In this document: one piece after another, positions 1 to 64,000 of the stretch
Numbering within the stretch: position 1 is the stretch's first letter
Layout: each line of letters opens with the position of its first letter
Virus record (IMG/VR): IMGVR_UViG_3300018494_000083
DNA length: 64,000 nucleotides
Reading direction: 5' to 3' (one strand)
Source of the DNA: a virus
Lineage: Duplodnaviria; Caudoviricetes
Translations under genes and position numbers: made by a program
The notes under the pieces: model-generated
The model's input: only the letters and a program-made list of their open reading frames with translations
Databases searched by the model: none
Told to the model about the DNA's origin: nothing

Positions 1-1
1 C

Positions 2-1303
2 GAGACGACAAATGACGGTGTTTATATTGGAACTGCTGGAATTGGTCTCGGAAAAGGTAAGTTCACCGTATCCAAAGCGGGTTATATGACAGCGATATCT
101 GGTCTTATCGGCGGTTGGACACTGTCCAACAATGATATGTATGGTTATAATTCAACCAATGGTGGATATAACGGTATGTATGCTACTGGTAAAGTATTTA
201 CTGGTGCCAATTCTAGCGTCGTTACATACTATGGTGAATTATTTGCATATGACGGATCCGGAAACCAATATGCAGTATATTTGGCAGCGATTTTATCAAA
301 TGGTGATGCTCTGTTCCAAAACATTCAGAGTAATGGAGCAATCAATGCAAGGTCACTCAGCGTTGAATCGGCAATCGATGCATCTACCATAAACGCTACA
401 AATATATACGTTGATTCTTTAACGACGACGTCGTTAAAGGTAACGGGAATAGTAACTGATCAGATCAAATCTGCTCAGAATAGTGATTGTTATTTGAACA
501 TGTGGTATGACCCGGGAAGTTCAGACTCGACCACTAAATCATATACTGCAACCGTATCCGTGTCTGATGGTATGACGATTAAAATATCACTAAATGATGC
601 GCTGTTCGAAGCAAAAACATTTACAGTATATTTTAAAAATATCTTTGGACTAGAGGAACGTACAGTCACAATGACGGTTTCGGCAGGATCGACAAGTGCG
701 ACAAAGAAAACGGGTGTAATATTCAGAGTTAATAATGCATATTTTAATTCTGGGTATACGCAGACTACTACAACGTTCTCACAAACAAAAACGACCACAT
801 ATACTAACCGTGGTGGTATTGATAGCCATACCTCAATTAACCCATATACAACAGATAAATATAATCTCGGAAATACTACGTATTATTGGGCTTCTATTTA
901 TGTCAATAACCTATATTTCAAAACACCTGCCACTGAGTGGTCTGATAAGCGGTTTAAGAAAAACATAAATGTTGTTACTGATAAATATGATGCATTTTAC
1001 GACGATTTACTTCCAAGCGAATATAGTTATATCGATGGTAAACGAATTCATTTCGGGCTTGTCGCTAACGATATAAAGGATTTGCTTGAGAAGCATAATA
1101 TTGATACAAATGATTTTGCTCCATTTGTTGAATTCCATTTACATGACGAATTAGGTCATGAACTCGAAGAGACTCGATATGGAATTCGTTATACAGAGTT
1201 CATTGCTCTGAATATCTATCAGATTCAGAAGCTTAAAAAGCGTGTTATGGATCTTGAAGATATTATCAATAAAAATAATAAATATAAAGACAAAAATAAG
1301 TGA
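2..1303 (+). CDS. Tail fibre/spike C-terminal part with peptidase S74 intramolecular chaperone (5' truncated by window)
   Basis: Frame open from base 2; Ser/Thr/Gly-rich beta repeats; WSDKRFKKNI autocleavage motif, HFGLVANDI, YGIRYTEFIAL plus terminal coiled coil typical of S74 domains. Confidence 0.85.
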   Translation, partial: ETTNDGVYIGTAGIGLGKGKFTVSKAGYMTAISGLIGGWTLSNNDMYGYNSTNGGYNGMYATGKVFTGANSSVVTYYGELFAYDGSGNQYAVYLAAILSNGDALFQNIQSNGAINARSLSVESAIDASTINATNIYVDSLTTTSLKVTGIVTDQIKSAQNSDCYLNMWYDPGSSDSTTKSYTATVSVSDGMTIKISLNDALFEAKTFTVYFKNIFGLEERTVTMTVSAGSTSATKKTGVIFRVNNAYFNSGYTQTTTTFSQTKTTTYTNRGGIDSHTSINPYTTDKYNLGNTTYYWASIYVNNLYFKTPATEWSDKRFKKNINVVTDKYDAFYDDLLPSEYSYIDGKRIHFGLVANDIKDLLEKHNIDTNDFAPFVEFHLHDELGHELEETRYGIRYTEFIALNIYQIQKLKKRVMDLEDIINKNNKYKDKNK

Positions 1304-1314
1304 GGAACACAACT

Positions 1315-1788
1315 ATGAAAATTACATTGTCTTCTATTGAAGCTATTTTTGGTACCTTGAATAAGATCGCTACACAGACACCTGTTGGTGCAAATGCAGC
1401 CATTATTGGCTTCCGTGTGGCAAAAACTATCAAGATCGTACAGACTGATTACGATGCAATTATCTCCGCTCGTAAGAAGATCGATGAGACCTATAAGGAT
1501 AAGATCCGTAAGGATGAAAACGGTGAGCCGATCGTCGACGATCGTGGAGCAGCTATGCTTCTCCCTCAGTTCATTGAACCTCGTCTCAATGAGATCTATT
1601 CCCTCATGGACAGCGAAACAGATGTTGATTATCCCACTATTAAATATAGTGATATCGCATCTAATTTCAATCTCACGCCGCAGGATTATGTTGCGCTCAT
1701 GCCTATTCTCGAGGATGATTCCGAAGAGTTTTTCACTAAGCTTGAGGCAATGAATGATAATCCCGAACACAACACAAAAACCGAATAA
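1315..1788 (+). CDS. Hypothetical tail-module protein (DUF1617-like helical protein)
   Basis: GAGG RBS before ATG 1315; follows tail fibre gene; helical acidic sequence. Confidence 0.6.
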   Translation: MKITLSSIEAIFGTLNKIATQTPVGANAAIIGFRVAKTIKIVQTDYDAIISARKKIDETYKDKIRKDENGEPIVDDRGAAMLLPQFIEPRLNEIYSLMDSETDVDYPTIKYSDIASNFNLTPQDYVALMPILEDDSEEFFTKLEAMNDNPEHNTKTE

Positions 1789-1819
1789 ATCAATAATTTA
1801 ATTGCTATTTAATAGCAAA

Positions 1820-1831
1820 AACAATAATATA
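1820..1831 (+). promoter_or_regulatory. Putative late promoter AACA-N6-TA
   Basis: AACAATAATATA; same motif upstream of at least 12 genes in window. Confidence 0.6.
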
Positions 1832-1840
1832 ATACAATTA

Positions 1841-1876
1841 GGGTCTAATACAGCAATTGTATTAGACCCGTTTTTA
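1841..1876 (+). terminator. Intrinsic terminator-like hairpin
   Basis: GGGTCTAATAC/GTATTAGACCC stem followed by TTTTT. Confidence 0.7.
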
Positions 1877-1898
1877 CATCTATTTAGGAGGTGTATTT

Positions 1899-3623
1899 AT
1901 GAGCATTCCTATTAATGATACCTTCCAAGTCCGTATACAAGGACAGTTGGTAGACTGTATCAAAGCGGAAGCTTATAGTCGTGAAGTTGAGAAAAATTCA
2001 TACTCAATTTTCTATTGCGACTATGAAAAAATCAAATATTTAATAGGTTTGAAAATGGTCTCCGACCAAGCTGATAACTCATCTCTTTGGGTGTCAACTG
2101 GATCTGGAACCTGTCTAAACGCCGATAGTACGTATACTGCATTTAAAGCATATGATGTACTTCTCACTGAAAAGGTCGGCGACAGCAGTTGGCAAACTAC
2201 GCTAATTGCTAACTTAATCACTGGTACTGCAACCGGTATTTCTTCGACGAATATTTATCAATCTCTTGAAGATGTATTCAGTGTAGAGAATGTACCTAGT
2301 GGTGCAATGATAATTGCAACCGCACCGTCAGGTGAAGGTTTTGTAATATATACGAAGACTACCGAAAATCATGGTCCCACGACTGAAGATGACTGGGAAC
2401 TTCTTACCTCTACTGGAGGCGGTGTATCTTCGTTCATGGACTTATTGGATAGACCCACTATTCATTATGGAATAAGGGCTACCAATGAAGTTGATTCTGA
2501 TGCGATAAATAGAATTCTTGCTCGACGTCAGGTTTGTTATGGTGATATGGTTATCATCAAGACAACCGAGGATGCTACTATTGTAGGTGCTCCCTACGAT
2601 GTAATTACCTATATCTTTGATGGTTCTACTTGGATTGCTCTTAACGGGCAACTTGATGTAGAGAAGATCATTATGACTAAAGACCTCCAACTTGATGGAG
2701 ATTGGGATAACGTAGGTAATATCAAAAAGTCGAGAAGAACATGGAATATTACTGGTAAGACGTTATATGAAATTCTGGATGAGATTTTCAATGCGGTTAT
2801 TACGCCGACGATTGGAAAAGAACCTGTCCTGAAAGTCAATGCTCTCAAAACTGGTATGTTTGAGATTGGTACATCTATCACCCAAAACTGGAGCCTCGAG
2901 CTTACAGACGGTGAGTATGAATGTGCCGGTGAAACTGAGAGTATAGAGGCTCATATAGATTCTTACGTTGTAACTTATCTTGGTGATGGTGGAACGCTAC
3001 CTGGCGAACCTTCCCAGTTAAACCAAGATGATATGACAGACGGTAAAATCGTTCTGTCTGGAAATAACGGAACATTCATAATTCCCGAGGGATACAAGAA
3101 GAAGTTCGAAGCATATGCAATGGTTAAAACCGATAAGTGTGCAACGAATAATAAAGGTTCTCTCACTACGGTAAAATATGATCCCGTTTCACAATCAATC
3201 ACACTTGGTCTGGATACTTATCCTTATCACTTATCTGCTGCTAGTGGATATATTGAGTCCTATAGAATGGGATTCTATTTTGGTGAGTCTCTGACTAAAT
3301 ATGCTTCAAATACAATCACAAGCGAGATTGTACGTGCTCTTACCCCGTCTAACACACCTTATCCTACAGCCAAGAGAACAGCAATGTTTACAGTAAGCCC
3401 AGGAACACTTCAGCTTTTGGTAGCAGTACCGAAGGGAAAGCCTGCTCCTGAATTGTATAACCAAACTGTTAACTCTCCGTTCGATTTGACTAAGATGGGA
3501 ACTATCTATGTACAAGCCGCCGATGGAACAGCTGCTAATGCCGCAGAATATGATATCTATGGTTATGCTCCGGCTATTCCGTTCACAACTACTAACACGG
3601 TAGTTGTTACTATCAATGTATAA
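1899..3623 (+). CDS. Putative virion/tail-associated protein (574 aa)
   Basis: AGGAGGT RBS; beta-rich C-terminal module related in style to next gene; tail module context. Confidence 0.65.
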   Translation: MSIPINDTFQVRIQGQLVDCIKAEAYSREVEKNSYSIFYCDYEKIKYLIGLKMVSDQADNSSLWVSTGSGTCLNADSTYTAFKAYDVLLTEKVGDSSWQTTLIANLITGTATGISSTNIYQSLEDVFSVENVPSGAMIIATAPSGEGFVIYTKTTENHGPTTEDDWELLTSTGGGVSSFMDLLDRPTIHYGIRATNEVDSDAINRILARRQVCYGDMVIIKTTEDATIVGAPYDVITYIFDGSTWIALNGQLDVEKIIMTKDLQLDGDWDNVGNIKKSRRTWNITGKTLYEILDEIFNAVITPTIGKEPVLKVNALKTGMFEIGTSITQNWSLELTDGEYECAGETESIEAHIDSYVVTYLGDGGTLPGEPSQLNQDDMTDGKIVLSGNNGTFIIPEGYKKKFEAYAMVKTDKCATNNKGSLTTVKYDPVSQSITLGLDTYPYHLSAASGYIESYRMGFYFGESLTKYASNTITSEIVRALTPSNTPYPTAKRTAMFTVSPGTLQLLVAVPKGKPAPELYNQTVNSPFDLTKMGTIYVQAADGTAANAAEYDIYGYAPAIPFTTTNTVVVTINV

Positions 3624-3635
3624 GGAGGTCCTGAT

Positions 3636-4715
3636 ATGGCAATAGAATTATCATCTAGACCCACTAAATACAATGAGTACCCTAGATCAATTCGTCGTCA
3701 AGGACCTTTCCCTGCATACGATGATGAAATCTTTTTCTCCTTGGGAGATGAAGGTACAACTGACCAAAATACTGCGAGAGGTTATGCAAGATATAGTCCT
3801 ACTGCATATGTGGGACAGTCTATCACTGTCATCGACAAAACTCGTGGTATCTTAACAACTTATCTTATCGCCGATACTTTGGGAACTCTCAAGACTCAGG
3901 ATGTCAAGCTTATTGATGTCGGAGAAGAAGAGGATGATACCAAAGGCTGGACGGGTGCTAAGATTAAAGATTATATAGCAAAATATGTAGAGGAAAATGG
4001 CGGAGGTGGAGGTCCTGCAGTTGCTGCAGGACTTAGCTTTACTGGACTCTCTTCTAGAGTCTGTGAAGTTGGTGAGACCTATTCACTTATTAACTTCGGT
4101 TTTAAAGTTAGCACACCTGGAACCATTCGCAGTGATATTGATTTCACTTGCGGTCTCTACTCATATAAACTTGCACAAGCAGACGTAGCTCAAGATCAAA
4201 CACTTGCAGTAGGTTCATTCACATCTAGTGCCGGTGCTCCGTTGTCAATCAACGGTTCTGTAGAGGCTGGTCTTAAGTCTTATGACTTCGTTGCTTCTGC
4301 AACTGATAAGTCCGGTCCTTTGTCTGCTACTGGTAGATTTGCTGTTACTGGATGCTACTATGCATACTTCGGCTCATCTACTCAGGCTAACATTCAAGCA
4401 AGTATTATTACATCTGATACATTTGCCCAAACCAGTGATGGTGAAGGTGTACAGCTCTGTTCCGGAAACAGATACACAGTCCATATTAATACAGTTGGTA
4501 ACGACTATATTTGGCTTTGTATTCCTGGTGGAAAGACTCTTAAGTCTGTACAGATGAATGGATACGATGTAACAGACGTCTTTATGAAGACATCTAACTT
4601 TGTACATGTGTCTAACGTAACTTCTCATACTAACCTTTCTGTAACGGATTATAACTGCTACAGAACGGATCTCCAGTCTGCGAATAGCGTTACACTTACT
4701 ATAGAATTACAATAA
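3636..4715 (+). CDS. Putative virion/tail-associated protein (359 aa)
   Basis: AGGAGG RBS; YARYSPTAYVGQSITV N-terminal motif, poly-Gly linker, beta-rich C-terminus. Confidence 0.65.
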   Translation: MAIELSSRPTKYNEYPRSIRRQGPFPAYDDEIFFSLGDEGTTDQNTARGYARYSPTAYVGQSITVIDKTRGILTTYLIADTLGTLKTQDVKLIDVGEEEDDTKGWTGAKIKDYIAKYVEENGGGGGPAVAAGLSFTGLSSRVCEVGETYSLINFGFKVSTPGTIRSDIDFTCGLYSYKLAQADVAQDQTLAVGSFTSSAGAPLSINGSVEAGLKSYDFVASATDKSGPLSATGRFAVTGCYYAYFGSSTQANIQASIITSDTFAQTSDGEGVQLCSGNRYTVHINTVGNDYIWLCIPGGKTLKSVQMNGYDVTDVFMKTSNFVHVSNVTSHTNLSVTDYNCYRTDLQSANSVTLTIELQ

Positions 4716-4732
4716 GAGAGGAGATAATATAG

Positions 4733-7700
4733 ATGCCAAAGGTTATCGGTAAAATGACTACCACTGACGCTGACGAAATAATCGCCTATGGTGATCATAT
4801 TGCATCGTCAACATCAGACTCTACTCCTATTAATAAGCGAGTTCCGAAAGCCTTCTATGCTTTCAACTCTAATAAAACGGCAGTCTATGAATCTCTGGAA
4901 GACTATGAAGCGGGTGTATCTAAACCTATCGGTCCGGTATCAGGTGCAACAAGCCTGATACCGAAAGATACTATCGTATTTTTAACCGGTGAGAGTAATG
5001 CATACATCCGACTTGCAAATAAAGCAGGCGGTCTTCCTAACTTCATACCCATTGCTGGTGGTGAATCTAAAATATTCACCGATATGGCTGAAGCTGAGAA
5101 CTATGCAAAGAACATTGGTGAAGTTGGTGAAATTATCACATACATCGACACTGAGAATGAAGAAGTTATCGTTTATAAGATCGATATTAACCGAGTTCTT
5201 ACCGACGTCGCAACTTCGTTCCTTGTACAGCTCTATTCAACAGAAATTCAGACATCTTATACTCTTACTACAGGTCAGTCCTGTGAAGTAGGATTTGTAT
5301 ATAATGAGAAATATGGTAACGATACTACCAATAAACCTGGTACTATCACTTACCAAATCAAGAGACCTACCGATGAGAAGTTTGTAACAATCTCTCATCC
5401 TAACTTGGTCTATAACATCAACCCGACTACGGTAACCGATCCTAACGACCCGAGCTATGAACTTGGTAAGACTTACTGTCCTGTTTACTTCGACCCTGCT
5501 GACTATGGTTATGATTTCGCTGAAGGTGAGAATACTATTCGTATTACCGTAACCGGTGGCGAGTCCAGAAAGCAGAAGTCTATGGACTTTACAGTTAATG
5601 TCATTGCCATGTACCTTGAACCTGACTCAGCATTTAGCGATGCAACTGTCAAGAATATGCAGATTATTACATATGCTTGGTACTGCTTCGGTGAAGGTGT
5701 TGAGAAGACGGTATACTTGGATATTACCGATGATGCTACTGGTGTTAAGAAGACTATTGTTAAAGACATTGGTACTTCTTCCGGTGCATATAACTGGTCA
5801 ACTATTAACCTTAGCGATCTCTTCCCTGGAAAAGAAAGTTACCATGGAACCTATTCCATGGAGCAATACTGCGTAATTACTGGTACTATTGATACTGATA
5901 ATGTAATCAAGTCGGATAGTTTGTATTTCAATATCATGTATTGTGAATCCAATAATCCGGTACCGTTGATTTCTGCATCCATTTCCGCTAATAAGATCGA
6001 TTATGGTGATAACGCATATATCACATATGCGGTTTACTCTTACAATGCATCTACTGAGTATACGAACAATGTAGTTCGTACAATCTACTATTATACCGGC
6101 ACCGATGAGCTCGGTCAGGAACTTACTGCTGATGCTGAGGGTGCACTTCTTGTAGTTGCAGATGACGCAACACCTAGTGCAACCCAGATTAGACGGAGAG
6201 ATACCGGTCTCGAAATTGCTGAAGGTAGATACGTTGTTAAAATCATCTATGATGATGAAGATGTAACTTTCAAAAACGGAGCAGCTAAGGACAGATGGGC
6301 AATTACTGACTATCCTGACCCGAAGACTGCTACTACTATATTCCTTGAGCTGTCTTGTACCAATGAACATGGTACTACTGCAAAGACATTCATGCTCGAG
6401 CTTGGTTCTGTATCCGGTGACTACAACCTGAACCCTGCAAGCGTTCCTACATTCTGTTACTTTACCTCTTCTGGTAAGTCGAATGCATCGGAATCTAAAG
6501 CAAGCTGGACATGTTTCCAGGGTGGTGCAAATACCGGTAAAGTTCTCGAGGCTTCGCTTCAGAACCTGAACTATGTTAACAATGGTTGGATTGAGGATGA
6601 TGAAGGTGCTATCGCTCTCCATCTTAATGGATCTGCAAAGTGTACTATTCCGATTCTCTTTAACGACCAATATCTCTATTATCGTAATGATGGAGATTTC
6701 GTAGAGGCTACTAATACCATTGCTGGTAGTGGTAGAACTATCGTAATTGACTTCAAGGTATCCAACGTCTTGGACTATGGCACACCTTGTATCTCACTCA
6801 TCAACAATACTGAAGGTCGTGGACTTATCGTCACACCTCAGGAAGCTTACCTCACCAATGAGAACTTTAAGCTTCACTACAACTCGGCTGGATCTATCTC
6901 TAACAAAGACTCTATCCCGTTCGTTCAGATCAAGGATAATGAGCGTATCCAGCTTACTATCGTAATCGAGAATGAGAATGCATCGTCAGGTAAGATGAAT
7001 ACAACTCAGTTTATTCGTATGTACCTCAACGGTGAGCTTTCCAAAGCACTCTCCTTCTCCAGCTATTACTTTAGCCAAAACACTAAGCCTTCTCTCGTAC
7101 TTGGTTCTAACGATGCAACCTTGGATGTCTACTCTGTAAGATGCTATGAAATGGCTCTTAAGGATTCTGATATTATCCAGAACTTTATCGCAGATAGACC
7201 TAGTATCAAAGAGAAGATGGCAGAATATGATAAGAACAACATCTACAATACCTCTGGTGGTATGTCTGGTATCAAGCTTGTCTATGATAAGGCTAAGAAG
7301 CTTTATCCTTGCTTCCTGGTAACTGGACAGTTATCTCCTATTAAGGGAAACAAGACCAAGGTTGGTATCATCTATACTGAACCTGCAAGTACTGCTGAAG
7401 GTTTCGAGACTAAGATCAATTGTATGGACTACTATACAAAGGGTGACAATACCGAAGAAAAGATCTATCTTTGCGAAACCAACGTTCAGGGTACGTCTTC
7501 TCAGATTTATGCTAAGAAGAATTACAAGTTCAAATTCGTTCTTATCAAGACAAAAGATTATCAGAATGTAACGTCCTACTATGTCAAGAGTGAAGATGGT
7601 ACGGATGAGACATACTGTGAATATAAGCCGTTCGTATTTAAGAAATGGTATGGACCTGGTAACACTGAGTACTGGGTAAAGATCGCCGATTCTCAGCAGT

Positions 7701-10700
7701 CCGACACATATCAGACCACTTCTACCTACCGAGTAAATGATATCGTTTACTATGCGAAGGCTCAGTGGCAGTGTGTTAAGGCTTGTGATTTCACTGGTAG
7801 CTCTACCAATGGAACTGATGAAACCTCTGTCTTTGCTCCTATCGTTACCGCTTCTCAGTCCAACGTTCTTATCTTCGATGCTACTGATGGAACTGAGGAA
7901 GGCTATCGATATTACTTCGTTCCTGCAGGAAGCGAATTCTACTACAGAGGCGAACAGAATTCTAACATCGCTCAGTACCTTATTCAGGATGAGACCAGAA
8001 TTCGTCAGGCTTCTGCATTGCAATTGAATGCTGAGACTGGAGCTCATCACGTTAACATTGGTGTTAATGATGAGATCTCTGAGTCGAAGTTCAAATACAA
8101 ACTCTTCTCCGAAGGCAACTATATGGGTGCTGCTGAGTCTACTATCTGTGTAAAGGCTGACTACATGTCTCCTGACGGTATCAACTCTGACAACGGTCGA
8201 CTCTTCCCTAAGTTCTTCGAAGATCCCATACCTCCCCAGAGAAACAATCCTTATGGAGAGGATAATAAAGACTGCTTCATCTGTATCCCTGGCTTCCGTT
8301 GCCTTATCTTCCAGAGAGACACGGAGACTAGTGAGATTAACTTCATTGGTCGTTACAACTTCAACTACGATAAGGGTTCTACTAAGTCCTTTGGTCTGGA
8401 GAACGATGGCGATGAAGACGCAGATGGAAATATCACAAATACAACCAAGGCACAGAAATGGGAATACCTTGATAACAAGGATGATATCTGTAACTTCAAA
8501 TCTCATAAACTTCTCGAGCCCATTCCCCAGATTGACTCTGATGGTAGAGTAACTGGTTCTAAGATTGCTGCTCTGTCGGCACTTGAGTCCACATATCCTG
8601 ACCAGGGTGACCTGGAAGATGTTGGATTGGAACCCGACTATATGCACATGCAGGTCATGTACTCTTGGGTTCTCCAGCGTGCAAACTACTGGGAAGCAAG
8701 CTCCGAGACGGTAGTTACTCCGTTTACTTATGACGGTAACTACTACTACAATGAGAGAGATTACCGTAAGGCAATCTTCATTAAGGAATTTGAAAGACAC
8801 TTCAAGAAGTCCCACGTAATTAACTACTACATCTGTGTCGAAACTATAGCACTCGTCGATAACCGTGCAAAGAACATGTTCATGTCCTGCTATGATGTAT
8901 ATCATGACACGAATAGATATGCACAGTATAGAACAGAAGGCAAAGATACTACAGAAGCAAAAGCACTCAGTGAGGTAAATATCAGGTTTACTTCCGGATC
9001 TATTTCTTCCGTTCGTGACTGTATTAATGCTGACACTGGCGAGTTTAACTTTAACTTAATTGACTGGGAGAATTCGATTTTCCCGATTTGGTATACTTCG
9101 CTTTACGATATGGACTCTTGCGGAGGCGTTGATAACAACGGTCGTAACATCTATAACTATGACGTCGAGATTCATGATATCTATGCTTACGACGCAGATG
9201 GTAACCCTACCTACTGCTTCAACGGTGAAGGTTCTGTATTCTGGTGCATGGTTGAGGATGCTTTCGGTGCTGAAATTAAGGCTCGTTGGAATACTCTTCG
9301 TGACTCTACAAAGACATTGCTCTCTCCTGAGATCATGTTTAATGAGTATATGACTAAGGGTGTTGAAACTCTTCCTCCTGTCGTATATAATGAAGACCAA
9401 AGATTCAAATACCTTGATATCTTTACTGATGGATACTATGATATTACGACTCAATCTGATATCTTTACATCCATTTATCAGTACCTCTGTCAAGGTTCTA
9501 AGAAGTATCATAAGCTCTGGTTCGTTGAGAAGCGTATTAGTTTCTTGGATTCGAAATACATCTCTCCTCAGTACCTTGCTAACAATATTTCTTTCCGTAT
9601 CAACAAGGGTACGAATGTTTACGTTACACCCGATGAAATCGCTATTAACGTAACACCTTCCACTACCCAGTATCAATATTGTGAATATGGTAACTCTGCT
9701 GGTACGTACTATGGTGGTAAGTGTAGAGCAGGTGAAACCATTACTATCAAGCCTAGTGCAGCAGGTATCATGCAGGATATCGTGTTTAAGGTCTTCGGAT
9801 CTAATAATATCTCTTCTATCGGAGATATCTCTCATCTCTATCCTAGTAAGCCTGACTTCCGCTATGCAACCTTGCTTAAGGACCTTATCATCGGTTCTTC
9901 TCGTGAGGGATACACTAACTCTTACCTGACCTCTGAGTATATGTCCACTATTAACCTGCCGCTTCTCCAGAAGTTTGACATTAGTAACTGCGATGCACTC
10001 ACAGGTTCTATCGATATGACCGGATGCACAAATATTCAGGAAATCTATGCAGTTGGTACCAACGTTCCTTCGATCTTGGTTCCTAACGGCGGATCTCTTA
10101 GAGTTATGAAGCTTCCTAGATCTATCACAACTCTCAAACTTCAGAACCAGAAGTATATCGAGAACTTGAGTCTCGAGGATTACAGTAACCTGACTCACCT
10201 GTATCTCCAGGATGTTGCAGGTATTGAGATTCCTGAACTGGTAATGAAGGCAACTAACCTCAAGTATGCTCGTCTGATTAATGTCAACTGGGTACTTGAT
10301 GGTAAGGATGTTCTTAATAAACTCATGGCTTGTGGAGGTTTGACCGAAGCTGGTGGAGAAATCGATAAGTGTGTACTTACTGGTAGTATCATCGTTAATA
10401 ATGTCTCGAAGGTTAACCAAGAGCTTTGGACTGACTACTGGGCAAGCTACATTGCCGATGGTTCTCTTAGATTTACTTTTGGTGAATCTGCAAACTTCTT
10501 CTATGCAACCTACTATAAAACAAATGCAACCGACGTTCAGGTTGAAGGTACCACAGGTGCCAATGGATATATCCAGGAAGTAGTTCGTACCGTGGCTGAG
10601 GAAGGCGATGCTACTTGGTATTGCGAGCTTCTTACCGATACATTTGGTAATGGAGCTAATAATATCAACAAGTCGATGTTCCGCCCTGTTCTGTTGGCTA

Positions 10701-13700
10701 CAAACACTAACCAACCTATTGAAGGTGACAATGCTCCTGTAATTACTGACTCTGTTGAGATTAAAGCATCTCTCGTCTCTAGTTACTGGTGTGTAGATGG
10801 TGCTATCACCTCTTACTCGCCTTCTGACTACTATCTTGCACTTGAGGAATATAATGACCAAGGTCATATCCGATATGTGCAGACAGACGGTGTAAATAAC
10901 CGTTATAAGAGAATTGCTACATATGACATGTGGATCCGTAATGCGGATAATACACTTGCTATGTACTCTTCTGTAACTCACAAAGTCGTTCTTAAAGATA
11001 ACAATGGCAACATCGTTTATACCTCTTCCGATGGTATCAGAGCACAGCCTCCTGCTGACGCTCAATCTACCGGTTACTGGTATGACGCAAGTGGTGCACA
11101 GATCATCGTTAATAACCAGATCTGTTCTACTGATAATTTCACTTGTCATATTATCGGTTATGAGGATATCTATACAGAGTTCGTTGATGAAGGTGATATG
11201 CCTGAATATAACAACCCTGAGTATCCTACTAATGGTAACCTTATGTTCTCCCACTGGTCTCCTGTGGTTCCGAGCATTTCTAAGAACGAATGTATCTATT
11301 CACACTTTATCTCGGGTTATACCTCTGCTCCTCTGAACCCTGCATTCTATAAGGATGGTTACGAGGCTTATGAGAGCGACGGTAATGGAAACCCGCTTTC
11401 CTATAAATTGACGAAAGTCGAATCTGCATTTACTGAGACTGGAAATACTGAGCTCGTTATTCCTAAGGCTATTGATGGTATTCCGATCAAGGCTCTGGGA
11501 GATAGACTCTTCAGCTCGATGTTTGCTGGTGGTAGAGGTGTAACTGCTGTCTACTTTGAAACCGGTTCTGAAGTTGAATATATCGGAAACGAAGTATTCT
11601 CTGGATGTACCGACCTGCAGACAATTGAAATCCCTGACTCTGTAAAGCATCTTGGTGAGAATGTATTTAACAACTGTACTGCCACTATCATGTGGACGGG
11701 TAACCCGACTATTACAAATATTGGTAAGTACGCATTCAATAACTGTGCAAGTGAATATATGAAAGTTAACTGCCAACCCAGAGAAAGAAATATCCCTGAT
11801 AGCTTGGTAACCATTGAAGAGCATGCATTTGCTAACTCGAGGATGGATATCAACTGGGGCAGTGTTTCTAAGACTGAGGTAATCGGTAGCTATGCATTCC
11901 AGTCTAGCACAGCTGAAAATATCACGCTTCCTGGCTCTCTCCGTGAAATCGGTTTGAGTGCATTTGGCGGTTGTGAAAATCTCACCGAAATTACTATTCC
12001 AAGATCTACAAAGAGAATTAATGCTGGTGCATTTAACGGATGTAGGAATCTTGCAACGGTAACTCTTGCAAACGGTATTGACCTTGAATATATCGGTACG
12101 GGTAAGACTGTCTTTAATGGTACTGCATTTGCTGGTACTTATGAAGAGGCTGCTACTCATACTACTGATAAACACTGGGTATCCACCGGTGGCGGTAAGG
12201 CACTCTATCTTGATTCTAACAATGGTAAGTATCTCCTCTGTGTTGAGAGTGGAACTACCAGACTTCCCGTTGACAGCAGCACTCTGCTTATTGCAGAATC
12301 TGCTTGTGAAGGCATTATAACTCTTACAAATTTGACGATGGAAGCGTCGTCTAATACAAAGTATATCAATAGCAAAGCCTTCAAGGGTACAGCTATTGCT
12401 GGTACGGTTACTATTCCTAATAACGTAAAAGTTATCGAGGAATCTGTCTTTGAGAACTGTAGTGCTGTCAATACTGTGGTACTTGGCACTGGTGCAGAGA
12501 TTATCCAGTCTTATGCATTTGCTAACTGCGGTGTTGGAACGGTTACCTTTAATGAGGGACTTAAGAGACTCGAAGACTACGCATTCTATAACTGCCAGAA
12601 TATTACAACGGTTGCTCTTCCTGTATCGGTAGAGTATATCGGCGACTTTGTATTCAATAAATGTAACGCAATTCAAATCATGAAAGTTCCCTATGTCGGC
12701 AGAACTAAAGACTCTAATAAGACATATGACTCTGTATTCGGATACTTCTTCGGTTATCAGATCAACCCTGACTCTGTTAAGGTTGGTGATAATCTTACTG
12801 GAAAGACCATCTTCTTTGATACAGAAAAAGCCATTTCTTATGGTACAGAGACAACTATTATGTCTGTCGATGTTAACACTGGAACGCCTGAAGTTCCTGT
12901 AATGGTAAACATGCTCAAGTTTGTAGCAGGACCTAGCGGAAGTAGCATCTACATCCGTAACTCTGTTGCATCTCAGGGCTATGACACTATCGTTGAAATC
13001 ACTGAGGGAGCTACCTATAAAGAAACTTACTATACCTTCCCGAATGGATCGACACCTTATGTAATCACTTCGATTATGAACGATGACAACATCATGGTTT
13101 ATAACAGAGATTACGTTGATCTTATGAAGGAATCTAATATCGCACCTACAACTCAATACTTCAATGAGACCGAGTTTGAGGAATACTATATTCCTAGCTC
13201 GATCAGAGAGATTCATCTGCTTAAGACAGAACGCATTCCGTTCGGTGCATTCCAGAACATTGCAAGTCTCCAGACCTTTACAATCGACGGCAACTGCCCG
13301 ATTTCTGATATTGGTGTTGGTGCATTTGCTAACTGTACTGGACTTTCTACCATTAATGGATTGAGTTTTGCTATTACACTTCGTAACGTTGGAGCCGGTG
13401 CATTCGCTGCATGCTCTAGCTTGACTAGTGTAGAACTTCCTGCCGGTGTTGTATCTATTGGTGATTCGGTATTCAACGGATGTGCCAACCTTGCCACACT
13501 TGCAGTTCCTGCATCTCTTGAAGAAATCGGTGTAGACGCTCTTAAAAATACTGCAATTCAATATAATACTTCTGGTAATATCAAGTACCTCGGCAACTCG
13601 ACAAACCAGTATCTCTGGGCTATCTCTACGGTTGATCCCGATGTTGCGAACAATACTCTTGCTGAGTCCACTGTTGGTATTTACTACGACTGCTTCAAGG

Positions 13701-15805
13701 GTTGTGTAAATATGGAACAGATCGCTATTACCCAGAACGTTAAAACTATTTATGATCGTGCATTCATGATCTCTGAGCTGGATGCAAATGGTAACTATAT
13801 TGGAACACCTCCCAAGCTGAATTCTATCGCTTGTACAGGTAATGCTAAGTTCAATAGTGTAGATGGTATCTTGTATGCTAATTCTTACACTGAACTTGTT
13901 GCATATCCTATGGGTAAGTCCAACACAAGCCAGATCATAATCAATGGTAACACAACTATCGTAAGACCTTATGCTTGTTATGGTGTAAAGAATTCGAAGT
14001 TTGCATTTACCACCGCTTTGACTCGTATCGGAGACCACGCATTCTACGGTGCGGCAGGACTCGCTTCGGCAACTATCAGCTTTGTTATCGTTCAGGTAAC
14101 AGACGATATGTTCTGGAGATGCTCGAATGCTAACCTTAAGTTTGAGGGTGAACTTGCTGAACTTGGTGAGAGATCCTTCTATATGTGTGCTAACCTCTCT
14201 GGTATTCGTCTTGCTAATACAATTGAATCTATTCCTGAAGAGTGCTTCTATGGATGTACTAACCTTGTAAACTTTACGGATAATACCGGAACTGGTGGAT
14301 TCGTAATTCCTGCAAGTGTGGACTATATTGGTCCTAATGCATTCTATGGCGTAGCACCTACTGGAAATAACCTTCCCTACTCGATTAGCTTTGAGATGGG
14401 ATCTAACCTCTTGAGTATCGGACCTTCTGCATTTGCGGGAGTAAGAACTCAAACTCTTGCAATCCCTGAGACCTGTAAGTCTATTGGTAATAAAGCATTC
14501 TATCAGTGTGGACTTACCAGTATCAAGATTCCTGCAGCCGTTGAGACCATTGGTACTTCGGCATTTGAAGGATCTGAAAGACTTACAAGTGCAGATATCG
14601 GTATTGGTGTCAATTCGATTGGTAGCAAAGCCTTTTACGGTTGTACATCTCTTTCGACAGTTAATATGAGTGCAAGTATGGGTAGCAACGTTGCTATGGT
14701 TAATATCGATGCATTTGAAAATAATGCTTATGATAGACTCTTTGTCGTTCCTAAGGACGCAACACCTAACTTCGTAAATGCTACCAACTGGTCAACTTAT
14801 GAGATCTTTATCATTGATAAGGATGATTTTGAGAGTGGTATCACTACTCTTGAGGTAACTGTTAATATGAATGACAACTTTGGTATTTCAATTACCAAGT
14901 ATCCGACACCGGTTACCAAATTTAATAATACAACTGGTCACGAAGAAACCATCTACAAACCTGAATTGACTACGATCATTTGGGGTGATGGAACTTATTC
15001 GTGGACTTCTTACTGTGGCGAACCCGATGCTGAAGGCAACATTCCTGTCGATAGGGCAGTGGATGGTAATGGCAAGATTCTCGGTGTTGGCGTTCAGTTC
15101 AACAGAGCAAACCGTACACATTCCGATCAGTATGAGAAGAATTATAATCATAACCGTTATGTACTTACTAATGCAGAGTATAATACTTGGGTATATACAA
15201 ATGCAGATGGTAAGCAGGAGATGAGATATAACTATACTATAGCTACTGTTGACGGTGAATATGTCGGAGAACCTAAGCATTGTCTTTACGATACTAGTGA
15301 GAAGAATACCTTTACTATCAAGATTGTCAACAGAGGCAATTGGAAGTGCGGTACTTATATTCTCGGTAGCCAGAGCTACAACTCTCGTATCAATTCTGCC
15401 ATCCTTGATGAGCATATTGAAGACTACGGAGCAAATATGTTCTATGGCGCTACTGGTATGAAGACGATCTCTCTCCCTGGCATGTATCTGAGCAAATATA
15501 CCAAGGTGGGTAATAACTTCATGACCAACTGTAGTAATGCAGAAATGGTTGCTGTAAACCTGCCTAAATCTGTTACTGTAATTGGTTCGAATGCATTCGC
15601 TTACTGTTCACATCTGGAATATATCAACCTTAACAACGTTGAAGAAATTCAGAGTGGCGCATTTGCCGGATGTAGCTCGCTTCCTAACGTAACGCTCGAA
15701 AAGATCCAATCGCTTGGTGCAAATGCATTCAATAGCTGTAATGAACTCTATAGAGTAATTCTGGATACTGATGCAATACCTAGCGTAACGAGCACGACTT
15801 TCTAA
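4733..15805 (+). CDS. Giant 3690-aa putative virion adhesin: LamG-like + CotH-kinase-like region + LRR + BspA-type (LRR_5) repeats
   Basis: QGTSSQIYAKKNYK, FIGRYNFNYDKG, VDNRAKNMF, YDMDS motifs; many IGxxAFxxCxxLxxIxIPxSV repeats from about 11450 to the end. Confidence 0.8.
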   Translation: MPKVIGKMTTTDADEIIAYGDHIASSTSDSTPINKRVPKAFYAFNSNKTAVYESLEDYEAGVSKPIGPVSGATSLIPKDTIVFLTGESNAYIRLANKAGGLPNFIPIAGGESKIFTDMAEAENYAKNIGEVGEIITYIDTENEEVIVYKIDINRVLTDVATSFLVQLYSTEIQTSYTLTTGQSCEVGFVYNEKYGNDTTNKPGTITYQIKRPTDEKFVTISHPNLVYNINPTTVTDPNDPSYELGKTYCPVYFDPADYGYDFAEGENTIRITVTGGESRKQKSMDFTVNVIAMYLEPDSAFSDATVKNMQIITYAWYCFGEGVEKTVYLDITDDATGVKKTIVKDIGTSSGAYNWSTINLSDLFPGKESYHGTYSMEQYCVITGTIDTDNVIKSDSLYFNIMYCESNNPVPLISASISANKIDYGDNAYITYAVYSYNASTEYTNNVVRTIYYYTGTDELGQELTADAEGALLVVADDATPSATQIRRRDTGLEIAEGRYVVKIIYDDEDVTFKNGAAKDRWAITDYPDPKTATTIFLELSCTNEHGTTAKTFMLELGSVSGDYNLNPASVPTFCYFTSSGKSNASESKASWTCFQGGANTGKVLEASLQNLNYVNNGWIEDDEGAIALHLNGSAKCTIPILFNDQYLYYRNDGDFVEATNTIAGSGRTIVIDFKVSNVLDYGTPCISLINNTEGRGLIVTPQEAYLTNENFKLHYNSAGSISNKDSIPFVQIKDNERIQLTIVIENENASSGKMNTTQFIRMYLNGELSKALSFSSYYFSQNTKPSLVLGSNDATLDVYSVRCYEMALKDSDIIQNFIADRPSIKEKMAEYDKNNIYNTSGGMSGIKLVYDKAKKLYPCFLVTGQLSPIKGNKTKVGIIYTEPASTAEGFETKINCMDYYTKGDNTEEKIYLCETNVQGTSSQIYAKKNYKFKFVLIKTKDYQNVTSYYVKSEDGTDETYCEYKPFVFKKWYGPGNTEYWVKIADSQQSDTYQTTSTYRVNDIVYYAKAQWQCVKACDFTGSSTNGTDETSVFAPIVTASQSNVLIFDATDGTEEGYRYYFVPAGSEFYYRGEQNSNIAQYLIQDETRIRQASALQLNAETGAHHVNIGVNDEISESKFKYKLFSEGNYMGAAESTICVKADYMSPDGINSDNGRLFPKFFEDPIPPQRNNPYGEDNKDCFICIPGFRCLIFQRDTETSEINFIGRYNFNYDKGSTKSFGLENDGDEDADGNITNTTKAQKWEYLDNKDDICNFKSHKLLEPIPQIDSDGRVTGSKIAALSALESTYPDQGDLEDVGLEPDYMHMQVMYSWVLQRANYWEASSETVVTPFTYDGNYYYNERDYRKAIFIKEFERHFKKSHVINYYICVETIALVDNRAKNMFMSCYDVYHDTNRYAQYRTEGKDTTEAKALSEVNIRFTSGSISSVRDCINADTGEFNFNLIDWENSIFPIWYTSLYDMDSCGGVDNNGRNIYNYDVEIHDIYAYDADGNPTYCFNGEGSVFWCMVEDAFGAEIKARWNTLRDSTKTLLSPEIMFNEYMTKGVETLPPVVYNEDQRFKYLDIFTDGYYDITTQSDIFTSIYQYLCQGSKKYHKLWFVEKRISFLDSKYISPQYLANNISFRINKGTNVYVTPDEIAINVTPSTTQYQYCEYGNSAGTYYGGKCRAGETITIKPSAAGIMQDIVFKVFGSNNISSIGDISHLYPSKPDFRYATLLKDLIIGSSREGYTNSYLTSEYMSTINLPLLQKFDISNCDALTGSIDMTGCTNIQEIYAVGTNVPSILVPNGGSLRVMKLPRSITTLKLQNQKYIENLSLEDYSNLTHLYLQDVAGIEIPELVMKATNLKYARLINVNWVLDGKDVLNKLMACGGLTEAGGEIDKCVLTGSIIVNNVSKVNQELWTDYWASYIADGSLRFTFGESANFFYATYYKTNATDVQVEGTTGANGYIQEVVRTVAEEGDATWYCELLTDTFGNGANNINKSMFRPVLLATNTNQPIEGDNAPVITDSVEIKASLVSSYWCVDGAITSYSPSDYYLALEEYNDQGHIRYVQTDGVNNRYKRIATYDMWIRNADNTLAMYSSVTHKVVLKDNNGNIVYTSSDGIRAQPPADAQSTGYWYDASGAQIIVNNQICSTDNFTCHIIGYEDIYTEFVDEGDMPEYNNPEYPTNGNLMFSHWSPVVPSISKNECIYSHFISGYTSAPLNPAFYKDGYEAYESDGNGNPLSYKLTKVESAFTETGNTELVIPKAIDGIPIKALGDRLFSSMFAGGRGVTAVYFETGSEVEYIGNEVFSGCTDLQTIEIPDSVKHLGENVFNNCTATIMWTGNPTITNIGKYAFNNCASEYMKVNCQPRERNIPDSLVTIEEHAFANSRMDINWGSVSKTEVIGSYAFQSSTAENITLPGSLREIGLSAFGGCENLTEITIPRSTKRINAGAFNGCRNLATVTLANGIDLEYIGTGKTVFNGTAFAGTYEEAATHTTDKHWVSTGGGKALYLDSNNGKYLLCVESGTTRLPVDSSTLLIAESACEGIITLTNLTMEASSNTKYINSKAFKGTAIAGTVTIPNNVKVIEESVFENCSAVNTVVLGTGAEIIQSYAFANCGVGTVTFNEGLKRLEDYAFYNCQNITTVALPVSVEYIGDFVFNKCNAIQIMKVPYVGRTKDSNKTYDSVFGYFFGYQINPDSVKVGDNLTGKTIFFDTEKAISYGTETTIMSVDVNTGTPEVPVMVNMLKFVAGPSGSSIYIRNSVASQGYDTIVEITEGATYKETYYTFPNGSTPYVITSIMNDDNIMVYNRDYVDLMKESNIAPTTQYFNETEFEEYYIPSSIREIHLLKTERIPFGAFQNIASLQTFTIDGNCPISDIGVGAFANCTGLSTINGLSFAITLRNVGAGAFAACSSLTSVELPAGVVSIGDSVFNGCANLATLAVPASLEEIGVDALKNTAIQYNTSGNIKYLGNSTNQYLWAISTVDPDVANNTLAESTVGIYYDCFKGCVNMEQIAITQNVKTIYDRAFMISELDANGNYIGTPPKLNSIACTGNAKFNSVDGILYANSYTELVAYPMGKSNTSQIIINGNTTIVRPYACYGVKNSKFAFTTALTRIGDHAFYGAAGLASATISFVIVQVTDDMFWRCSNANLKFEGELAELGERSFYMCANLSGIRLANTIESIPEECFYGCTNLVNFTDNTGTGGFVIPASVDYIGPNAFYGVAPTGNNLPYSISFEMGSNLLSIGPSAFAGVRTQTLAIPETCKSIGNKAFYQCGLTSIKIPAAVETIGTSAFEGSERLTSADIGIGVNSIGSKAFYGCTSLSTVNMSASMGSNVAMVNIDAFENNAYDRLFVVPKDATPNFVNATNWSTYEIFIIDKDDFESGITTLEVTVNMNDNFGISITKYPTPVTKFNNTTGHEETIYKPELTTIIWGDGTYSWTSYCGEPDAEGNIPVDRAVDGNGKILGVGVQFNRANRTHSDQYEKNYNHNRYVLTNAEYNTWVYTNADGKQEMRYNYTIATVDGEYVGEPKHCLYDTSEKNTFTIKIVNRGNWKCGTYILGSQSYNSRINSAILDEHIEDYGANMFYGATGMKTISLPGMYLSKYTKVGNNFMTNCSNAEMVAVNLPKSVTVIGSNAFAYCSHLEYINLNNVEEIQSGAFAGCSSLPNVTLEKIQSLGANAFNSCNELYRVILDTDAIPSVTSTTF

Positions 15806-15821
15806 TAATTAAGTACTACAA

Positions 15822-15862
15822 ATCTCTAAGGGATCTATATGGTCCCTTAGAGAAATTTTTTA
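15822..15862 (+). terminator. Terminator-like hairpin between the two LRR genes
   Basis: TCTCTAAGGGATC/GGTCCCTTAGAGA stem then AATTTTTT. Confidence 0.7.
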
Positions 15863-15877
15863 TTCAGGAGGAAACTC

Positions 15878-18800
15878 ATGAAGAATCAGGGAAAAATATT
15901 TGTCCCGTATTCTCAGTACTATGATTACCTCGATCACAATACATGGGGAACTACATATAGAAATAGATTGTACTACTCCGGTTCAAAAGGTCTTGTGTAT
16001 GATGGTCTGAATGCGAGCAATGCCGCTGCTTCTGGTTCTGATATTTCCCGCTATCGTGTAGGTAAAGGTACAAATAGTGCCGGAAACGGATATACGACAG
16101 CATTCGAAGGTCAGACCTTGCTCGGTATTCCTAAATACTACGATAACGGCGATCTTCCTGTTACCGTTATCGGAACCCATGCTTTTAGCATGAATACGGA
16201 TATTCAAAGAGTATCCATCCCCGATTCAGTGGAAATCATTCAGGATTACGCTTTCTATGGTTGTAAGGGTATTAAATTCGTCCTTATGACAAGAACTACT
16301 CCTCCCGAGATCGGTATGAACACATTCGAAGAGAATAGTGCAGACCGTATCTTTGTTGTCCCTGACTCGGTAGGTAACACAGTTCGTACTGCATATACAA
16401 GTGCACCGAACTGGCAAAATTATGCTCACCTTATTATTACTCAGTCCGAGTATGAGAAGATGAGTACTGGATCTGGATTCACACACTTTGACATTAAGAA
16501 GACAACAGCCGGTGAATTTGAGGTAACCATCAATGTACAGAAGTACGATGATAGTATCATGACTGTCATCTGGGGTGATGGAACTTCTCAGGTTTGTGGT
16601 GGTGTTGCCGAAGACGGAAGTCCTATTGTTGGTGAATCTTTGACTCATATTTACAACCCCGGCGAATATACAATTTCGTTCATTGCAAGAGGTCCTTGGA
16701 ACTTAAACAATGGTGCATTCTTGCTTGGTAACGTTGCTAAGAACGCATATCTGATCAACGCTCACTTTGATGAATACTTTGCTGCATACGACAGAGGAAC
16801 TTCTCAGGCTAAACCTGAGTATACCATCGCTGATACTGCTATCTTTACTGGTGCTATCAATATGGAAAGCCTCAGCCTTCCTAAAGGTATCGTTCAGCTT
16901 CCCGAGAATCTTCTCAGTGGTTTGTATTCACTTGTAAGCTTGCAGTTGCCTTTCGTCGGAAGACATATCGACCCGTCAACTGTTGCTGATGCTCTGTTCG
17001 GTCGTATTTTCTCGACCAATCAGTACGGTACAGGCGATAAGCCTACTATCGTAGTTAATCAGAAATATGGCGATGGAGACGGCGACGTGCACAGCTTCTA
17101 TATGCCTGCAGGATTGAGAAATATAACAATTCTGTCCGGTGAAATTGGAGCTGGTGCATTCTCTGGTTGTGAACAGCTTGAAAGTATTATCATTACCGAA
17201 GATATCACTACCTACGGTGCATATGCTTTCTATGGTTGTACTAACTTGGAAAACTTTGATATTCCTGATACTGTTACAACTATCGGAGCTCACTGCTTCG
17301 ACGGATGTAATAATTGGGAAGCTACCAGAATTCCTTCTGTACTGACAGCTATTCCCGATTATGCATTCAATGAGTGTAACAAGATCAGTCTGAGCACACT
17401 TCCTTCAGGACTGACTACAATCGGTAGCCATGGTTTCACTAACTGTGCTGCTATTAAATTGGCTAGTCTTCCTGCTACTTTGGCATCTCTTGGAGATGCG
17501 TGTTTTAAGGGATGTGCTAATATTACCCTTTCTGAACTTCCGGAAAGCTTGACAACTCTCCCTGCAGAATGCTTCAGTGGATGTGCTAAAGTAACATTTA
17601 GTGAACTTCCTTCCGGAATGACAATTATCCCCGATGGAGTCTATGAGGGATGTACTCTTGTTACATTCTCTAACTTCATTACTGGTACTACCAAAATTGG
17701 TGCCAACGCATTTAAGAACTGTGCAAACGTAGAATTCGATGAACTTCCTTCGACTCTTACTGAGATCGGGGCAAACGCATTCTATGAGTGTAAGAAAGTT
17801 TCTTTTGATAGCTTGCCTAATGGAATTACATCGATTGGAGAGTATGCATTCTACTCTTGTTTGAATGTAACCTTCTCGATATTCCCTCCGAATATTCAGG
17901 CTATTAATGCTGGTACCTTTAAGTCTTGTGTCAATGTCACATTCTCTGCATTCCCTGAGAATATTGTTCGTATCGGAGAATCTGCATTTGAAGGCTGTTA
18001 CAACGTTCGTTTTGCCGCTCTTCCTAATACAGTAACTGAAATCGGTGCGAAAGCATTCATGAGCTGTACTGCAATGAGAATGGCAACGATCTCAAATAGA
18101 CTTGTAACTATTCCTGATCATGCATTTGATACCTGTACAAATATGACACTCAGCTATATCCCTGCATCGGTAACATCTATCGGTAAACGAGCATTCGCTG
18201 GTTGTGTGGGAATTGTTGGAAGCCTTTCTTTCGGTTCTGCAGCTAACGGTACCGGTTTGTCTGGTGTAGCTGGAAATACATCTATCGCAGTAGATGCGTT
18301 TGAGGATTGCGGTGCATCGTCTATCCTTAACTTTAGATTCTACAGCGGCTTGTCTAATGCCTATGTACCTTCTAATGGTTATGAGAATGGTTGGGGAGCA
18401 CTTCAGTTCTCTATTCAGAAGCTTATGGCATATGAACCTACCAAAGGTAGAGACTATGACACATACTTCACATTTGACGAGGTAGATCTTGGCGAAGGTC
18501 AAATCGGATTTAAGCTCGTCGACTACTCTAATCTTATCAAAAATAAAAGTCTTCAGCCTCCGGAAATCTTCATGTTCGGTCCTACTTATATCAATAGTAC
18601 TGGTACCGAAGGTCACATTGTTGCGATCGGTCCTGACGTCTTTAACATGGACACGAATGCTGATGCACAATATTTCTTCAGTCACTGTGAAGACATGAGC
18701 TTTACGGATGGTTGTTCGATCGATGAATTTGAAGAAGCTTGCTTCAAAGGTAATACTGTTATCAAAGACTTCAGACTTCCTGATAGTCTTAAGGTAATTG

Positions 18801-21040
18801 GTAGGTCCTGCTTCGAAGGTTGTTCCAACCTCTCTATCAGTGAGCTTCCTTCCGGAATTAAAGAAATCGGTGAGAGGGCATTCTATAACTGTGACAAGGT
18901 TAACTTCAGCGTTATTCCGGCGTCTATTGAGTCTATCGCTGCAGGTGCATTCGATGAGTGTAGTAACGTTTCTGCACTTTATCTCGACTCTTGTAACTCG
19001 CTTCAGGAACTCGATATCTCCTCGTCTGACCATATTCAGGAAGTTTCTCTTCCTATCCATGGTTATAACCTGAAGACTTTCAGAACCAGAAACGATGAAT
19101 ATACACTTCTCTGTAGATTCAGACATACTGGTGCATCTGGTATGTATATGGTTCTCGATGCTTCTCCCTCTAACCATACAAATGGATTCAAGATCTTTAT
19201 CTCGGAAAACGTTCTTTACGCAGGAAACTGTGTACTCACAAGAAACGTACAACCGAACGTAGAGTATACGATTATAATCCGTGGAACTGCTAGTGATGAA
19301 ATCGTTGCTAACTCTCTCATTCTTATCGAGGATAGAGTTGAGTTTAATCGCTTCGATTTCGGTTATAAGCATTCTACCGGCTACGGTCTTGATTCCTTTA
19401 ATGTAGATGAAGCTGGTGTAGTTCTCACTAAGCTTGAGTACTACAATAAAGCTTATAAATACTATGATGCTGTAAGCTATCCTTCTGGTGCCGCACTTAC
19501 AAATGATGAAGTCCTTCAGGCTCATCTGAATACTAAGCTCGGTTATCTCCAGGATGGTACCGGTATCAGACTCTTCCTACTTCCTCCCAGATGGAAGTAT
19601 GAGACTTATCGAATCCGTCTCGACCTTGATACAGAGAACGTAACCCGTACTGCTTACAATATGGATGACAGACTCTGTAACCTTACTTGGTATGAGCTCG
19701 CTGCTCTTGGTAGAGAAGGATATCTCGATACATCTGACTGTACTACCTCTACGCCTTATAACGCTAAGCTTTCTCTCGATATTGATAGAGGTGAAGGTGT
19801 TGTTACTGAGAAGTGGATTCAGGTTGGTGAATGTAAGCATACCAAGCTTGAATATCCTACCGGATCTTCTTACTCGAACTGTAACGGTGGTGCAGAAGTT
19901 ACTGAAGGAACTGGTCTTCCCAACATGTGGTGGGAATTGGTCGGTCTCTTCACAGATAAATCCGAAGACATGGGTGTATGTCCTATGACATTCGGAATGA
20001 AGGATTTGTTACCTGAAAAATCGCAGTTGTATTCTGCTTCTCATGGAATGAAGGATATGTATGTTGGTCTCTCTGACTACGGTGAGGCAACTAACAACCT
20101 CGCATCCTATACTCATCCCGCTGGTGCAGATGCTGATATTCTGTGGTTGGTTGCAAATGGTACGACTTGTATCTCTTCGATCAAAGTTACCAGAGGTGCA
20201 ACTGTAACAGGTTTCAACTTCAACTCTTCTACTACAGCTAACTATGTAAACCTTCCTGTTAATACCCAATACGGTGGTAAGATTGCGAAGAGAAAATATA
20301 ACGGAACTGTTAATGATTCTCTCGTAACTGGATATTTCGATGGTGCCGAGACACCCGATCCGTCGACTGCTCTTTACTTTGATGCAACTCTGGGTGAAAT
20401 CGTCCGTGATGAAGCTTCTGAATGTTTGTGTCTGACAAGAGGAGCAAGAATCGGTATTCCTGTAAGTGCTGGTAATACTGTCGATATATCTTACTACAAC
20501 TCTTGGAACCTTACTGGTTGGAGAGATTGTATTGCTCGTACTAACGGTAACGGTGCACACTTCAATGCACTTCCCGATGAAGTAAAGCAAGTATCCGAAA
20601 CTGTACTGAAATATACCAACATTGGTGGCTTGCACAAAGTCATTAATGAGACCAAAGATAAGATGTTCCTTTACAGCTTATCTGAGGCTGGTATGTATAA
20701 CGCTACAGATCCATATATGTATGAAGGTGATGCTTATCAGTTCTACCAGCCGAGTGTTGCGTCAAACGGCGGCAGAACTGCCGTCCGTAAGAAGTTCCTC
20801 ATCAACGACTCACCTAACTATACATACTGGTGGCTTCGCACTCCGGATAATATTCCATATTGGTATCAAGGAGGTTTAGTAACTCATAATAATGTACCAG
20901 TTATAGATAAAGATGGTAAAACATGGAGCAACGCATATGCGGCTTTCTATATTCATGGTGTTTGCTTCGGGCTTTCAACCAAGCAAAGAAACCAAACAAG
21001 ATACTTCAACGCGGCGCTTGCGCTGAAATCTGAGAGGTAG
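15878..21040 (+). CDS. 1720-aa BspA-LRR protein with C-terminal DUF6273/C-type-lectin-like domain; putative receptor-binding protein and target of the cassette array
   Basis: AGGAGG RBS; regular 23-aa LPxxLTxIGxxAFxxC repeats; C-terminus MTFGMKDLL...GWRDCIART...LPDEVK...DKMFLYSLSE...EGDAYQFY...YWWLRTP...HGVCFGL. Confidence 0.85.
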   Translation: MKNQGKIFVPYSQYYDYLDHNTWGTTYRNRLYYSGSKGLVYDGLNASNAAASGSDISRYRVGKGTNSAGNGYTTAFEGQTLLGIPKYYDNGDLPVTVIGTHAFSMNTDIQRVSIPDSVEIIQDYAFYGCKGIKFVLMTRTTPPEIGMNTFEENSADRIFVVPDSVGNTVRTAYTSAPNWQNYAHLIITQSEYEKMSTGSGFTHFDIKKTTAGEFEVTINVQKYDDSIMTVIWGDGTSQVCGGVAEDGSPIVGESLTHIYNPGEYTISFIARGPWNLNNGAFLLGNVAKNAYLINAHFDEYFAAYDRGTSQAKPEYTIADTAIFTGAINMESLSLPKGIVQLPENLLSGLYSLVSLQLPFVGRHIDPSTVADALFGRIFSTNQYGTGDKPTIVVNQKYGDGDGDVHSFYMPAGLRNITILSGEIGAGAFSGCEQLESIIITEDITTYGAYAFYGCTNLENFDIPDTVTTIGAHCFDGCNNWEATRIPSVLTAIPDYAFNECNKISLSTLPSGLTTIGSHGFTNCAAIKLASLPATLASLGDACFKGCANITLSELPESLTTLPAECFSGCAKVTFSELPSGMTIIPDGVYEGCTLVTFSNFITGTTKIGANAFKNCANVEFDELPSTLTEIGANAFYECKKVSFDSLPNGITSIGEYAFYSCLNVTFSIFPPNIQAINAGTFKSCVNVTFSAFPENIVRIGESAFEGCYNVRFAALPNTVTEIGAKAFMSCTAMRMATISNRLVTIPDHAFDTCTNMTLSYIPASVTSIGKRAFAGCVGIVGSLSFGSAANGTGLSGVAGNTSIAVDAFEDCGASSILNFRFYSGLSNAYVPSNGYENGWGALQFSIQKLMAYEPTKGRDYDTYFTFDEVDLGEGQIGFKLVDYSNLIKNKSLQPPEIFMFGPTYINSTGTEGHIVAIGPDVFNMDTNADAQYFFSHCEDMSFTDGCSIDEFEEACFKGNTVIKDFRLPDSLKVIGRSCFEGCSNLSISELPSGIKEIGERAFYNCDKVNFSVIPASIESIAAGAFDECSNVSALYLDSCNSLQELDISSSDHIQEVSLPIHGYNLKTFRTRNDEYTLLCRFRHTGASGMYMVLDASPSNHTNGFKIFISENVLYAGNCVLTRNVQPNVEYTIIIRGTASDEIVANSLILIEDRVEFNRFDFGYKHSTGYGLDSFNVDEAGVVLTKLEYYNKAYKYYDAVSYPSGAALTNDEVLQAHLNTKLGYLQDGTGIRLFLLPPRWKYETYRIRLDLDTENVTRTAYNMDDRLCNLTWYELAALGREGYLDTSDCTTSTPYNAKLSLDIDRGEGVVTEKWIQVGECKHTKLEYPTGSSYSNCNGGAEVTEGTGLPNMWWELVGLFTDKSEDMGVCPMTFGMKDLLPEKSQLYSASHGMKDMYVGLSDYGEATNNLASYTHPAGADADILWLVANGTTCISSIKVTRGATVTGFNFNSSTTANYVNLPVNTQYGGKIAKRKYNGTVNDSLVTGYFDGAETPDPSTALYFDATLGEIVRDEASECLCLTRGARIGIPVSAGNTVDISYYNSWNLTGWRDCIARTNGNGAHFNALPDEVKQVSETVLKYTNIGGLHKVINETKDKMFLYSLSEAGMYNATDPYMYEGDAYQFYQPSVASNGGRTAVRKKFLINDSPNYTYWWLRTPDNIPYWYQGGLVTHNNVPVIDKDGKTWSNAYAAFYIHGVCFGLSTKQRNQTRYFNAALALKSER
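20840..20962 (+). other. Expressed variable segment (TP...HGV, 41 codons) of the C-terminal lectin-like domain
   Basis: Bounded by ACTCC and CATGGTGTT, the same ends as the array cassettes; uses TTA/ATA/GTA/AAA codons unlike the CTT/ATC/AAG-rich body of the gene. Confidence 0.8.
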
Positions 21041-21232
21041 ATCATGAGTTTGTGATTAGCAATCACATGGTTCATATTCCGCATATCTATTAGATGATAT
21101 TCGTCGATAGTTGATATTATATTGGATATGCGGTCCCTCTTGACTCCGGTAACATATAGGATAGTATGTATGCAATATGTATGAGAAAATCTATTAGACG
21201 GAGACAAGTTATTTACTAAAAAATAAAAATAT

Positions 21233-21260
21233 GGAGATAGGCATTTCTGCCTATCTCCTT
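21233..21260. terminator. Bidirectional terminator between convergent operons
   Basis: GGAGATAGGCA/TGCCTATCTCC stem, A-tract left, T-rich right. Confidence 0.75.
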
Positions 21261-21270
21261 TATTTGTCGT

Positions 21271-21408
21271 TTAAGATCGAGTATTATCATCTTTATCTTT
21301 AGGAGGTCTATCATTTCTCCGCTGTTCTTCAACCTCGTAGATTCTGGCTGCAACCATTGCTGCAAGTCCGAGACCACCCAAGATATACCAAATAATATCA
21401 GCAATCAT
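21271..21408 (-). CDS. 45-aa single-pass membrane peptide (not in ORF track)
   Basis: MIADIIWYILGGLGLAAMVAARIYEVEEQRRNDRPPKDKDDNTRS; starts 4 nt after the upstream stop and ends just before the terminator. Confidence 0.55.
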   Translation of the reverse strand: MIADIIWYILGGLGLAAMVAARIYEVEEQRRNDRPPKDKDDNTRS

Positions 21409-21412
21409 AATC

Positions 21413-22924
21413 TTACATTAAACTTAGAAACCTCAAATATTCAGACACAGCAATATCAATATCAACCTGAATAGGCATTCCGTACATTTCTGGATTCTCA
21501 TAGTCACAATACTCGATAGGCGTATTAATGAGCATCGCTATATTTCTCAATACAGGATTATTCTCAGTTTCCATTCCCATAGAATACTGTTTCATGAGCT
21601 TCTGGAATTTAGGTGACTGTTCGATCTTCTTCAATTGCTTTGTGGAGATCTTGCGTCGCTTAATAGTCTTACTCAAGTTACCAGTCATAATCTGGTTGAT
21701 GTAGATGAATCCCATATTCTTCATAATTTTCTTAAAGATAATCATGAGACGAATATAGTATTTCTTACTGATTGTCTTGAGATCATAATAACCACCGAAG
21801 TACTTAGCAAAGAACTGAAGGATTGTATCACTGAATGTGAAACTCTTCAAATGCTCTTTGTAATAAGCAATCTCATCTGGTTCGATGTGTACTTTAAAGC
21901 GTCGCTCAATCTTCTTAATTGTCTCCTTGATGTTTACCGAGGAGATAACAATATCAAGGTCACTTATGCGGGCATTATTAGCCTCGAGTTTCTCAAGACC
22001 GCTAAGTTCATCAGTCTTCGAACTAGTGGAAATATCACAATAGTCATATTTATCCTTGGCTAACAATGTTTGACGAATCTGATAGGGGACTGCTACCTGA
22101 ATGAGGAAGATGAAGTTCTTCTTGAAGATAGCCTTCGGAAGAAGATCAACCACGACAGCAGCAATCAATCTATCAGTATAAATGGTTGGGGTGAGTTTCT
22201 TGTTTCGTGCTCTGTTCCAAAGAGTCTTATCGGATGTACGAGTCTCAGTAAGATGACTGTTTACTGTAACTGCCAACTTATTAAAGAGCTCGGAATCTCC
22301 CTGGAAGAGCGGGAAGTAGCTAGCAAAAACTTGATAAAGATAATCCTTAATGGTGGTTTCATTTTCACCACGAATTCTCGCAAGCTCTGCCATTCGTTCA
22401 TTATTCACATAGTAATAGTGACATACCACAGGGATAGTCAACTTATATGCTATGGACAATGCCATCAATGCTTTTCCATGTTCATTTAAGAACTGAAGTG
22501 CGTGAAGGTCAATATCCTTAACCTCGTCACTAGGACTGAGGTCGATAGAATAGTAATCTTCAACCATCTCAAATATCTTCTCGATCACACTATCAGTTAA
22601 GAGCAACTCAGCAATATCACTGAGGAATGTCTTATATGAGTAGTGAATATTTTGGTTATCGATCTGATACTTGATGCAAAGAAGTCCAGTTAAGAATTCT
22701 TTGTCAGGGTCATATAACTTGAAGAAAGTGTTAGCATATCTACACACAGAATCCAAATTCTTACTATATGCCGACTTGGTAATAATAAAGTTATTCAGAT
22801 CAGGAGAATCTTGCTCAAAACACTTATCAAATGTAACGATGACATTCTTACCGTTCTTCTTATATATGGCAGGTTTCACTTCGGTATTTTCAGCATCGAT
22901 GTTTGGTAATTCATCTAAATGCAT
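21413..22924 (-). CDS. 503-aa conserved jumbo-phage protein; candidate sigma-like promoter-specificity subunit of non-virion RNAP
   Basis: Clear ORF with RBS; function inferred only from size and proximity to the chaperonin, as for AR9 gp226/gp228. Confidence 0.4.
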   Translation of the reverse strand: MHLDELPNIDAENTEVKPAIYKKNGKNVIVTFDKCFEQDSPDLNNFIITKSAYSKNLDSVCRYANTFFKLYDPDKEFLTGLLCIKYQIDNQNIHYSYKTFLSDIAELLLTDSVIEKIFEMVEDYYSIDLSPSDEVKDIDLHALQFLNEHGKALMALSIAYKLTIPVVCHYYYVNNERMAELARIRGENETTIKDYLYQVFASYFPLFQGDSELFNKLAVTVNSHLTETRTSDKTLWNRARNKKLTPTIYTDRLIAAVVVDLLPKAIFKKNFIFLIQVAVPYQIRQTLLAKDKYDYCDISTSSKTDELSGLEKLEANNARISDLDIVISSVNIKETIKKIERRFKVHIEPDEIAYYKEHLKSFTFSDTILQFFAKYFGGYYDLKTISKKYYIRLMIIFKKIMKNMGFIYINQIMTGNLSKTIKRRKISTKQLKKIEQSPKFQKLMKQYSMGMETENNPVLRNIAMLINTPIEYCDYENPEMYGMPIQVDIDIAVSEYLRFLSLM

Positions 22925-22940
22925 ACCTAGTCACCTGCCT

Positions 22941-23597
22941 TTAAGGATTTACTTTTGTTCTGAATTCAAAAATCTTTAAGCATACCGCATTAAGTTCACG
23001 ATAGAACTCATCGATATTGCTGATGTTTACGGGTCCATGACTATGAGTAGAAATGGACATGTAATTCTTTCTGATGATGAGGTGATCTCCTTGTTTGATA
23101 ATATCTTCTTCATCAATAAACTCTCCAATGGTAAAGATATCATCGGGATGAATATTGCGAGATTTCTCGTATCTTACTCGGATCGACTTCTCATCGAAAG
23201 AAGGATGCATAACAGAGTCAATGAAAGAATCCCAATTGGAATCCATCATCGACACAAACTTTTCATCATGAAGACCGGAGAATCTCGTACGATACTTTTC
23301 AAGATACTCTGCCTTAAGATCCTTGGCAGGATACATGATAATCTTGCAGACATCCTTGAGTGCTTCTCTTACTTCTTGATGTGTAGAAACGAAGACAATA
23401 TCATGAGTCTTAACGGCTTCCATAATATGTGCTACGTAATTATTCGGAAAGTCAGGATTGACTACTTTCTCTCCAGCATCATTGATAATCCATTTAAACT
23501 TGGAACTATCACTGTCTGAATAAGAAAGTCCGTAGGTTTTCATTGTGGTGTGAAGAGTCTTACCCATTCCTGGGAAAGCTGAAATGATGATTCCCAT
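22941..23597 (-). CDS. P-loop NTPase/kinase-like protein
   Basis: N-terminal Walker A IISAFPGMGKT. Confidence 0.65.
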   Translation of the reverse strand: MGIIISAFPGMGKTLHTTMKTYGLSYSDSDSSKFKWIINDAGEKVVNPDFPNNYVAHIMEAVKTHDIVFVSTHQEVREALKDVCKIIMYPAKDLKAEYLEKYRTRFSGLHDEKFVSMMDSNWDSFIDSVMHPSFDEKSIRVRYEKSRNIHPDDIFTIGEFIDEEDIIKQGDHLIIRKNYMSISTHSHGPVNISNIDEFYRELNAVCLKIFEFRTKVNP

Positions 23598-23600
23598 AGT

Positions 23601-24362
23601 TTAGATCCTTTTCACTTTCTTAGTAGTTTTCGTGGTTTTGGTTCGTGCTGTTGTTTTTACATTTTTGGTTGTTGGTGCTTGTTTAACACCTGGTTCATCG
23701 GTTTCGCCTTTATCTTTATTTTTTGGATGCTTAATGGCATTCTTTCGTCTCTGCATCTCCTGCAACTTAGCGAGTTTATTAAGATCCTTCTGAGCCTTAC
23801 GATTCTTTCTCAGAGATTCAGCATGTTGAACCGCCTTGTATAACTCAGGGAAATTCTTATATCCAACAATATGCTGGAGATTAAGAAGATTTGTATATCC
23901 ATTAGTTATTACATGGTGGAGAGCTGCAAATACTGAGAAATCGTAAGATAGAATTGCATATGGGTTTTTCGCACCCGCAATCTCATCAAACATCTGAGAT
24001 GAGATCTTCTTTTTAAACTCTTTAGCCAATAGTCCAGACTTATCATATGCAAAAGCGTATGTATATAAGAAGGACGGAGAGTTGGAGAAAATCTGCATAT
24101 CCATACCTTCAACTCCAACACCAGTTGATTTGTCATTTGGTTTAAAGGTAAGTACAATGTCATAGTGAATCCCCTCTACCGAGGAGGGGATTCTGACATG
24201 AATAAAGACAGCTCCAGTAGGAGCCAAATATGATGAACAAAGTACCCTCTTAGCAATCTCGTTGTACCGAGGAATAAACTTTTCCTTGATAGCATTGATA
24301 TTTAAGAAGGTTGCACCTTTACCTGCAGGGTTATTATAGAATTCACGGATAAAGAATGCCAT
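23601..24362 (-). CDS. Hypothetical protein with Lys/Thr-rich basic tail
   Basis: GAGGTG RBS; operon context. Confidence 0.7.
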   Translation of the reverse strand: MAFFIREFYNNPAGKGATFLNINAIKEKFIPRYNEIAKRVLCSSYLAPTGAVFIHVRIPSSVEGIHYDIVLTFKPNDKSTGVGVEGMDMQIFSNSPSFLYTYAFAYDKSGLLAKEFKKKISSQMFDEIAGAKNPYAILSYDFSVFAALHHVITNGYTNLLNLQHIVGYKNFPELYKAVQHAESLRKNRKAQKDLNKLAKLQEMQRRKNAIKHPKNKDKGETDEPGVKQAPTTKNVKTTARTKTTKTTKKVKRI

Positions 24363-24376
24363 ATTACACCTCGTTA

Positions 24377-26083
24377 TTAATCGTTAAGAGTATATCCCTT
24401 AGATACGATATCAAACTCATTGTTACCTCTTGTGGACAGGAATGCCTTAGAAGTAGCAAGAAGAGCCGCCATATCTGTAGCAAAGGTAAGAATTGCTATG
24501 TCTGTATGAGCCGAGTTAACGACATCAGTTGTGTCATTCTCACGAATATTCATAGGAACATAGCCGTTTTTCTCAAAGTGCTCAAGCACTTGGCATCTTG
24601 CTTCATCTTCACTACCACACTTGTTTGCTACAAGCTGGATGAACATATCCTCATAAGAGTCAATGATTGCACAAAGGATAAGTGCACGAAGATCATTCTT
24701 CTCGTCCTTAAGAAGTTCTGTAACGATTCTGGGAACGATCGTGTTACAGCCGGGGACGATGCCGTGTTTCATACAAGAGATAGCCTGAGGAATTCCGTCG
24801 TTTGCAAGTTCATAGTTGATGCTCTTTCTCTGAGGAGATGCACCGCCTACATAGAACTTAGCATAGTGTCTCGATAAGAATGCCTTTCTATCTTCAAGTT
24901 CGGAAATTGTATTGTTGTGAGCACTGCTATCCTGTTTAAGATCTTCAATCTTTGCAAGGATATCATCAAGACGAGCCTGAAGAGCCTGCTCATTGGTGTG
25001 AGGATTGTTGAATCTTGCACAGAACTCTGTCAAGAGAGCCTTATCACACCCGCCAGCACAAGCATCAATAGTTTTCATCATGATTGCAGTGGTAGACCAC
25101 TTCTTGGTAGTATCACTGTCTACGGGGGTAGCACCAAGAGTAGCACAAAGATCAAGGAACTCATCAGCAGCAGATGTTAATCTTGTCTGGAAGATAGGAC
25201 ATCTACTGATAGTTCCCTGAATTGCTGTAGAGTTGAGCTGAATAATTGTATTCTGAAGAATTTCAGAGATGCCGGTTGCAATGATAATGAACGAAGTGTC
25301 AGATCTCATTGCTTCATTACACAGCTCCATATATCTTTCAGGAGAGAGTTCGAGACGACCATTGATAATCAGTACTCTAGGATTATCATAGTTACGTCTG
25401 GAAAATCCCTCGAAGAATACATCGGAACAAATAACCGTGCCATCAATCTCTGCACCCTTTACAAGGTCATAGCTATGAGACTCGGTTGTAGAATTCTCGA
25501 TAATTACAAGAGGATCTACGCAGTTGAGTTCCTCGAAAAGCTTACAAAGAATATCAGTAAGCTCATCATCACCATCGACAGATGTATGGATTACGCTGCG
25601 AAGTTTCTTGAAGTTAATGATGGGATTGTTCTCCGCATCATAAGTAACGATCTGTTCTGCACTGTCTTCAAGAAGTGCATTGATTCCGTCGATAACAACT
25701 TTGAGCTCTTTCTGAAATACAGAAGGAGACACATTCTTAGTCTTGATAATCTCACGGAATGCATTATAGAGTTTACAAAGCAAGAGAATAGTAGTTGTGG
25801 AACCATCTCCAACTTCTTCAACCTGTTTATCAGCAACAGAAGTAATGGATCTGTGTACTGCAGATGCAATAGATCCACTGATGCTGATTCTCGACAAGAT
25901 AGTTTTACCATCTTTAGTTGCTTCAGGACGTACCTGGTTGTCGATGAGAATGTGTGATCCATAAGGACCATAACACTCTTTCATAATATTATAGATCTCT
26001 TTGAGAGCAATCTTGATAGTATTATGAAGATATGTCTCAGAGGCGATATTGTCTCTGAATAACTGGATATCATTCCCCGTCAT
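24377..26083 (-). CDS. groEL: Phage chaperonin (GroEL/Cpn60-TCP1 family)
   Basis: YGPYG, TKDGKTI, VGDGSTTT, GIVPGC, VVNSA motifs; 568 aa. Confidence 0.9.
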   Translation of the reverse strand: MTGNDIQLFRDNIASETYLHNTIKIALKEIYNIMKECYGPYGSHILIDNQVRPEATKDGKTILSRISISGSIASAVHRSITSVADKQVEEVGDGSTTTILLLCKLYNAFREIIKTKNVSPSVFQKELKVVIDGINALLEDSAEQIVTYDAENNPIINFKKLRSVIHTSVDGDDELTDILCKLFEELNCVDPLVIIENSTTESHSYDLVKGAEIDGTVICSDVFFEGFSRRNYDNPRVLIINGRLELSPERYMELCNEAMRSDTSFIIIATGISEILQNTIIQLNSTAIQGTISRCPIFQTRLTSAADEFLDLCATLGATPVDSDTTKKWSTTAIMMKTIDACAGGCDKALLTEFCARFNNPHTNEQALQARLDDILAKIEDLKQDSSAHNNTISELEDRKAFLSRHYAKFYVGGASPQRKSINYELANDGIPQAISCMKHGIVPGCNTIVPRIVTELLKDEKNDLRALILCAIIDSYEDMFIQLVANKCGSEDEARCQVLEHFEKNGYVPMNIRENDTTDVVNSAHTDIAILTFATDMAALLATSKAFLSTRGNNEFDIVSKGYTLND

Positions 26084-26786
26084 CGGTTGCTTCCTCCTCG
26101 GTTATAAAATCATCTGATTGGAAATTGAATAACTTCACTGCACCAATATCAATCATTGTTCGACCTGTGATATTGCGATATTTACGCATCACATGCATAT
26201 TAAGCTCTTCATCATACTTGTAATTGTACCCAAGTACGGATACAAAGATTGTCGTATTCTCGAAGTTAATTCGCCCGTCTTTTGTGAGTTTATCAAGGAG
26301 ATCAATATCTCCAATCACAAGACAAGTAAACTTCGATACAATGAGCTTCTTAACAAGCTCCTCATAAGATCCATCATACCAATCTTTTTTGTATTGGGCT
26401 GGATCTGGATACTGAAGCTTGGTGTAGTCAAATGGATATAGGATTGTGATATTCTGACCGAAACTTTGTTTATGTAATACATCAAGTATTGTATAAACCT
26501 CGGTCTCAGGAGCCACATCATAATACAGTGGATAGTTTTCACGGAGCATATCATCTACAGTATTCTCACTGATCTCATGAAGTGCTGCTAAACTTTTCTC
26601 CTCTCTTACAGCAAGTGCGTAAAGAAGTTCATGAAAAGTAATTTCTCCATCAAAGTGTTCGATAGAAGCAAGAATGTCTGCCTCAAGAGGCATATCAACA
26701 AATTTCAATGTATTGTGAGGAAGTACTACAACACGTTCATTACGCATTATTGTACTCTCTGTTGTATTCGCATTTGGGATTGACAT
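26070..26786 (-). CDS. Hypothetical protein (238 aa)
   Basis: GAGG RBS; overlaps chaperonin start. Confidence 0.7.
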   Translation of the reverse strand: MSIPNANTTESTIMRNERVVVLPHNTLKFVDMPLEADILASIEHFDGEITFHELLYALAVREEKSLAALHEISENTVDDMLRENYPLYYDVAPETEVYTILDVLHKQSFGQNITILYPFDYTKLQYPDPAQYKKDWYDGSYEELVKKLIVSKFTCLVIGDIDLLDKLTKDGRINFENTTIFVSVLGYNYKYDEELNMHVMRKYRNITGRTMIDIGAVKLFNFQSDDFITEEEATDDGE

Positions 26787-26852
26787 AATTACCTCTCATA
26801 AAAAATAAATGATATAAGGACGATTTCCGTCCTTATATCATTCGTGTGTAAA

Positions 26853-27626
26853 TTACATATTGTCAAGCTCGCTCATGAGATCATCAGTGTTGACACTTCT
26901 GGTCCCTGCATCGCCGGTAGGATTGGTGGGAGATACACCCTTGTTAGCCCAACCTGCATTGCCATTGAAGCGATAGTTGTCATTCTGAATGCCGAGCTTA
27001 TCCATGATCTGGAGCTGACGGCTCATCATACGGTTGAAGTCGAATGCCATCTCCTTCTTGTATACATGTGCAGAAGCATTGGAAGTTGCCTTTGCAAATT
27101 CAGAAAGCTGGTCGATAAAGTACTCAATATCAGTATCGACAAAAGATTCATTATAGGTACCTTCATTTCTGTCATAGGAAAGAAGAACCTTATCGTTGGA
27201 GAACTGGAATACATCGTATGTCTCAGTCTTCTTATCAGCGCCGATGTCGGAATAGATGGTAATGGTGATACCTGCGTTGAATCCGAATGCGGAACCGTCC
27301 GAAACCTCGATCAGGTTAGCACCGGAAGAGATAGCCATAGGCTCAAACTCATTGCCTTCCTGAACATAGTTGCGTGCCTTCTTAAGAACCTTTGCCAGGG
27401 TCTTAGCAGCCTTAGCCTTGAGATAGATCTCCAGTCCACTCTTGTAGTCATACTTAGAGCCAGTGCTCTGCATGTTCTCGGGAAGAGTGCTATGAATAGA
27501 GACAACGATAGAAGACTCAAGATAACGAGTCGACATTGCCTTCTGTACACCCTTCAGACCAGTACCGTAATACTGGACGCCGTTTGTTACTACGAGCTTT
27601 TTGGAAGTAGTAGGATTTCCTGCCAT
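26853..27626 (-). CDS. Hypothetical protein, possibly ssDNA-binding protein
   Basis: Start moved to ATG 27626 (AAGGAG RBS; late promoter at 27660-27671); high-expression codon bias; acidic tail DDLMSELDNM. Confidence 0.5.
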   Translation of the reverse strand: MAGNPTTSKKLVVTNGVQYYGTGLKGVQKAMSTRYLESSIVVSIHSTLPENMQSTGSKYDYKSGLEIYLKAKAAKTLAKVLKKARNYVQEGNEFEPMAISSGANLIEVSDGSAFGFNAGITITIYSDIGADKKTETYDVFQFSNDKVLLSYDRNEGTYNESFVDTDIEYFIDQLSEFAKATSNASAHVYKKEMAFDFNRMMSRQLQIMDKLGIQNDNYRFNGNAGWANKGVSPTNPTGDAGTRSVNTDDLMSELDNM

Positions 27627-27807
27627 AGTGTTTAACTCCTTTAAATTATAATAATTGAGTATTAGATTGTTCAAAAATGTATCATTTCCTATTTTTTATG
27701 TAAGGAATGATACACATTTTGATACTCACTAATATAGTATATAAGTCTTTTAAGATATGAAAAATCGGTGATAGGAATTTCTTCCTATCACCTTATTTAA
27801 ATATATA

Positions 27808-28413
27808 TTACTTGGGATGATTTTCCATATATGCATCTCCAAGCCGCGTAGCAGAGCCTTCAAACCAAATATCGTCATATTCGGTCTTAACTGGCTTACC
27901 CATTTTGTACAGAAGCGTACGATAACCTGCTCGAATCAAACTCGGAATGCCAACGATAATAGGCATAAAGGGACCGAGGATGCAGTTCTGAAGGGCATGA
28001 CCCAGTTCATGGTTCTTTGTATGGACACCGCTAGTCTCTGACACAATGGAGAAATAACCAAGGTTAATTCCTCCCCAAGACTTACCAACGGTCACGATAT
28101 AGCATGGTCCATGTTTTTCAATCTTCTTCTTGGCGAGTTTAAAAATGCCGACTACGATTGCACCAATGACAGTCATAAGTAGACCCCAGGAGAATGATAG
28201 CGTGGTGATCGTTCTTTCACCAGCCTTTGTGGTTACCCATGTTTCGACATTGATGATTACTCTTTCTGCAAACTGAGATACTTTCTTCCATGCATCCTTA
28301 GCGATTTCACATGCATGCTTCGCAATGATCTTACAGCCACTAGCAAAAGACTTAGCGAGTTCGACCACCTTGGCACCCCATCGTTTACAAAAGTTTTTGA
28401 TCTTTAAAAGCAT
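27808..28413 (-). CDS. Membrane protein with HExxH zincin-like motif
   Basis: Hydrophobic segments; HELGHALQ and downstream WFEGSA. Confidence 0.65.
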   Translation of the reverse strand: MLLKIKNFCKRWGAKVVELAKSFASGCKIIAKHACEIAKDAWKKVSQFAERVIINVETWVTTKAGERTITTLSFSWGLLMTVIGAIVVGIFKLAKKKIEKHGPCYIVTVGKSWGGINLGYFSIVSETSGVHTKNHELGHALQNCILGPFMPIIVGIPSLIRAGYRTLLYKMGKPVKTEYDDIWFEGSATRLGDAYMENHPK

Positions 28414-28539
28414 ATTTTATATCCTCCTTTCAAAGATTATATTTATGTTATTAAATAGAATCATAAAGAAGGGTTATTTTTACGGACAAGAAAAGAGCAT
28501 ACCCCTTTCGAGGTATGCTCCATGGTTGGATACTCATCG

Positions 28540-29514
28540 TTACTTCTGAAGGATGCACTCTTTCGTGGAGAATCCTGCTGCCCCTTTGTGACCTCCACCG
28601 CCGTATTTCGCGGCGATTTCCGAACAGTCAACCTCGCCATTACTCGAGTAGAGTGAGTAGCTCCATACATCTCCATTATATGCGAACACACAACATAACG
28701 GGTATTCATGGTACGCGTTGCCAAAAACCCAACTATTCGTTTTCCTGTTAACACAGATGCACGGCATTCCGAATACATCCGAGACGAAACTATAGTGTTT
28801 GAAGTATGAACGATTTTCACAGTCGATATATTTTTTAGCTACCTGTCCTTCCCGAATCAACGAGTAGATAGTGTAGGTATTCTCAATCGGGATGTTATAA
28901 CCTAAGTCATATCCCTGTTCAAGGAACGCATCACCGATCAGTTTCTTATACAGTTCTGAGTCGGGGGTATTATACTGCATGTCAATTCCGAGCTTCATGT
29001 AGGTGGTATTGTCACCCAACTCGTATTTCCAACAGTCATAATCACTCACATGCTGTACAAAGAGTGGTTCTGTCGTTCCAAAGAGATAATCCCAACAGAG
29101 TGCAGCTCCAGATTTAGACATATCAATTACCATCTTGAGATTGTCAAGATACGACATATCTTTTGTTTCGATGAGCTTTTTGGATGTAAGATGATGGTCA
29201 ATCCAAGTGACTGAGCTTGCCTTTCGACAAATTTCCTCAAGTACAGAGACTGTCTTCTCACTGAAAGAATAGTCGACTATAAATACGACTTCGCCTTCAC
29301 TAACACACGATGGATCGATGCGCCGTGACGCATAGTCGCACTCGATGAATATAGATTTTGTCTCATATTCCCGAAGCAGTTGGCGATCCGTATCAGCGAG
29401 GGACAATTCCCCATAGCTATCGGCAATCTCTCTCAAGAACTGCAATCTCTTGGAAGCGGCAACAATAGCTGCCGATGATCTTCCATCCATGTCATCATGG
29501 TGAAATACTTTCAT
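28540..29514 (-). CDS. DHH/DHHA1 family phosphoesterase
   Basis: HHDDMDG, IVDYS, WIDHH, SDYD, GGGGHKGAAGF. Confidence 0.9.
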   Translation of the reverse strand: MKVFHHDDMDGRSSAAIVAASKRLQFLREIADSYGELSLADTDRQLLREYETKSIFIECDYASRRIDPSCVSEGEVVFIVDYSFSEKTVSVLEEICRKASSVTWIDHHLTSKKLIETKDMSYLDNLKMVIDMSKSGAALCWDYLFGTTEPLFVQHVSDYDCWKYELGDNTTYMKLGIDMQYNTPDSELYKKLIGDAFLEQGYDLGYNIPIENTYTIYSLIREGQVAKKYIDCENRSYFKHYSFVSDVFGMPCICVNRKTNSWVFGNAYHEYPLCCVFAYNGDVWSYSLYSSNGEVDCSEIAAKYGGGGHKGAAGFSTKECILQK

Positions 29515-29592
29515 GTTATTCCTCCGTCGAGTAATAACCCAGATCCACCTATGATATATAAATGTTTCTGGGTTACTATTTTCTTATTGTGA

Positions 29593-29874
29593 TTATTCAG
29601 AATCCTGAGGTTTCTCGATCAGCTTCTCAAGATATCCGAGATATGTAGTAAGGTTGATGATATTACCGGAATGCAGAAGTCTCTGCTCGGTAGTATTTGC
29701 ACCCTTCTCCCATAAACGTTCGTTAGAGATAGTTCCTTCGATTTCAAGAATCTCAGCACTTATCTCCATCTCAGTAAGTTCTTCAACAGACTTATGACCA
29801 GTTCTCTCGAGGAGCTGATCAATCCAAGACTGGATCATTTCATTGTCTGCCAATGGTGCGTTTGCATCAAACAT
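29593..29874 (-). CDS. Hypothetical protein (93 aa)
   Basis: GGAGG RBS. Confidence 0.65.
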   Translation of the reverse strand: MFDANAPLADNEMIQSWIDQLLERTGHKSVEELTEMEISAEILEIEGTISNERLWEKGANTTEQRLLHSGNIINLTTYLGYLEKLIEKPQDSE

Positions 29875-29892
29875 AATGGTCCTCCAATTGAA

Positions 29893-30057
29893 TTATTTCT
29901 TCTTGTTCTTAGACTTATGATCACGATTAACCATCTCGTTATTCTCAAGATGAGGAATCAGATCAGGATTCCATACATAGTTATCTCTACCGGTAGAGTA
30001 AACTACCATTGTGATGATCATAAGAACTACGATAAAACGAGCAAACAATTTTGACAT
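29893..30057 (-). CDS. Small membrane/secreted protein
   Basis: AGGAG RBS before MSKLFARFIVVLMIITMVV. Confidence 0.5.
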   Translation of the reverse strand: MSKLFARFIVVLMIITMVVYSTGRDNYVWNPDLIPHLENNEMVNRDHKSKNKKK

Positions 30058-30114
30058 ATGTGTTTCTCCTGGTACGAAATATCCCACAGGTTTGACCCTG
30101 TGGGAGTTATTTTA

Positions 30115-30312
30115 TTACTCTTTATAAGCGACAAAGAGACCGCAATGACATTCGCCTTCTTCACCGCGGGAAATCTGTTCTCTGAACTCTTTGCACATAC
30201 ACTTAGTGTCCGGTGTCTTATTTAGTCTGCAAGGACAGTATCCGCCGTTCTCACGAAGCTTAGTCTCGATCTCAGTCTTTACTGCTTCATCTTTAGTCTT
30301 TCGAATTTTCAT
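30115..30312 (-). CDS. Ferredoxin-thioredoxin reductase catalytic subunit-like protein
   Basis: CPC...CMC...CHC motif triad. Confidence 0.8.
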   Translation of the reverse strand: MKIRKTKDEAVKTEIETKLRENGGYCPCRLNKTPDTKCMCKEFREQISRGEEGECHCGLFVAYKE

Positions 30313-30366
30313 AATATCACCTCTATCTTAATGATAATATATGAATGTTTCTAGTGGGATATTTTG

Positions 30367-30771
30367 TTAAGCGTAGATAATAAAGGCAGTAGTAGTAAAG
30401 CCGTACCAGTTATCAATAGCCTCGCACTTCAGACCATAGAATTTAGCCCATTCCACCACTACGGTCTCCAAGTCCTTATCGGAAATATATGCATGACAAA
30501 CGAGATACGATTTCTTGTTAGCATCTCTGAGCCAAATAGGATGGTCGAAATATGTGTGGGAACAAGTTACGGGCTTCTCCTTGGTGTGCGTTCTGTGGCT
30601 TCCGGTCTTAAGAATGCGAGGAACATCAACGTGATCTACAGTTGATGCATAACTGTATTCAACGAGACCATACTTCTCGAACACCTTCTTAGCATTCTCG
30701 GTATTGAATTGAGTACCCTGGCTGAACTTGAGTTCATCGTTTTCATAAATCGGCTTGAAATGAGTAATCAT
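30367..30771 (-). CDS. Hypothetical protein
   Basis: AGGAG RBS before ATG 30771. Confidence 0.6.
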   Translation of the reverse strand: MITHFKPIYENDELKFSQGTQFNTENAKKVFEKYGLVEYSYASTVDHVDVPRILKTGSHRTHTKEKPVTCSHTYFDHPIWLRDANKKSYLVCHAYISDKDLETVVVEWAKFYGLKCEAIDNWYGFTTTAFIIYA

Positions 30772-30784
30772 GATTTTATTCTCC

Positions 30785-31192
30785 TTATCTAATTCTTGTT
30801 TGAAATGCGACACAATTTTTTGCCCAGATTACCTGTAATCTTGATACCATGGTAAAGTATGAATAATGACCATTACCATCATCGAATAAGGCAACATATG
30901 CCTTCTTATATTTGAATATCCATGTACGATATCCCATATTGGGTGCATATGTGACAACATGCATATTCTCTACACCGGATAATGTATCATCATTTCCGAT
31001 AAGTTCAATCAATTCAATTGTGTCACGATATTTCTGTTTGATTGATGAATCTTTAGGGAAATAATGCTTTTTGGATTTACCGTTATCGTTATGAGGTTTT
31101 GTTGAAGTTTGAGGTTGTGATCGTTTCATGAATTCAATCTCTCTTTCAAATGCTTTTTGATCTTGTGTGATGATACACGTTCTAAATCTCAT
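30785..31192 (-). CDS. Hypothetical protein
   Basis: AGGAG RBS. Confidence 0.6.
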   Translation of the reverse strand: MRFRTCIITQDQKAFEREIEFMKRSQPQTSTKPHNDNGKSKKHYFPKDSSIKQKYRDTIELIELIGNDDTLSGVENMHVVTYAPNMGYRTWIFKYKKAYVALFDDGNGHYSYFTMVSRLQVIWAKNCVAFQTRIR

Positions 31193-31265
31193 ATTTCTCC
31201 TTGAATAACAAAAAATCTCCCGTAGGCTTACACCTACGGGAGAAAACTTATTGCTTAGAAATCTC

Positions 31266-31757
31266 TCAAGAGATTACTTCAGCATATTGATTTGGGGATG
31301 CTAACTCAACCCCAAGGATTGAATCTTTTCTTGGCATTTGATCAGGAATAAACCGACCAAACTTAATGATGATATTGGGATAGTCAGATAGTTCAGAGAT
31401 GTAGGAAGCTATCTCATCCTTGTTGTAACCTGTATAGATTACAAATTCATCATTACAACCATGTGAACGGAAATACTTCACAAGTTCTAGAAGTTCGTCA
31501 TAAGTATCAAAAGGTTCAAGACCTCCACAAACTATAGCCTCACTGAGACCATTCTTTTTATATCGTTCATACAAGTTTGAGATGGATACTTGCATTACTG
31601 GAGCATTTGCGAGTTCTGAGTTTTGACAGATATTACAACCGGCTTCTATACAGCATTTGAAGCTGCATTTTGAGAAGCCAAGGAACATTGAGCATTTCTT
31701 ATAGTTCACAAAATCCTCATCCATGAAGTTGACAAGGTTTATAAAGTTTTGACTCAT
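31266..31757 (-). CDS. nrdG: Anaerobic RNR activating protein (radical SAM)
   Basis: CSFKC...C cluster motif, GGLEPFD, IYTGY; directly after nrdD. Confidence 0.85.
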   Translation of the reverse strand: MSQNFINLVNFMDEDFVNYKKCSMFLGFSKCSFKCCIEAGCNICQNSELANAPVMQVSISNLYERYKKNGLSEAIVCGGLEPFDTYDELLELVKYFRSHGCNDEFVIYTGYNKDEIASYISELSDYPNIIIKFGRFIPDQMPRKDSILGVELASPNQYAEVIS

Positions 31758-34700
31758 ACGAAGTCATCTCCAGCTAAGACATCTTCCCATTCCTTGGGAT
31801 CAAAGTCTGTACGAAGATCAGCCTCAGCTTTACGGGGAGTTGAATAAGTGATTTCAGGAACATAGAAACCAACTATTCTACGCCACTTCGTAGCAACTTT
31901 ACCACCACACTTAGGACATACAGTTCCAAAGAACGAATGGTTGTCAGTACAAGTGCAGATCTTAGATGTGAATGCAAAGTAGGTTACACCCTTTCCTACA
32001 ACATAGTTAAGTGCCTTCCATGCTTCCTCTTTATCTGCGAAAGGTGCTTCGATATTGATATGTGCAATGGATCCACCGGAACAAGCTTCGTCGAGGATAG
32101 CAGATACTCTGATCTTCTCTTCGATAGTAGTCTTAACACCAAGAGGAATCCACTGGTTTCCATAGAGAGGAAGTTCGTATCTCTCGTTGGGGAAGAACAT
32201 CTGGTCCTTAGCCATGAGAACAGAAGCAGCCTTCTCACCAGGAATCTGCTCGATATTGATCATGTAATCCTTATCGGAACCAAATTCTGCCTTAGTGCTC
32301 TTAAGTACTTCCATGATATCTGTAGCGAACTTAATGCCTTCTTCCGTATAGGTACAATAGCCAAATTCATCTTTCTCAACGAAACCGTATTTCTGGATAG
32401 CTTCATACAGTCCATTAATGCCGATCGTGGAGTATTGGCTCTTAATATCAATATTCTTGAGAGTGTAGTTCGGGAGAAGTCCCTTATCTACATTACGCTG
32501 AATGATATGACGTACCACGTGGAGGGTCTTAAGACAAATGATTGTCTTTTCTTTAAGCTTAACAAGATATTCTTCAGGAGTAGCACACTCATAAGAAATT
32601 CTTGCGAGGTTGATTGTATTTACCTTAACGGAACCAACAGAAAGTGCAGTTCCGCCAATGGAGTTGAAGTAAGGATCAGTAATGTCACTCTTCAGACGGC
32701 AGCAATTAGAAAGACTCGTAACTTCAGTGTCGGAGAAGAAGTTGGAATCCGTCCAGTTGCAGTTATGGTCAGAACACCATCTTGCAAACTCAGCATCTTC
32801 GAACATATCGAGAGCATGCTTGGGATTCTTTTTCTTAAGAAGAGAGTAAGACAGAACAGGATATGTCATCATGTTCTCTTCACGGATAGCAGAAACGACT
32901 TCCATAAATCTCTTCTGGTATTCCATAAACTCGTCTTCGTAGTCAATGATGTAAGTTCCGTCGGGATACTGATCTGCACCGAAAAGTGCCTCAAAGTAGT
33001 ATCTATCGAAAATAGTGAAATTTGTAACAAATATCTTCATGTAGGTCGTTAATCTACATCGTCATTAGACTGCTCTATATTACTATAGAAGTTGAGACTA
33101 TATCACGATCTGTTTCCAGATCCTAGGCATTTCCATTTAAGGGGATCTCACCCACTCACTTGAGCCGTACTTCTATTGACCATTTCAGGTCCGAGGAATA
33201 GTCGTTGAACGTTCTCCTTACGGAGCTTCGCTGCTGATTAGGTCATTGACCCTTCCAGCAATTAACCTAGTTTGCTATACACATCACTGTGTATAGGCGC
33301 AACAAGTTTACGCACTTTGAATCGAGTCTCTCAAGAAAGGCTCGTTAATTCGATAGATGATTTCTTGGAACGATTGATCACGGTAATATTCGGGGCTTAC
33401 AAGGTAGTATCCATTTTCTACGTCTTTCTTCCAGAAATAGAACGAATATACCAAGAAGCTCAGGAGACCGACCTATATTAATAGCATATAATAGACTATA
33501 TCTTCATCCTATGATTGCATAGGAGCAATGCACTTGGGAATTAGGAATTTCACCTAAAACCTACTCCCTTTCGGGATAGTCGTTACACCTTCTTACATAG
33601 TAAGCTTGGCACGGTATTACATATGAGCTTCTACCGTTAGCCAGATTTTTCTGACACCCAGCAAGTACTGGTTCACATTGTTTATTTTGAGGATGTTACC
33701 ATCCAAAGGAGCCATCGGTCAATGTTTAGCTCCGGAAGTTCTGTTACAGTTATAAGAGATAAATTCACCAACGAAGTCAGTGAAAGTACAAAGATGTTTA
33801 GGAGGCTGATTATTGAAAGTCTTAATCCAATAAAGACCTTTCTCTACCAACTGCTTAAGAGAGTAAGCAAAACAGTTATGAGACAAAATGTTGTTACAGA
33901 GGAAATGACCGGTTTCGGTAGTAATATCATATACAATATTACACTTATCAATAAACTCAGAGTTATCTAAGATTGATACCCAACCATATTTGTATTCATA
34001 ACCTTTGGTTTTGAAATCTCCCTTTTTGCGAATTTTAGGAATATATTTCGTTTCAATTTTATAGCTTCCAATGCTCGAGAAATAATCTTCATCTGTAAGA
34101 GTGAAGCATGCTCCATACAAAAGAAGATTTTGAGCATAACTCTTCTCTGAATAGTATCTATGCGGCGTTCTTGCCGAGCAAAAGATTCCTTGGAATCGGA
34201 GATAGTTCGTTATTTGGTTAACGAGCGGCTGAGACGCAATTCTGATCTGACAATGTCTCGATTTATAACCATCGAGTGTTCCATCACCATCGATGACACC
34301 TGCAACAAAACCATCGAGGAACTTATAACTATAATGAATATACTCGGGAGGAAGATGATAATCTTCCGAAGTATGACCGAGCATAATCTTAGATAAGAAC
34401 TTCTGGAACGGAGAAGCCAACAGGTTTACAATTCTGGGCGATTCATCATCAGGATGTACAAACTTCAGCTTATAAGGAATATCGAACTCGTCGAGCAAAT
34501 CTACGAGTTTCTGCCATACCGGACTCTTATATGTCTGAGACACATAGATATTACTGGGAATAGCAGTTCCTTCAGTGAGACAGAGACCGACTAACCAACC
34601 AAATTTTCTCGACATTTTGAATCGACGATCAGCGACCTCAATTTCTTTTATCGTATTTGTAAAATACGTAGGTGCGATTGTGTATACCTTGTGATCCTTT

Positions 34701-35464
34701 GTTATATGCTTTGCCGGAACTTCACCATCTTTAGTGATGATCGGATGGTCGTCAGTTACGATTTGGCTGAGACCATTTGCATACTTAATGAAACGCATTT
34801 TACGTTTATTGGTATGCTTTACAAGACGTGTAACTTTTGTGAATACTTCTTTCTTATCCTCAAGATCCAATACATACAGATCGCTTGGGAATTTAGCATT
34901 TTGCTTGATGCTTTCATCATAACTTTCTTTTTCATCCACAAGCTCATAAAGATCAGCAAATGTTGTATTATAAACTTTTCCGTTATATTTAACGGTCAGC
35001 ATTTCCTCACCCTTATAGCAGTAGGATTTGAATGTTGCGTTGTGAGCATCATGGAGATAATAGTCACCGATCCACTCGCCGAGCAACCAAGCATCAGCAT
35101 CCTTTAAACCGAACTGTTTAGCCAGTTCGTAGTAGATTTTGTTAAAGCCAATCAGTTTACTGTGGGGCTTTCTCATCTCGCTTTCAAGAGTTACGATATC
35201 TTTATTCGAGACGTTTGCAGAACCATCGATAGATGCATCTGCAGTAGTATTCTTATCGATGAAGTTGTCGATAAAAGGAGTATAACCAAGCTGCTTATCG
35301 GAAAGACCGTTAAGGGTAGCAAGGTTTTCGCCGTATTTCTTTTTCAGACCAACGAAAGTATCCACGAAGGATTTCATAAAGGGAATGTTGATCTGATAAT
35401 CGGCGGTTTCTTTTAAAATAGCATCGGGAGTTTTAACTACTCCGCTGTTGACTACATCTGACAT
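31754..35464 (-). CDS. nrdD: Class III anaerobic ribonucleotide reductase; 3 exons (35464-33728, 33472-33310, 33027-31754) plus intein
   Basis: Splicing restores SGA|VGL and QSAF|TNF; YLHD, SNCCRL, C-terminal CxxC and RRIVGFY glycyl-radical loop; spliced frame is 1057 aa, 675 aa after intein removal. Confidence 0.92.
33028..33309 (-). ncRNA. Group I intron 2 of nrdD (282 nt, ORF-less)
   Basis: GCGU/GCGC P1, terminal G, AAUUGCUGGAA, AAUCAGCAG, UUCAACGACUA, GAUAUAGUC; removal restores QSAFTNF. Confidence 0.88.
33473..33727 (-). ncRNA. Group I intron 1 of nrdD (255 nt, ORF-less)
   Basis: Exon ends in U (GGAGCU) pairing with GGCUCC (P1); ends in G; AACGACUA and GAUAUAGUC core elements; removal restores frame. 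Confidence 0.85.
33875..35020 (-). mobile_element. Intein (382 aa) with LAGLIDADG homing endonuclease in nrdD
   Basis: Starts CYKGEEM, block B VTDDHPI, LVGLCLTEG and FVAGVIDGDG, ends YDITTETGHFLCNNILSHN followed by Cys+1. Confidence 0.93.
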
Positions 35465-35479
35465 ATTCTTATTCTCCTA

Positions 35480-35692
35480 TCAAAGCGAATTTACAAATTT
35501 TACAGCTGCACCATATCCGAGGATTTCTCCATCATCCACTTTCATGAACGGAAATGGAGCATCGATATCTACGCCGTCAGCAGTCATCTGAGCAGTGTCA
35601 GTTACACGCTCATAGTCAATGCCCTTAGCCTTGAGTTTGTCTTCAAGGATTTTGCATTTAATGCAATCAATTGTATATACTTTAATTTTCAT
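35480..35692 (-). CDS. Glutaredoxin/NrdH-like protein
   Basis: VYTIDCIKC, APFPFM; upstream of nrdD. Confidence 0.75.
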   Translation of the reverse strand: MKIKVYTIDCIKCKILEDKLKAKGIDYERVTDTAQMTADGVDIDAPFPFMKVDDGEILGYGAAVKFVNSL

Positions 35693-35704
35693 TATTGCAA
35701 TACC

Positions 35705-36016
35705 TCATTTGATAACATACGGAATATTGTTGTCACGACAATATTGAATTTCGGTCATACATCCTCGTGATTGCTCATAATCATCACCGAATACCCACAT
35801 CTCATCACATCTGTCAAGAAGCCAGAGGCATTTCTTAATTCCATCTTCATAACTACATTCATAGTATTCAAACCCGAATGTATTGACCGGAGACAGAAAT
35901 AGATAAGTAGGATATAGTTTATTCAGTCGTAGGATTGTATTCTCGATATCTTGTTTATTAGAATCTCTACCACCATAAGGATGTGAGATATAGACTACCT
36001 TTTCATAATGTATCAT
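35705..36016 (-). CDS. DUF4406-like (nucleoside deoxyribosyltransferase-fold) protein
   Basis: VYISHPY, LLDRCDEMWVFG, SRGCMTE. Confidence 0.7.
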   Translation of the reverse strand: MIHYEKVVYISHPYGGRDSNKQDIENTILRLNKLYPTYLFLSPVNTFGFEYYECSYEDGIKKCLWLLDRCDEMWVFGDDYEQSRGCMTEIQYCRDNNIPYVIK

Positions 36017-36073
36017 ATCTTCTCCTTAGGAAATTATTGGAGGAGATTTGACTCTCCTCCAGTATGATAAAAG

Positions 36074-38434
36074 TTAAACTTCCACAATGTTCGAAACGAA
36101 CTGTGAGCCCTTGGTCTTGTAAACTGTTTTTACACCAAGTGCATTTAGATTCGACAAGATCAATCTGGTATTATTTTCGATAATCTCTGTAGTATCGATA
36201 AGAGGCTTAAGCCACTCGGGGACCTTACAGTCAAGAGGAATTGCTATATTAGTAATTCCTGCATCTCCGAATTTCTTAACTCTCTTTTCACCAGTCTTAC
36301 GATCAACAACCTGAATATCAAGATTGAAGAGATCTTGGAATCTCTGATAAATTACAGGGAATGTGGTTGATAAGTGAGCAACGTCTTTAACTTTCTTAAT
36401 ATCAACCTTTGCGATATAAGCTACACCAGGTAGCTCAATCTCATTGTCTGGACACAGATAGTTCCAGACATAGGCAGCCTTATAGGTACCTATTGTTAAC
36501 GGAGAATCATACGCATCACCCGTCTTGATATTAGCGGTTTTGAAGTATGTATATTCTCCATCCATAATTGACTTTTTGATACTCTTCTCAAATGCTCGCA
36601 GTTTATTGATAATAACCGAAATATCCGGTTTCATATCTCTAGCCAACAGGATATCATTAAACACAAGGTTCTTAATGTAATCACGTGTTTGCTTACCTGC
36701 CATTGATGCCTTAGTATATTCCATCATTACCTTCACATAGTTCGTTAGACTATGCAGTTCTTAAAGAACTTCTCTGAGTTACCTCAGAAGTTGAGACTAT
36801 ATCACCATCTATTTCTAGATGTCTACCATTTCGATTTAAGGGATTCTCACCCACCCACTTGGGTCCTACTCCTATTGCGGAATTCCACCGCCAAGGGATA
36901 GTCGTTGAACCTTCCTCTTTCGAGGCTTGGCTGCTGATTAAGCCGCTAAGCTCTTCCAGCAATTAAATAGATTTGCTACATATGTCACCATATGTAGGGG
37001 CATAAGTCTACCCTTTACGTCTAATTCAGGTACCTTATTCAAGTGACCCTCCTGTAGACGCACAGCACCCTGATAGTGCTTCTTAGCATCAGTAATGAGA
37101 ATTGTATCATATAGGAACTCATTCTTCATGTTCGCCATGTTACGAGACATATCTTCAAGATTGCATCGTACCATAAACTTCTGAAGAGTCAGATCGATCA
37201 TATCGGTGATAATATAAATCATCGAGTTAACGATACGGAATATTCTCTGCTGAGATACTTCGTGTTCGTACGAATCATTATAGTTACGTGCACCAATATT
37301 GACATATCCTTTACGAGCTTTCTTTATATTCTTATACTCTCCAAGAATTTCATTCATTACAAAGTCATACCAGACTCCAAGGTTAAGGAAGTTACTATCA
37401 GTATCAATTACGATTACTCTCTTACGCATGTGAGCTTTCAAGCGATATACTCTGTCGGTTGTGGGATGATTGTAATGAACGTACTCCAACACAGCTGCTT
37501 TCATTTTTGCAAGCTCTGGTTCAAAGTCTTTAGGAGGCTTTGTAGGATCCAGATATTCTTTATGAGAAGCAACTACTGTTCGAAGTAGATTGGAGGCTTT
37601 ATTCGAATTTCTAAAGAACTCTTCAAGGTTCGATTTGTAGTAAATTCGATTAAGGTCTTCTTGGTTAATGTGAGATAGGATCTCTCTGATTAATTCAGTG
37701 TCCGCCGTATCCGGCTCTATGAATTTATGGGTTAATCTGTCCACTACCTGGTCGACAGTTTTTGACCTTACCCAAGTTGCATCATTGAACTTTCTCTCGC
37801 TCTTTTCTTCAATGATATCTTTAATAAAACGCATACATTCATCCATGTTATTAAAGAGTACATTGTCTGCCAAGAAGTCTTCAAATGCAGTTTCTGCACA
37901 TGAAATTAGTGCCTGTCCACGAGCTGTAGTAGCTGATGCACAAGCCATATTGAACTGCTGGGACGATGATAGACCTGATACACCGTACTCTGAGTTGGCG
38001 ATTACTTTGAGTCGCTTCTGCTTCAGATTAGATCGTGCACTTTGATCTAACAGTTCCAGACGTTGAGTCGGATCTACTGCTGCCTTCGCTGCTTCTTTGA
38101 ACTTAAACATTGCTTTCTTTGCAATCTTACGGTCACTAAGAAGCTTACTAAGAATCACAATATCAGGGTTGTAGCACTGACTATGCTGTTTAAACAGTGA
38201 ACCAGACTCAGTAACGATTGGTTTCTTTGTTTCGATCCAATCGTATACTTTTGAAAGTGAAGTATTTATCTGCTCCCTTTCATAGTTATTATAGATGATT
38301 GCTTTTGGGTCTTTGAAATGCTTATCATACTCTTCCTCGGCAAATGTTTTTGCTTCATTTTCATTAAGCAATGGATCTACCAATTTAAGATTCTGAACCA
38401 TTTCATCAACCCAACGACTTCTAAATAAGGACAT
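36074..38434 (-). CDS. Family-B DNA polymerase C-terminal subunit (split polymerase); exons 38434-37010 and 36724-36074
   Basis: KVIANSEYG (motif B), IDTDSNF (motif C), KKHY, LDVKG|MEYTKAS after splicing; no exonuclease or motif A; 691 aa. Confidence 0.88.
36725..37009 (-). ncRNA. Group I intron in DNA polymerase (285 nt, ORF-less)
   Basis: GGGU/GCCC P1, terminal G, core blocks closely similar to nrdD intron 2. Confidence 0.88.
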
Positions 38435-38573
38435 ATTTACTCCTTTCTTTAGAGATTTTTTGAGTATTCGAATGTTTAAATACTAATGATTTTGGAACAT
38501 TCTATAAATAAGACTTTGATAAATATTATTTTATGAAAATACACTAAGAATATAAGAGGAGGTTTATCTGGTC

Positions 38574-39023
38574 ATGGATAAATTTTTGAAGAAGCTTTTT
38601 AAACCCGAATCCAAAGCTATTCATGTTGATCAGTGTGCTGAGCATGATCTGACCATCAATGAAGCTATCATTTTAGATACAGTTGGAAGCGAGAGAGCTC
38701 TTAACGAATTCTATTCGAAGCTTGGTGCATATGGGCAGAGAGATGGGCTGCTCCATGAGTGTGCAACCATTCCGAATAGCTGTGATCATGCCGAGATCGC
38801 TGCAGTACTTGCATGTGCTAAAGAAGCTGGAAGCAAAGACTATGAGATGTATATGAAGGCTAAGCTCGCAGAAAAAGCATATTACAAGAGAATGCAGACA
38901 ACCTTTGGCAACACAGCAAAAGAGCGTGTCGAAGCACAGAAGGCTAAGCTCGCAGACAATGCAAGAATCCAGGATGCTCTTGCACAGACAACGGACGCTA
39001 AGTCCGAAGGCTGTTGTAAATAA
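38574..39023 (+). CDS. Hypothetical protein (149 aa)
   Basis: GGAGG RBS; helical. Confidence 0.7.
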   Translation: MDKFLKKLFKPESKAIHVDQCAEHDLTINEAIILDTVGSERALNEFYSKLGAYGQRDGLLHECATIPNSCDHAEIAAVLACAKEAGSKDYEMYMKAKLAEKAYYKRMQTTFGNTAKERVEAQKAKLADNARIQDALAQTTDAKSEGCCK

Positions 39024-39048
39024 TCGAAATATTATTTACTTTGAAAAC

Positions 39049-39140
39049 TATACATTATAGATATGAATAACTCATACCCAAGTTTCGGGTATGAGTTTAT
39101 TTTGTCCTCTTACTAATACTTATCAATACTATAATGTATA
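39049..39140. promoter_or_regulatory. Two convergent TATACATTATAG motifs (putative early promoters) flanking a hairpin
   Basis: 39049-39060 (+) and 39129-39140 (-); hairpin ACTCATACCC/GGGTATGAGT at 39070-39096; third copy at 61210-61221 (-). Confidence 0.45.
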
Positions 39141-39187
39141 AATTAGTAAGAGTTTGAATATTGTACATAATGAATGGAGGTAAATAT

Positions 39188-40180
39188 ATGACTGGAATGC
39201 AAGAACCTATGAACGAAGTTGAACAGGTTACCAGTGAAAATGAGTTCCAGGGAGATGTGGATGAACATGACTTCCTTGAGGAACTCGAAAGCATTCTGCA
39301 TGATTATCCGTTGAGTAGAAATCATCGGAAATTGTGGGAGAATATTAAGTCATCGTACAAGAAACTCAATCACGACGAGAAGAATCAGTTCTTGGTATTG
39401 GTGACGAATCTATCTGTAGCAACGGTGGATATTGCATCGGTAGGAACCCAATTTATCAAAGAGATGGGTCCCGATATTTTCTACAGTGATGAGGAATTCC
39501 GCAATAAAATGGTGGCAGCCATTAACACCGGAATTAACAAACGTAGAGAGGAAGTTGAACCCATTTGGAACAATGTGGTCGACAATATTGATGCACAGAC
39601 ACCCAATTCTGATAAGATTAAAGATGCATATCCTGTATCTCTTAAGGGTGTTGATCCGAAGGCTGGAATCAAAATGCTTCATGTGAATAATATGGTGATG
39701 GTAATCAATAAAGATGCCACTGCATTCTCAGCGCAGTTTGTTAACCATATGAAGAGTCTCCTCGAGTTTCAGAGAGATGCGGCTACAGAGTATTATAAGG
39801 AGCGTAAGAGAGTTCCTTATGATGAATTCGGAGAGGATGATACAAATCCGTCACAAATGCCACCGGAAGATCTTTATATATCTATCGGATCTCAACAGGA
39901 TCAGTTGATTCTATCGGTTGATATTGGATCTATTTCGGCGTGTGAAAAGTTCCAAGTCCATGATTCTGGACAAGGAGGAATTGGTGTACTTTCTATCAAT
40001 GATCATAAGTTAATCACCAATTCATTTTATGAGAATATTTATGGTACTTATGTATTCAAGTATGTAGAGACCACAAATATGTATGTGGGTAGAAGGACAT
40101 CTGACCCACGTCAACTTTTACATCTTCGTAAAGGTAATGGAGCAAATATGAAATACGAAAGGAAACAGGGCAATGATTAA
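39188..40180 (+). CDS. Hypothetical protein
   Basis: GGAGG RBS; overlaps RNAP gene start. Confidence 0.7.
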   Translation: MTGMQEPMNEVEQVTSENEFQGDVDEHDFLEELESILHDYPLSRNHRKLWENIKSSYKKLNHDEKNQFLVLVTNLSVATVDIASVGTQFIKEMGPDIFYSDEEFRNKMVAAINTGINKRREEVEPIWNNVVDNIDAQTPNSDKIKDAYPVSLKGVDPKAGIKMLHVNNMVMVINKDATAFSAQFVNHMKSLLEFQRDAATEYYKERKRVPYDEFGEDDTNPSQMPPEDLYISIGSQQDQLILSVDIGSISACEKFQVHDSGQGGIGVLSINDHKLITNSFYENIYGTYVFKYVETTNMYVGRRTSDPRQLLHLRKGNGANMKYERKQGND

Positions 40181-42296
40181 AGATGTCAACAGAACATTCA
40201 TTTTACCTATCAAGGATAGCTATGCTGCGGACATAGACCGATGGGTAAGCACGTATGAGAATTATCGCGACCGTCTGGATCTCAAAGAATTCTCTAAGTT
40301 CTCCTATGAGAAGCTCAAGAAGAAATTCAAGTTCAAGGAAGATAAGGACGGCTTTGCAATTATCGGAACTTCACATAAGATATTCGATCTTATGCTCTAT
40401 TACAATGATCCGGATGCATACTACTTCGATGTCATGGCACTCATCCGTGGAATGAAGCATGATATGCAGAACCCAGATGGGTACTATGAATACCGCTATA
40501 CGAGTGGTGAAGTTGCAAGAATGAGTTGTATCCACTTTCTCTTTAATATGATTGTGTGGATGCCTTATTTCACTCTTGGTATTGCAGTTACACCGGATAA
40601 ATTATTCATACCTAAGTCATTCACTAATAAGAGCTATGTATCTTATGTGAATGATCATATCATCGAACCGTATAAGCATCTTACCACAATGAATGAGATG
40701 TCTCATATCTTCGCAAGAATGTATGATCTCTTCATTCTGATCTCCGAGAAGACGGCACTTTATTTTGGTTTGTCATTCTCTCTTTATGATCTTCTTAAGA
40801 GATGGAATGATAATCCTGAGTTGAAGGAAATCAACCATACGGTAGTTCCTCAAGACATGGCAATTGCTGAAGGTGAAGCAATGCTGAATGCCAAGTCTAA
40901 GAGATTCCAGGAAATCATGATGAATGAGGAACCCGATAACCAGATCAGACCTCTTCTCGAAGCTGGGCAGGCAAACCCTAAGCAATTGAAAGAGTTTGCC
41001 GTTAATATCAGTTACAAGCCGGACCTTGAAGGTAGAACGCTTAATACTCATCCGAGTACTAACTTTGTATCAAATGGTCTTCGTGACCCTGTTGACTATG
41101 TAACTGATGCATCTGGTGGTCGTAAGGCATCAAACCTTGCACTTCAGATCGATGACTCTGGGTATCTTCAGAGAACACTCTGTAAGTCTGCAGCAGATAT
41201 CATTCTTAATCCTGATCCTGATTATGATTGTGGTTCTCGTCATTATTATGTGAGAACTATCGAGAGTAAGAAGGATCTTGAAAATATGAATGGTAGATGG
41301 TATGTAGATGGCGACCATCTCACCCAGCTGTTATCTAAAGATCTCGAACTGATCGGAAAGACTCTCAAATTCAGAACACCTGCGACTTGTGTTGGTAAGA
41401 ATGGAATATGTCCTGTTTGTTATGGTCACCTTTATTCCCAGAACGTTGGTATTAACGTTGGTATAAACAGTGGTCTAAAGCTTACAGAAAGATTCTATCA
41501 GAATACCATGTCGGCAAAACACATACTGAATACTAGTACGGCAGCATTCGCATTTAATGATGAATTCTACGTACCTTTTAGTATTGTGGATGGTTTTAGA
41601 GTTACTCTTAACGAGGAAGAAGAAACTGTAGGTAACTACATTCTTCGAATCAATCTCAATACGATTTGCAAGGATCGTGAAGAAATGAATAACTACCGTA
41701 ATGAATATATTACCGAGTTCGAGCTTTACGATACCGAGAACGAAACCACTGTTGAGATCGCTGAGAATAACGGTGATAAGATCTATCTTGCAGATGCCAT
41801 GTTTGATAAGATTAATGATCTTCGTCTCAGAAAGAGATACGATGAACATGGTTGGATGGAAATTCCTCTGTCGGATTGGGATCCTGAAGATGATTTGTTC
41901 TTTGCTATGTTGACGAACAATGAAATCACCCGTCCTCTGAAGGAACTTAAGTCTATGATTGAGAAGGGTAAAGAGATTGAAGGAGTAACTGATATCTCTG
42001 AGCTTATCAACAAACTTAATCGTCTCATGAGGGAGGGTGGTATCTTTACTGAGTCTGTTCATGTAGAGATTATTGCAAGGAATCTCATAAGAGATAAGAA
42101 TAATCCTACTTCTCTTCCTGATTATTCTAAGTCTAATATTGAACCGATGTTCATTAGTATTCATAATAGCATCTTGACAAACAATTCTGTTATTGCTGGA
42201 TTCACTTTTGAGAGAATTCATCAGCAGTTGAGAACACCTTCTACTTATACAAAGAACGGTGTATCTCCTTACGACAGATTGTTTATTAACGACTAA
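40173..42296 (+). CDS. Multisubunit RNA polymerase beta' C-terminal half subunit
   Basis: GGRKA...SGYLQRTL bridge helix, RTPATC...ICPVCYG Zn site, ERFYQNTMSAKH trigger loop, HVEIIARNL; no DFDGD so the N-terminal half is encoded elsewhere. Confidence 0.9.
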   Translation: MIKDVNRTFILPIKDSYAADIDRWVSTYENYRDRLDLKEFSKFSYEKLKKKFKFKEDKDGFAIIGTSHKIFDLMLYYNDPDAYYFDVMALIRGMKHDMQNPDGYYEYRYTSGEVARMSCIHFLFNMIVWMPYFTLGIAVTPDKLFIPKSFTNKSYVSYVNDHIIEPYKHLTTMNEMSHIFARMYDLFILISEKTALYFGLSFSLYDLLKRWNDNPELKEINHTVVPQDMAIAEGEAMLNAKSKRFQEIMMNEEPDNQIRPLLEAGQANPKQLKEFAVNISYKPDLEGRTLNTHPSTNFVSNGLRDPVDYVTDASGGRKASNLALQIDDSGYLQRTLCKSAADIILNPDPDYDCGSRHYYVRTIESKKDLENMNGRWYVDGDHLTQLLSKDLELIGKTLKFRTPATCVGKNGICPVCYGHLYSQNVGINVGINSGLKLTERFYQNTMSAKHILNTSTAAFAFNDEFYVPFSIVDGFRVTLNEEEETVGNYILRINLNTICKDREEMNNYRNEYITEFELYDTENETTVEIAENNGDKIYLADAMFDKINDLRLRKRYDEHGWMEIPLSDWDPEDDLFFAMLTNNEITRPLKELKSMIEKGKEIEGVTDISELINKLNRLMREGGIFTESVHVEIIARNLIRDKNNPTSLPDYSKSNIEPMFISIHNSILTNNSVIAGFTFERIHQQLRTPSTYTKNGVSPYDRLFIND

Positions 42297-42309
42297 TAAA
42301 ATCAAAAAA

Positions 42310-42348
42310 AGAGGGATCCGAAAGGGTCCCTCTATGATTTTATTTTTT
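42310..42348 (+). terminator. Intrinsic terminator
   Basis: AGAGGGATCC-GAAA-GGGTCCCTCT then T-rich tract. Confidence 0.75.
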
Positions 42349-42388
42349 CCTTGACATTGAGATAATATCAAATTATAGGAGAATAAAC

Positions 42389-42739
42389 ATGGCTAAGAAA
42401 CTTGTTTGTTCCCGATTACCGAACGGCTTATTTTATTCAGATGATGATATAGGCGGTTTATATAGAGAAGCTTCTGATAAGATCGAACAAGTTAAGATTC
42501 TGTGTGAACTTAATCTCTGCAAGCCACCTGAAATAATCGAGGCTCTTAAACGATGTGGTTATAAGAAGAGTGAGCTCCCGATTGTCACCAAAGTGAAATC
42601 CAAGAGTCAGAATCCGTTATTCAAAAACAGATTCAGATATCATATGGAAATGCCACCTCCTCCAAAGAAAAGAGGACGTCCGAAGGGATCGAAGAACAAA
42701 CCTAAAACTGAGACAAAGAACGAAGAGATACACGACTAA
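42389..42739 (+). CDS. Small DNA-binding protein with AT-hook
   Basis: AGGAG RBS; PPPPKKRGRPKGSKNKPK; TTGACA at 42351. Confidence 0.7.
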   Translation: MAKKLVCSRLPNGLFYSDDDIGGLYREASDKIEQVKILCELNLCKPPEIIEALKRCGYKKSELPIVTKVKSKSQNPLFKNRFRYHMEMPPPPKKRGRPKGSKNKPKTETKNEEIHD

Positions 42740-42760
42740 GTGTATCTCTTTATTTTTTTT
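42723..42760. terminator. Terminator bounding the left end of the cassette array
   Basis: AAGAGATACAC/GTGTATCTCTT stem then poly-T. Confidence 0.8.
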
Positions 42761-42772
42761 TGTTTCGATTTG

Positions 42773-44984
42773 AATACCATCGGAATTATTGGTGAAATGA
42801 AAATGTACACTGGATCCACCTGATGCAGTAACTAGTACATTAACAAATGCTGAATCTTGGTTAACGAATCGTATAGTTGGAGTACAACACCTCTGTCAAC
42901 AGTTGTCCAGTTATATGTAACTATACCTGAAGCATTTAGAATCCAATGCATAGCTACTCTTGAGTATATATCTATATCGGCATATGCTACATTACTTGGA
43001 GTGAGACACCTCTTTCATTACTTATCCAATGGTATATAATAAAACCCGAATGGTTATTTATCCAAAACATAGTAACTCTGGAAGGTTCATCAATATTGTT
43101 GATTAGATTACATGGAGTGCACACCTTGCGGATGCCTTACAGAATTCCAATAATAATGACCGTTCCCTGAAGATAAAATCATGCCTGCGAAATCGAGACC
43201 GATAAATGTAGGAGTCCATACTTATAATACTGAACATGATTTGCACCGAAAGCTCCATTTCCTGCAACCATATGATTTTGATCCCAGTCATAATTTTGAT
43301 ACGCATTTGGAGTAACACCTCTCGATTGACTGGTAAGGGAATATGATCGATACCCAAGATAATTTATTAAAAGGATATTATTTATATTATCCTCACTGTT
43401 ATCAGGAGTCTATATACCATTTATACTTATATTTCCAGGACCAGTATTTTTACCATAGCCTTCCATTTCAATAAAATTAAATCTAGCCTCTGACTCAGGA
43501 ATAAGTTTATATCTTGGAGTTACTAAACACCCCAATACCAATTTATATGATCATAATTCCCTAATCCATTAGCTAGTATATTTGATTGAATATGGTATAT
43601 TTTAGATTGATTAAACCAAGGAGTAGATCATACGAGAATTCTGTTCCATATGGATATACATGTGTATAATCTACATCACGAACTGCAAATATACCAGATC
43701 TCTTTCTCCAGATATCTCCTTCTGTTATATTTGGAGTAGAACCATACCGTGTACTGGAAATGGTCCACGATACCTCAAGTCCATCAAGACGACAATAACC
43801 ATCAGGTATTAGTTCACCTTTCCAATAATCGACAACTGACGGAGTGTTTATTCATACATGTCATAAGAATAGATATAAGAACTGATTGAACCTGATCCAT
43901 CGGTATATAATGTGACGAATCCTAATGGTTTCCATTGCGGCAAATAAAAAGTTGTAGGAGTGGCACCATTTTTTACGTATGAATTATGTGTATAATCTCC
44001 AATGTATGCTTTACCGTTTTCATATACTACGCCAAATTTTCCAAGTTTAATATCCTGCAAATGCGGAGTAGAGCCATACTCTTTATTTGTTGATCCATAA
44101 GTTACGTCTCCTCGCATAAATATAGCTATTATTCTTGGTGCTGTTAATGTATATTCGTCATTATCTCCATTTGTATATGGATAATTAGGAGTATATTAAT
44201 ACCACCATCTTCGTAATACACAGGTACCCAGTCTTGAGGCTGTCTATATGTACTTACTAAATGATATCTGTTTGATATCGACAGCTCACTTGGAGTAGCC
44301 ATACGAATTATTTGACGAATAGCAGTATACAGATATTGGTAAATCAATACAGGTATAAATTCCTGATACATGTGCCCATTTTAGATCCCAATGATCTATC
44401 ACATAAGGAGTTGTACCATGTTGTGATTTTGGATAATACATTCCATCGCCATTAATACCTCCAGATAGGTTTATGACAAATTGAAATTGTCCATGCCAGT
44501 TACTTCGTATTGTATGCGGAGTGATAACTCACCAAGGTAATTACCAGGAAACATATATGATGGATACCCATCCACTCTCATTACGATCACTGAACCATCG
44601 TTACTATGAATATCTCCAAATAAAATATATACCGGAGTCAATTCCATGTGATTGTGGGTAATCTCCGTATAAATCCCACCACGTTGGACTAATGCTTCCA
44701 TTCTCAATCATTATCAGATGATATCCAGATGACTGATTTAGGTTGTCTGGAGTCAATTCCATGTGATTGAGGATATGGTCCATATAATGAGTACCAGGTT
44801 GCGTCAGCCTTTCCACTTTTAATTATTATTAGGAAATAATCATTTAAACGAGCTGGGTCATCTGGAGTATCACACCAAGACGGTCAGAGCACCCGTAATG
44901 ATGTTCAGATCCAAGTCCTTGAGATACGATTTTATACACCCAATAGAGTCTAGTCTCAGTGTATATATAATACCAATAAGGAGT
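42773..44984 (-). repeat. Tandem array of 20 variable-segment cassettes (ACTCC-initiated, TP...G-V/I type, no start codon or RBS)
   Basis: GGAGT on + strand at 42879, 42998, 43114, 43211, 43309, 43405, 43516, 43620, 43733, 43841, 43957, 44065, 44188, 44292, 44407, 44518, 44634, 44749, 44864, 44980 (spacing 96-123 bp); each unit translates without an internal stop from ACT-CCN. Confidence 0.92.
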
Positions 44985-44986
44985 AC

Positions 44987-45029
44987 AAATAAAACCCCGA
45001 ACACGCTTTTGTGTTCGGGGATTATTTTT
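44987..45029. terminator. Terminator bounding the right end of the cassette array
   Basis: CCCCGAACAC/GTGTTCGGGG stem with A/T tracts on both sides; terminates the 45741-45028 gene. Confidence 0.8.
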
Positions 45030-45741
45030 ATTCGTAGTTGTAAGGTCTCTTGGTAGAATTCGGGAATGCCTTGTTTCTCCAATCATAGAGCAAGTCGTCC
45101 CTTTCTTTCTGAGCATCTGCCCAGTCATCAATCTTAAGATCGATAGCACCATCTGCAGTCTCGAGCTTGTCATACATACGAAGCTCAGGATACAACCAGC
45201 ATTTGATATCCAACTTAGCCAACTTCTCAAGTTCGATTCCAACAGAAGGAGGAACTGCGCCGAAGTTAGGATAAGGAATCTTCAAGGTGATATAGACTTT
45301 CTCTGCACCACCGTAACCTCTGAGTTTGAGACGGTTAGGAGGTAAGAACTGGAAAGACTTCGTGGAAATATTCAAACCAGATCTGATACCAGATGCAACA
45401 CCTTCAAGAATCATAGCTTCTACATTGAAACTATGAAGAGGTGCATTCCACTCATCGAAGTGAGAAGTACCAGTAACATCTCTGACAGAAATAATTTCAA
45501 GATTATTATCTTCGAGGAATTGATCACGAATATAATATATCTCAGATCCACCGTCACCCTTCTCATGTTTCATTTCAGTAAGATTCTTTTCCATTACATA
45601 TTCATAAGGGAAGAACTGACTGAAAACTGGAAGTGTATCGTTAATCAAAATTTCTTTGATTGCAGGATAGTATTTTTCAAGAGATAACGCCGGAAATCCG
45701 AGCTGTGTAACAACTTTCTTCATAAAGAAATTTATATCCAT
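45028..45741 (-). CDS. Conserved jumbo-phage structural protein (possibly neck/head completion)
   Basis: GAGAGG RBS; late promoter 45771-45782; function is a weak guess. Confidence 0.55.
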   Translation of the reverse strand: MDINFFMKKVVTQLGFPALSLEKYYPAIKEILINDTLPVFSQFFPYEYVMEKNLTEMKHEKGDGGSEIYYIRDQFLEDNNLEIISVRDVTGTSHFDEWNAPLHSFNVEAMILEGVASGIRSGLNISTKSFQFLPPNRLKLRGYGGAEKVYITLKIPYPNFGAVPPSVGIELEKLAKLDIKCWLYPELRMYDKLETADGAIDLKIDDWADAQKERDDLLYDWRNKAFPNSTKRPYNYE

Positions 45742-45804
45742 AATATTACCTCTCTTCATGTAATCTTTATTAGTATATTGTTTCAAGTGTTGAATCAGAT
45801 GCCA

Positions 45805-45915
45805 ACTCCAGATTCTATGAGAGAAACAACACTGACTGAAATTAGATATTCCAAAATAGCTGATAATAGTTTAGGTGCACCTTGGCAGTATATCTCATAT
45901 TCATTTATTAGCGGA
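45805..45915 (+). repeat. Orphan cassette
   Basis: ACTCCA start; TPDSMRETTLTEIRYSKIADNSLGAPWQYISYSFISG then TAG; 37 codons; lies between divergent promoters. Confidence 0.7.
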
Positions 45916-45970
45916 TAGTATCACACGTGAACAATTATATAATAAATAATAGAAAGTGAGATATTAGCAT

Positions 45971-47248
45971 ATGTCATTATCACAAGCAATATCATTTTCA
46001 TATGACACACCTAGAACAGCATCTCAATTATTAACATTGGTTAAAAAAGATATAAAAAATTTAGTCGAATACGTTCGTCCAGTCAGAGGCGTACCTACAG
46101 AATATACTATTCAGATTACTGAATATATCAATAATAAACTTCGTGAAGAAGAGCAATTTCTAAGACAACAAGAAAAGTCCGATAAAGAAATTAGATATGC
46201 ATTGGTTAAAATGCGATCGAAATATCGGATAAGATATGTTTGTGTTGAGAAAACCCAAGATATACCAAATACTATAGTTATCTCTGTTGCAGATAAGGAT
46301 GACAATACTGAATGTCATAGTGAGTTGGTTAACTTAGTTAATACTAAAATTACCAAGCCAATAATTAGTGTCCTTCGCTCAAAATATTCTCGATATTTAT
46401 ATAAATATCTTACGATAGAATTGGCTGATTCTCATTCAACGGAAATTCGCATATCATGCAATAGCGATACTCTAACAGAGTCATACTTATCGGAGGATAA
46501 ATTTATGAATATGCAATTAATATTATTAGAGACAATAGATCTACTTATCGAAGATTTAGACTCAGCTAATGAGCAAAATACATTAAATGAATCTGTAGGT
46601 TCCAAGATCAGTAACACAATTCGAGTGATCATAGATGCAATTAAGCGATTAATAAGCACTATAAAACGAGCCATATCTGCAGCGGCTACGAATGCAAAAT
46701 TTAAGCAATTGAAAGATCAATTTGAAAATTCAAGCAACCATTTATTCTATATAAAAGTAAATGAAAATTTTCTTAGTCAATATGATTTATCCGATCTAAT
46801 CGATAATATATACCTTCCTGTATATAATGCAATAACGACTGGTGATTTAGATCGAGAAGATCTATATGAAGAGGCTAGCAATTATAACGACAAGTTCTTT
46901 GTTGACTCACCAGATGATAAAAATGTATTTGTTGCGAGTCATATTAATACGGCTATAGATCATGCCACTGTGTATCTTAAGGAAATTAATAGAGCCATAT
47001 CATTGATGGAGAAAGCAATTTCAAAATTCGAGACCATGAGAGTCAATGGCAAGTTCGATCACTCTGACAGCTATTGTAAAATTATATTATCTACAGTTAA
47101 ATATGATTTGAGGTTTTTAAATAGTCTCGCATGTATGCAGATAGTTGCAATGAGTGGAACAAAAGATGATAATCTTGATGTGGCTAGAGCCGATGCTAGA
47201 ACTAAACAAGAGATTATTAAAGATGTAGAACACAAAAATAATAAGTAA
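45971..47248 (+). CDS. Putative internal head protein (425 aa)
   Basis: Late promoter 45930-45941; LTES and LNES motifs. Confidence 0.6.
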   Translation: MSLSQAISFSYDTPRTASQLLTLVKKDIKNLVEYVRPVRGVPTEYTIQITEYINNKLREEEQFLRQQEKSDKEIRYALVKMRSKYRIRYVCVEKTQDIPNTIVISVADKDDNTECHSELVNLVNTKITKPIISVLRSKYSRYLYKYLTIELADSHSTEIRISCNSDTLTESYLSEDKFMNMQLILLETIDLLIEDLDSANEQNTLNESVGSKISNTIRVIIDAIKRLISTIKRAISAAATNAKFKQLKDQFENSSNHLFYIKVNENFLSQYDLSDLIDNIYLPVYNAITTGDLDREDLYEEASNYNDKFFVDSPDDKNVFVASHINTAIDHATVYLKEINRAISLMEKAISKFETMRVNGKFDHSDSYCKIILSTVKYDLRFLNSLACMQIVAMSGTKDDNLDVARADARTKQEIIKDVEHKNNK

Positions 47249-47314
47249 TACTATTGGTTGGGAATTGGTGTAATTTAAAATATCTATTTTTATTTACCCC
47301 CCCCCCATAATTAA

Positions 47315-47371
47315 AACATATTATTAATGAGCAAGATACCTGAAGACGCTCAGCGTCTTCAGGTTATTTTT
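47315..47371 (+). promoter_or_regulatory. Late promoter plus conserved hairpin element, copy 1
   Basis: AACATATTATTA-ATGAGCAAGATA-CCTGAAGACGCT-C-AGCGTCTTCAGG-TTATTTTT. Confidence 0.7.
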
Positions 47372-47392
47372 GTTAATCTGTATAAATGAGGT

Positions 47393-48148
47393 ATGGATAT
47401 GAGTAAGCAATCTGGAATATTAGCAAATGCACTTCGTGTAGAGGCAAGTAGATATCTCCCATCTGATACCGAGACTTTAAATGAGTCTGCAACTGGAGAT
47501 ATTGTAAAATTACTAAGCTTTGTAGCAGTTACCGTTGGCGGGTTAATCTGGTTTCGGTTATCTGATAAGAAAGATGAAAAGAAACAAGAGGAACGTGACC
47601 AACAAAAGCGAATCAAAGACGAAGAAGCTCGTCGTGATGACGAGAAAAAATATAATGAATTTGTTGTAAAATATAAAATTGGTACATTCACACCTAAAGA
47701 GATATCATCGAAGGAAGAATTAGCCAGATTTATCGAAACTGATGTACGAAAACTTATTCAGGAGTTTAATAAATCTGATGTTGGTAAAACATGGATAAAA
47801 GAGAATATCGCATCATATTGCGATAAACTCAAAGAAGAATATAAAGATGATTTAACCAATAAATGGTATCTTGATGGTGTTAAAGATGCTAAATCATTTA
47901 AAACATTTGCCTGCGAGGTATTTGAAGAGTACGAATACAACGGTGTATATGAGCTCTCACTCACAATTATAGATGGGCATGAACAAGATTTAAATGTACA
48001 TTTAAGCTCGTTCCTTGATGGACTTAAATTTATTTGCGATCACAGATATAAAGAGTGTGAGAAGTTTGGATACAAAGTAGTCATAAGTGCTGGTGATGGA
48101 GATGAAGGAATAATTTCTTTCCGCATCTCGTCAGTTGATAAGAAATAA
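47393..48148 (+). CDS. Putative internal head protein (251 aa)
   Basis: TLNES then hydrophobic segment; C-terminal GDGDEGII. Confidence 0.6.
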   Translation: MDMSKQSGILANALRVEASRYLPSDTETLNESATGDIVKLLSFVAVTVGGLIWFRLSDKKDEKKQEERDQQKRIKDEEARRDDEKKYNEFVVKYKIGTFTPKEISSKEELARFIETDVRKLIQEFNKSDVGKTWIKENIASYCDKLKEEYKDDLTNKWYLDGVKDAKSFKTFACEVFEEYEYNGVYELSLTIIDGHEQDLNVHLSSFLDGLKFICDHRYKECEKFGYKVVISAGDGDEGIISFRISSVDKK

Positions 48149-48163
48149 ATTGATTTATGAAGA

Positions 48164-48198
48164 TAGAGATGCTCTTAACGGGGCATCTCTATTTTTTT
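48164..48198 (+). terminator. Intrinsic terminator
   Basis: TAGAGATGCTC/GGGCATCTCTA stem then T7. Confidence 0.75.
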
Positions 48199-48200
48199 GT

Positions 48201-48308
48201 CACATACGTCTCATTAGTATATTTATTATGTGATCTTCCATCTTCCTTAATGGTGTTAAACCTAACTATGTAATATGCGTATATAGTCTGATTTGTGAAC
48301 ATTGGAGT
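48201..48308 (-). repeat. Orphan cassette
   Basis: ACTCCA start; TPMFTNQTIYAYYIVRFNTIKEDGRSHNKYTNETYV; 36 codons; abuts a terminator. Confidence 0.7.
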
Positions 48309-48409
48309 GAAATAAGGTGTTTTTTTTGATCATAATCGGGGAATTCAAACATTTTAATAATAGTTGGGGCTTTAAATCTGACTAGAAATTCTGAAAGAGA
48401 GGCTTATAT

Positions 48410-49108
48410 ATGAAAGTAACATCTAAGGATCTTCTCAATGAAGCATACAAGCTGATGTGCACTGACATTAGGGGGCTCGATCAGGAGGATGATTCTCTCA
48501 ACGAGGGTGTCGGTGAATGGGTTGTCATCGGCGTATACGTTGGTTATCTTGCTCTCATCATCGGTGCTTCTGCTCTTTGTGCTCATCTTGCGAGAAAGAA
48601 CGCTGCTCGTCAGGCTACTGCTGTGGATCGTGAAGAGTTTACTGCTGCAATTGAGTATCTGAAGAAGACTTGGTTTGACGAATTCAAGGATAAGACCAAG
48701 GCTAAGTTCGGTGCTTATGTTGCTGCTGACGGTATCGAGTTCGTTTCTGATATCCTCGCAAAGACCGTCGACCAGTCTAACGACAAATCTAACAGACATG
48801 ATGCACTTGTTTATCATATTCCGATCGCTAACATTAACTACTCGAAGATCGTTAAGACTCTTGCTTCTAAGGAGCAGGCTAAGTTTAACTCTTCGATCAA
48901 CAATGCTAAGACTATGATCGAGAATATCGGTGACGCAATTATCGATCACATCGTTGGTATCTTTGAAGTAGCTAAGAAGGCTCATCCGATCCTTCGTGAC
49001 CACTTCTGTGTATTCATCGATGGTAACGGTACTCAGGGCACTATTTATATCGGTACTCAGATTGACAAATCTATTGTCTTTAGTGACTCGAAGTATCTCA
49101 AAAAGTAA
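48410..49108 (+). CDS. Putative internal head protein (232 aa)
   Basis: Late promoter 48348-48359; LNEA and LNEG then hydrophobic segment; DGNGTQGTIYI resembles the end of the previous gene. Confidence 0.6.
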   Translation: MKVTSKDLLNEAYKLMCTDIRGLDQEDDSLNEGVGEWVVIGVYVGYLALIIGASALCAHLARKNAARQATAVDREEFTAAIEYLKKTWFDEFKDKTKAKFGAYVAADGIEFVSDILAKTVDQSNDKSNRHDALVYHIPIANINYSKIVKTLASKEQAKFNSSINNAKTMIENIGDAIIDHIVGIFEVAKKAHPILRDHFCVFIDGNGTQGTIYIGTQIDKSIVFSDSKYLKK

Positions 49109-49123
49109 TTAAGGAGGTTCACT

Positions 49124-50794
49124 ATGCCTTCTGATAAGAACTCGGGGCTCTTGGTTAAAGAGCCCCATATGACAAATCTTATGGGTAAGCCTGAAGCAGT
49201 TGTCTCCGAATCCGATATGGAGAACTCTGCTGCACATAAAGACTTATCTGTAATCAACTTTGATGAAATTAATAAAGTTATCCATGCTGACAATAAAGAG
49301 TCTACTTGGGCTGAATACCGCAAAGGTGCAGCTAAGAGAATCTGGAATTGTTCTGTTTCCGTTCTTTATGTGAAATATCTTAAGGATCGTAATACTGAGA
49401 CGACTTTCATTAAATTCATCTCCGAACACGGTTTCCCTGTTCTTAAAGGTGCTGAGGAAATCGTAAACTACATGAACGATAAGCTTAAACTTTTCAAAGG
49501 TATTGTTGATCGTTACAAGGATGAGCTTGATAACAACTATACCAAGTATGGTCTTACTAAAGCTGAAGCAATTAAGCTTTTGAAAGACATCAAGAATGAT
49601 AAGTTTGCGCATATCAGTTCACGAATCTATAATAAACTCAATGCCAGATCCAAAGAATGGAAGAGAAATTGGGGTGCCGATTTTAAAGCATTCGGTGGTG
49701 GTCTTGTGTTTATGAACCCTGATGAAAATATCTGGGAATATTCTCGTAATGTTGAAACGCTGTTCAACCTGGCACAAACTTACGATATTGTCGTATATTG
49801 TCATGGAACTAACGTTACACCTGGTCATCATTTATCCGAAGCTGAGTATTCTCTCGCCGAAAAGATTGATAAGATGATGCAGACTAAGGAAACTAAGAAA
49901 GTTTCTGTAGCAGTTCAGGAGCTTGAAGATTCTCTTACTCAGGACGAGAAAGCGATTCTTAAGAAGTACAGCGATAAGAAACTTATGAGATATTACAAAG
50001 TTCAAAGTGGTGAGCTTGAACGCTATTATTATAACGACTTCCTTTACATTCGTGATAGAATTCGTGGTGACTTACGTAAGCAGTGGGGATTTGGATCGCC
50101 ACTTAAAACACCTTATGGTGTATTCCGTGATGTCAATGAATTCTGCCGTGAGTGTGTTCGTAGAGGTCATAAGAAGATTAAGATTATGTCTTGTAATCCT
50201 GGTCATTATAAGATCGCAAAAGATCTCCTCAACATGAAGGATATCGATATCGATTACCAGGTATATTCTATCTTCGTTGAATCTACAGCTGATGCTATGT
50301 ATGAAAATCTTCTGAATAATATGTACTGTGCGATTAATGAGGCTTGTAAAGCTAATGAAGCCTGTGTGTCTTGTGAGTCTGCCGATGGTGTTGGATTGCC
50401 TGAGGAAAGCAAGACTGAGGAACAAAAACGAAAAGTTTCTGAGGAAAGCTACAAAATTCGCAAGATTGCATATCAGAAGATCAAGAAGCATATTTCCGAT
50501 GCATCCATTAAAGGCGTTGTTAATAATTATCTAAAAGCGAACGAGATCAATGACTATTTTTATGCCCACTATAAGTCGAACCAGACACTCATTGTAGCTG
50601 ATATTGATATCGACTATACTAAGGGTGACGACGAGAAGTATAAAGAAGTCAAAACCGCCATTTATAAACTCATCAAGGAAATCAATAAAGACATTGCATC
50701 TGAGAATTGTAAGGTGACTGTATTCTGGCTTAACGTCATGGAAGGACTTCGCTATACAGGTACTATCAACATGCATATGTACAAAACAAACTAA
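49124..50794 (+). CDS. Putative head protein with caspase/C80-like His-Cys motifs
   Basis: AGGAGG RBS; IVVYCHG and IKIMSCNPG; VSES, FVES, INEA motifs. Confidence 0.55.
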   Translation: MPSDKNSGLLVKEPHMTNLMGKPEAVVSESDMENSAAHKDLSVINFDEINKVIHADNKESTWAEYRKGAAKRIWNCSVSVLYVKYLKDRNTETTFIKFISEHGFPVLKGAEEIVNYMNDKLKLFKGIVDRYKDELDNNYTKYGLTKAEAIKLLKDIKNDKFAHISSRIYNKLNARSKEWKRNWGADFKAFGGGLVFMNPDENIWEYSRNVETLFNLAQTYDIVVYCHGTNVTPGHHLSEAEYSLAEKIDKMMQTKETKKVSVAVQELEDSLTQDEKAILKKYSDKKLMRYYKVQSGELERYYYNDFLYIRDRIRGDLRKQWGFGSPLKTPYGVFRDVNEFCRECVRRGHKKIKIMSCNPGHYKIAKDLLNMKDIDIDYQVYSIFVESTADAMYENLLNNMYCAINEACKANEACVSCESADGVGLPEESKTEEQKRKVSEESYKIRKIAYQKIKKHISDASIKGVVNNYLKANEINDYFYAHYKSNQTLIVADIDIDYTKGDDEKYKEVKTAIYKLIKEINKDIASENCKVTVFWLNVMEGLRYTGTINMHMYKTN

Positions 50795-50846
50795 CATTTA
50801 TATAATGAGCAAGACCTGAAGATGCTGAGCATCTTCAGGTTTCTTT
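50793..50846 (+). promoter_or_regulatory. Late promoter plus conserved hairpin element, copy 2
   Basis: AACATTTATATA-ATGAGCAAGA-CCTGAAGATGCT-G-AGCATCTTCAGG-TTTCTTT. Confidence 0.7.
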
Positions 50847-50876
50847 CGTTGTTATTAGAAATTGGAGGATAATATT

Positions 50877-51425
50877 ATGAGTAATATTATAGATAAACTT
50901 CTTGAAACTGCAAGTGCTCTGAATGAAGATGCTTATGCACGCCATCAACAGAGGAAGCTTGTTGAAGGAAATAAAAAGATTGATGAGATAGACAAAAAGA
51001 TTGACTCAGAAAGAAAGAAAACTGAGTTTGGTAAATCTGATAAAACCCTTAGACAGCTCGAGAAGGACAAAAAGAGAATAGAACAGAGTCATGCAGTAAA
51101 AGGGCAAGTTCAGGGGTCTGGAACTCATTTTGAAATTCGACCGGCGGGGAAAGATAATATTTTAGATACATATACTGGAAATGTTTACTCTATGGGTGAT
51201 ACTATATTAAATCCTCGAAATAAGAATTCTCTTCGTAAAGATGGTAATGAATCATCAAGAAAAAGTGCAGAGCCAAAAAATGCAGCTCTTCATGACCGCA
51301 TCAATAAGAGATCTGAAAAATATACGCCTGCAGATAAGAAATCTACTCAGCATGAGTCGGTAGCTAGGCTCGCTGAACTTCTTGTTGAGGCAGCTAATAT
51401 TCTTCTTGAAACTGAAAATAAGTAA
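50877..51425 (+). CDS. Putative internal head protein (basic, 182 aa)
   Basis: GGAGG RBS; ALNED and QHES motifs. Confidence 0.6.
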   Translation: MSNIIDKLLETASALNEDAYARHQQRKLVEGNKKIDEIDKKIDSERKKTEFGKSDKTLRQLEKDKKRIEQSHAVKGQVQGSGTHFEIRPAGKDNILDTYTGNVYSMGDTILNPRNKNSLRKDGNESSRKSAEPKNAALHDRINKRSEKYTPADKKSTQHESVARLAELLVEAANILLETENK

Positions 51426-51445
51426 TGTAAAATCCAACTGAACAA

Positions 51446-51492
51446 AGATAGGGAGATAGCCGTAATTGGCTATCTCCTTCTATCTATTTTTT
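51446..51492. terminator. Bidirectional terminator
   Basis: GGAGATAGCC/GGCTATCTCC stem between convergent genes. Confidence 0.75.
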
Positions 51493-51495
51493 GAG

Positions 51496-52698
51496 TTATT
51501 TTTTGAAAAATTTCATGATGAAACTAATGATATTATTGAGAAGCTTGATCAAGAAATTATCCATTTCTTCTTTGTTCTCAATATAAGTATCAGTATTTTC
51601 AGTCTGCACTTCTTTATCCTGTGCGTTATCTTCCACTTCAGGTGCGCTAGATTCAGGGACGTCTTCTACTACAGGAGGGTCAATAACTTCGGGTTCTTTG
51701 TTCTCGGTATTATTATCCACTATCGGAGGAATTTCATTCTCCTCGGGATCAGGCTCATGAGAACAACTAACGAGCTTAACATCGCTCTTAAATACAACAC
51801 CGGTTATTGCACCAGTCTTCTGTGTAGAAAAGACTACTTCGTTATCTCCACGCATTCCTCTATAATAGAGAGTATTATTAAATACCCAAGATGGAATAGA
51901 TTTACCACTAGAGTATTTGGTTGTCGTTAACGAGATAACATCACCTTCATGGAAAGTCGGCGTATCGTCTGAAGATACATCGTTTGTCAAAATGCTTTTT
52001 ACGTCTTGTCTTACTTTATCCATACTTCTCGGAAGACCCATAGCTTTAAACCATGCATATACATCACCATGGTTACCACCAAGATTCAGAGAATGGCTCT
52101 CAGCATGACAAGTAATAGTAGGAACCTGAATTCCACCGAAATCATTATATCCCATAGGATCGATATTGAACAGCTTACAGAAATAAGCAGTTACTTCACA
52201 AGCCTCTTTATAGACTTGCTCAAAGTATTCCTTACTCTTATAACCGTCGTCACAGATCTCAAACTGAATATAATGCTGACGAATCCAGTATTTTGTGTTG
52301 ACCTTTACATACTTGATATTATGATCTTGCATCCACTTCAAGCTATCCGAAAAGAGATAACCATTGAGTGAGCCTTTAGAACCGCTACCGCAACCCCAAG
52401 GAGCCCTTGTCCATTCACCAGTCTGAACTGTTGCAATAGATCCATCAGCAAGTTTACCAATCCAACAATTCAAACCAGCATCATGTTCAATATGATTCCA
52501 GTCATTGTTGTACTTATTCTTACCGAGAATTTGCATGAGTTCATCATAGTTTTCGTCACCCTTATAAGGCTGAACGAATCTACAAAGATTAGGGTTACCT
52601 GACGCAGTATCATGCCATAAGATGCCGATAGGTTTACTATCATTAATGGCACCCTTATACCAAGTACTCTTAGTCATAAAGCATTTGATTAAGTTCAT
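51496..52698 (-). CDS. N-acetylmuramoyl-L-alanine amidase (Amidase_2), putative endolysin
   Basis: ILWHDTA, IQFEICDD, TCHAES...NHGD Zn ligands; SH3-like IPSWV module; acidic linker; late promoter 52757-52768. Confidence 0.8.
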   Translation of the reverse strand: MNLIKCFMTKSTWYKGAINDSKPIGILWHDTASGNPNLCRFVQPYKGDENYDELMQILGKNKYNNDWNHIEHDAGLNCWIGKLADGSIATVQTGEWTRAPWGCGSGSKGSLNGYLFSDSLKWMQDHNIKYVKVNTKYWIRQHYIQFEICDDGYKSKEYFEQVYKEACEVTAYFCKLFNIDPMGYNDFGGIQVPTITCHAESHSLNLGGNHGDVYAWFKAMGLPRSMDKVRQDVKSILTNDVSSDDTPTFHEGDVISLTTTKYSSGKSIPSWVFNNTLYYRGMRGDNEVVFSTQKTGAITGVVFKSDVKLVSCSHEPDPEENEIPPIVDNNTENKEPEVIDPPVVEDVPESSAPEVEDNAQDKEVQTENTDTYIENKEEMDNFLIKLLNNIISFIMKFFKK

Positions 52699-52835
52699 TA
52701 AATCACCATTCCTTAAACTATAAGTAAACTGCACATCTCAATCGTGTACAGCTTCTTATATAAATGTTTCCCAACCAGTTTAAAGAAAAAAAATAAAATA
52801 GAGAGACGCCCGATGTGGACGTCTCTCTTTCTTTG

Positions 52836-53297
52836 TTAGTCATTCAATTTGATTGCATAACGAACGATATCAAAGGACATATTGAACAGATCCTGGATAT
52901 AGGTTACTTGCTTCACGAGAAATGCCCACATACCAAAGTCTTTCAACTCAAGTTTGTTTGCATATTCATCGTAGATAAAGAAGTTCTCGTTATATGCATT
53001 GAACTGCTCATAAGCTTTCTCAAGACTATCATTCATCGTCTGGTACTGGGGTTGAGTATCCTTATCACGAGTGACTTTGATTTTGAGTACATTGGTAGCC
53101 AAGATCATATCGATAATCTTGTGCATATTAGCGTTGTGTTGATTGCATTTGATTCGGATAATATTCTCGAGATTCGTAGAAGTCTCCATATTGTGATTCT
53201 TCATCAATGAATGCTCTCTTGCATACTTATCCAAATCGTCACGAGTGAACTCATGTTCCTTGATATACTTGTCGTCAAGTATTTTTATCTCCGGCAT
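52836..53297 (-). CDS. Hypothetical protein
   Basis: AAGGAG RBS. Confidence 0.6.
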   Translation of the reverse strand: MPEIKILDDKYIKEHEFTRDDLDKYAREHSLMKNHNMETSTNLENIIRIKCNQHNANMHKIIDMILATNVLKIKVTRDKDTQPQYQTMNDSLEKAYEQFNAYNENFFIYDEYANKLELKDFGMWAFLVKQVTYIQDLFNMSFDIVRYAIKLND

Positions 53298-54081
53298 TAT
53301 TAGTGCTCCTTTCATTAAGATATGTACGTTCGATATAATCCACCCAGAACTTATTGAACTGAGTCACGGTAGATTCATACCATTGCTCAAGCTCTTCTTT
53401 GTACCAGTCATCATCGTGATTATTATCGACACGAATGACCTTGTCAAAGATAGGGGATGAGTAAATATTCAACGGGTTATCTGCTGTTGCTACTGCAAAG
53501 TGGAATGTTGTATCTTTCTTAGACCAACCTGTTTGAGCGATTGCAATATAATAATCTCCATGATTGAGAATATATTTACAACCATGCTCAGTGAACCAAA
53601 CTTCGAACGAAGGAAGATCTGGGATCTTCACGCGAATGGAAAATTCTGGCGGCTTTGATTTGGTTTTTATACCAAATTCAATGAGTTTGGTGAGAGATGC
53701 ACATTCATACCTGAGTCTTGTGAAAAGATTATAAAGATCAAGACACTTTACCTTTCTAGCGGTGTTTATGAAAGGTTGAATCTTTTTATCTATTTCTTTC
53801 ATCTCTTGAACCATGTGCACGAATTTTCCAACGGTTAATGTATCCCACCGATCTTCACTATTTGCTATTTTCAAAGCAGTCTCGATTCCAGCCAACTTCA
53901 TCATATAAACATCGCGTTTAATTTTAAATATGATTCCAAGAGGCTGTTCAAATACAGGTTTTTCTACATCGAATTCCGTGCTTACCAGAGTAAGGACTTC
54001 TTCAGAAAAATTCACATCCTGCACATCTTTGACAGCCAGAGAATTGGTATCATAGGATTTATTATCGATCTCGAAAATCAT
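53275..54081 (-). CDS. Hypothetical protein
   Basis: Coupled ORF in the minus-strand operon. Confidence 0.6.
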   Translation of the reverse strand: MIFEIDNKSYDTNSLAVKDVQDVNFSEEVLTLVSTEFDVEKPVFEQPLGIIFKIKRDVYMMKLAGIETALKIANSEDRWDTLTVGKFVHMVQEMKEIDKKIQPFINTARKVKCLDLYNLFTRLRYECASLTKLIEFGIKTKSKPPEFSIRVKIPDLPSFEVWFTEHGCKYILNHGDYYIAIAQTGWSKKDTTFHFAVATADNPLNIYSSPIFDKVIRVDNNHDDDWYKEELEQWYESTVTQFNKFWVDYIERTYLNERSTNNAGDKNT

Positions 54082-54296
54082 TGCTTATTCTTCCTTTCTC
54101 GAAGACCTTGGATGAATCCAACGATGAAGTTGACCAAAGCAAGCAGAATGACTGCTTGCCAGAAAGTCAACTCGGGAATCATAGTGAAAATCGATGCAAT
54201 AGACCAGTTCCAGAGAAGCATGAAGATCCATCCTTCAAAGGCAATTACTCCAGCCCAGATGATAAGCCCAAAAAAGGCACCAAGAATGTATCCCAT
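54078..54296 (-). CDS. Small two-TM membrane protein
   Basis: LLWNW...PELTFWQA motif; hydrophobic. Confidence 0.65.
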   Translation of the reverse strand: MGYILGAFFGLIIWAGVIAFEGWIFMLLWNWSIASIFTMIPELTFWQAVILLALVNFIVGFIQGLRERKNKQ

Positions 54297-54297
54297 G

Positions 54298-54522
54298 TTA
54301 TTTTCCTTTCCCGTAAGGTCCATTGAGCATGGAATTCATTGCCATGATTCCTGCAAGTTTACCCATTGCTCTTTGTCTCTTTGCGTTCTTTTCTTCGATG
54401 TATTTCTTTTGTTCTTCGGGAGGAAGAGACATTAAGTACTCTTCCTCTCTACGCTGTTCTTCGATGCGGGCTTTTACTGCCTGCTCTTCATCCCATTTTC
54501 TACGAGCTTTAAGTGCATTCAT
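54298..54522 (-). CDS. Small hypothetical protein
   Basis: GAGG RBS before MNALKARR. Confidence 0.55.
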   Translation of the reverse strand: MNALKARRKWDEEQAVKARIEEQRREEEYLMSLPPEEQKKYIEEKNAKRQRAMGKLAGIMAMNSMLNGPYGKGK

Positions 54523-54523
54523 A

Positions 54524-55747
54524 TCAATACAACCTCGTTTCTGTAATTTTGGATCCATCAGGATAGATGTGAGTGATATCGTATTGAACCTCAAAATCCT
54601 CCATATCGGCAGGGGCTTTTGAATGATCAATTACGTTGGGTGTGATATATGTCTTGCACCAGAGAGATTCCCAGAAGAGATTACGATAGCAAACGTGTCT
54701 CTTCCACATCTTACACCAAGCAAGATATGTATTGAACACAACCATTGCAGTTGTCAGAGGACCGACTCCTCCAGGTACAGGTGTATAGAGAATATCCATG
54801 TCATGATGAAGAAGATCACGAGCAAAGATACTGTTCATATCAACATCACCCTCAAGCTTACCAGTATCCTCATTTCTGTGGATACCTACATCAATAAGCA
54901 TCTTCCTGGGATACTTTTCAGAGTCTTTATCATACATGGTCAGGATGTCTGCATTGACTACACCAGGGTAACCTGTAGCCGAGATTACGATATCCGACTC
55001 ATTGATGATTCTCTTGAGTTCATCTGGGTCTGTACGGGAATGGCAGAGTGTAACTGTGTGATCAAGTCCAGTCATAAGAAGAGACAGAGGCTTACCAACG
55101 ATGTTACTTCTACCGATAACTGCAACTCGCTTTGCAGCATTCTCGAGCTTCTCAATCTCAGAGTTACCCGACCACATGAGAAGGTTGACGATTCCGGCAG
55201 GTGTACAAGGTCTAAAATCATATGCTGTAGAGGTGCCCATGCAGACATTAAACACATTTTGAGGATTCAAACAATCCACATCCTTGTATGGTGCGATAAA
55301 CTCGTAAAGAGGCTCGCAATCGATACCTTCCTCTCGTCCAAGACCATTATCAGCATTTCCGCAAGGAAGCTGAAGGATGATTCCGTTAATAGAAGGATCA
55401 TTGTTGAGAACTTCGATCTTGTCTTTGATCTTATTGTAAAGATCGGGATCAAATCGTCTACCCTCATACTGAGATACAAAACGATGAACCTGACAAAGCA
55501 TGCCGGCTCTTTCACAGCATCTCAGTTTGTTTCTGAGATAGGATCTGGTAGGTGCATCTGTATTCTCATCTCCGGTTTCGACATGGATGATTGCAAGAGT
55601 TGGAACTCTGAGAGAATAGACACAGCTATGGTAATCAAAATGAGCACTTGTTCTGAGAAGATCGATCATCTCTCTTGTCTTATCGATTACACGATTTGCA
55701 AATTCCTTGCAATTGATTTCACGGATTCCACTGATATTGATTTCCAT
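54524..55747 (-). CDS. folD: Methylenetetrahydrofolate dehydrogenase/cyclohydrolase
   Basis: YLRNK, GIILQLP, KDVDCL, PCTPAG, VIGRSNIVGKP, IDVGI, TPVPGGVGPLT. Confidence 0.93.
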   Translation of the reverse strand: MEINISGIREINCKEFANRVIDKTREMIDLLRTSAHFDYHSCVYSLRVPTLAIIHVETGDENTDAPTRSYLRNKLRCCERAGMLCQVHRFVSQYEGRRFDPDLYNKIKDKIEVLNNDPSINGIILQLPCGNADNGLGREEGIDCEPLYEFIAPYKDVDCLNPQNVFNVCMGTSTAYDFRPCTPAGIVNLLMWSGNSEIEKLENAAKRVAVIGRSNIVGKPLSLLMTGLDHTVTLCHSRTDPDELKRIINESDIVISATGYPGVVNADILTMYDKDSEKYPRKMLIDVGIHRNEDTGKLEGDVDMNSIFARDLLHHDMDILYTPVPGGVGPLTTAMVVFNTYLAWCKMWKRHVCYRNLFWESLWCKTYITPNVIDHSKAPADMEDFEVQYDITHIYPDGSKITETRLY

Positions 55748-55760
55748 GATTCATACCTCC

Positions 55761-56210
55761 TTAGAGAGCTACCACATTGGGCTTATCGCCGGTGTAGGGA
55801 AGAGGAACAACAAGCTCGGGATCTGCATTATACTTAGCATCTGCGAATGCCTGAACTGCAGAGAGATTAGCTTGAGCTCCACCGATAGTTGTAGTGATGA
55901 TATCTCCCTTTCCCATCAGATTGAGATCGATGAGAATCTGAAGTTCTTCAAGAGTTCCTTTGGGGTCGGTACCAAAATACTGTTTAATGGTTGCAATTGC
56001 ACAACCAAGAATATGCATCAGTTCTTTTGGATTTTCATTTACAAATCTGTAGCCAAGCTTCTCACGAGCAGGTTCAGATACGTAGGTAAGAGAAAGACTT
56101 GCATTGTCACGGACGGTGATTCTGAGAACACCGTTGTTGGTGCAGAGTCTGATTTCGTTAGGGATATACTCAACGGATTTGGATTTCTTACGGTTGAAAA
56201 GTTTACACAT
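55761..56210 (-). CDS. Hypothetical protein
   Basis: AAGGAG RBS. Confidence 0.6.
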   Translation of the reverse strand: MCKLFNRKKSKSVEYIPNEIRLCTNNGVLRITVRDNASLSLTYVSEPAREKLGYRFVNENPKELMHILGCAIATIKQYFGTDPKGTLEELQILIDLNLMGKGDIITTTIGGAQANLSAVQAFADAKYNADPELVVPLPYTGDKPNVVAL

Positions 56211-56243
56211 TTTTATACTTCTCCTTAATTCCTTAAAATTTTC

Positions 56244-56648
56244 TTATTGAATTTCTTCTAAAAATGGAAGAGATGCCATTGCGGCATTATACTTCTCAAC
56301 TACCATCTTAAGGACATGTTCATGATCCTCAATCTCGGTATTGAATTTGTTATAGAAAGGTTGATACGGTTGACAAAATGCCATATCTAATACGATAGTG
56401 TGAGTAAAGTCATCCCACCTAGAAAGATCTTCAGGAAATCCTATTCCAAGATCAAGTGCAAATCTATGCTCTTTATTCTTCCTAGGGTGACGGGTACCAG
56501 CTATGATAACCATAACTGATAAATCTATCGTCAAATGTAATATGGTATCTTTGGATATCCAGGTACCATAATTATCTTGGATACCTGGATAGTTTCTTAT
56601 CTCGTCAAGCGTTGTCCCTTCTTTGAGTTTAAATCGCTTGATTCTCAT
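56244..56648 (-). CDS. Hypothetical protein
   Basis: Coupled ORF. Confidence 0.6.
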   Translation of the reverse strand: MRIKRFKLKEGTTLDEIRNYPGIQDNYGTWISKDTILHLTIDLSVMVIIAGTRHPRKNKEHRFALDLGIGFPEDLSRWDDFTHTIVLDMAFCQPYQPFYNKFNTEIEDHEHVLKMVVEKYNAAMASLPFLEEIQ

Positions 56649-57940
56649 ACGATCTTATTGATCTTGGTGCATACATAACCATATGCCCAGATAAGTGCAT
56701 CATAGTTATATACACTTGCAATCTCTTTGAGAGCAGGGATTGTACGAACGGTGTCTGTGAAATTATTCAGTCCATACACATCCCATTCAGAGTTTGCATC
56801 CTTGCGGATTCTGAAGAGATACGCAGGTTTTGTAATACGTTCCATTTCATATCCCTCGAAATTCTCAAGGAAGATATCACCGATCGTACGGTAACCAATA
56901 GGACCATATCCAGGTTCTCTCTTTGCTGCTTTCCATGCATCGTATGTATTTCTCGGAAACAGCTTGCTGAGGCGGTACTTTGTGATGTTGAAGTCTCTAA
57001 GAAGACTGGTCATAGCATCCACAGTCAATTCATAATTAAAGTACTCTTCAAGAGCTTTATTATACATACATGCAATTGCAGGACGGATAGCATCATCAGA
57101 TGCTATAACTTTCGCAGCTTTCTCGGGTTGTTCGCGGCAGAACGAAAGAACCATGTAATTGAGGATGAAACTCAGACTGTTATCGTCAAAAGTCCCATAC
57201 TCGCGCATCCAGTCACTGCAAAGTGCATTGTCGAGATGTTTGATAAAATCTTCGGGTTTCATGGTCGTATCGCAATCATCGAGCAAGTTGATGAAAAACA
57301 TTCTCATGCGGTTAAACCACTTTGTGAATGCTGTATCCCATTCCTTCTTTTTGGACTGGTGATAAGCATTGACCGTGCCGCGGATCTCTGTAATAGCATA
57401 CTCGAAATGAGTATTGCGGACACAATGGAATTCTGAAATGAAGCACTTGGTAAGATATGTCGGATCAAATGCGACATCGTATATACCGGCAATGGTATTG
57501 ATACGAATATGAGGCTTATCATAGAGAACCTCAGTTCTGTCTTGGGGGAGATTTTCTGTGGTTGCAAGATATTCAGTGAATCTCTTGAGAACTCTCTTGA
57601 CTTCATCTGCCTCGATCTCGACATAGTCGATCTTACCTTCCCAATCGGAATAGTCCTGCTTAATGATCAAGGTTCTGAGAACCGTGTTAGCATCTGCTTC
57701 GTGATAGATATATGCACTTGAAGTGGTATCATGACGGAAGTTACTCCTCAAATACAAATCGTTGTCTCTGACAGAAAACAGATTTGTGTCAAAAGTGGCA
57801 AGACTCTTGAGATCCTCGAATATAGCATCGTTGAGATTATCGAGATCCTTTCTCAGCCTTTTCAGGTTGATTTTCTTAACGATGTTTAATACACCGTATT
57901 TGATTTTGTTGATGGTGCGAGTAAAGATGTTGGTTTTCAT
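56645..57940 (-). CDS. Hypothetical protein (431 aa)
   Basis: Long ORF in operon. Confidence 0.65.
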   Translation of the reverse strand: MKTNIFTRTINKIKYGVLNIVKKINLKRLRKDLDNLNDAIFEDLKSLATFDTNLFSVRDNDLYLRSNFRHDTTSSAYIYHEADANTVLRTLIIKQDYSDWEGKIDYVEIEADEVKRVLKRFTEYLATTENLPQDRTEVLYDKPHIRINTIAGIYDVAFDPTYLTKCFISEFHCVRNTHFEYAITEIRGTVNAYHQSKKKEWDTAFTKWFNRMRMFFINLLDDCDTTMKPEDFIKHLDNALCSDWMREYGTFDDNSLSFILNYMVLSFCREQPEKAAKVIASDDAIRPAIACMYNKALEEYFNYELTVDAMTSLLRDFNITKYRLSKLFPRNTYDAWKAAKREPGYGPIGYRTIGDIFLENFEGYEMERITKPAYLFRIRKDANSEWDVYGLNNFTDTVRTIPALKEIASVYNYDALIWAYGYVCTKINKIV

Positions 57941-57944
57941 TTTC

Positions 57945-58796
57945 TTATTTTCCTTTCGTTTCTCTTCTTTTCTTTCTACAATCTAAACAACGCTTGGGTA
58001 GTGACATTCCCTTTCTTTCATAGAACTGAACGTCATTCAAAGAAATGTAAAACTTCTTTTTACAATCTTTGCAAATCTCTTCTCTCCAAGGAAGATTATC
58101 GATAACTGTGGCTGCACAAAGACTTCCATGAATATGATCAAGCTTCTCATAGCTATCGATCTTTTCATACGGAATGATATTGTAATCATCGGGAGAGATA
58201 TTGGTTCGAACCAATCTATCGACCTTATCCCAGTCGATATCCGATTCTTTGTAGCCAGACTTAAGAGACTTGGAAACTATAGCAATCAAGTATCTAATTC
58301 TGAGCCACATCTTCGCATTCTTCATGGTATCGTTGAACAGGGCTTCCTGAATTACGACTGCCTTCTCCTGAAGTTCATCAAGCTCTTTTTGAGCTGCTTC
58401 TTCATCGTTAGCAGCCTTATCAACGAGCTTATCAACACAGGCTGAGCAGAGACCACTACCTCCTGTGTCATCATAACCACCACAGGCTTCACACTTGTTC
58501 TGAGTGTTTGATGCTTCATCGAGAAACTTATTGCATTCTTCATTCAGTTTCTCTTTATTAGCTTCCTCGCAATCAGGACAATAGTAGACACCCGTAGGAT
58601 CCATCACAGTCCGAGCTCCACATTCGGGACAAGGCTTTGAGTGATGATCTCCTCTAGGCATATAGTCGGCTTTCATCTCCTGAAGCTTACGCTGTTCTTC
58701 GGGATCGATTTTTCCACCAAGGTCTTCCACAAGGTTAGATGCATCTGTTGGAGGTCTCTTTTTTACACGGAGACTTTTAAAAAATATTGGGAACAT
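57945..58796 (-). CDS. Zinc-ribbon protein with C-terminal zf-trcl-like domain
   Basis: CPECG..CPDC, CEACG..CSAC, CKDCKKKF...FYERKGMSLPKRCLDCR. Confidence 0.7.
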   Translation of the reverse strand: MFPIFFKSLRVKKRPPTDASNLVEDLGGKIDPEEQRKLQEMKADYMPRGDHHSKPCPECGARTVMDPTGVYYCPDCEEANKEKLNEECNKFLDEASNTQNKCEACGGYDDTGGSGLCSACVDKLVDKAANDEEAAQKELDELQEKAVVIQEALFNDTMKNAKMWLRIRYLIAIVSKSLKSGYKESDIDWDKVDRLVRTNISPDDYNIIPYEKIDSYEKLDHIHGSLCAATVIDNLPWREEICKDCKKKFYISLNDVQFYERKGMSLPKRCLDCRKKRRETKGK

Positions 58797-58797
58797 C

Positions 58798-59307
58798 TTA
58801 TGCCTCCTCTGCGTTGGCTTTCCTCGTATCTCTACACTTCTGGCAACGCTTCGGAATGCAGAGATTCTTCTGACGATAGAATGCGATTTCAGAAGAAGAG
58901 ATTGTAAACTCTTCTCCACAATCTTTGCATACTTCTTTTCTCCAAGGATTAGAAGTCATGATCATAGCATTCAAGATCTGAGTATAGATCTCGGTTACCT
59001 GTTCAAGACTTGTAATCTTCTCGGGAATGATATTGAAGTCGGTGGGATCCTGGTTGGACATGAGATTCTTCATCACATAATCCCAGTCAACCTTATCGAT
59101 TTCTCCCGATTCATCAAGAGAAGTGAGGATCTCTTTGAGACACTTAAAACGAACGAACATAGTGCCTTCGGAGATAAACTTAATATTCTGACTCTGATAA
59201 AGAGGGTGAGGAATATCATATCGGTGCGGGGATGCGATCATCTTTTTGCAGATATCCATAATATCGGTATCATTGATGATTGTATCGTTTACCTTATTCG
59301 TGTTCAT
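58798..59307 (-). CDS. Paralog of previous gene with zf-trcl-like domain
   Basis: CKDCGEEFTISSSEIAFYRQKNLCIPKRCQKCR; shares DWD..P.D.NIIP..I.S.E..PWR.E.C. Confidence 0.7.
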   Translation of the reverse strand: MNTNKVNDTIINDTDIMDICKKMIASPHRYDIPHPLYQSQNIKFISEGTMFVRFKCLKEILTSLDESGEIDKVDWDYVMKNLMSNQDPTDFNIIPEKITSLEQVTEIYTQILNAMIMTSNPWRKEVCKDCGEEFTISSSEIAFYRQKNLCIPKRCQKCRDTRKANAEEA

Positions 59308-59323
59308 AATAGTTTCCTTTCAT

Positions 59324-60055
59324 TTAGAACATTTTGTATTTTGTCACATTGCGACCACGTGTTACGATTGTTGCATACTCGGGTACGAGTTCTCTGTTTG
59401 TGAGGATTTTCTTTCCATCTGCAACTACACAGGTCACAATTATGTAATCTTGTCCAGCGTCGAATCTCACAATAGCAGTATCGATATTGGGATTCGTCTT
59501 CTTTATAATATACCCATTCTTTACATCATGGATAAATCTTGACTGATTATAAACCAGTTTGGGGAATCTGTCATCAAGAGGTCTGAGATGTATCTTGCGA
59601 CAGTTGTTACAGTCATAGTAATCGTCATCGATTACATATTCAACCCAGTACGAGTCTTCAGGACAGTAGATATTACAAGCCTTTGTTCTGACTCTTCTGC
59701 ATGCCTGAGAGTGAACGATATCGGGTGTGGGTATATTGATGAAATAATGATTATCGGATATCTCACTATGAGTAGGTTCGAGATTAACCTTGTGCTCAAT
59801 TCCGAGCTTTTCAAGAAGATTCTCGAATACATCGATGTCATGACTTGTGAGAGATACGTATTTAATGGCAGCCATTCCTTCGTAGAGAAGTTGGATTCCT
59901 TCACGGAGACCATATGTAATTCCATCTTCAAGGTCTTCGATATAGTTACATCCATCACCGAATTCTCCGATATGGAACCAGCAATTCATCTTTGTTATGG
60001 TTGCTATTTTGTCAAGCACTTCTGCTTCTGATTGAGTTAATCTAGTTACGATCAT
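59324..60055 (-). CDS. Hypothetical protein
   Basis: AAGGA RBS. Confidence 0.6.
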   Translation of the reverse strand: MIVTRLTQSEAEVLDKIATITKMNCWFHIGEFGDGCNYIEDLEDGITYGLREGIQLLYEGMAAIKYVSLTSHDIDVFENLLEKLGIEHKVNLEPTHSEISDNHYFINIPTPDIVHSQACRRVRTKACNIYCPEDSYWVEYVIDDDYYDCNNCRKIHLRPLDDRFPKLVYNQSRFIHDVKNGYIIKKTNPNIDTAIVRFDAGQDYIIVTCVVADGKKILTNRELVPEYATIVTRGRNVTKYKMF

Positions 60056-60097
60056 TTCCTTAATTTCCTTTCAGTTCCTTATTTCCAAAAAATTTCC

Positions 60098-61171
60098 TTA
60101 TTTCACATCGTGAACTTCAACGGGAAGATCACCTGATGCATTTGCATTTACTGCAATACTGTCGATCCAGAGAATGGTCAGTTCGGTTCTACCCTTACCT
60201 GTCCAATATCTGTGCCAGTGTGCCCTTCTCATATGAGGTCTGGGACTTCTATGACCTACATGTTTACTAGGATCGGTCTTTGCTTCTTGAGTCTGTCTCT
60301 TATACTCGCGCAATTGAGACCCATAGCGAAGTGCTACATCCCAAGTTCTTACTTCTGCAAAATGATGCTTGTTGCTCGGAGGTCTTCTCTTGATAGGTCT
60401 CTCCAAGATCTCGGCATTCTTTGCACAGAGGTAAGATAATACATCGATCAATCCTTTGTGAATGAGACAAGCATTGACGATATAGTTAGCCATGAATTCA
60501 TTATGTGATTCAATCAGCTTAGGATATCTTTGATTTTTCGGCATATCATTAAGTGCCATCTCATACAGTGTCGCAGCACAATCTCTAACCGTCTTCTTCT
60601 CCGTCTTCGGGATAAGGAAGCAAGAAGGAATCATTCCATCTTTTTCATCGATCCAAGATACGATAACGTAGTAGAAGTCTTTGAAATATGTATCATCTAC
60701 ATAGACGAATACGTTCGTCACTTTCATAGAATCGACATCATATGCATTACCCTGCGTTATCTTTCTCTGACCGACAACATAGTTGATATTATCGAAGTCG
60801 ATTGCGAAAGACTTGAATGGAAGTCTGTTTAAGGGAATGGGCTCAACGTACAGAAGCTTCTCGGCATTTGTGTCAAGATATCTATGCATAGATTCACCCG
60901 GTTTTACAGGATGAACAAATTCGTCAAGAACATCAGGATCGAATCTATACGATTCTTTTGTTTTTGACCATTCATAGACTGATCTGAGAGCCAACCATGT
61001 GTTTCTTCCTTCATCCAAAGTCAACATATAGATGCTGCTGTTCTCTTTTGTGACATTGATCTTGGAGAAGTCGATGCTCTTTGAAAACATTCTCAGAGTC
61101 ATCAGGGGTGGATAAGGACATGTATTGTAGTCATATCCTTTTGAGTTTAGCCTAGCGTTTTCTTTTTTCAT
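60098..61171 (-). CDS. AcrVA2/FinQ-like protein (putative)
   Basis: C-terminal SPRPHMRRAHWHRYWTG motif; first gene after the putative early promoter. Confidence 0.5.
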   Translation of the reverse strand: MKKENARLNSKGYDYNTCPYPPLMTLRMFSKSIDFSKINVTKENSSIYMLTLDEGRNTWLALRSVYEWSKTKESYRFDPDVLDEFVHPVKPGESMHRYLDTNAEKLLYVEPIPLNRLPFKSFAIDFDNINYVVGQRKITQGNAYDVDSMKVTNVFVYVDDTYFKDFYYVIVSWIDEKDGMIPSCFLIPKTEKKTVRDCAATLYEMALNDMPKNQRYPKLIESHNEFMANYIVNACLIHKGLIDVLSYLCAKNAEILERPIKRRPPSNKHHFAEVRTWDVALRYGSQLREYKRQTQEAKTDPSKHVGHRSPRPHMRRAHWHRYWTGKGRTELTILWIDSIAVNANASGDLPVEVHDVK

Positions 61172-61209
61172 TTTTAAATCCTCACTTTCTTATTGCTTTG
61201 GCTTCATAA

Positions 61210-61221
61210 CTATAATGTATA
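61210..61221 (-). promoter_or_regulatory. Putative early promoter TATACATTATAG
   Basis: Identical 12-mer occurs twice near 39.1 kb; heads the 61-52 kb operon. Confidence 0.5.
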
Positions 61222-61290
61222 CTTGATTACTCACCTTTCACAAAAAAAAATAAAAAGATACCCATGGGATTTCTCCCATGGGTTCTTATT

Positions 61291-61959
61291 TTACATTTTA
61301 GGCAATCTGAGTTTGATTCCAAGAGATACTTTCTCGGGAAGTGCATAGATACTAATTGTGCCTACAACAACTCCATTTTCATTGTCGATTGATCTCTGCT
61401 CACACTTCACATATCTCTGGCAATAGATAGTGGAATGAATGGGGAAATGTGCATCAGATATCTTTGCAGCTTCATTGAATATAGTTGCATAGATATAGTC
61501 TATACTATATCTCTGGTCATATTCCAAAGCCTTACGATAGATCTGCTCTCCTCCGATAACAAAGACCTTTTTCTCGCAACGAGATGTCTTCCAAGAATAA
61601 GCAAGTGCAAACTGCATAGCCTTCTCATATGAAGTAAACCAATATACAGAATCAGACCAAGGATGCTTAGTTCTAGAAACCACGAGATTCAATCTTCCAG
61701 GAAGACCATTAGGTTTCTTGAGAGAATCAAAAGTCTTTCGACCCATGATTACGATACTCTCTTTAGTGATTTCTTTGAAGTACTTCATATCTTGCTTGTT
61801 ATGGAAGATAAGTTCATTATCGCAACCGATAGCACCGAACTTATCCATAGCAGCAATAGCAGCTGTTACAATTTTATCTTTCTCGACATGGAAAGTATCA
61901 CTGAACGACCAAATCACCCAGGAACGAAGCTTTAAGAAAAGTCGTTTCAAACCGTTCAT
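61291..61959 (-). CDS. folA: Dihydrofolate reductase
   Basis: AIG..NEL, DMKYFK, IMGRKTFDSL, LPGRLNLVVSR, VIGGEQIY. Confidence 0.92.
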   Translation of the reverse strand: MNGLKRLFLKLRSWVIWSFSDTFHVEKDKIVTAAIAAMDKFGAIGCDNELIFHNKQDMKYFKEITKESIVIMGRKTFDSLKKPNGLPGRLNLVVSRTKHPWSDSVYWFTSYEKAMQFALAYSWKTSRCEKKVFVIGGEQIYRKALEYDQRYSIDYIYATIFNEAAKISDAHFPIHSTIYCQRYVKCEQRSIDNENGVVVGTISIYALPEKVSLGIKLRLPKM

Positions 61960-61971
61960 GGTTTATCTCCT

Positions 61972-62904
61972 TTATACGGCAACAGGGAATTTTTCAGAGG
62001 GATCTGCCTCATATCCTTCAACTACGAAATCGCTGGGATCGTAGTCATAGAAGTTGACCGACTCATTTGTGAAGAGAACTGCACTGGGATATGCATGACC
62101 TTCTCTTGTGATAAGATCCTTAATGATATCTACATGACGATCATAGATATGGCAGTCAGAGATTACATGAGTGAGCTTACCAATCTCGAGACCAGTTGCC
62201 TTAGCAACCATTACAAGAAGTGCAGCATACTGGCAGACATTCCAGTAGTTAGCAGCAAGAACATCCTGAGATCTCTGGTTGAGGATAAGATTGAGCTTAC
62301 CATTGAATACATTCCAGGTGGTGGAATATGCACAAGGATAGAGACCCATCTCATGGAGCTCCTCAAGGTTGTATGTATTGGTCATGATTCTGCGAGACGT
62401 GGGTTCATGACGAAGATCCCAGATAACTGCATCGATCTGGTCCAGAAGCACATATACCTTGTCAGACTGATTGGAATCAATCTCTTCATAGCTGGGATAA
62501 TCCTTCTTGAGAAGAGTCTGGATATCGGGTTCATTGTGCTTATTGATCCAGTGGTGAACATACTTCTTACCGATCTGGTATCCATATGCCTTACCAATAG
62601 ATCCGGTCTCATCTGCCCAACTGTCCCAAATATTGAGACCAAGATCTCCGACATTGTTGGACTTCTGCTGGAAGATCCAAAGGAGCTCACGGATAGGACC
62701 TTTGATACCCTGCTTACGGATAGTCATAATCGGGAATTCCTTACCAACGTCGTATTCGTTAACGACGTTTGTGATATGGATAGTATTTGCCTGGGTACCG
62801 TCGTCCCACTTAGCTCGACAGGGAACTACCTCACCCTCGTCGAGAATCTTCTTACACATGTCGATAAACTTTCTGTCAAAATCAGTCATTGTTGTTTCCT
62901 CCAC
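61972..62904 (-). CDS. thyA: Thymidylate synthase
   Basis: ELLW, IWDSW, SRR, LYPC, QRSQD, N..QY, HIYDRH. Confidence 0.95.
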   Translation of the reverse strand: MEETTMTDFDRKFIDMCKKILDEGEVVPCRAKWDDGTQANTIHITNVVNEYDVGKEFPIMTIRKQGIKGPIRELLWIFQQKSNNVGDLGLNIWDSWADETGSIGKAYGYQIGKKYVHHWINKHNEPDIQTLLKKDYPSYEEIDSNQSDKVYVLLDQIDAVIWDLRHEPTSRRIMTNTYNLEELHEMGLYPCAYSTTWNVFNGKLNLILNQRSQDVLAANYWNVCQYAALLVMVAKATGLEIGKLTHVISDCHIYDRHVDIIKDLITREGHAYPSAVLFTNESVNFYDYDPSDFVVEGYEADPSEKFPVAV

Positions 62905-63652
62905 TTACATTTATATTATTTCTCCAAAGATCATGGCATGCAATAATATCACTCATAAGACGATCATTGATATCCTGAATAGGAAAGATATCATTCATGC
63001 ATACCGTTTCCTGAGTTTTTGGATCTGCTTCAAACCCAATGGTGGCACACTTGACATGTGTCCAGCCACAGAGTTTGCAAATCTCCGCAGATCTCTTATA
63101 TACAGCTTCCATGTAGTTTTCATCTGCTTCATGGATATCCTGTTGAGTTCCGCCAGTTGCTTTATTGGCTCTGTTAGCTGACAGAATCTTTGCTGCCCAT
63201 CTCGGCATATCGAGATAGTACACATTATTCGGAACAGGAAGACCGAGCTTTTTATACTCAAGATCGTTCTCCCACATTACGAATCTCAAAAGCTCTTGTT
63301 CATCATCGATCTTACATCCCTGATGAAGAAGATTGGAAGTTACATAACGATCCATGATAACGATATCAAGATCTTCATTCTCCACAATAGACTTCCAGCT
63401 ATTGAGGTAAGATACCATTCTGTCCTGGATAAAGAACATGGATGCCACGTAGGGATTAACCTGCATGGCATCATGTCCATAATCACCAGCCAGATATTTC
63501 TTAACGAATACAGATGATTCGTTTTCGTATTGAGGGAAACTGATAGTCTGGACTTTATAACCTAACTCAGTAAGACGCTCTGCAAGCATCTTGGTATGAG
63601 TCTGCTTTCCACTACTGTCACTACCCTCAATACAGATAATATAAGGCTTCAT
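62882..63652 (-). CDS. tmk: Thymidylate kinase
   Basis: IEGSDSSGKQT, FPQY, MDRYVTSN, DIHE. Confidence 0.9.
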   Translation of the reverse strand: MKPYIICIEGSDSSGKQTHTKMLAERLTELGYKVQTISFPQYENESSVFVKKYLAGDYGHDAMQVNPYVASMFFIQDRMVSYLNSWKSIVENEDLDIVIMDRYVTSNLLHQGCKIDDEQELLRFVMWENDLEYKKLGLPVPNNVYYLDMPRWAAKILSANRANKATGGTQQDIHEADENYMEAVYKRSAEICKLCGWTHVKCATIGFEADPKTQETVCMNDIFPIQDINDRLMSDIIACHDLWRNNINVSGGNNND

Positions 63653-63667
63653 GTGTTGTGATCCTCC

Positions 63668-64000
63668 TTAAAGCTTAACTGCGGTAAGCATATGCTTCAG
63701 ACGATCAATGCAGACATCTGCAGTAGAACCATCCCACTCAGGTGCTCTTTCAAGTTCCTGAACGTCGAAGAGATTCCAGTACTGAGCGATGGGATAGTGA
63801 TAAGTTGCCGGTCCTTCGGGAGTATTGATACCTACAATGAAGTAGTTATCAAACATAGTTCCATCGGAATGGAGCTTAGACTTCCAGCACTTATCCTTAT
63901 GTGCCTGACAAACGAGAGCCGTCAGGATAGCTCTGTGATGATAGAGTTCGTCGAAGGTATGGTCACCATCGGAGATGCTTCCCTTATCCTTTACGAATTC
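63668..64000 (-). CDS. Conserved Firmicute-phage protein (APEWDG motif), start beyond window
   Basis: Frame open to window edge: HTFDELYHHRAIL...WKSKLHSDGTMFDNYFIVGINTPEG...APEWDG. Confidence 0.65.
   Translation of the reverse strand, partial: EFVKDKGSISDGDHTFDELYHHRAILTALVCQAHKDKCWKSKLHSDGTMFDNYFIVGINTPEGPATYHYPIAQYWNLFDVQELERAPEWDGSTADVCIDRLKHMLTAVKL

Follow-up and report, generated by a model that had tools for sequence, protein, structure and literature searches.

The stretch of DNA analysed here (the window) comprises 64,000 nucleotides of a virus of the Caudoviricetes. It carries a long gene with a variable 3' end and, further downstream on the other strand, stores of silent cassettes. 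The features are as follows.

15878-21040, plus strand: target gene P0001, 1720 aa, with BspA-type leucine-rich repeats and a C-terminal DUF6273 (C-type-lectin-like) domain
20784-20844, plus strand: left arm, 61 nt ending in ACTCC and encoding (R)KKFLINDSPNYTYWWLRTP; exact repeat in a second, headless slot
20840-20962, plus strand: variable cassette "VR-D", 123 nt or 41 codons, on alignment a whole member of a stored cassette family
20955-21034, plus strand: right arm, beginning ATGGTGTTTGCTTCGGG and encoding GVCFGLSTKQRN..ALALKS; the second slot is identical over 40 nt (20955-20994), then 73/80
21035-21095, plus strand: short tail "tailA", with the ER codons, a stop codon and, in decayed form, the beginning of the sequence that encodes the C-terminal domain in full-length relatives
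21233-21258, no strand given: bidirectional hairpin resembling an intrinsic terminator, which closes the target gene
42760-44984, minus strand: head-to-tail array of 20 silent cassettes of 96-123 nt, each open from ACTCC
48190-48308, minus strand: lone cassette-like unit (the "48201 orphan"), ACTCC plus 39 open codons, intergenic; a weak feature, being a single unit

P0001 is a probable receptor-binding protein. Residues 1544-1671 match DUF6273 (Pfam, E 4e-10), and LRR_5/DUF6273 are also present on its relatives according to precomputed domain annotation. DUF6273 has been described as a C-type-lectin-like domain with a C-terminal variable region (10.1101/2024.10.15.618418). The variable region of P0001 lies at the C-terminal end of this domain, as in DGR targets. 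An AlphaFold model of residues 1500-1720, based on a 14-row alignment, reached a pLDDT of only 32 and gave no usable fold. The protein ends early, at ...ALALKSER*, and most relatives extend about 155 residues further. The match to full-length relatives breaks off at 21030-21034, and the decay of tailA is visible in the alignment (GCAATCACATGGTTCATATTCCGCATATCTAT versus GCAGTCCCAAGGTCGGAATTACGCATATCTAT in full-length relatives).

The limits that the first-pass annotation gave to the variable segment are right. VR-D begins with ACTCC at 20840, where ACT CCG encodes the Thr-Pro of WWLRTP, and CATGGTGTT ends at 20962. The cassette reads TPDNIPYWYQGGLVTHNNVPVIDKDGKTWSNAYAAFYIHGV and occupies the variable stretch of the DUF6273 domain, from WWLR/TP to G/VCFGL. 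Its reported shift in codon usage is also real: the GC3 of 0.17 is the lowest among 1679 sliding 41-codon windows (gene mean 0.36, sd 0.07), and the synonymous-codon log-likelihood, comparing a cassette model with a gene-body model, peaks at windows starting at 20801-20855. ATA encodes 29 of 58 Ile residues and TTA 13 of 37 Leu residues in the cassettes, compared with 5 of 107 and 3 of 124 in the gene body. This shift had been read as a sign of recent insertion, which it is not. The live segments of relatives are all codon islands (GC3 0.14-0.26 versus 0.37-0.62 in the flanks), and the island therefore marks cassette origin, not recency. The segment is also far from invariant across related phages, since 15 distinct segments were found among 21 related proteins; in these relatives, 15 distinct cassettes lie between identical arms.

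VR-D is, as had been noted, identical to no cassette of the window; its best matches in the array span 12-14 nt (E at least 0.38). The short pieces that it was said to share with several cassettes do exist (TPDN in C3 and C15, CCWTATTGGTAT in C1, HG in C2, C3 and C5, and I..DG in the unit on the minus strand that starts at 48308), but the resemblance does not exceed chance or common fold constraints. No homologue was found for the unit at 48190-48308. The longest exact word that VR-D shares with the window cassettes, ACTCC excluded, is 9 nt, which is the median for the shuffled segment (300 shuffles, with 9 nt in 127 and at least 10 nt in 91). Shared words are thus at chance level and VR-D is not a mosaic of the window cassettes, so that the proposed mosaic conversion from them is largely refuted. 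Array units and arms have only ACTCC and approximately ATGGTG in common. Programmed frameshifting, or one long gene across the array, was also considered and rejected, as frames shift at most junctions and stop codons are present.

Related phages store the family to which VR-D belongs. Silent members occur at L006:283-412 and in L008-L014, with 102-105 of 123 nt identical to VR-D; aligned end to end, the identity is 86% for L006:283-404 and about 84% for L008-L014. VR-D is colinear with this one family over its full length, and segmental mosaic transfer of the pilS/vls/tprK type was not seen. As judged from these alignments, VR-D is shown to be one whole cassette of a stored family and not a patchwork of window cassettes. 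The stored copies in relatives are flanked by other ACTCC units, not by arms. The array that holds them also stores counterparts of the live segments of two other relatives; the live segment of L002 has its stored counterpart in the adjacent unit L006:174-282 (91.5%), and L012+2125 matches the live segment of P0016. A TGA stop is contained in the stored L006:174 unit. Array cassettes C9 and C1 of the window are themselves stored counterparts of live segments in the relatives P0004 and P0005, and the arrays examined hold counterparts of 5 of the 15 live segments of relatives, C1 and C9 included. An expression site thus stands beside a promoterless library whose members are found in the expression site, as in systems of the pilS/vls/tprK type. 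The suggested donor outside the window was found at the family level only, in the silent arrays of relatives; the exact donor was not found.

In L001, L002, L003, L007 and L016, an RVT_1 protein (E 6e-19) with YVDD and FGAPFSQ is encoded about 4 kb downstream of the slot. NCBIfam returned sub-threshold matches only, to group II, retron and Drt RTs. No template with adenine-only mismatches, the mark of an ordinary DGR, lies beside the RT in the four relatives examined, and a second copy of any live segment is absent from the 19-26 kb around it in four relatives. A stretch of 16 nt of the right arm (TGGTGTTTGCTTCGGG) recurs in relatives in the non-coding stretch upstream of the RT gene. In L001, this match between the target 3' boundary and the RT-upstream stretch has an E of 8e-4, and no template precedes it.

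The first 81 nt of VR-D are 93-94% identical to the stored alleles of relatives. Its 3' third shows only about 60% identity to every stored allele seen, which is unexplained and leaves room for partial conversion. It is highly improbable that VR-D as such was made by segmental conversion from several cassettes or by DGR-type A-to-N changes from one template. The far greater divergence of the 3' third, a 13-nt match between the end of VR-D and that of another unit in L012 (E 0.1), and the DGR-like RT of relatives are in keeping with such an origin, but the words shared with window cassettes remain at the shuffled level, the RT of four relatives has no template repeat beside it, and the mismatches between VR-D and stored alleles fall on all four bases, with 5 of 18 at a stored A (A = 33%); those between live segments and stored homologues in general likewise fall on all bases. 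Adenine-specific mutagenesis was rejected on this spread of mismatches.

In the word index of this genome, the 37 words of VR-D are all found at its own slot and nowhere else as a set; the only look-alike shares 5 of 37 words and belongs to an array of 16 units that lies about 168 kb beyond the end of the window. Apart from this weak look-alike, the index contains no second VR-D copy in this genome. It lists no look-alike for either half of VR-D queried separately, and no listed words are common to the stored alleles of relatives and the arrays of this genome. Exact pieces of VR-D or of the arms are absent from IMG/VR, JGI metagenome contigs and INPHARED phages. Among genome contigs, a left-arm 20-mer was matched in two rumen MAG contigs only; their DUF6273 protein (YWWLRTP...GARPAMNL) is bacterial, GC-rich and unrelated, and the contigs, which are not from the phage, were discarded.

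The word-index result speaks against a fresh one-way copy, in which the RT or gene conversion wrote VR-D from an identical silent cassette elsewhere in the genome and the different contexts of the cassette are independent writings. The stored family members in relatives and the look-alike in the 16-unit array would suit such a copy. Against it, a control with an exact copy scores 25 of 25 words in the same index, in which VR-D scores only 5 of 37 away from its slot, and between VR-D and the alleles stored by relatives there are 18-21 differences in 123 positions. In addition, comparison of the window with L015 and L016 reveals a joint between the gene body and the short tail with its 43 kb of downstream sequence, and writing a cassette could not produce such a joint. 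We consider a fresh copy quite unlikely.

Import has a similarly low probability. A module with VR-D may have entered when the lineage recombined in the ordinary way with a co-infecting relative that stores the exact cassette in its library, which would explain why VR-D is missing from the phage's own library. The arms are identical among relatives that are 6-11% diverged elsewhere, and the relatives' stored alleles seem nearer to VR-D (10-14 of 31-33 words) than its own look-alike (5/37). However, exact VR-D was not found in any relative outside the clone, and import leaves the alternative contexts within the clone unexplained.

The missing donor led to a second slot. The acceptor module of about 0.25 kb consists of the 61-nt left arm, a cassette and 40-77 nt of right arm, and the right arm holds a small GC-rich hairpin (GCGC/GCGC, about 21009-21021). 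A second such module has a terminator hairpin in front (z -3.7), no gene body, and a cassette termed "VR-T" (TPTQIYKG...). It continues into the C-terminal domain of about 155 residues, and the DGR-like RT gene follows about 4 kb on. In the word index, VR-T is found with 25 of 25 words about 90.5 kb past the window end. On our interpretation, this genome has the module twice, inverted and about 134 kb apart. The longest contig of P0001 and that of P0007 have the same length, 249,687 bp, from which we infer that a single contig carries both proteins.

Contigs of the same clone show 0 mismatches over 4-11 kb, and between them the left arm is identical at 61 of 61 nt (L016 10907-10967 versus L007 10035-10095). 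L015, L016 and L017 contain the 123 nt of VR-D unchanged but in contexts that differ from that of the window. L015 equals the upstream side of L007 (6095 nt, 0 mismatches), runs through the left arm and VR-D, and continues as window 20784-24934 (0 mismatches); the window and L015 part directly upstream of 20784. L016 and L017 equal window 9878-20994 (0 mismatches) and are joined within the right arm to the downstream side of L007. All junction types, with alternative gene ends on a constant body, were found in clonal contigs. The combinations of left context, cassette and right context are listed below, with D for VR-D and T for VR-T.

body + D + SER*: P0001
stub + T + C-terminal domain: P0007, P0026
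body + D + C-terminal domain: P0013
body + T + C-terminal domain: P0020
stub + D + SER*: P0014
stub + T + SER*: P0025
stub + D + C-terminal domain: P0022

A search for further spare-slot ORFs with P0014 as the query returned only P0006. VR-D and VR-T each adjoin both left contexts (gene body and terminator stub) in otherwise base-identical contigs, and each adjoins both right contexts (the SER* tail, and the C-terminal domain with the RT) in base-identical contigs as well. The two slots therefore exchange cassettes. The reciprocal exchange proposed in the first-pass annotation is thus supported in another form: its partner is the second, probably inverted acceptor module of the same genome and not the library.

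The full unit of context, arm, cassette, arm and context measures about 226 nt and is spanned by no single read or k-mer, so that the triple combinations may have been mis-joined where populations are mixed; only the eight pairwise adjacencies can be relied on. It is rather unlikely that inversion is an assembly artefact, with every genome in the canonical order of body, cassette, C-terminal domain and RT plus a silent module of stub, cassette and SER*, and with the joint of body, VR-D and SER* produced by mis-assembly over the repeated arms where cassette states are mixed in the population. The module (61 + 123 + 40 nt) does exceed assembly k-mers and most short reads, the ENA "k141" contigs come from an assembler that disregards read pairs, and the canonical form is found in most relatives (about 15 proteins of 1873-1886 aa). 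However, P0001 is present on two contigs from two sources, one of which (249,687 bp) seems to cross both slots, and joints of the inverted type occur in 8 contigs versus 10 for the canonical type. Moreover, both cassettes would still adjoin both left and both right contexts. These adjacencies are within k-mer reach, and slot exchange therefore stands even if the inverted joint is a mis-join.

Most likely, the locus is a cassette-type tip-diversification system in which a reciprocal swap brought VR-D to the working gene, and cassettes are probably exchanged between the slots by inversion across the arms. Recombination between the two inverted modules would take place within the arms. A single crossover to the left or right of the cassette would invert the interval, and two crossovers would swap the cassettes reciprocally. 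The window would then be the one-crossover isomer, with body, VR-D and short tail, and the RT-side slot would be headless and carry VR-T. VR-D would be an older resident of the spare slot rather than a new copy from the genome's own store, its stored relative having diverged or been lost, and library cassettes may be written into the slot in a separate, rarer step. With 61 and 40 nt, the arms offer little length for general homologous recombination, which weighs against this mechanism, as does the lack of a recombinase in the screened ORFs: Pfam detected no recombinase family among 23 window ORFs and five ORFs of the relatives' RT operon. A nearby invertase was rejected on the same screen. Taken as a whole, the explanation that VR-D is one complete cassette and that two modules trade cassettes in a phage of about 250 kb is favoured with moderate confidence.

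A more elaborate "write, then flip" scheme is offered tentatively. Here, a template-less RT of the DGR type would faithfully copy one of more than 100 silent cassettes into the adjoining module. Arm-to-arm recombination over about 134 kb would then bring that module to the gene body, and the old tip would be parked in the spare slot. Some parked tips might be archived into the arrays, which would account for arm footprints at array junctions.

The two-slot arrangement shares properties with several known systems. DGRs are exemplified by mtd/TR/brt of Bordetella phage BPP-1. As in DGRs, the stretch that varies is C-terminal in a DUF6273/C-type-lectin-like domain. Relatives encode an RT with YVDD and FGAPFSQ about 4 kb downstream, and the 16-nt match between the target 3' boundary and the non-coding stretch before the RT resembles an IMH/IMH* pair. 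Unlike in DGRs, there is no template repeat, and the variants are whole unrelated units of 96-130 nt instead of adenine-templated positions; many silent units in arrays seem to serve as templates, and two acceptor slots exchange their contents. DUF6273 proteins are targets of gut-phage DGRs (PMC10743442; bioRxiv 10.1101/2024.10.15.618418).

In the locus described here, as in invertible segments, inverted repeats would join alternative C-terminal ends to a constant body, in an exchange that is reciprocal and can be reversed. Invertible tail-fibre segments and shufflons include the G segment of Mu (Gin), the C segment of P1 (Cin) and the R64 shufflon (Rci). In contrast to these, the screened ORFs near the slot include neither an invertase nor a tyrosine recombinase, coding repeats of 40-61 nt take the place of short recombinase sites, the interval would be about 134 kb (about half the genome) instead of a few kb, and the slot contents are drawn from a large library. 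One expressed site with many promoterless silent cassettes is also the plan of Neisseria pilE/pilS, Borrelia vlsE, Treponema tprK and Anaplasma msp2, in which stored copies can likewise bear stops (here the TGA of L006:174). Those systems build segmental mosaics with long flanking homology, whereas the host here is a phage with an RT, units move as a whole, and homology to the array units is confined to ACTCC and approximately ATGGTG. Recombination between inverted repeats that yields orientation isomers of a large segment in an equimolar-like manner is seen in the herpesvirus L and S segments and in chloroplast inverted repeats; the repeats described here are tiny by comparison, lie inside a coding region and alter the end of a protein.

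Phages are known to change their tips by DGR point hypermutation, by invertase flipping of two or a few fibre ends, or by swapping fibre genes with other phages. We found no published description of a tip change by a swap between two inverted slots. This phage appears to stock many ready-made binding loops of about 40 residues, with two loaded slots trading places, and the missing donor of VR-D indicates that the library is not necessarily the recent source of a live cassette. If this is true, host range would be switched in discrete, pre-tested steps, and the domain would represent a natural scaffold that tolerates unrelated loop sequences (15 between identical arms). As an example of genome isomerisation that has a phenotypic output, the locus would also be unusually clear. 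If cassettes are in fact first written and then flipped, the virus would have a programmed form of receptor switching of a new kind, combining retro-copying, a cassette library and genome isomerisation.

Features at the expression site and in the array are as follows.

15878-21040, plus strand: target gene (product P0001), 1720 residues; leucine-rich repeats, C-terminal DUF6273 domain
20840-20962, plus strand: variable segment VR-D, first bases ACTCC (Thr-Pro of YWWLRTP), last CATGGTGTT (His-Gly-Val, just 5' of CFGL)
44984-42760, minus strand: silent array of 20 cassettes (C1-C20), head-to-tail, 96-123 nt, each opened by ACTCC and with an open frame

The first-pass annotation had described VR-D as a codon-usage island, and this holds: its GC3 of 0.17 is the minimum among the 1679 windows of 41 codons in the target gene (mean 0.36), and a synonymous-codon likelihood test of cassette versus gene-body usage along the gene peaks exactly at VR-D. 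The recent insertion read from this feature does not follow. Variable segments of every relative examined have a GC3 of 0.14-0.26, versus 0.37-0.62 in their flanks, and because low GC3 is common to all of them, it marks library origin, not recent arrival. Directly 5' of the target gene, a 3690-residue LRR_5 protein (window 4733-15805, plus strand) is encoded; it is conserved in all relatives, and no variable segment was noticed in it.

A protein-level search whose query was the C-terminal region yielded full-length relatives (P0002-P0004, later P0012-P0024). They are identical up to WWLRTP and from GVCFGL onward, with unrelated sequence between, and the segment is far from invariant (the 21 proteins carry 15 different versions, 32-44 residues long). 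The 20-mer TACTGGTGGCTTCGCACTCC also occurs in two rumen MAG contigs (Ruminococcaceae, Clostridia; L018:2861-2880 and L019:346-365), where the product is an unrelated GC-rich DUF6273 protein (YWWLRTP...GARPAMNL); the domain grammar is thus found in bacteria as well, which says nothing about the phage host.

The same search returned P0006, a 55-residue ORF homologous to VR-D that lacks the arms. It lies on L006, a contig that consists of a cassette array (ACTCC at 72, 174, 283, 413 and onward); L006 283-404 is 86% identical to window 20840-20961. Two more stored alleles of VR-D (L008-L011 and L012-L014) match it at 102-103 of 123 nt, the first 81 nt being 93-94% identical. The last third of VR-D (window 20918-20962) reaches about 60% identity with each of the stored alleles seen, and it is mainly there that these alleles differ among themselves. 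Other live segments have stored counterparts too: the L006 unit preceding the one at 283 corresponds to the L002 live segment (91.5%) and contains a stop codon, as expected of silent DNA, and another unit of the L012 array matches the live segment of P0016.

Diversity-generating retroelements (DGRs) targeting DUF6273 proteins have already been described (PMC10743442; 10.1101/2024.10.15.618418). In the relatives, the gene runs about 155 residues past ...ALALKS; three ORFs come next, then a non-coding stretch, and after it an RVT_1 gene whose reverse transcriptase (RT) carries YVDD plus an FGAPFSQ motif. The sequence TGGTGTTTGCTTCGGG is common to the 3' boundary of the target and this non-coding stretch, and no template repeat was found before it there. 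Mismatches between live and stored copies are spread over all four bases; adenine mutagenesis is therefore rejected. No adenine-only template lies beside the RT in the relatives. Full-text literature searches returned nothing, for phages, on libraries of cassettes, DGRs that lack a template, or exchange between two slots.

As had been noted, VR-D is identical to no cassette in the window, the best matches being 12-14 nt (E of at least 0.38). Pieces shared with several cassettes had been noted, and mosaic conversion was one of three origins proposed. VR-D has exact words of at most 9 nt in common with any window unit, a length that shuffled versions of it reach as well, so the shared pieces give no sign of a mosaic. 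Two window units are stored counterparts of live segments in relatives, C9 for P0004 and C1 for P0005. Most units of the window array (42760-44984) are shared, at 84-95% identity, with the homologous array of a relative (L005:1284-3731), which has no counterpart of window C3; whole units are inserted or replaced (L005 C6, C8, C10, C15, C18, C19, and C21 versus window C13, C14, C17, and C19), so arrays gain, lose, and replace members unit by unit.

In a word index of this genome, 37 of 37 VR-D words were found at the slot and only 5 elsewhere, in a look-alike within a 16-unit array about 168 kb beyond the window end; as a positive control, VR-T, the cassette of the second slot, was recovered at its own place (25/25). 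Stored alleles of relatives share 10-14 of 31-33 words with VR-D and no listed words with that look-alike array. Going by these counts, this genome apparently has no exact donor of VR-D and, at most, a diverged relative of the same family. VR-D itself is a whole library-type cassette, not a mosaic.

Homology of the window to the full-length relatives ends at about 21031; the gene closes with an ER-stop (SER*, the short tail), and the next ~60 nt of the relatives' sequence follow in decayed form. Window 21057-21151 (GCAATCACATGG...CGCATATCTAT) is a decayed start of the relatives' C-terminal-domain coding sequence; it was also read earlier as a hairpin-split array junction, and TTGACTCCGGTA at 21140-21151 is indeed identical to the C3/C4 junction. 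According to cluster tables, the longest contigs of P0001 and P0007 are both 249,687 bp. The headless ORF P0007, 256 residues long and adjoining the RT (contig L007), comprises a stub, the left arm, VR-T (TPTQIYKG...), the right arm, and the C-terminal domain; its stub VGKLTTRFFVLI is a translated terminator hairpin (z -3.7). The word index places VR-T about 90.5 kb past the window end. When the two slots are compared, the 61-nt left arm (20784-20844) is exact, and the right arm is exact over 40 nt (20955-20994) and 73/80 beyond that.

Among members of the same clusters, every combination of left context, cassette, and right context but one is present.

Combinations at the two slots
Gene body + VR-D + SER*: P0001
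Gene body + VR-D + C-terminal domain: P0013
Gene body + VR-T + C-terminal domain: P0020
Stub + VR-D + SER*: P0014
Stub + VR-T + SER*: P0025
Stub + VR-D + C-terminal domain: P0022
Stub + VR-T + C-terminal domain: P0007, P0026

Contig L015 carries the upstream side of L007 (6095 nt, 0 mismatches) as far as the left arm, where VR-D and window 20784-24934 (0 mismatches) take over. L016 and L017 match window 9878-20994 (0 mismatches), with a joint inside the right arm, and continue into the downstream side of L007. By their sequences, the window, L007, L015, L016, and L017 are evidently a single clone with alternative joints on both cassette sides. The 8 pairwise adjacencies are safe, and the triple combinations, hence the inversion, are less secure because short-read assemblies cannot bridge the whole module.

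The simplest account would be recombination within the inverted arms of two slots about 134 kb apart. A left-arm crossover would convert [body-T-Cterm / stub-D-SER*] to [body-D-SER* / stub-T-Cterm], the window state, and a further right-arm crossover would give [body-D-Cterm / stub-T-SER*], as in L016 plus P0025. Every crossover would invert the interslot interval, so that two in succession would exchange the cassettes reciprocally. On this account the window would be an intermediate isomer, whose protein has a complete lectin-like domain and lacks the C-terminal domain. Because no recombinase was found among the 23 window ORFs, we tentatively favour the general recombination functions of the phage as the driver. 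Of the three origins first proposed, the mosaic falls away, an outside donor survives in the form of family members in relatives, and reciprocal exchange is supported with a different partner: VR-D was most likely brought to the gene body through reciprocal exchange with the second acceptor slot.

Other window genes also deserve mention. NrdD (anaerobic ribonucleotide reductase) is apparently split (33719-35464 and 31754-33040, minus strand), its upstream part bearing an intein-splicing/LAGLIDADG domain. A direct repeat of about 230 nt (33069-33301 and 36768-37002; 72-78% identical, 3.7 kb apart) adjoins divergent family B DNA polymerase pieces (220 aa at 36074-36736, 498 aa at 36938-38434), and together these may represent a polymerase gene that has been split and is flanked by repeated intron-like or mobile sequences. 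A Cpn60/TCP-1 family chaperonin (24377-26083, minus strand; E 1e-24) and a FolD-like methylene-THF dehydrogenase/cyclohydrolase (54524-55747, minus strand) are also phage-encoded.

Array junctions of the relatives bear 9-12 nt footprints of both arms, far above chance given 78 distinct junctions. Immediately 5' of ACTCC, TGGTGGCTTCGC is found in L006 (minus strand, unit start 1088) and at L008:776-787, and GGTGTTTGCT or GGTGTTTGC(T) is found at unit ends (L012:199-208, L010:134-142). These footprints suggest that array units have occupied a slot in the past, and cassettes may therefore travel both ways between slots and arrays.
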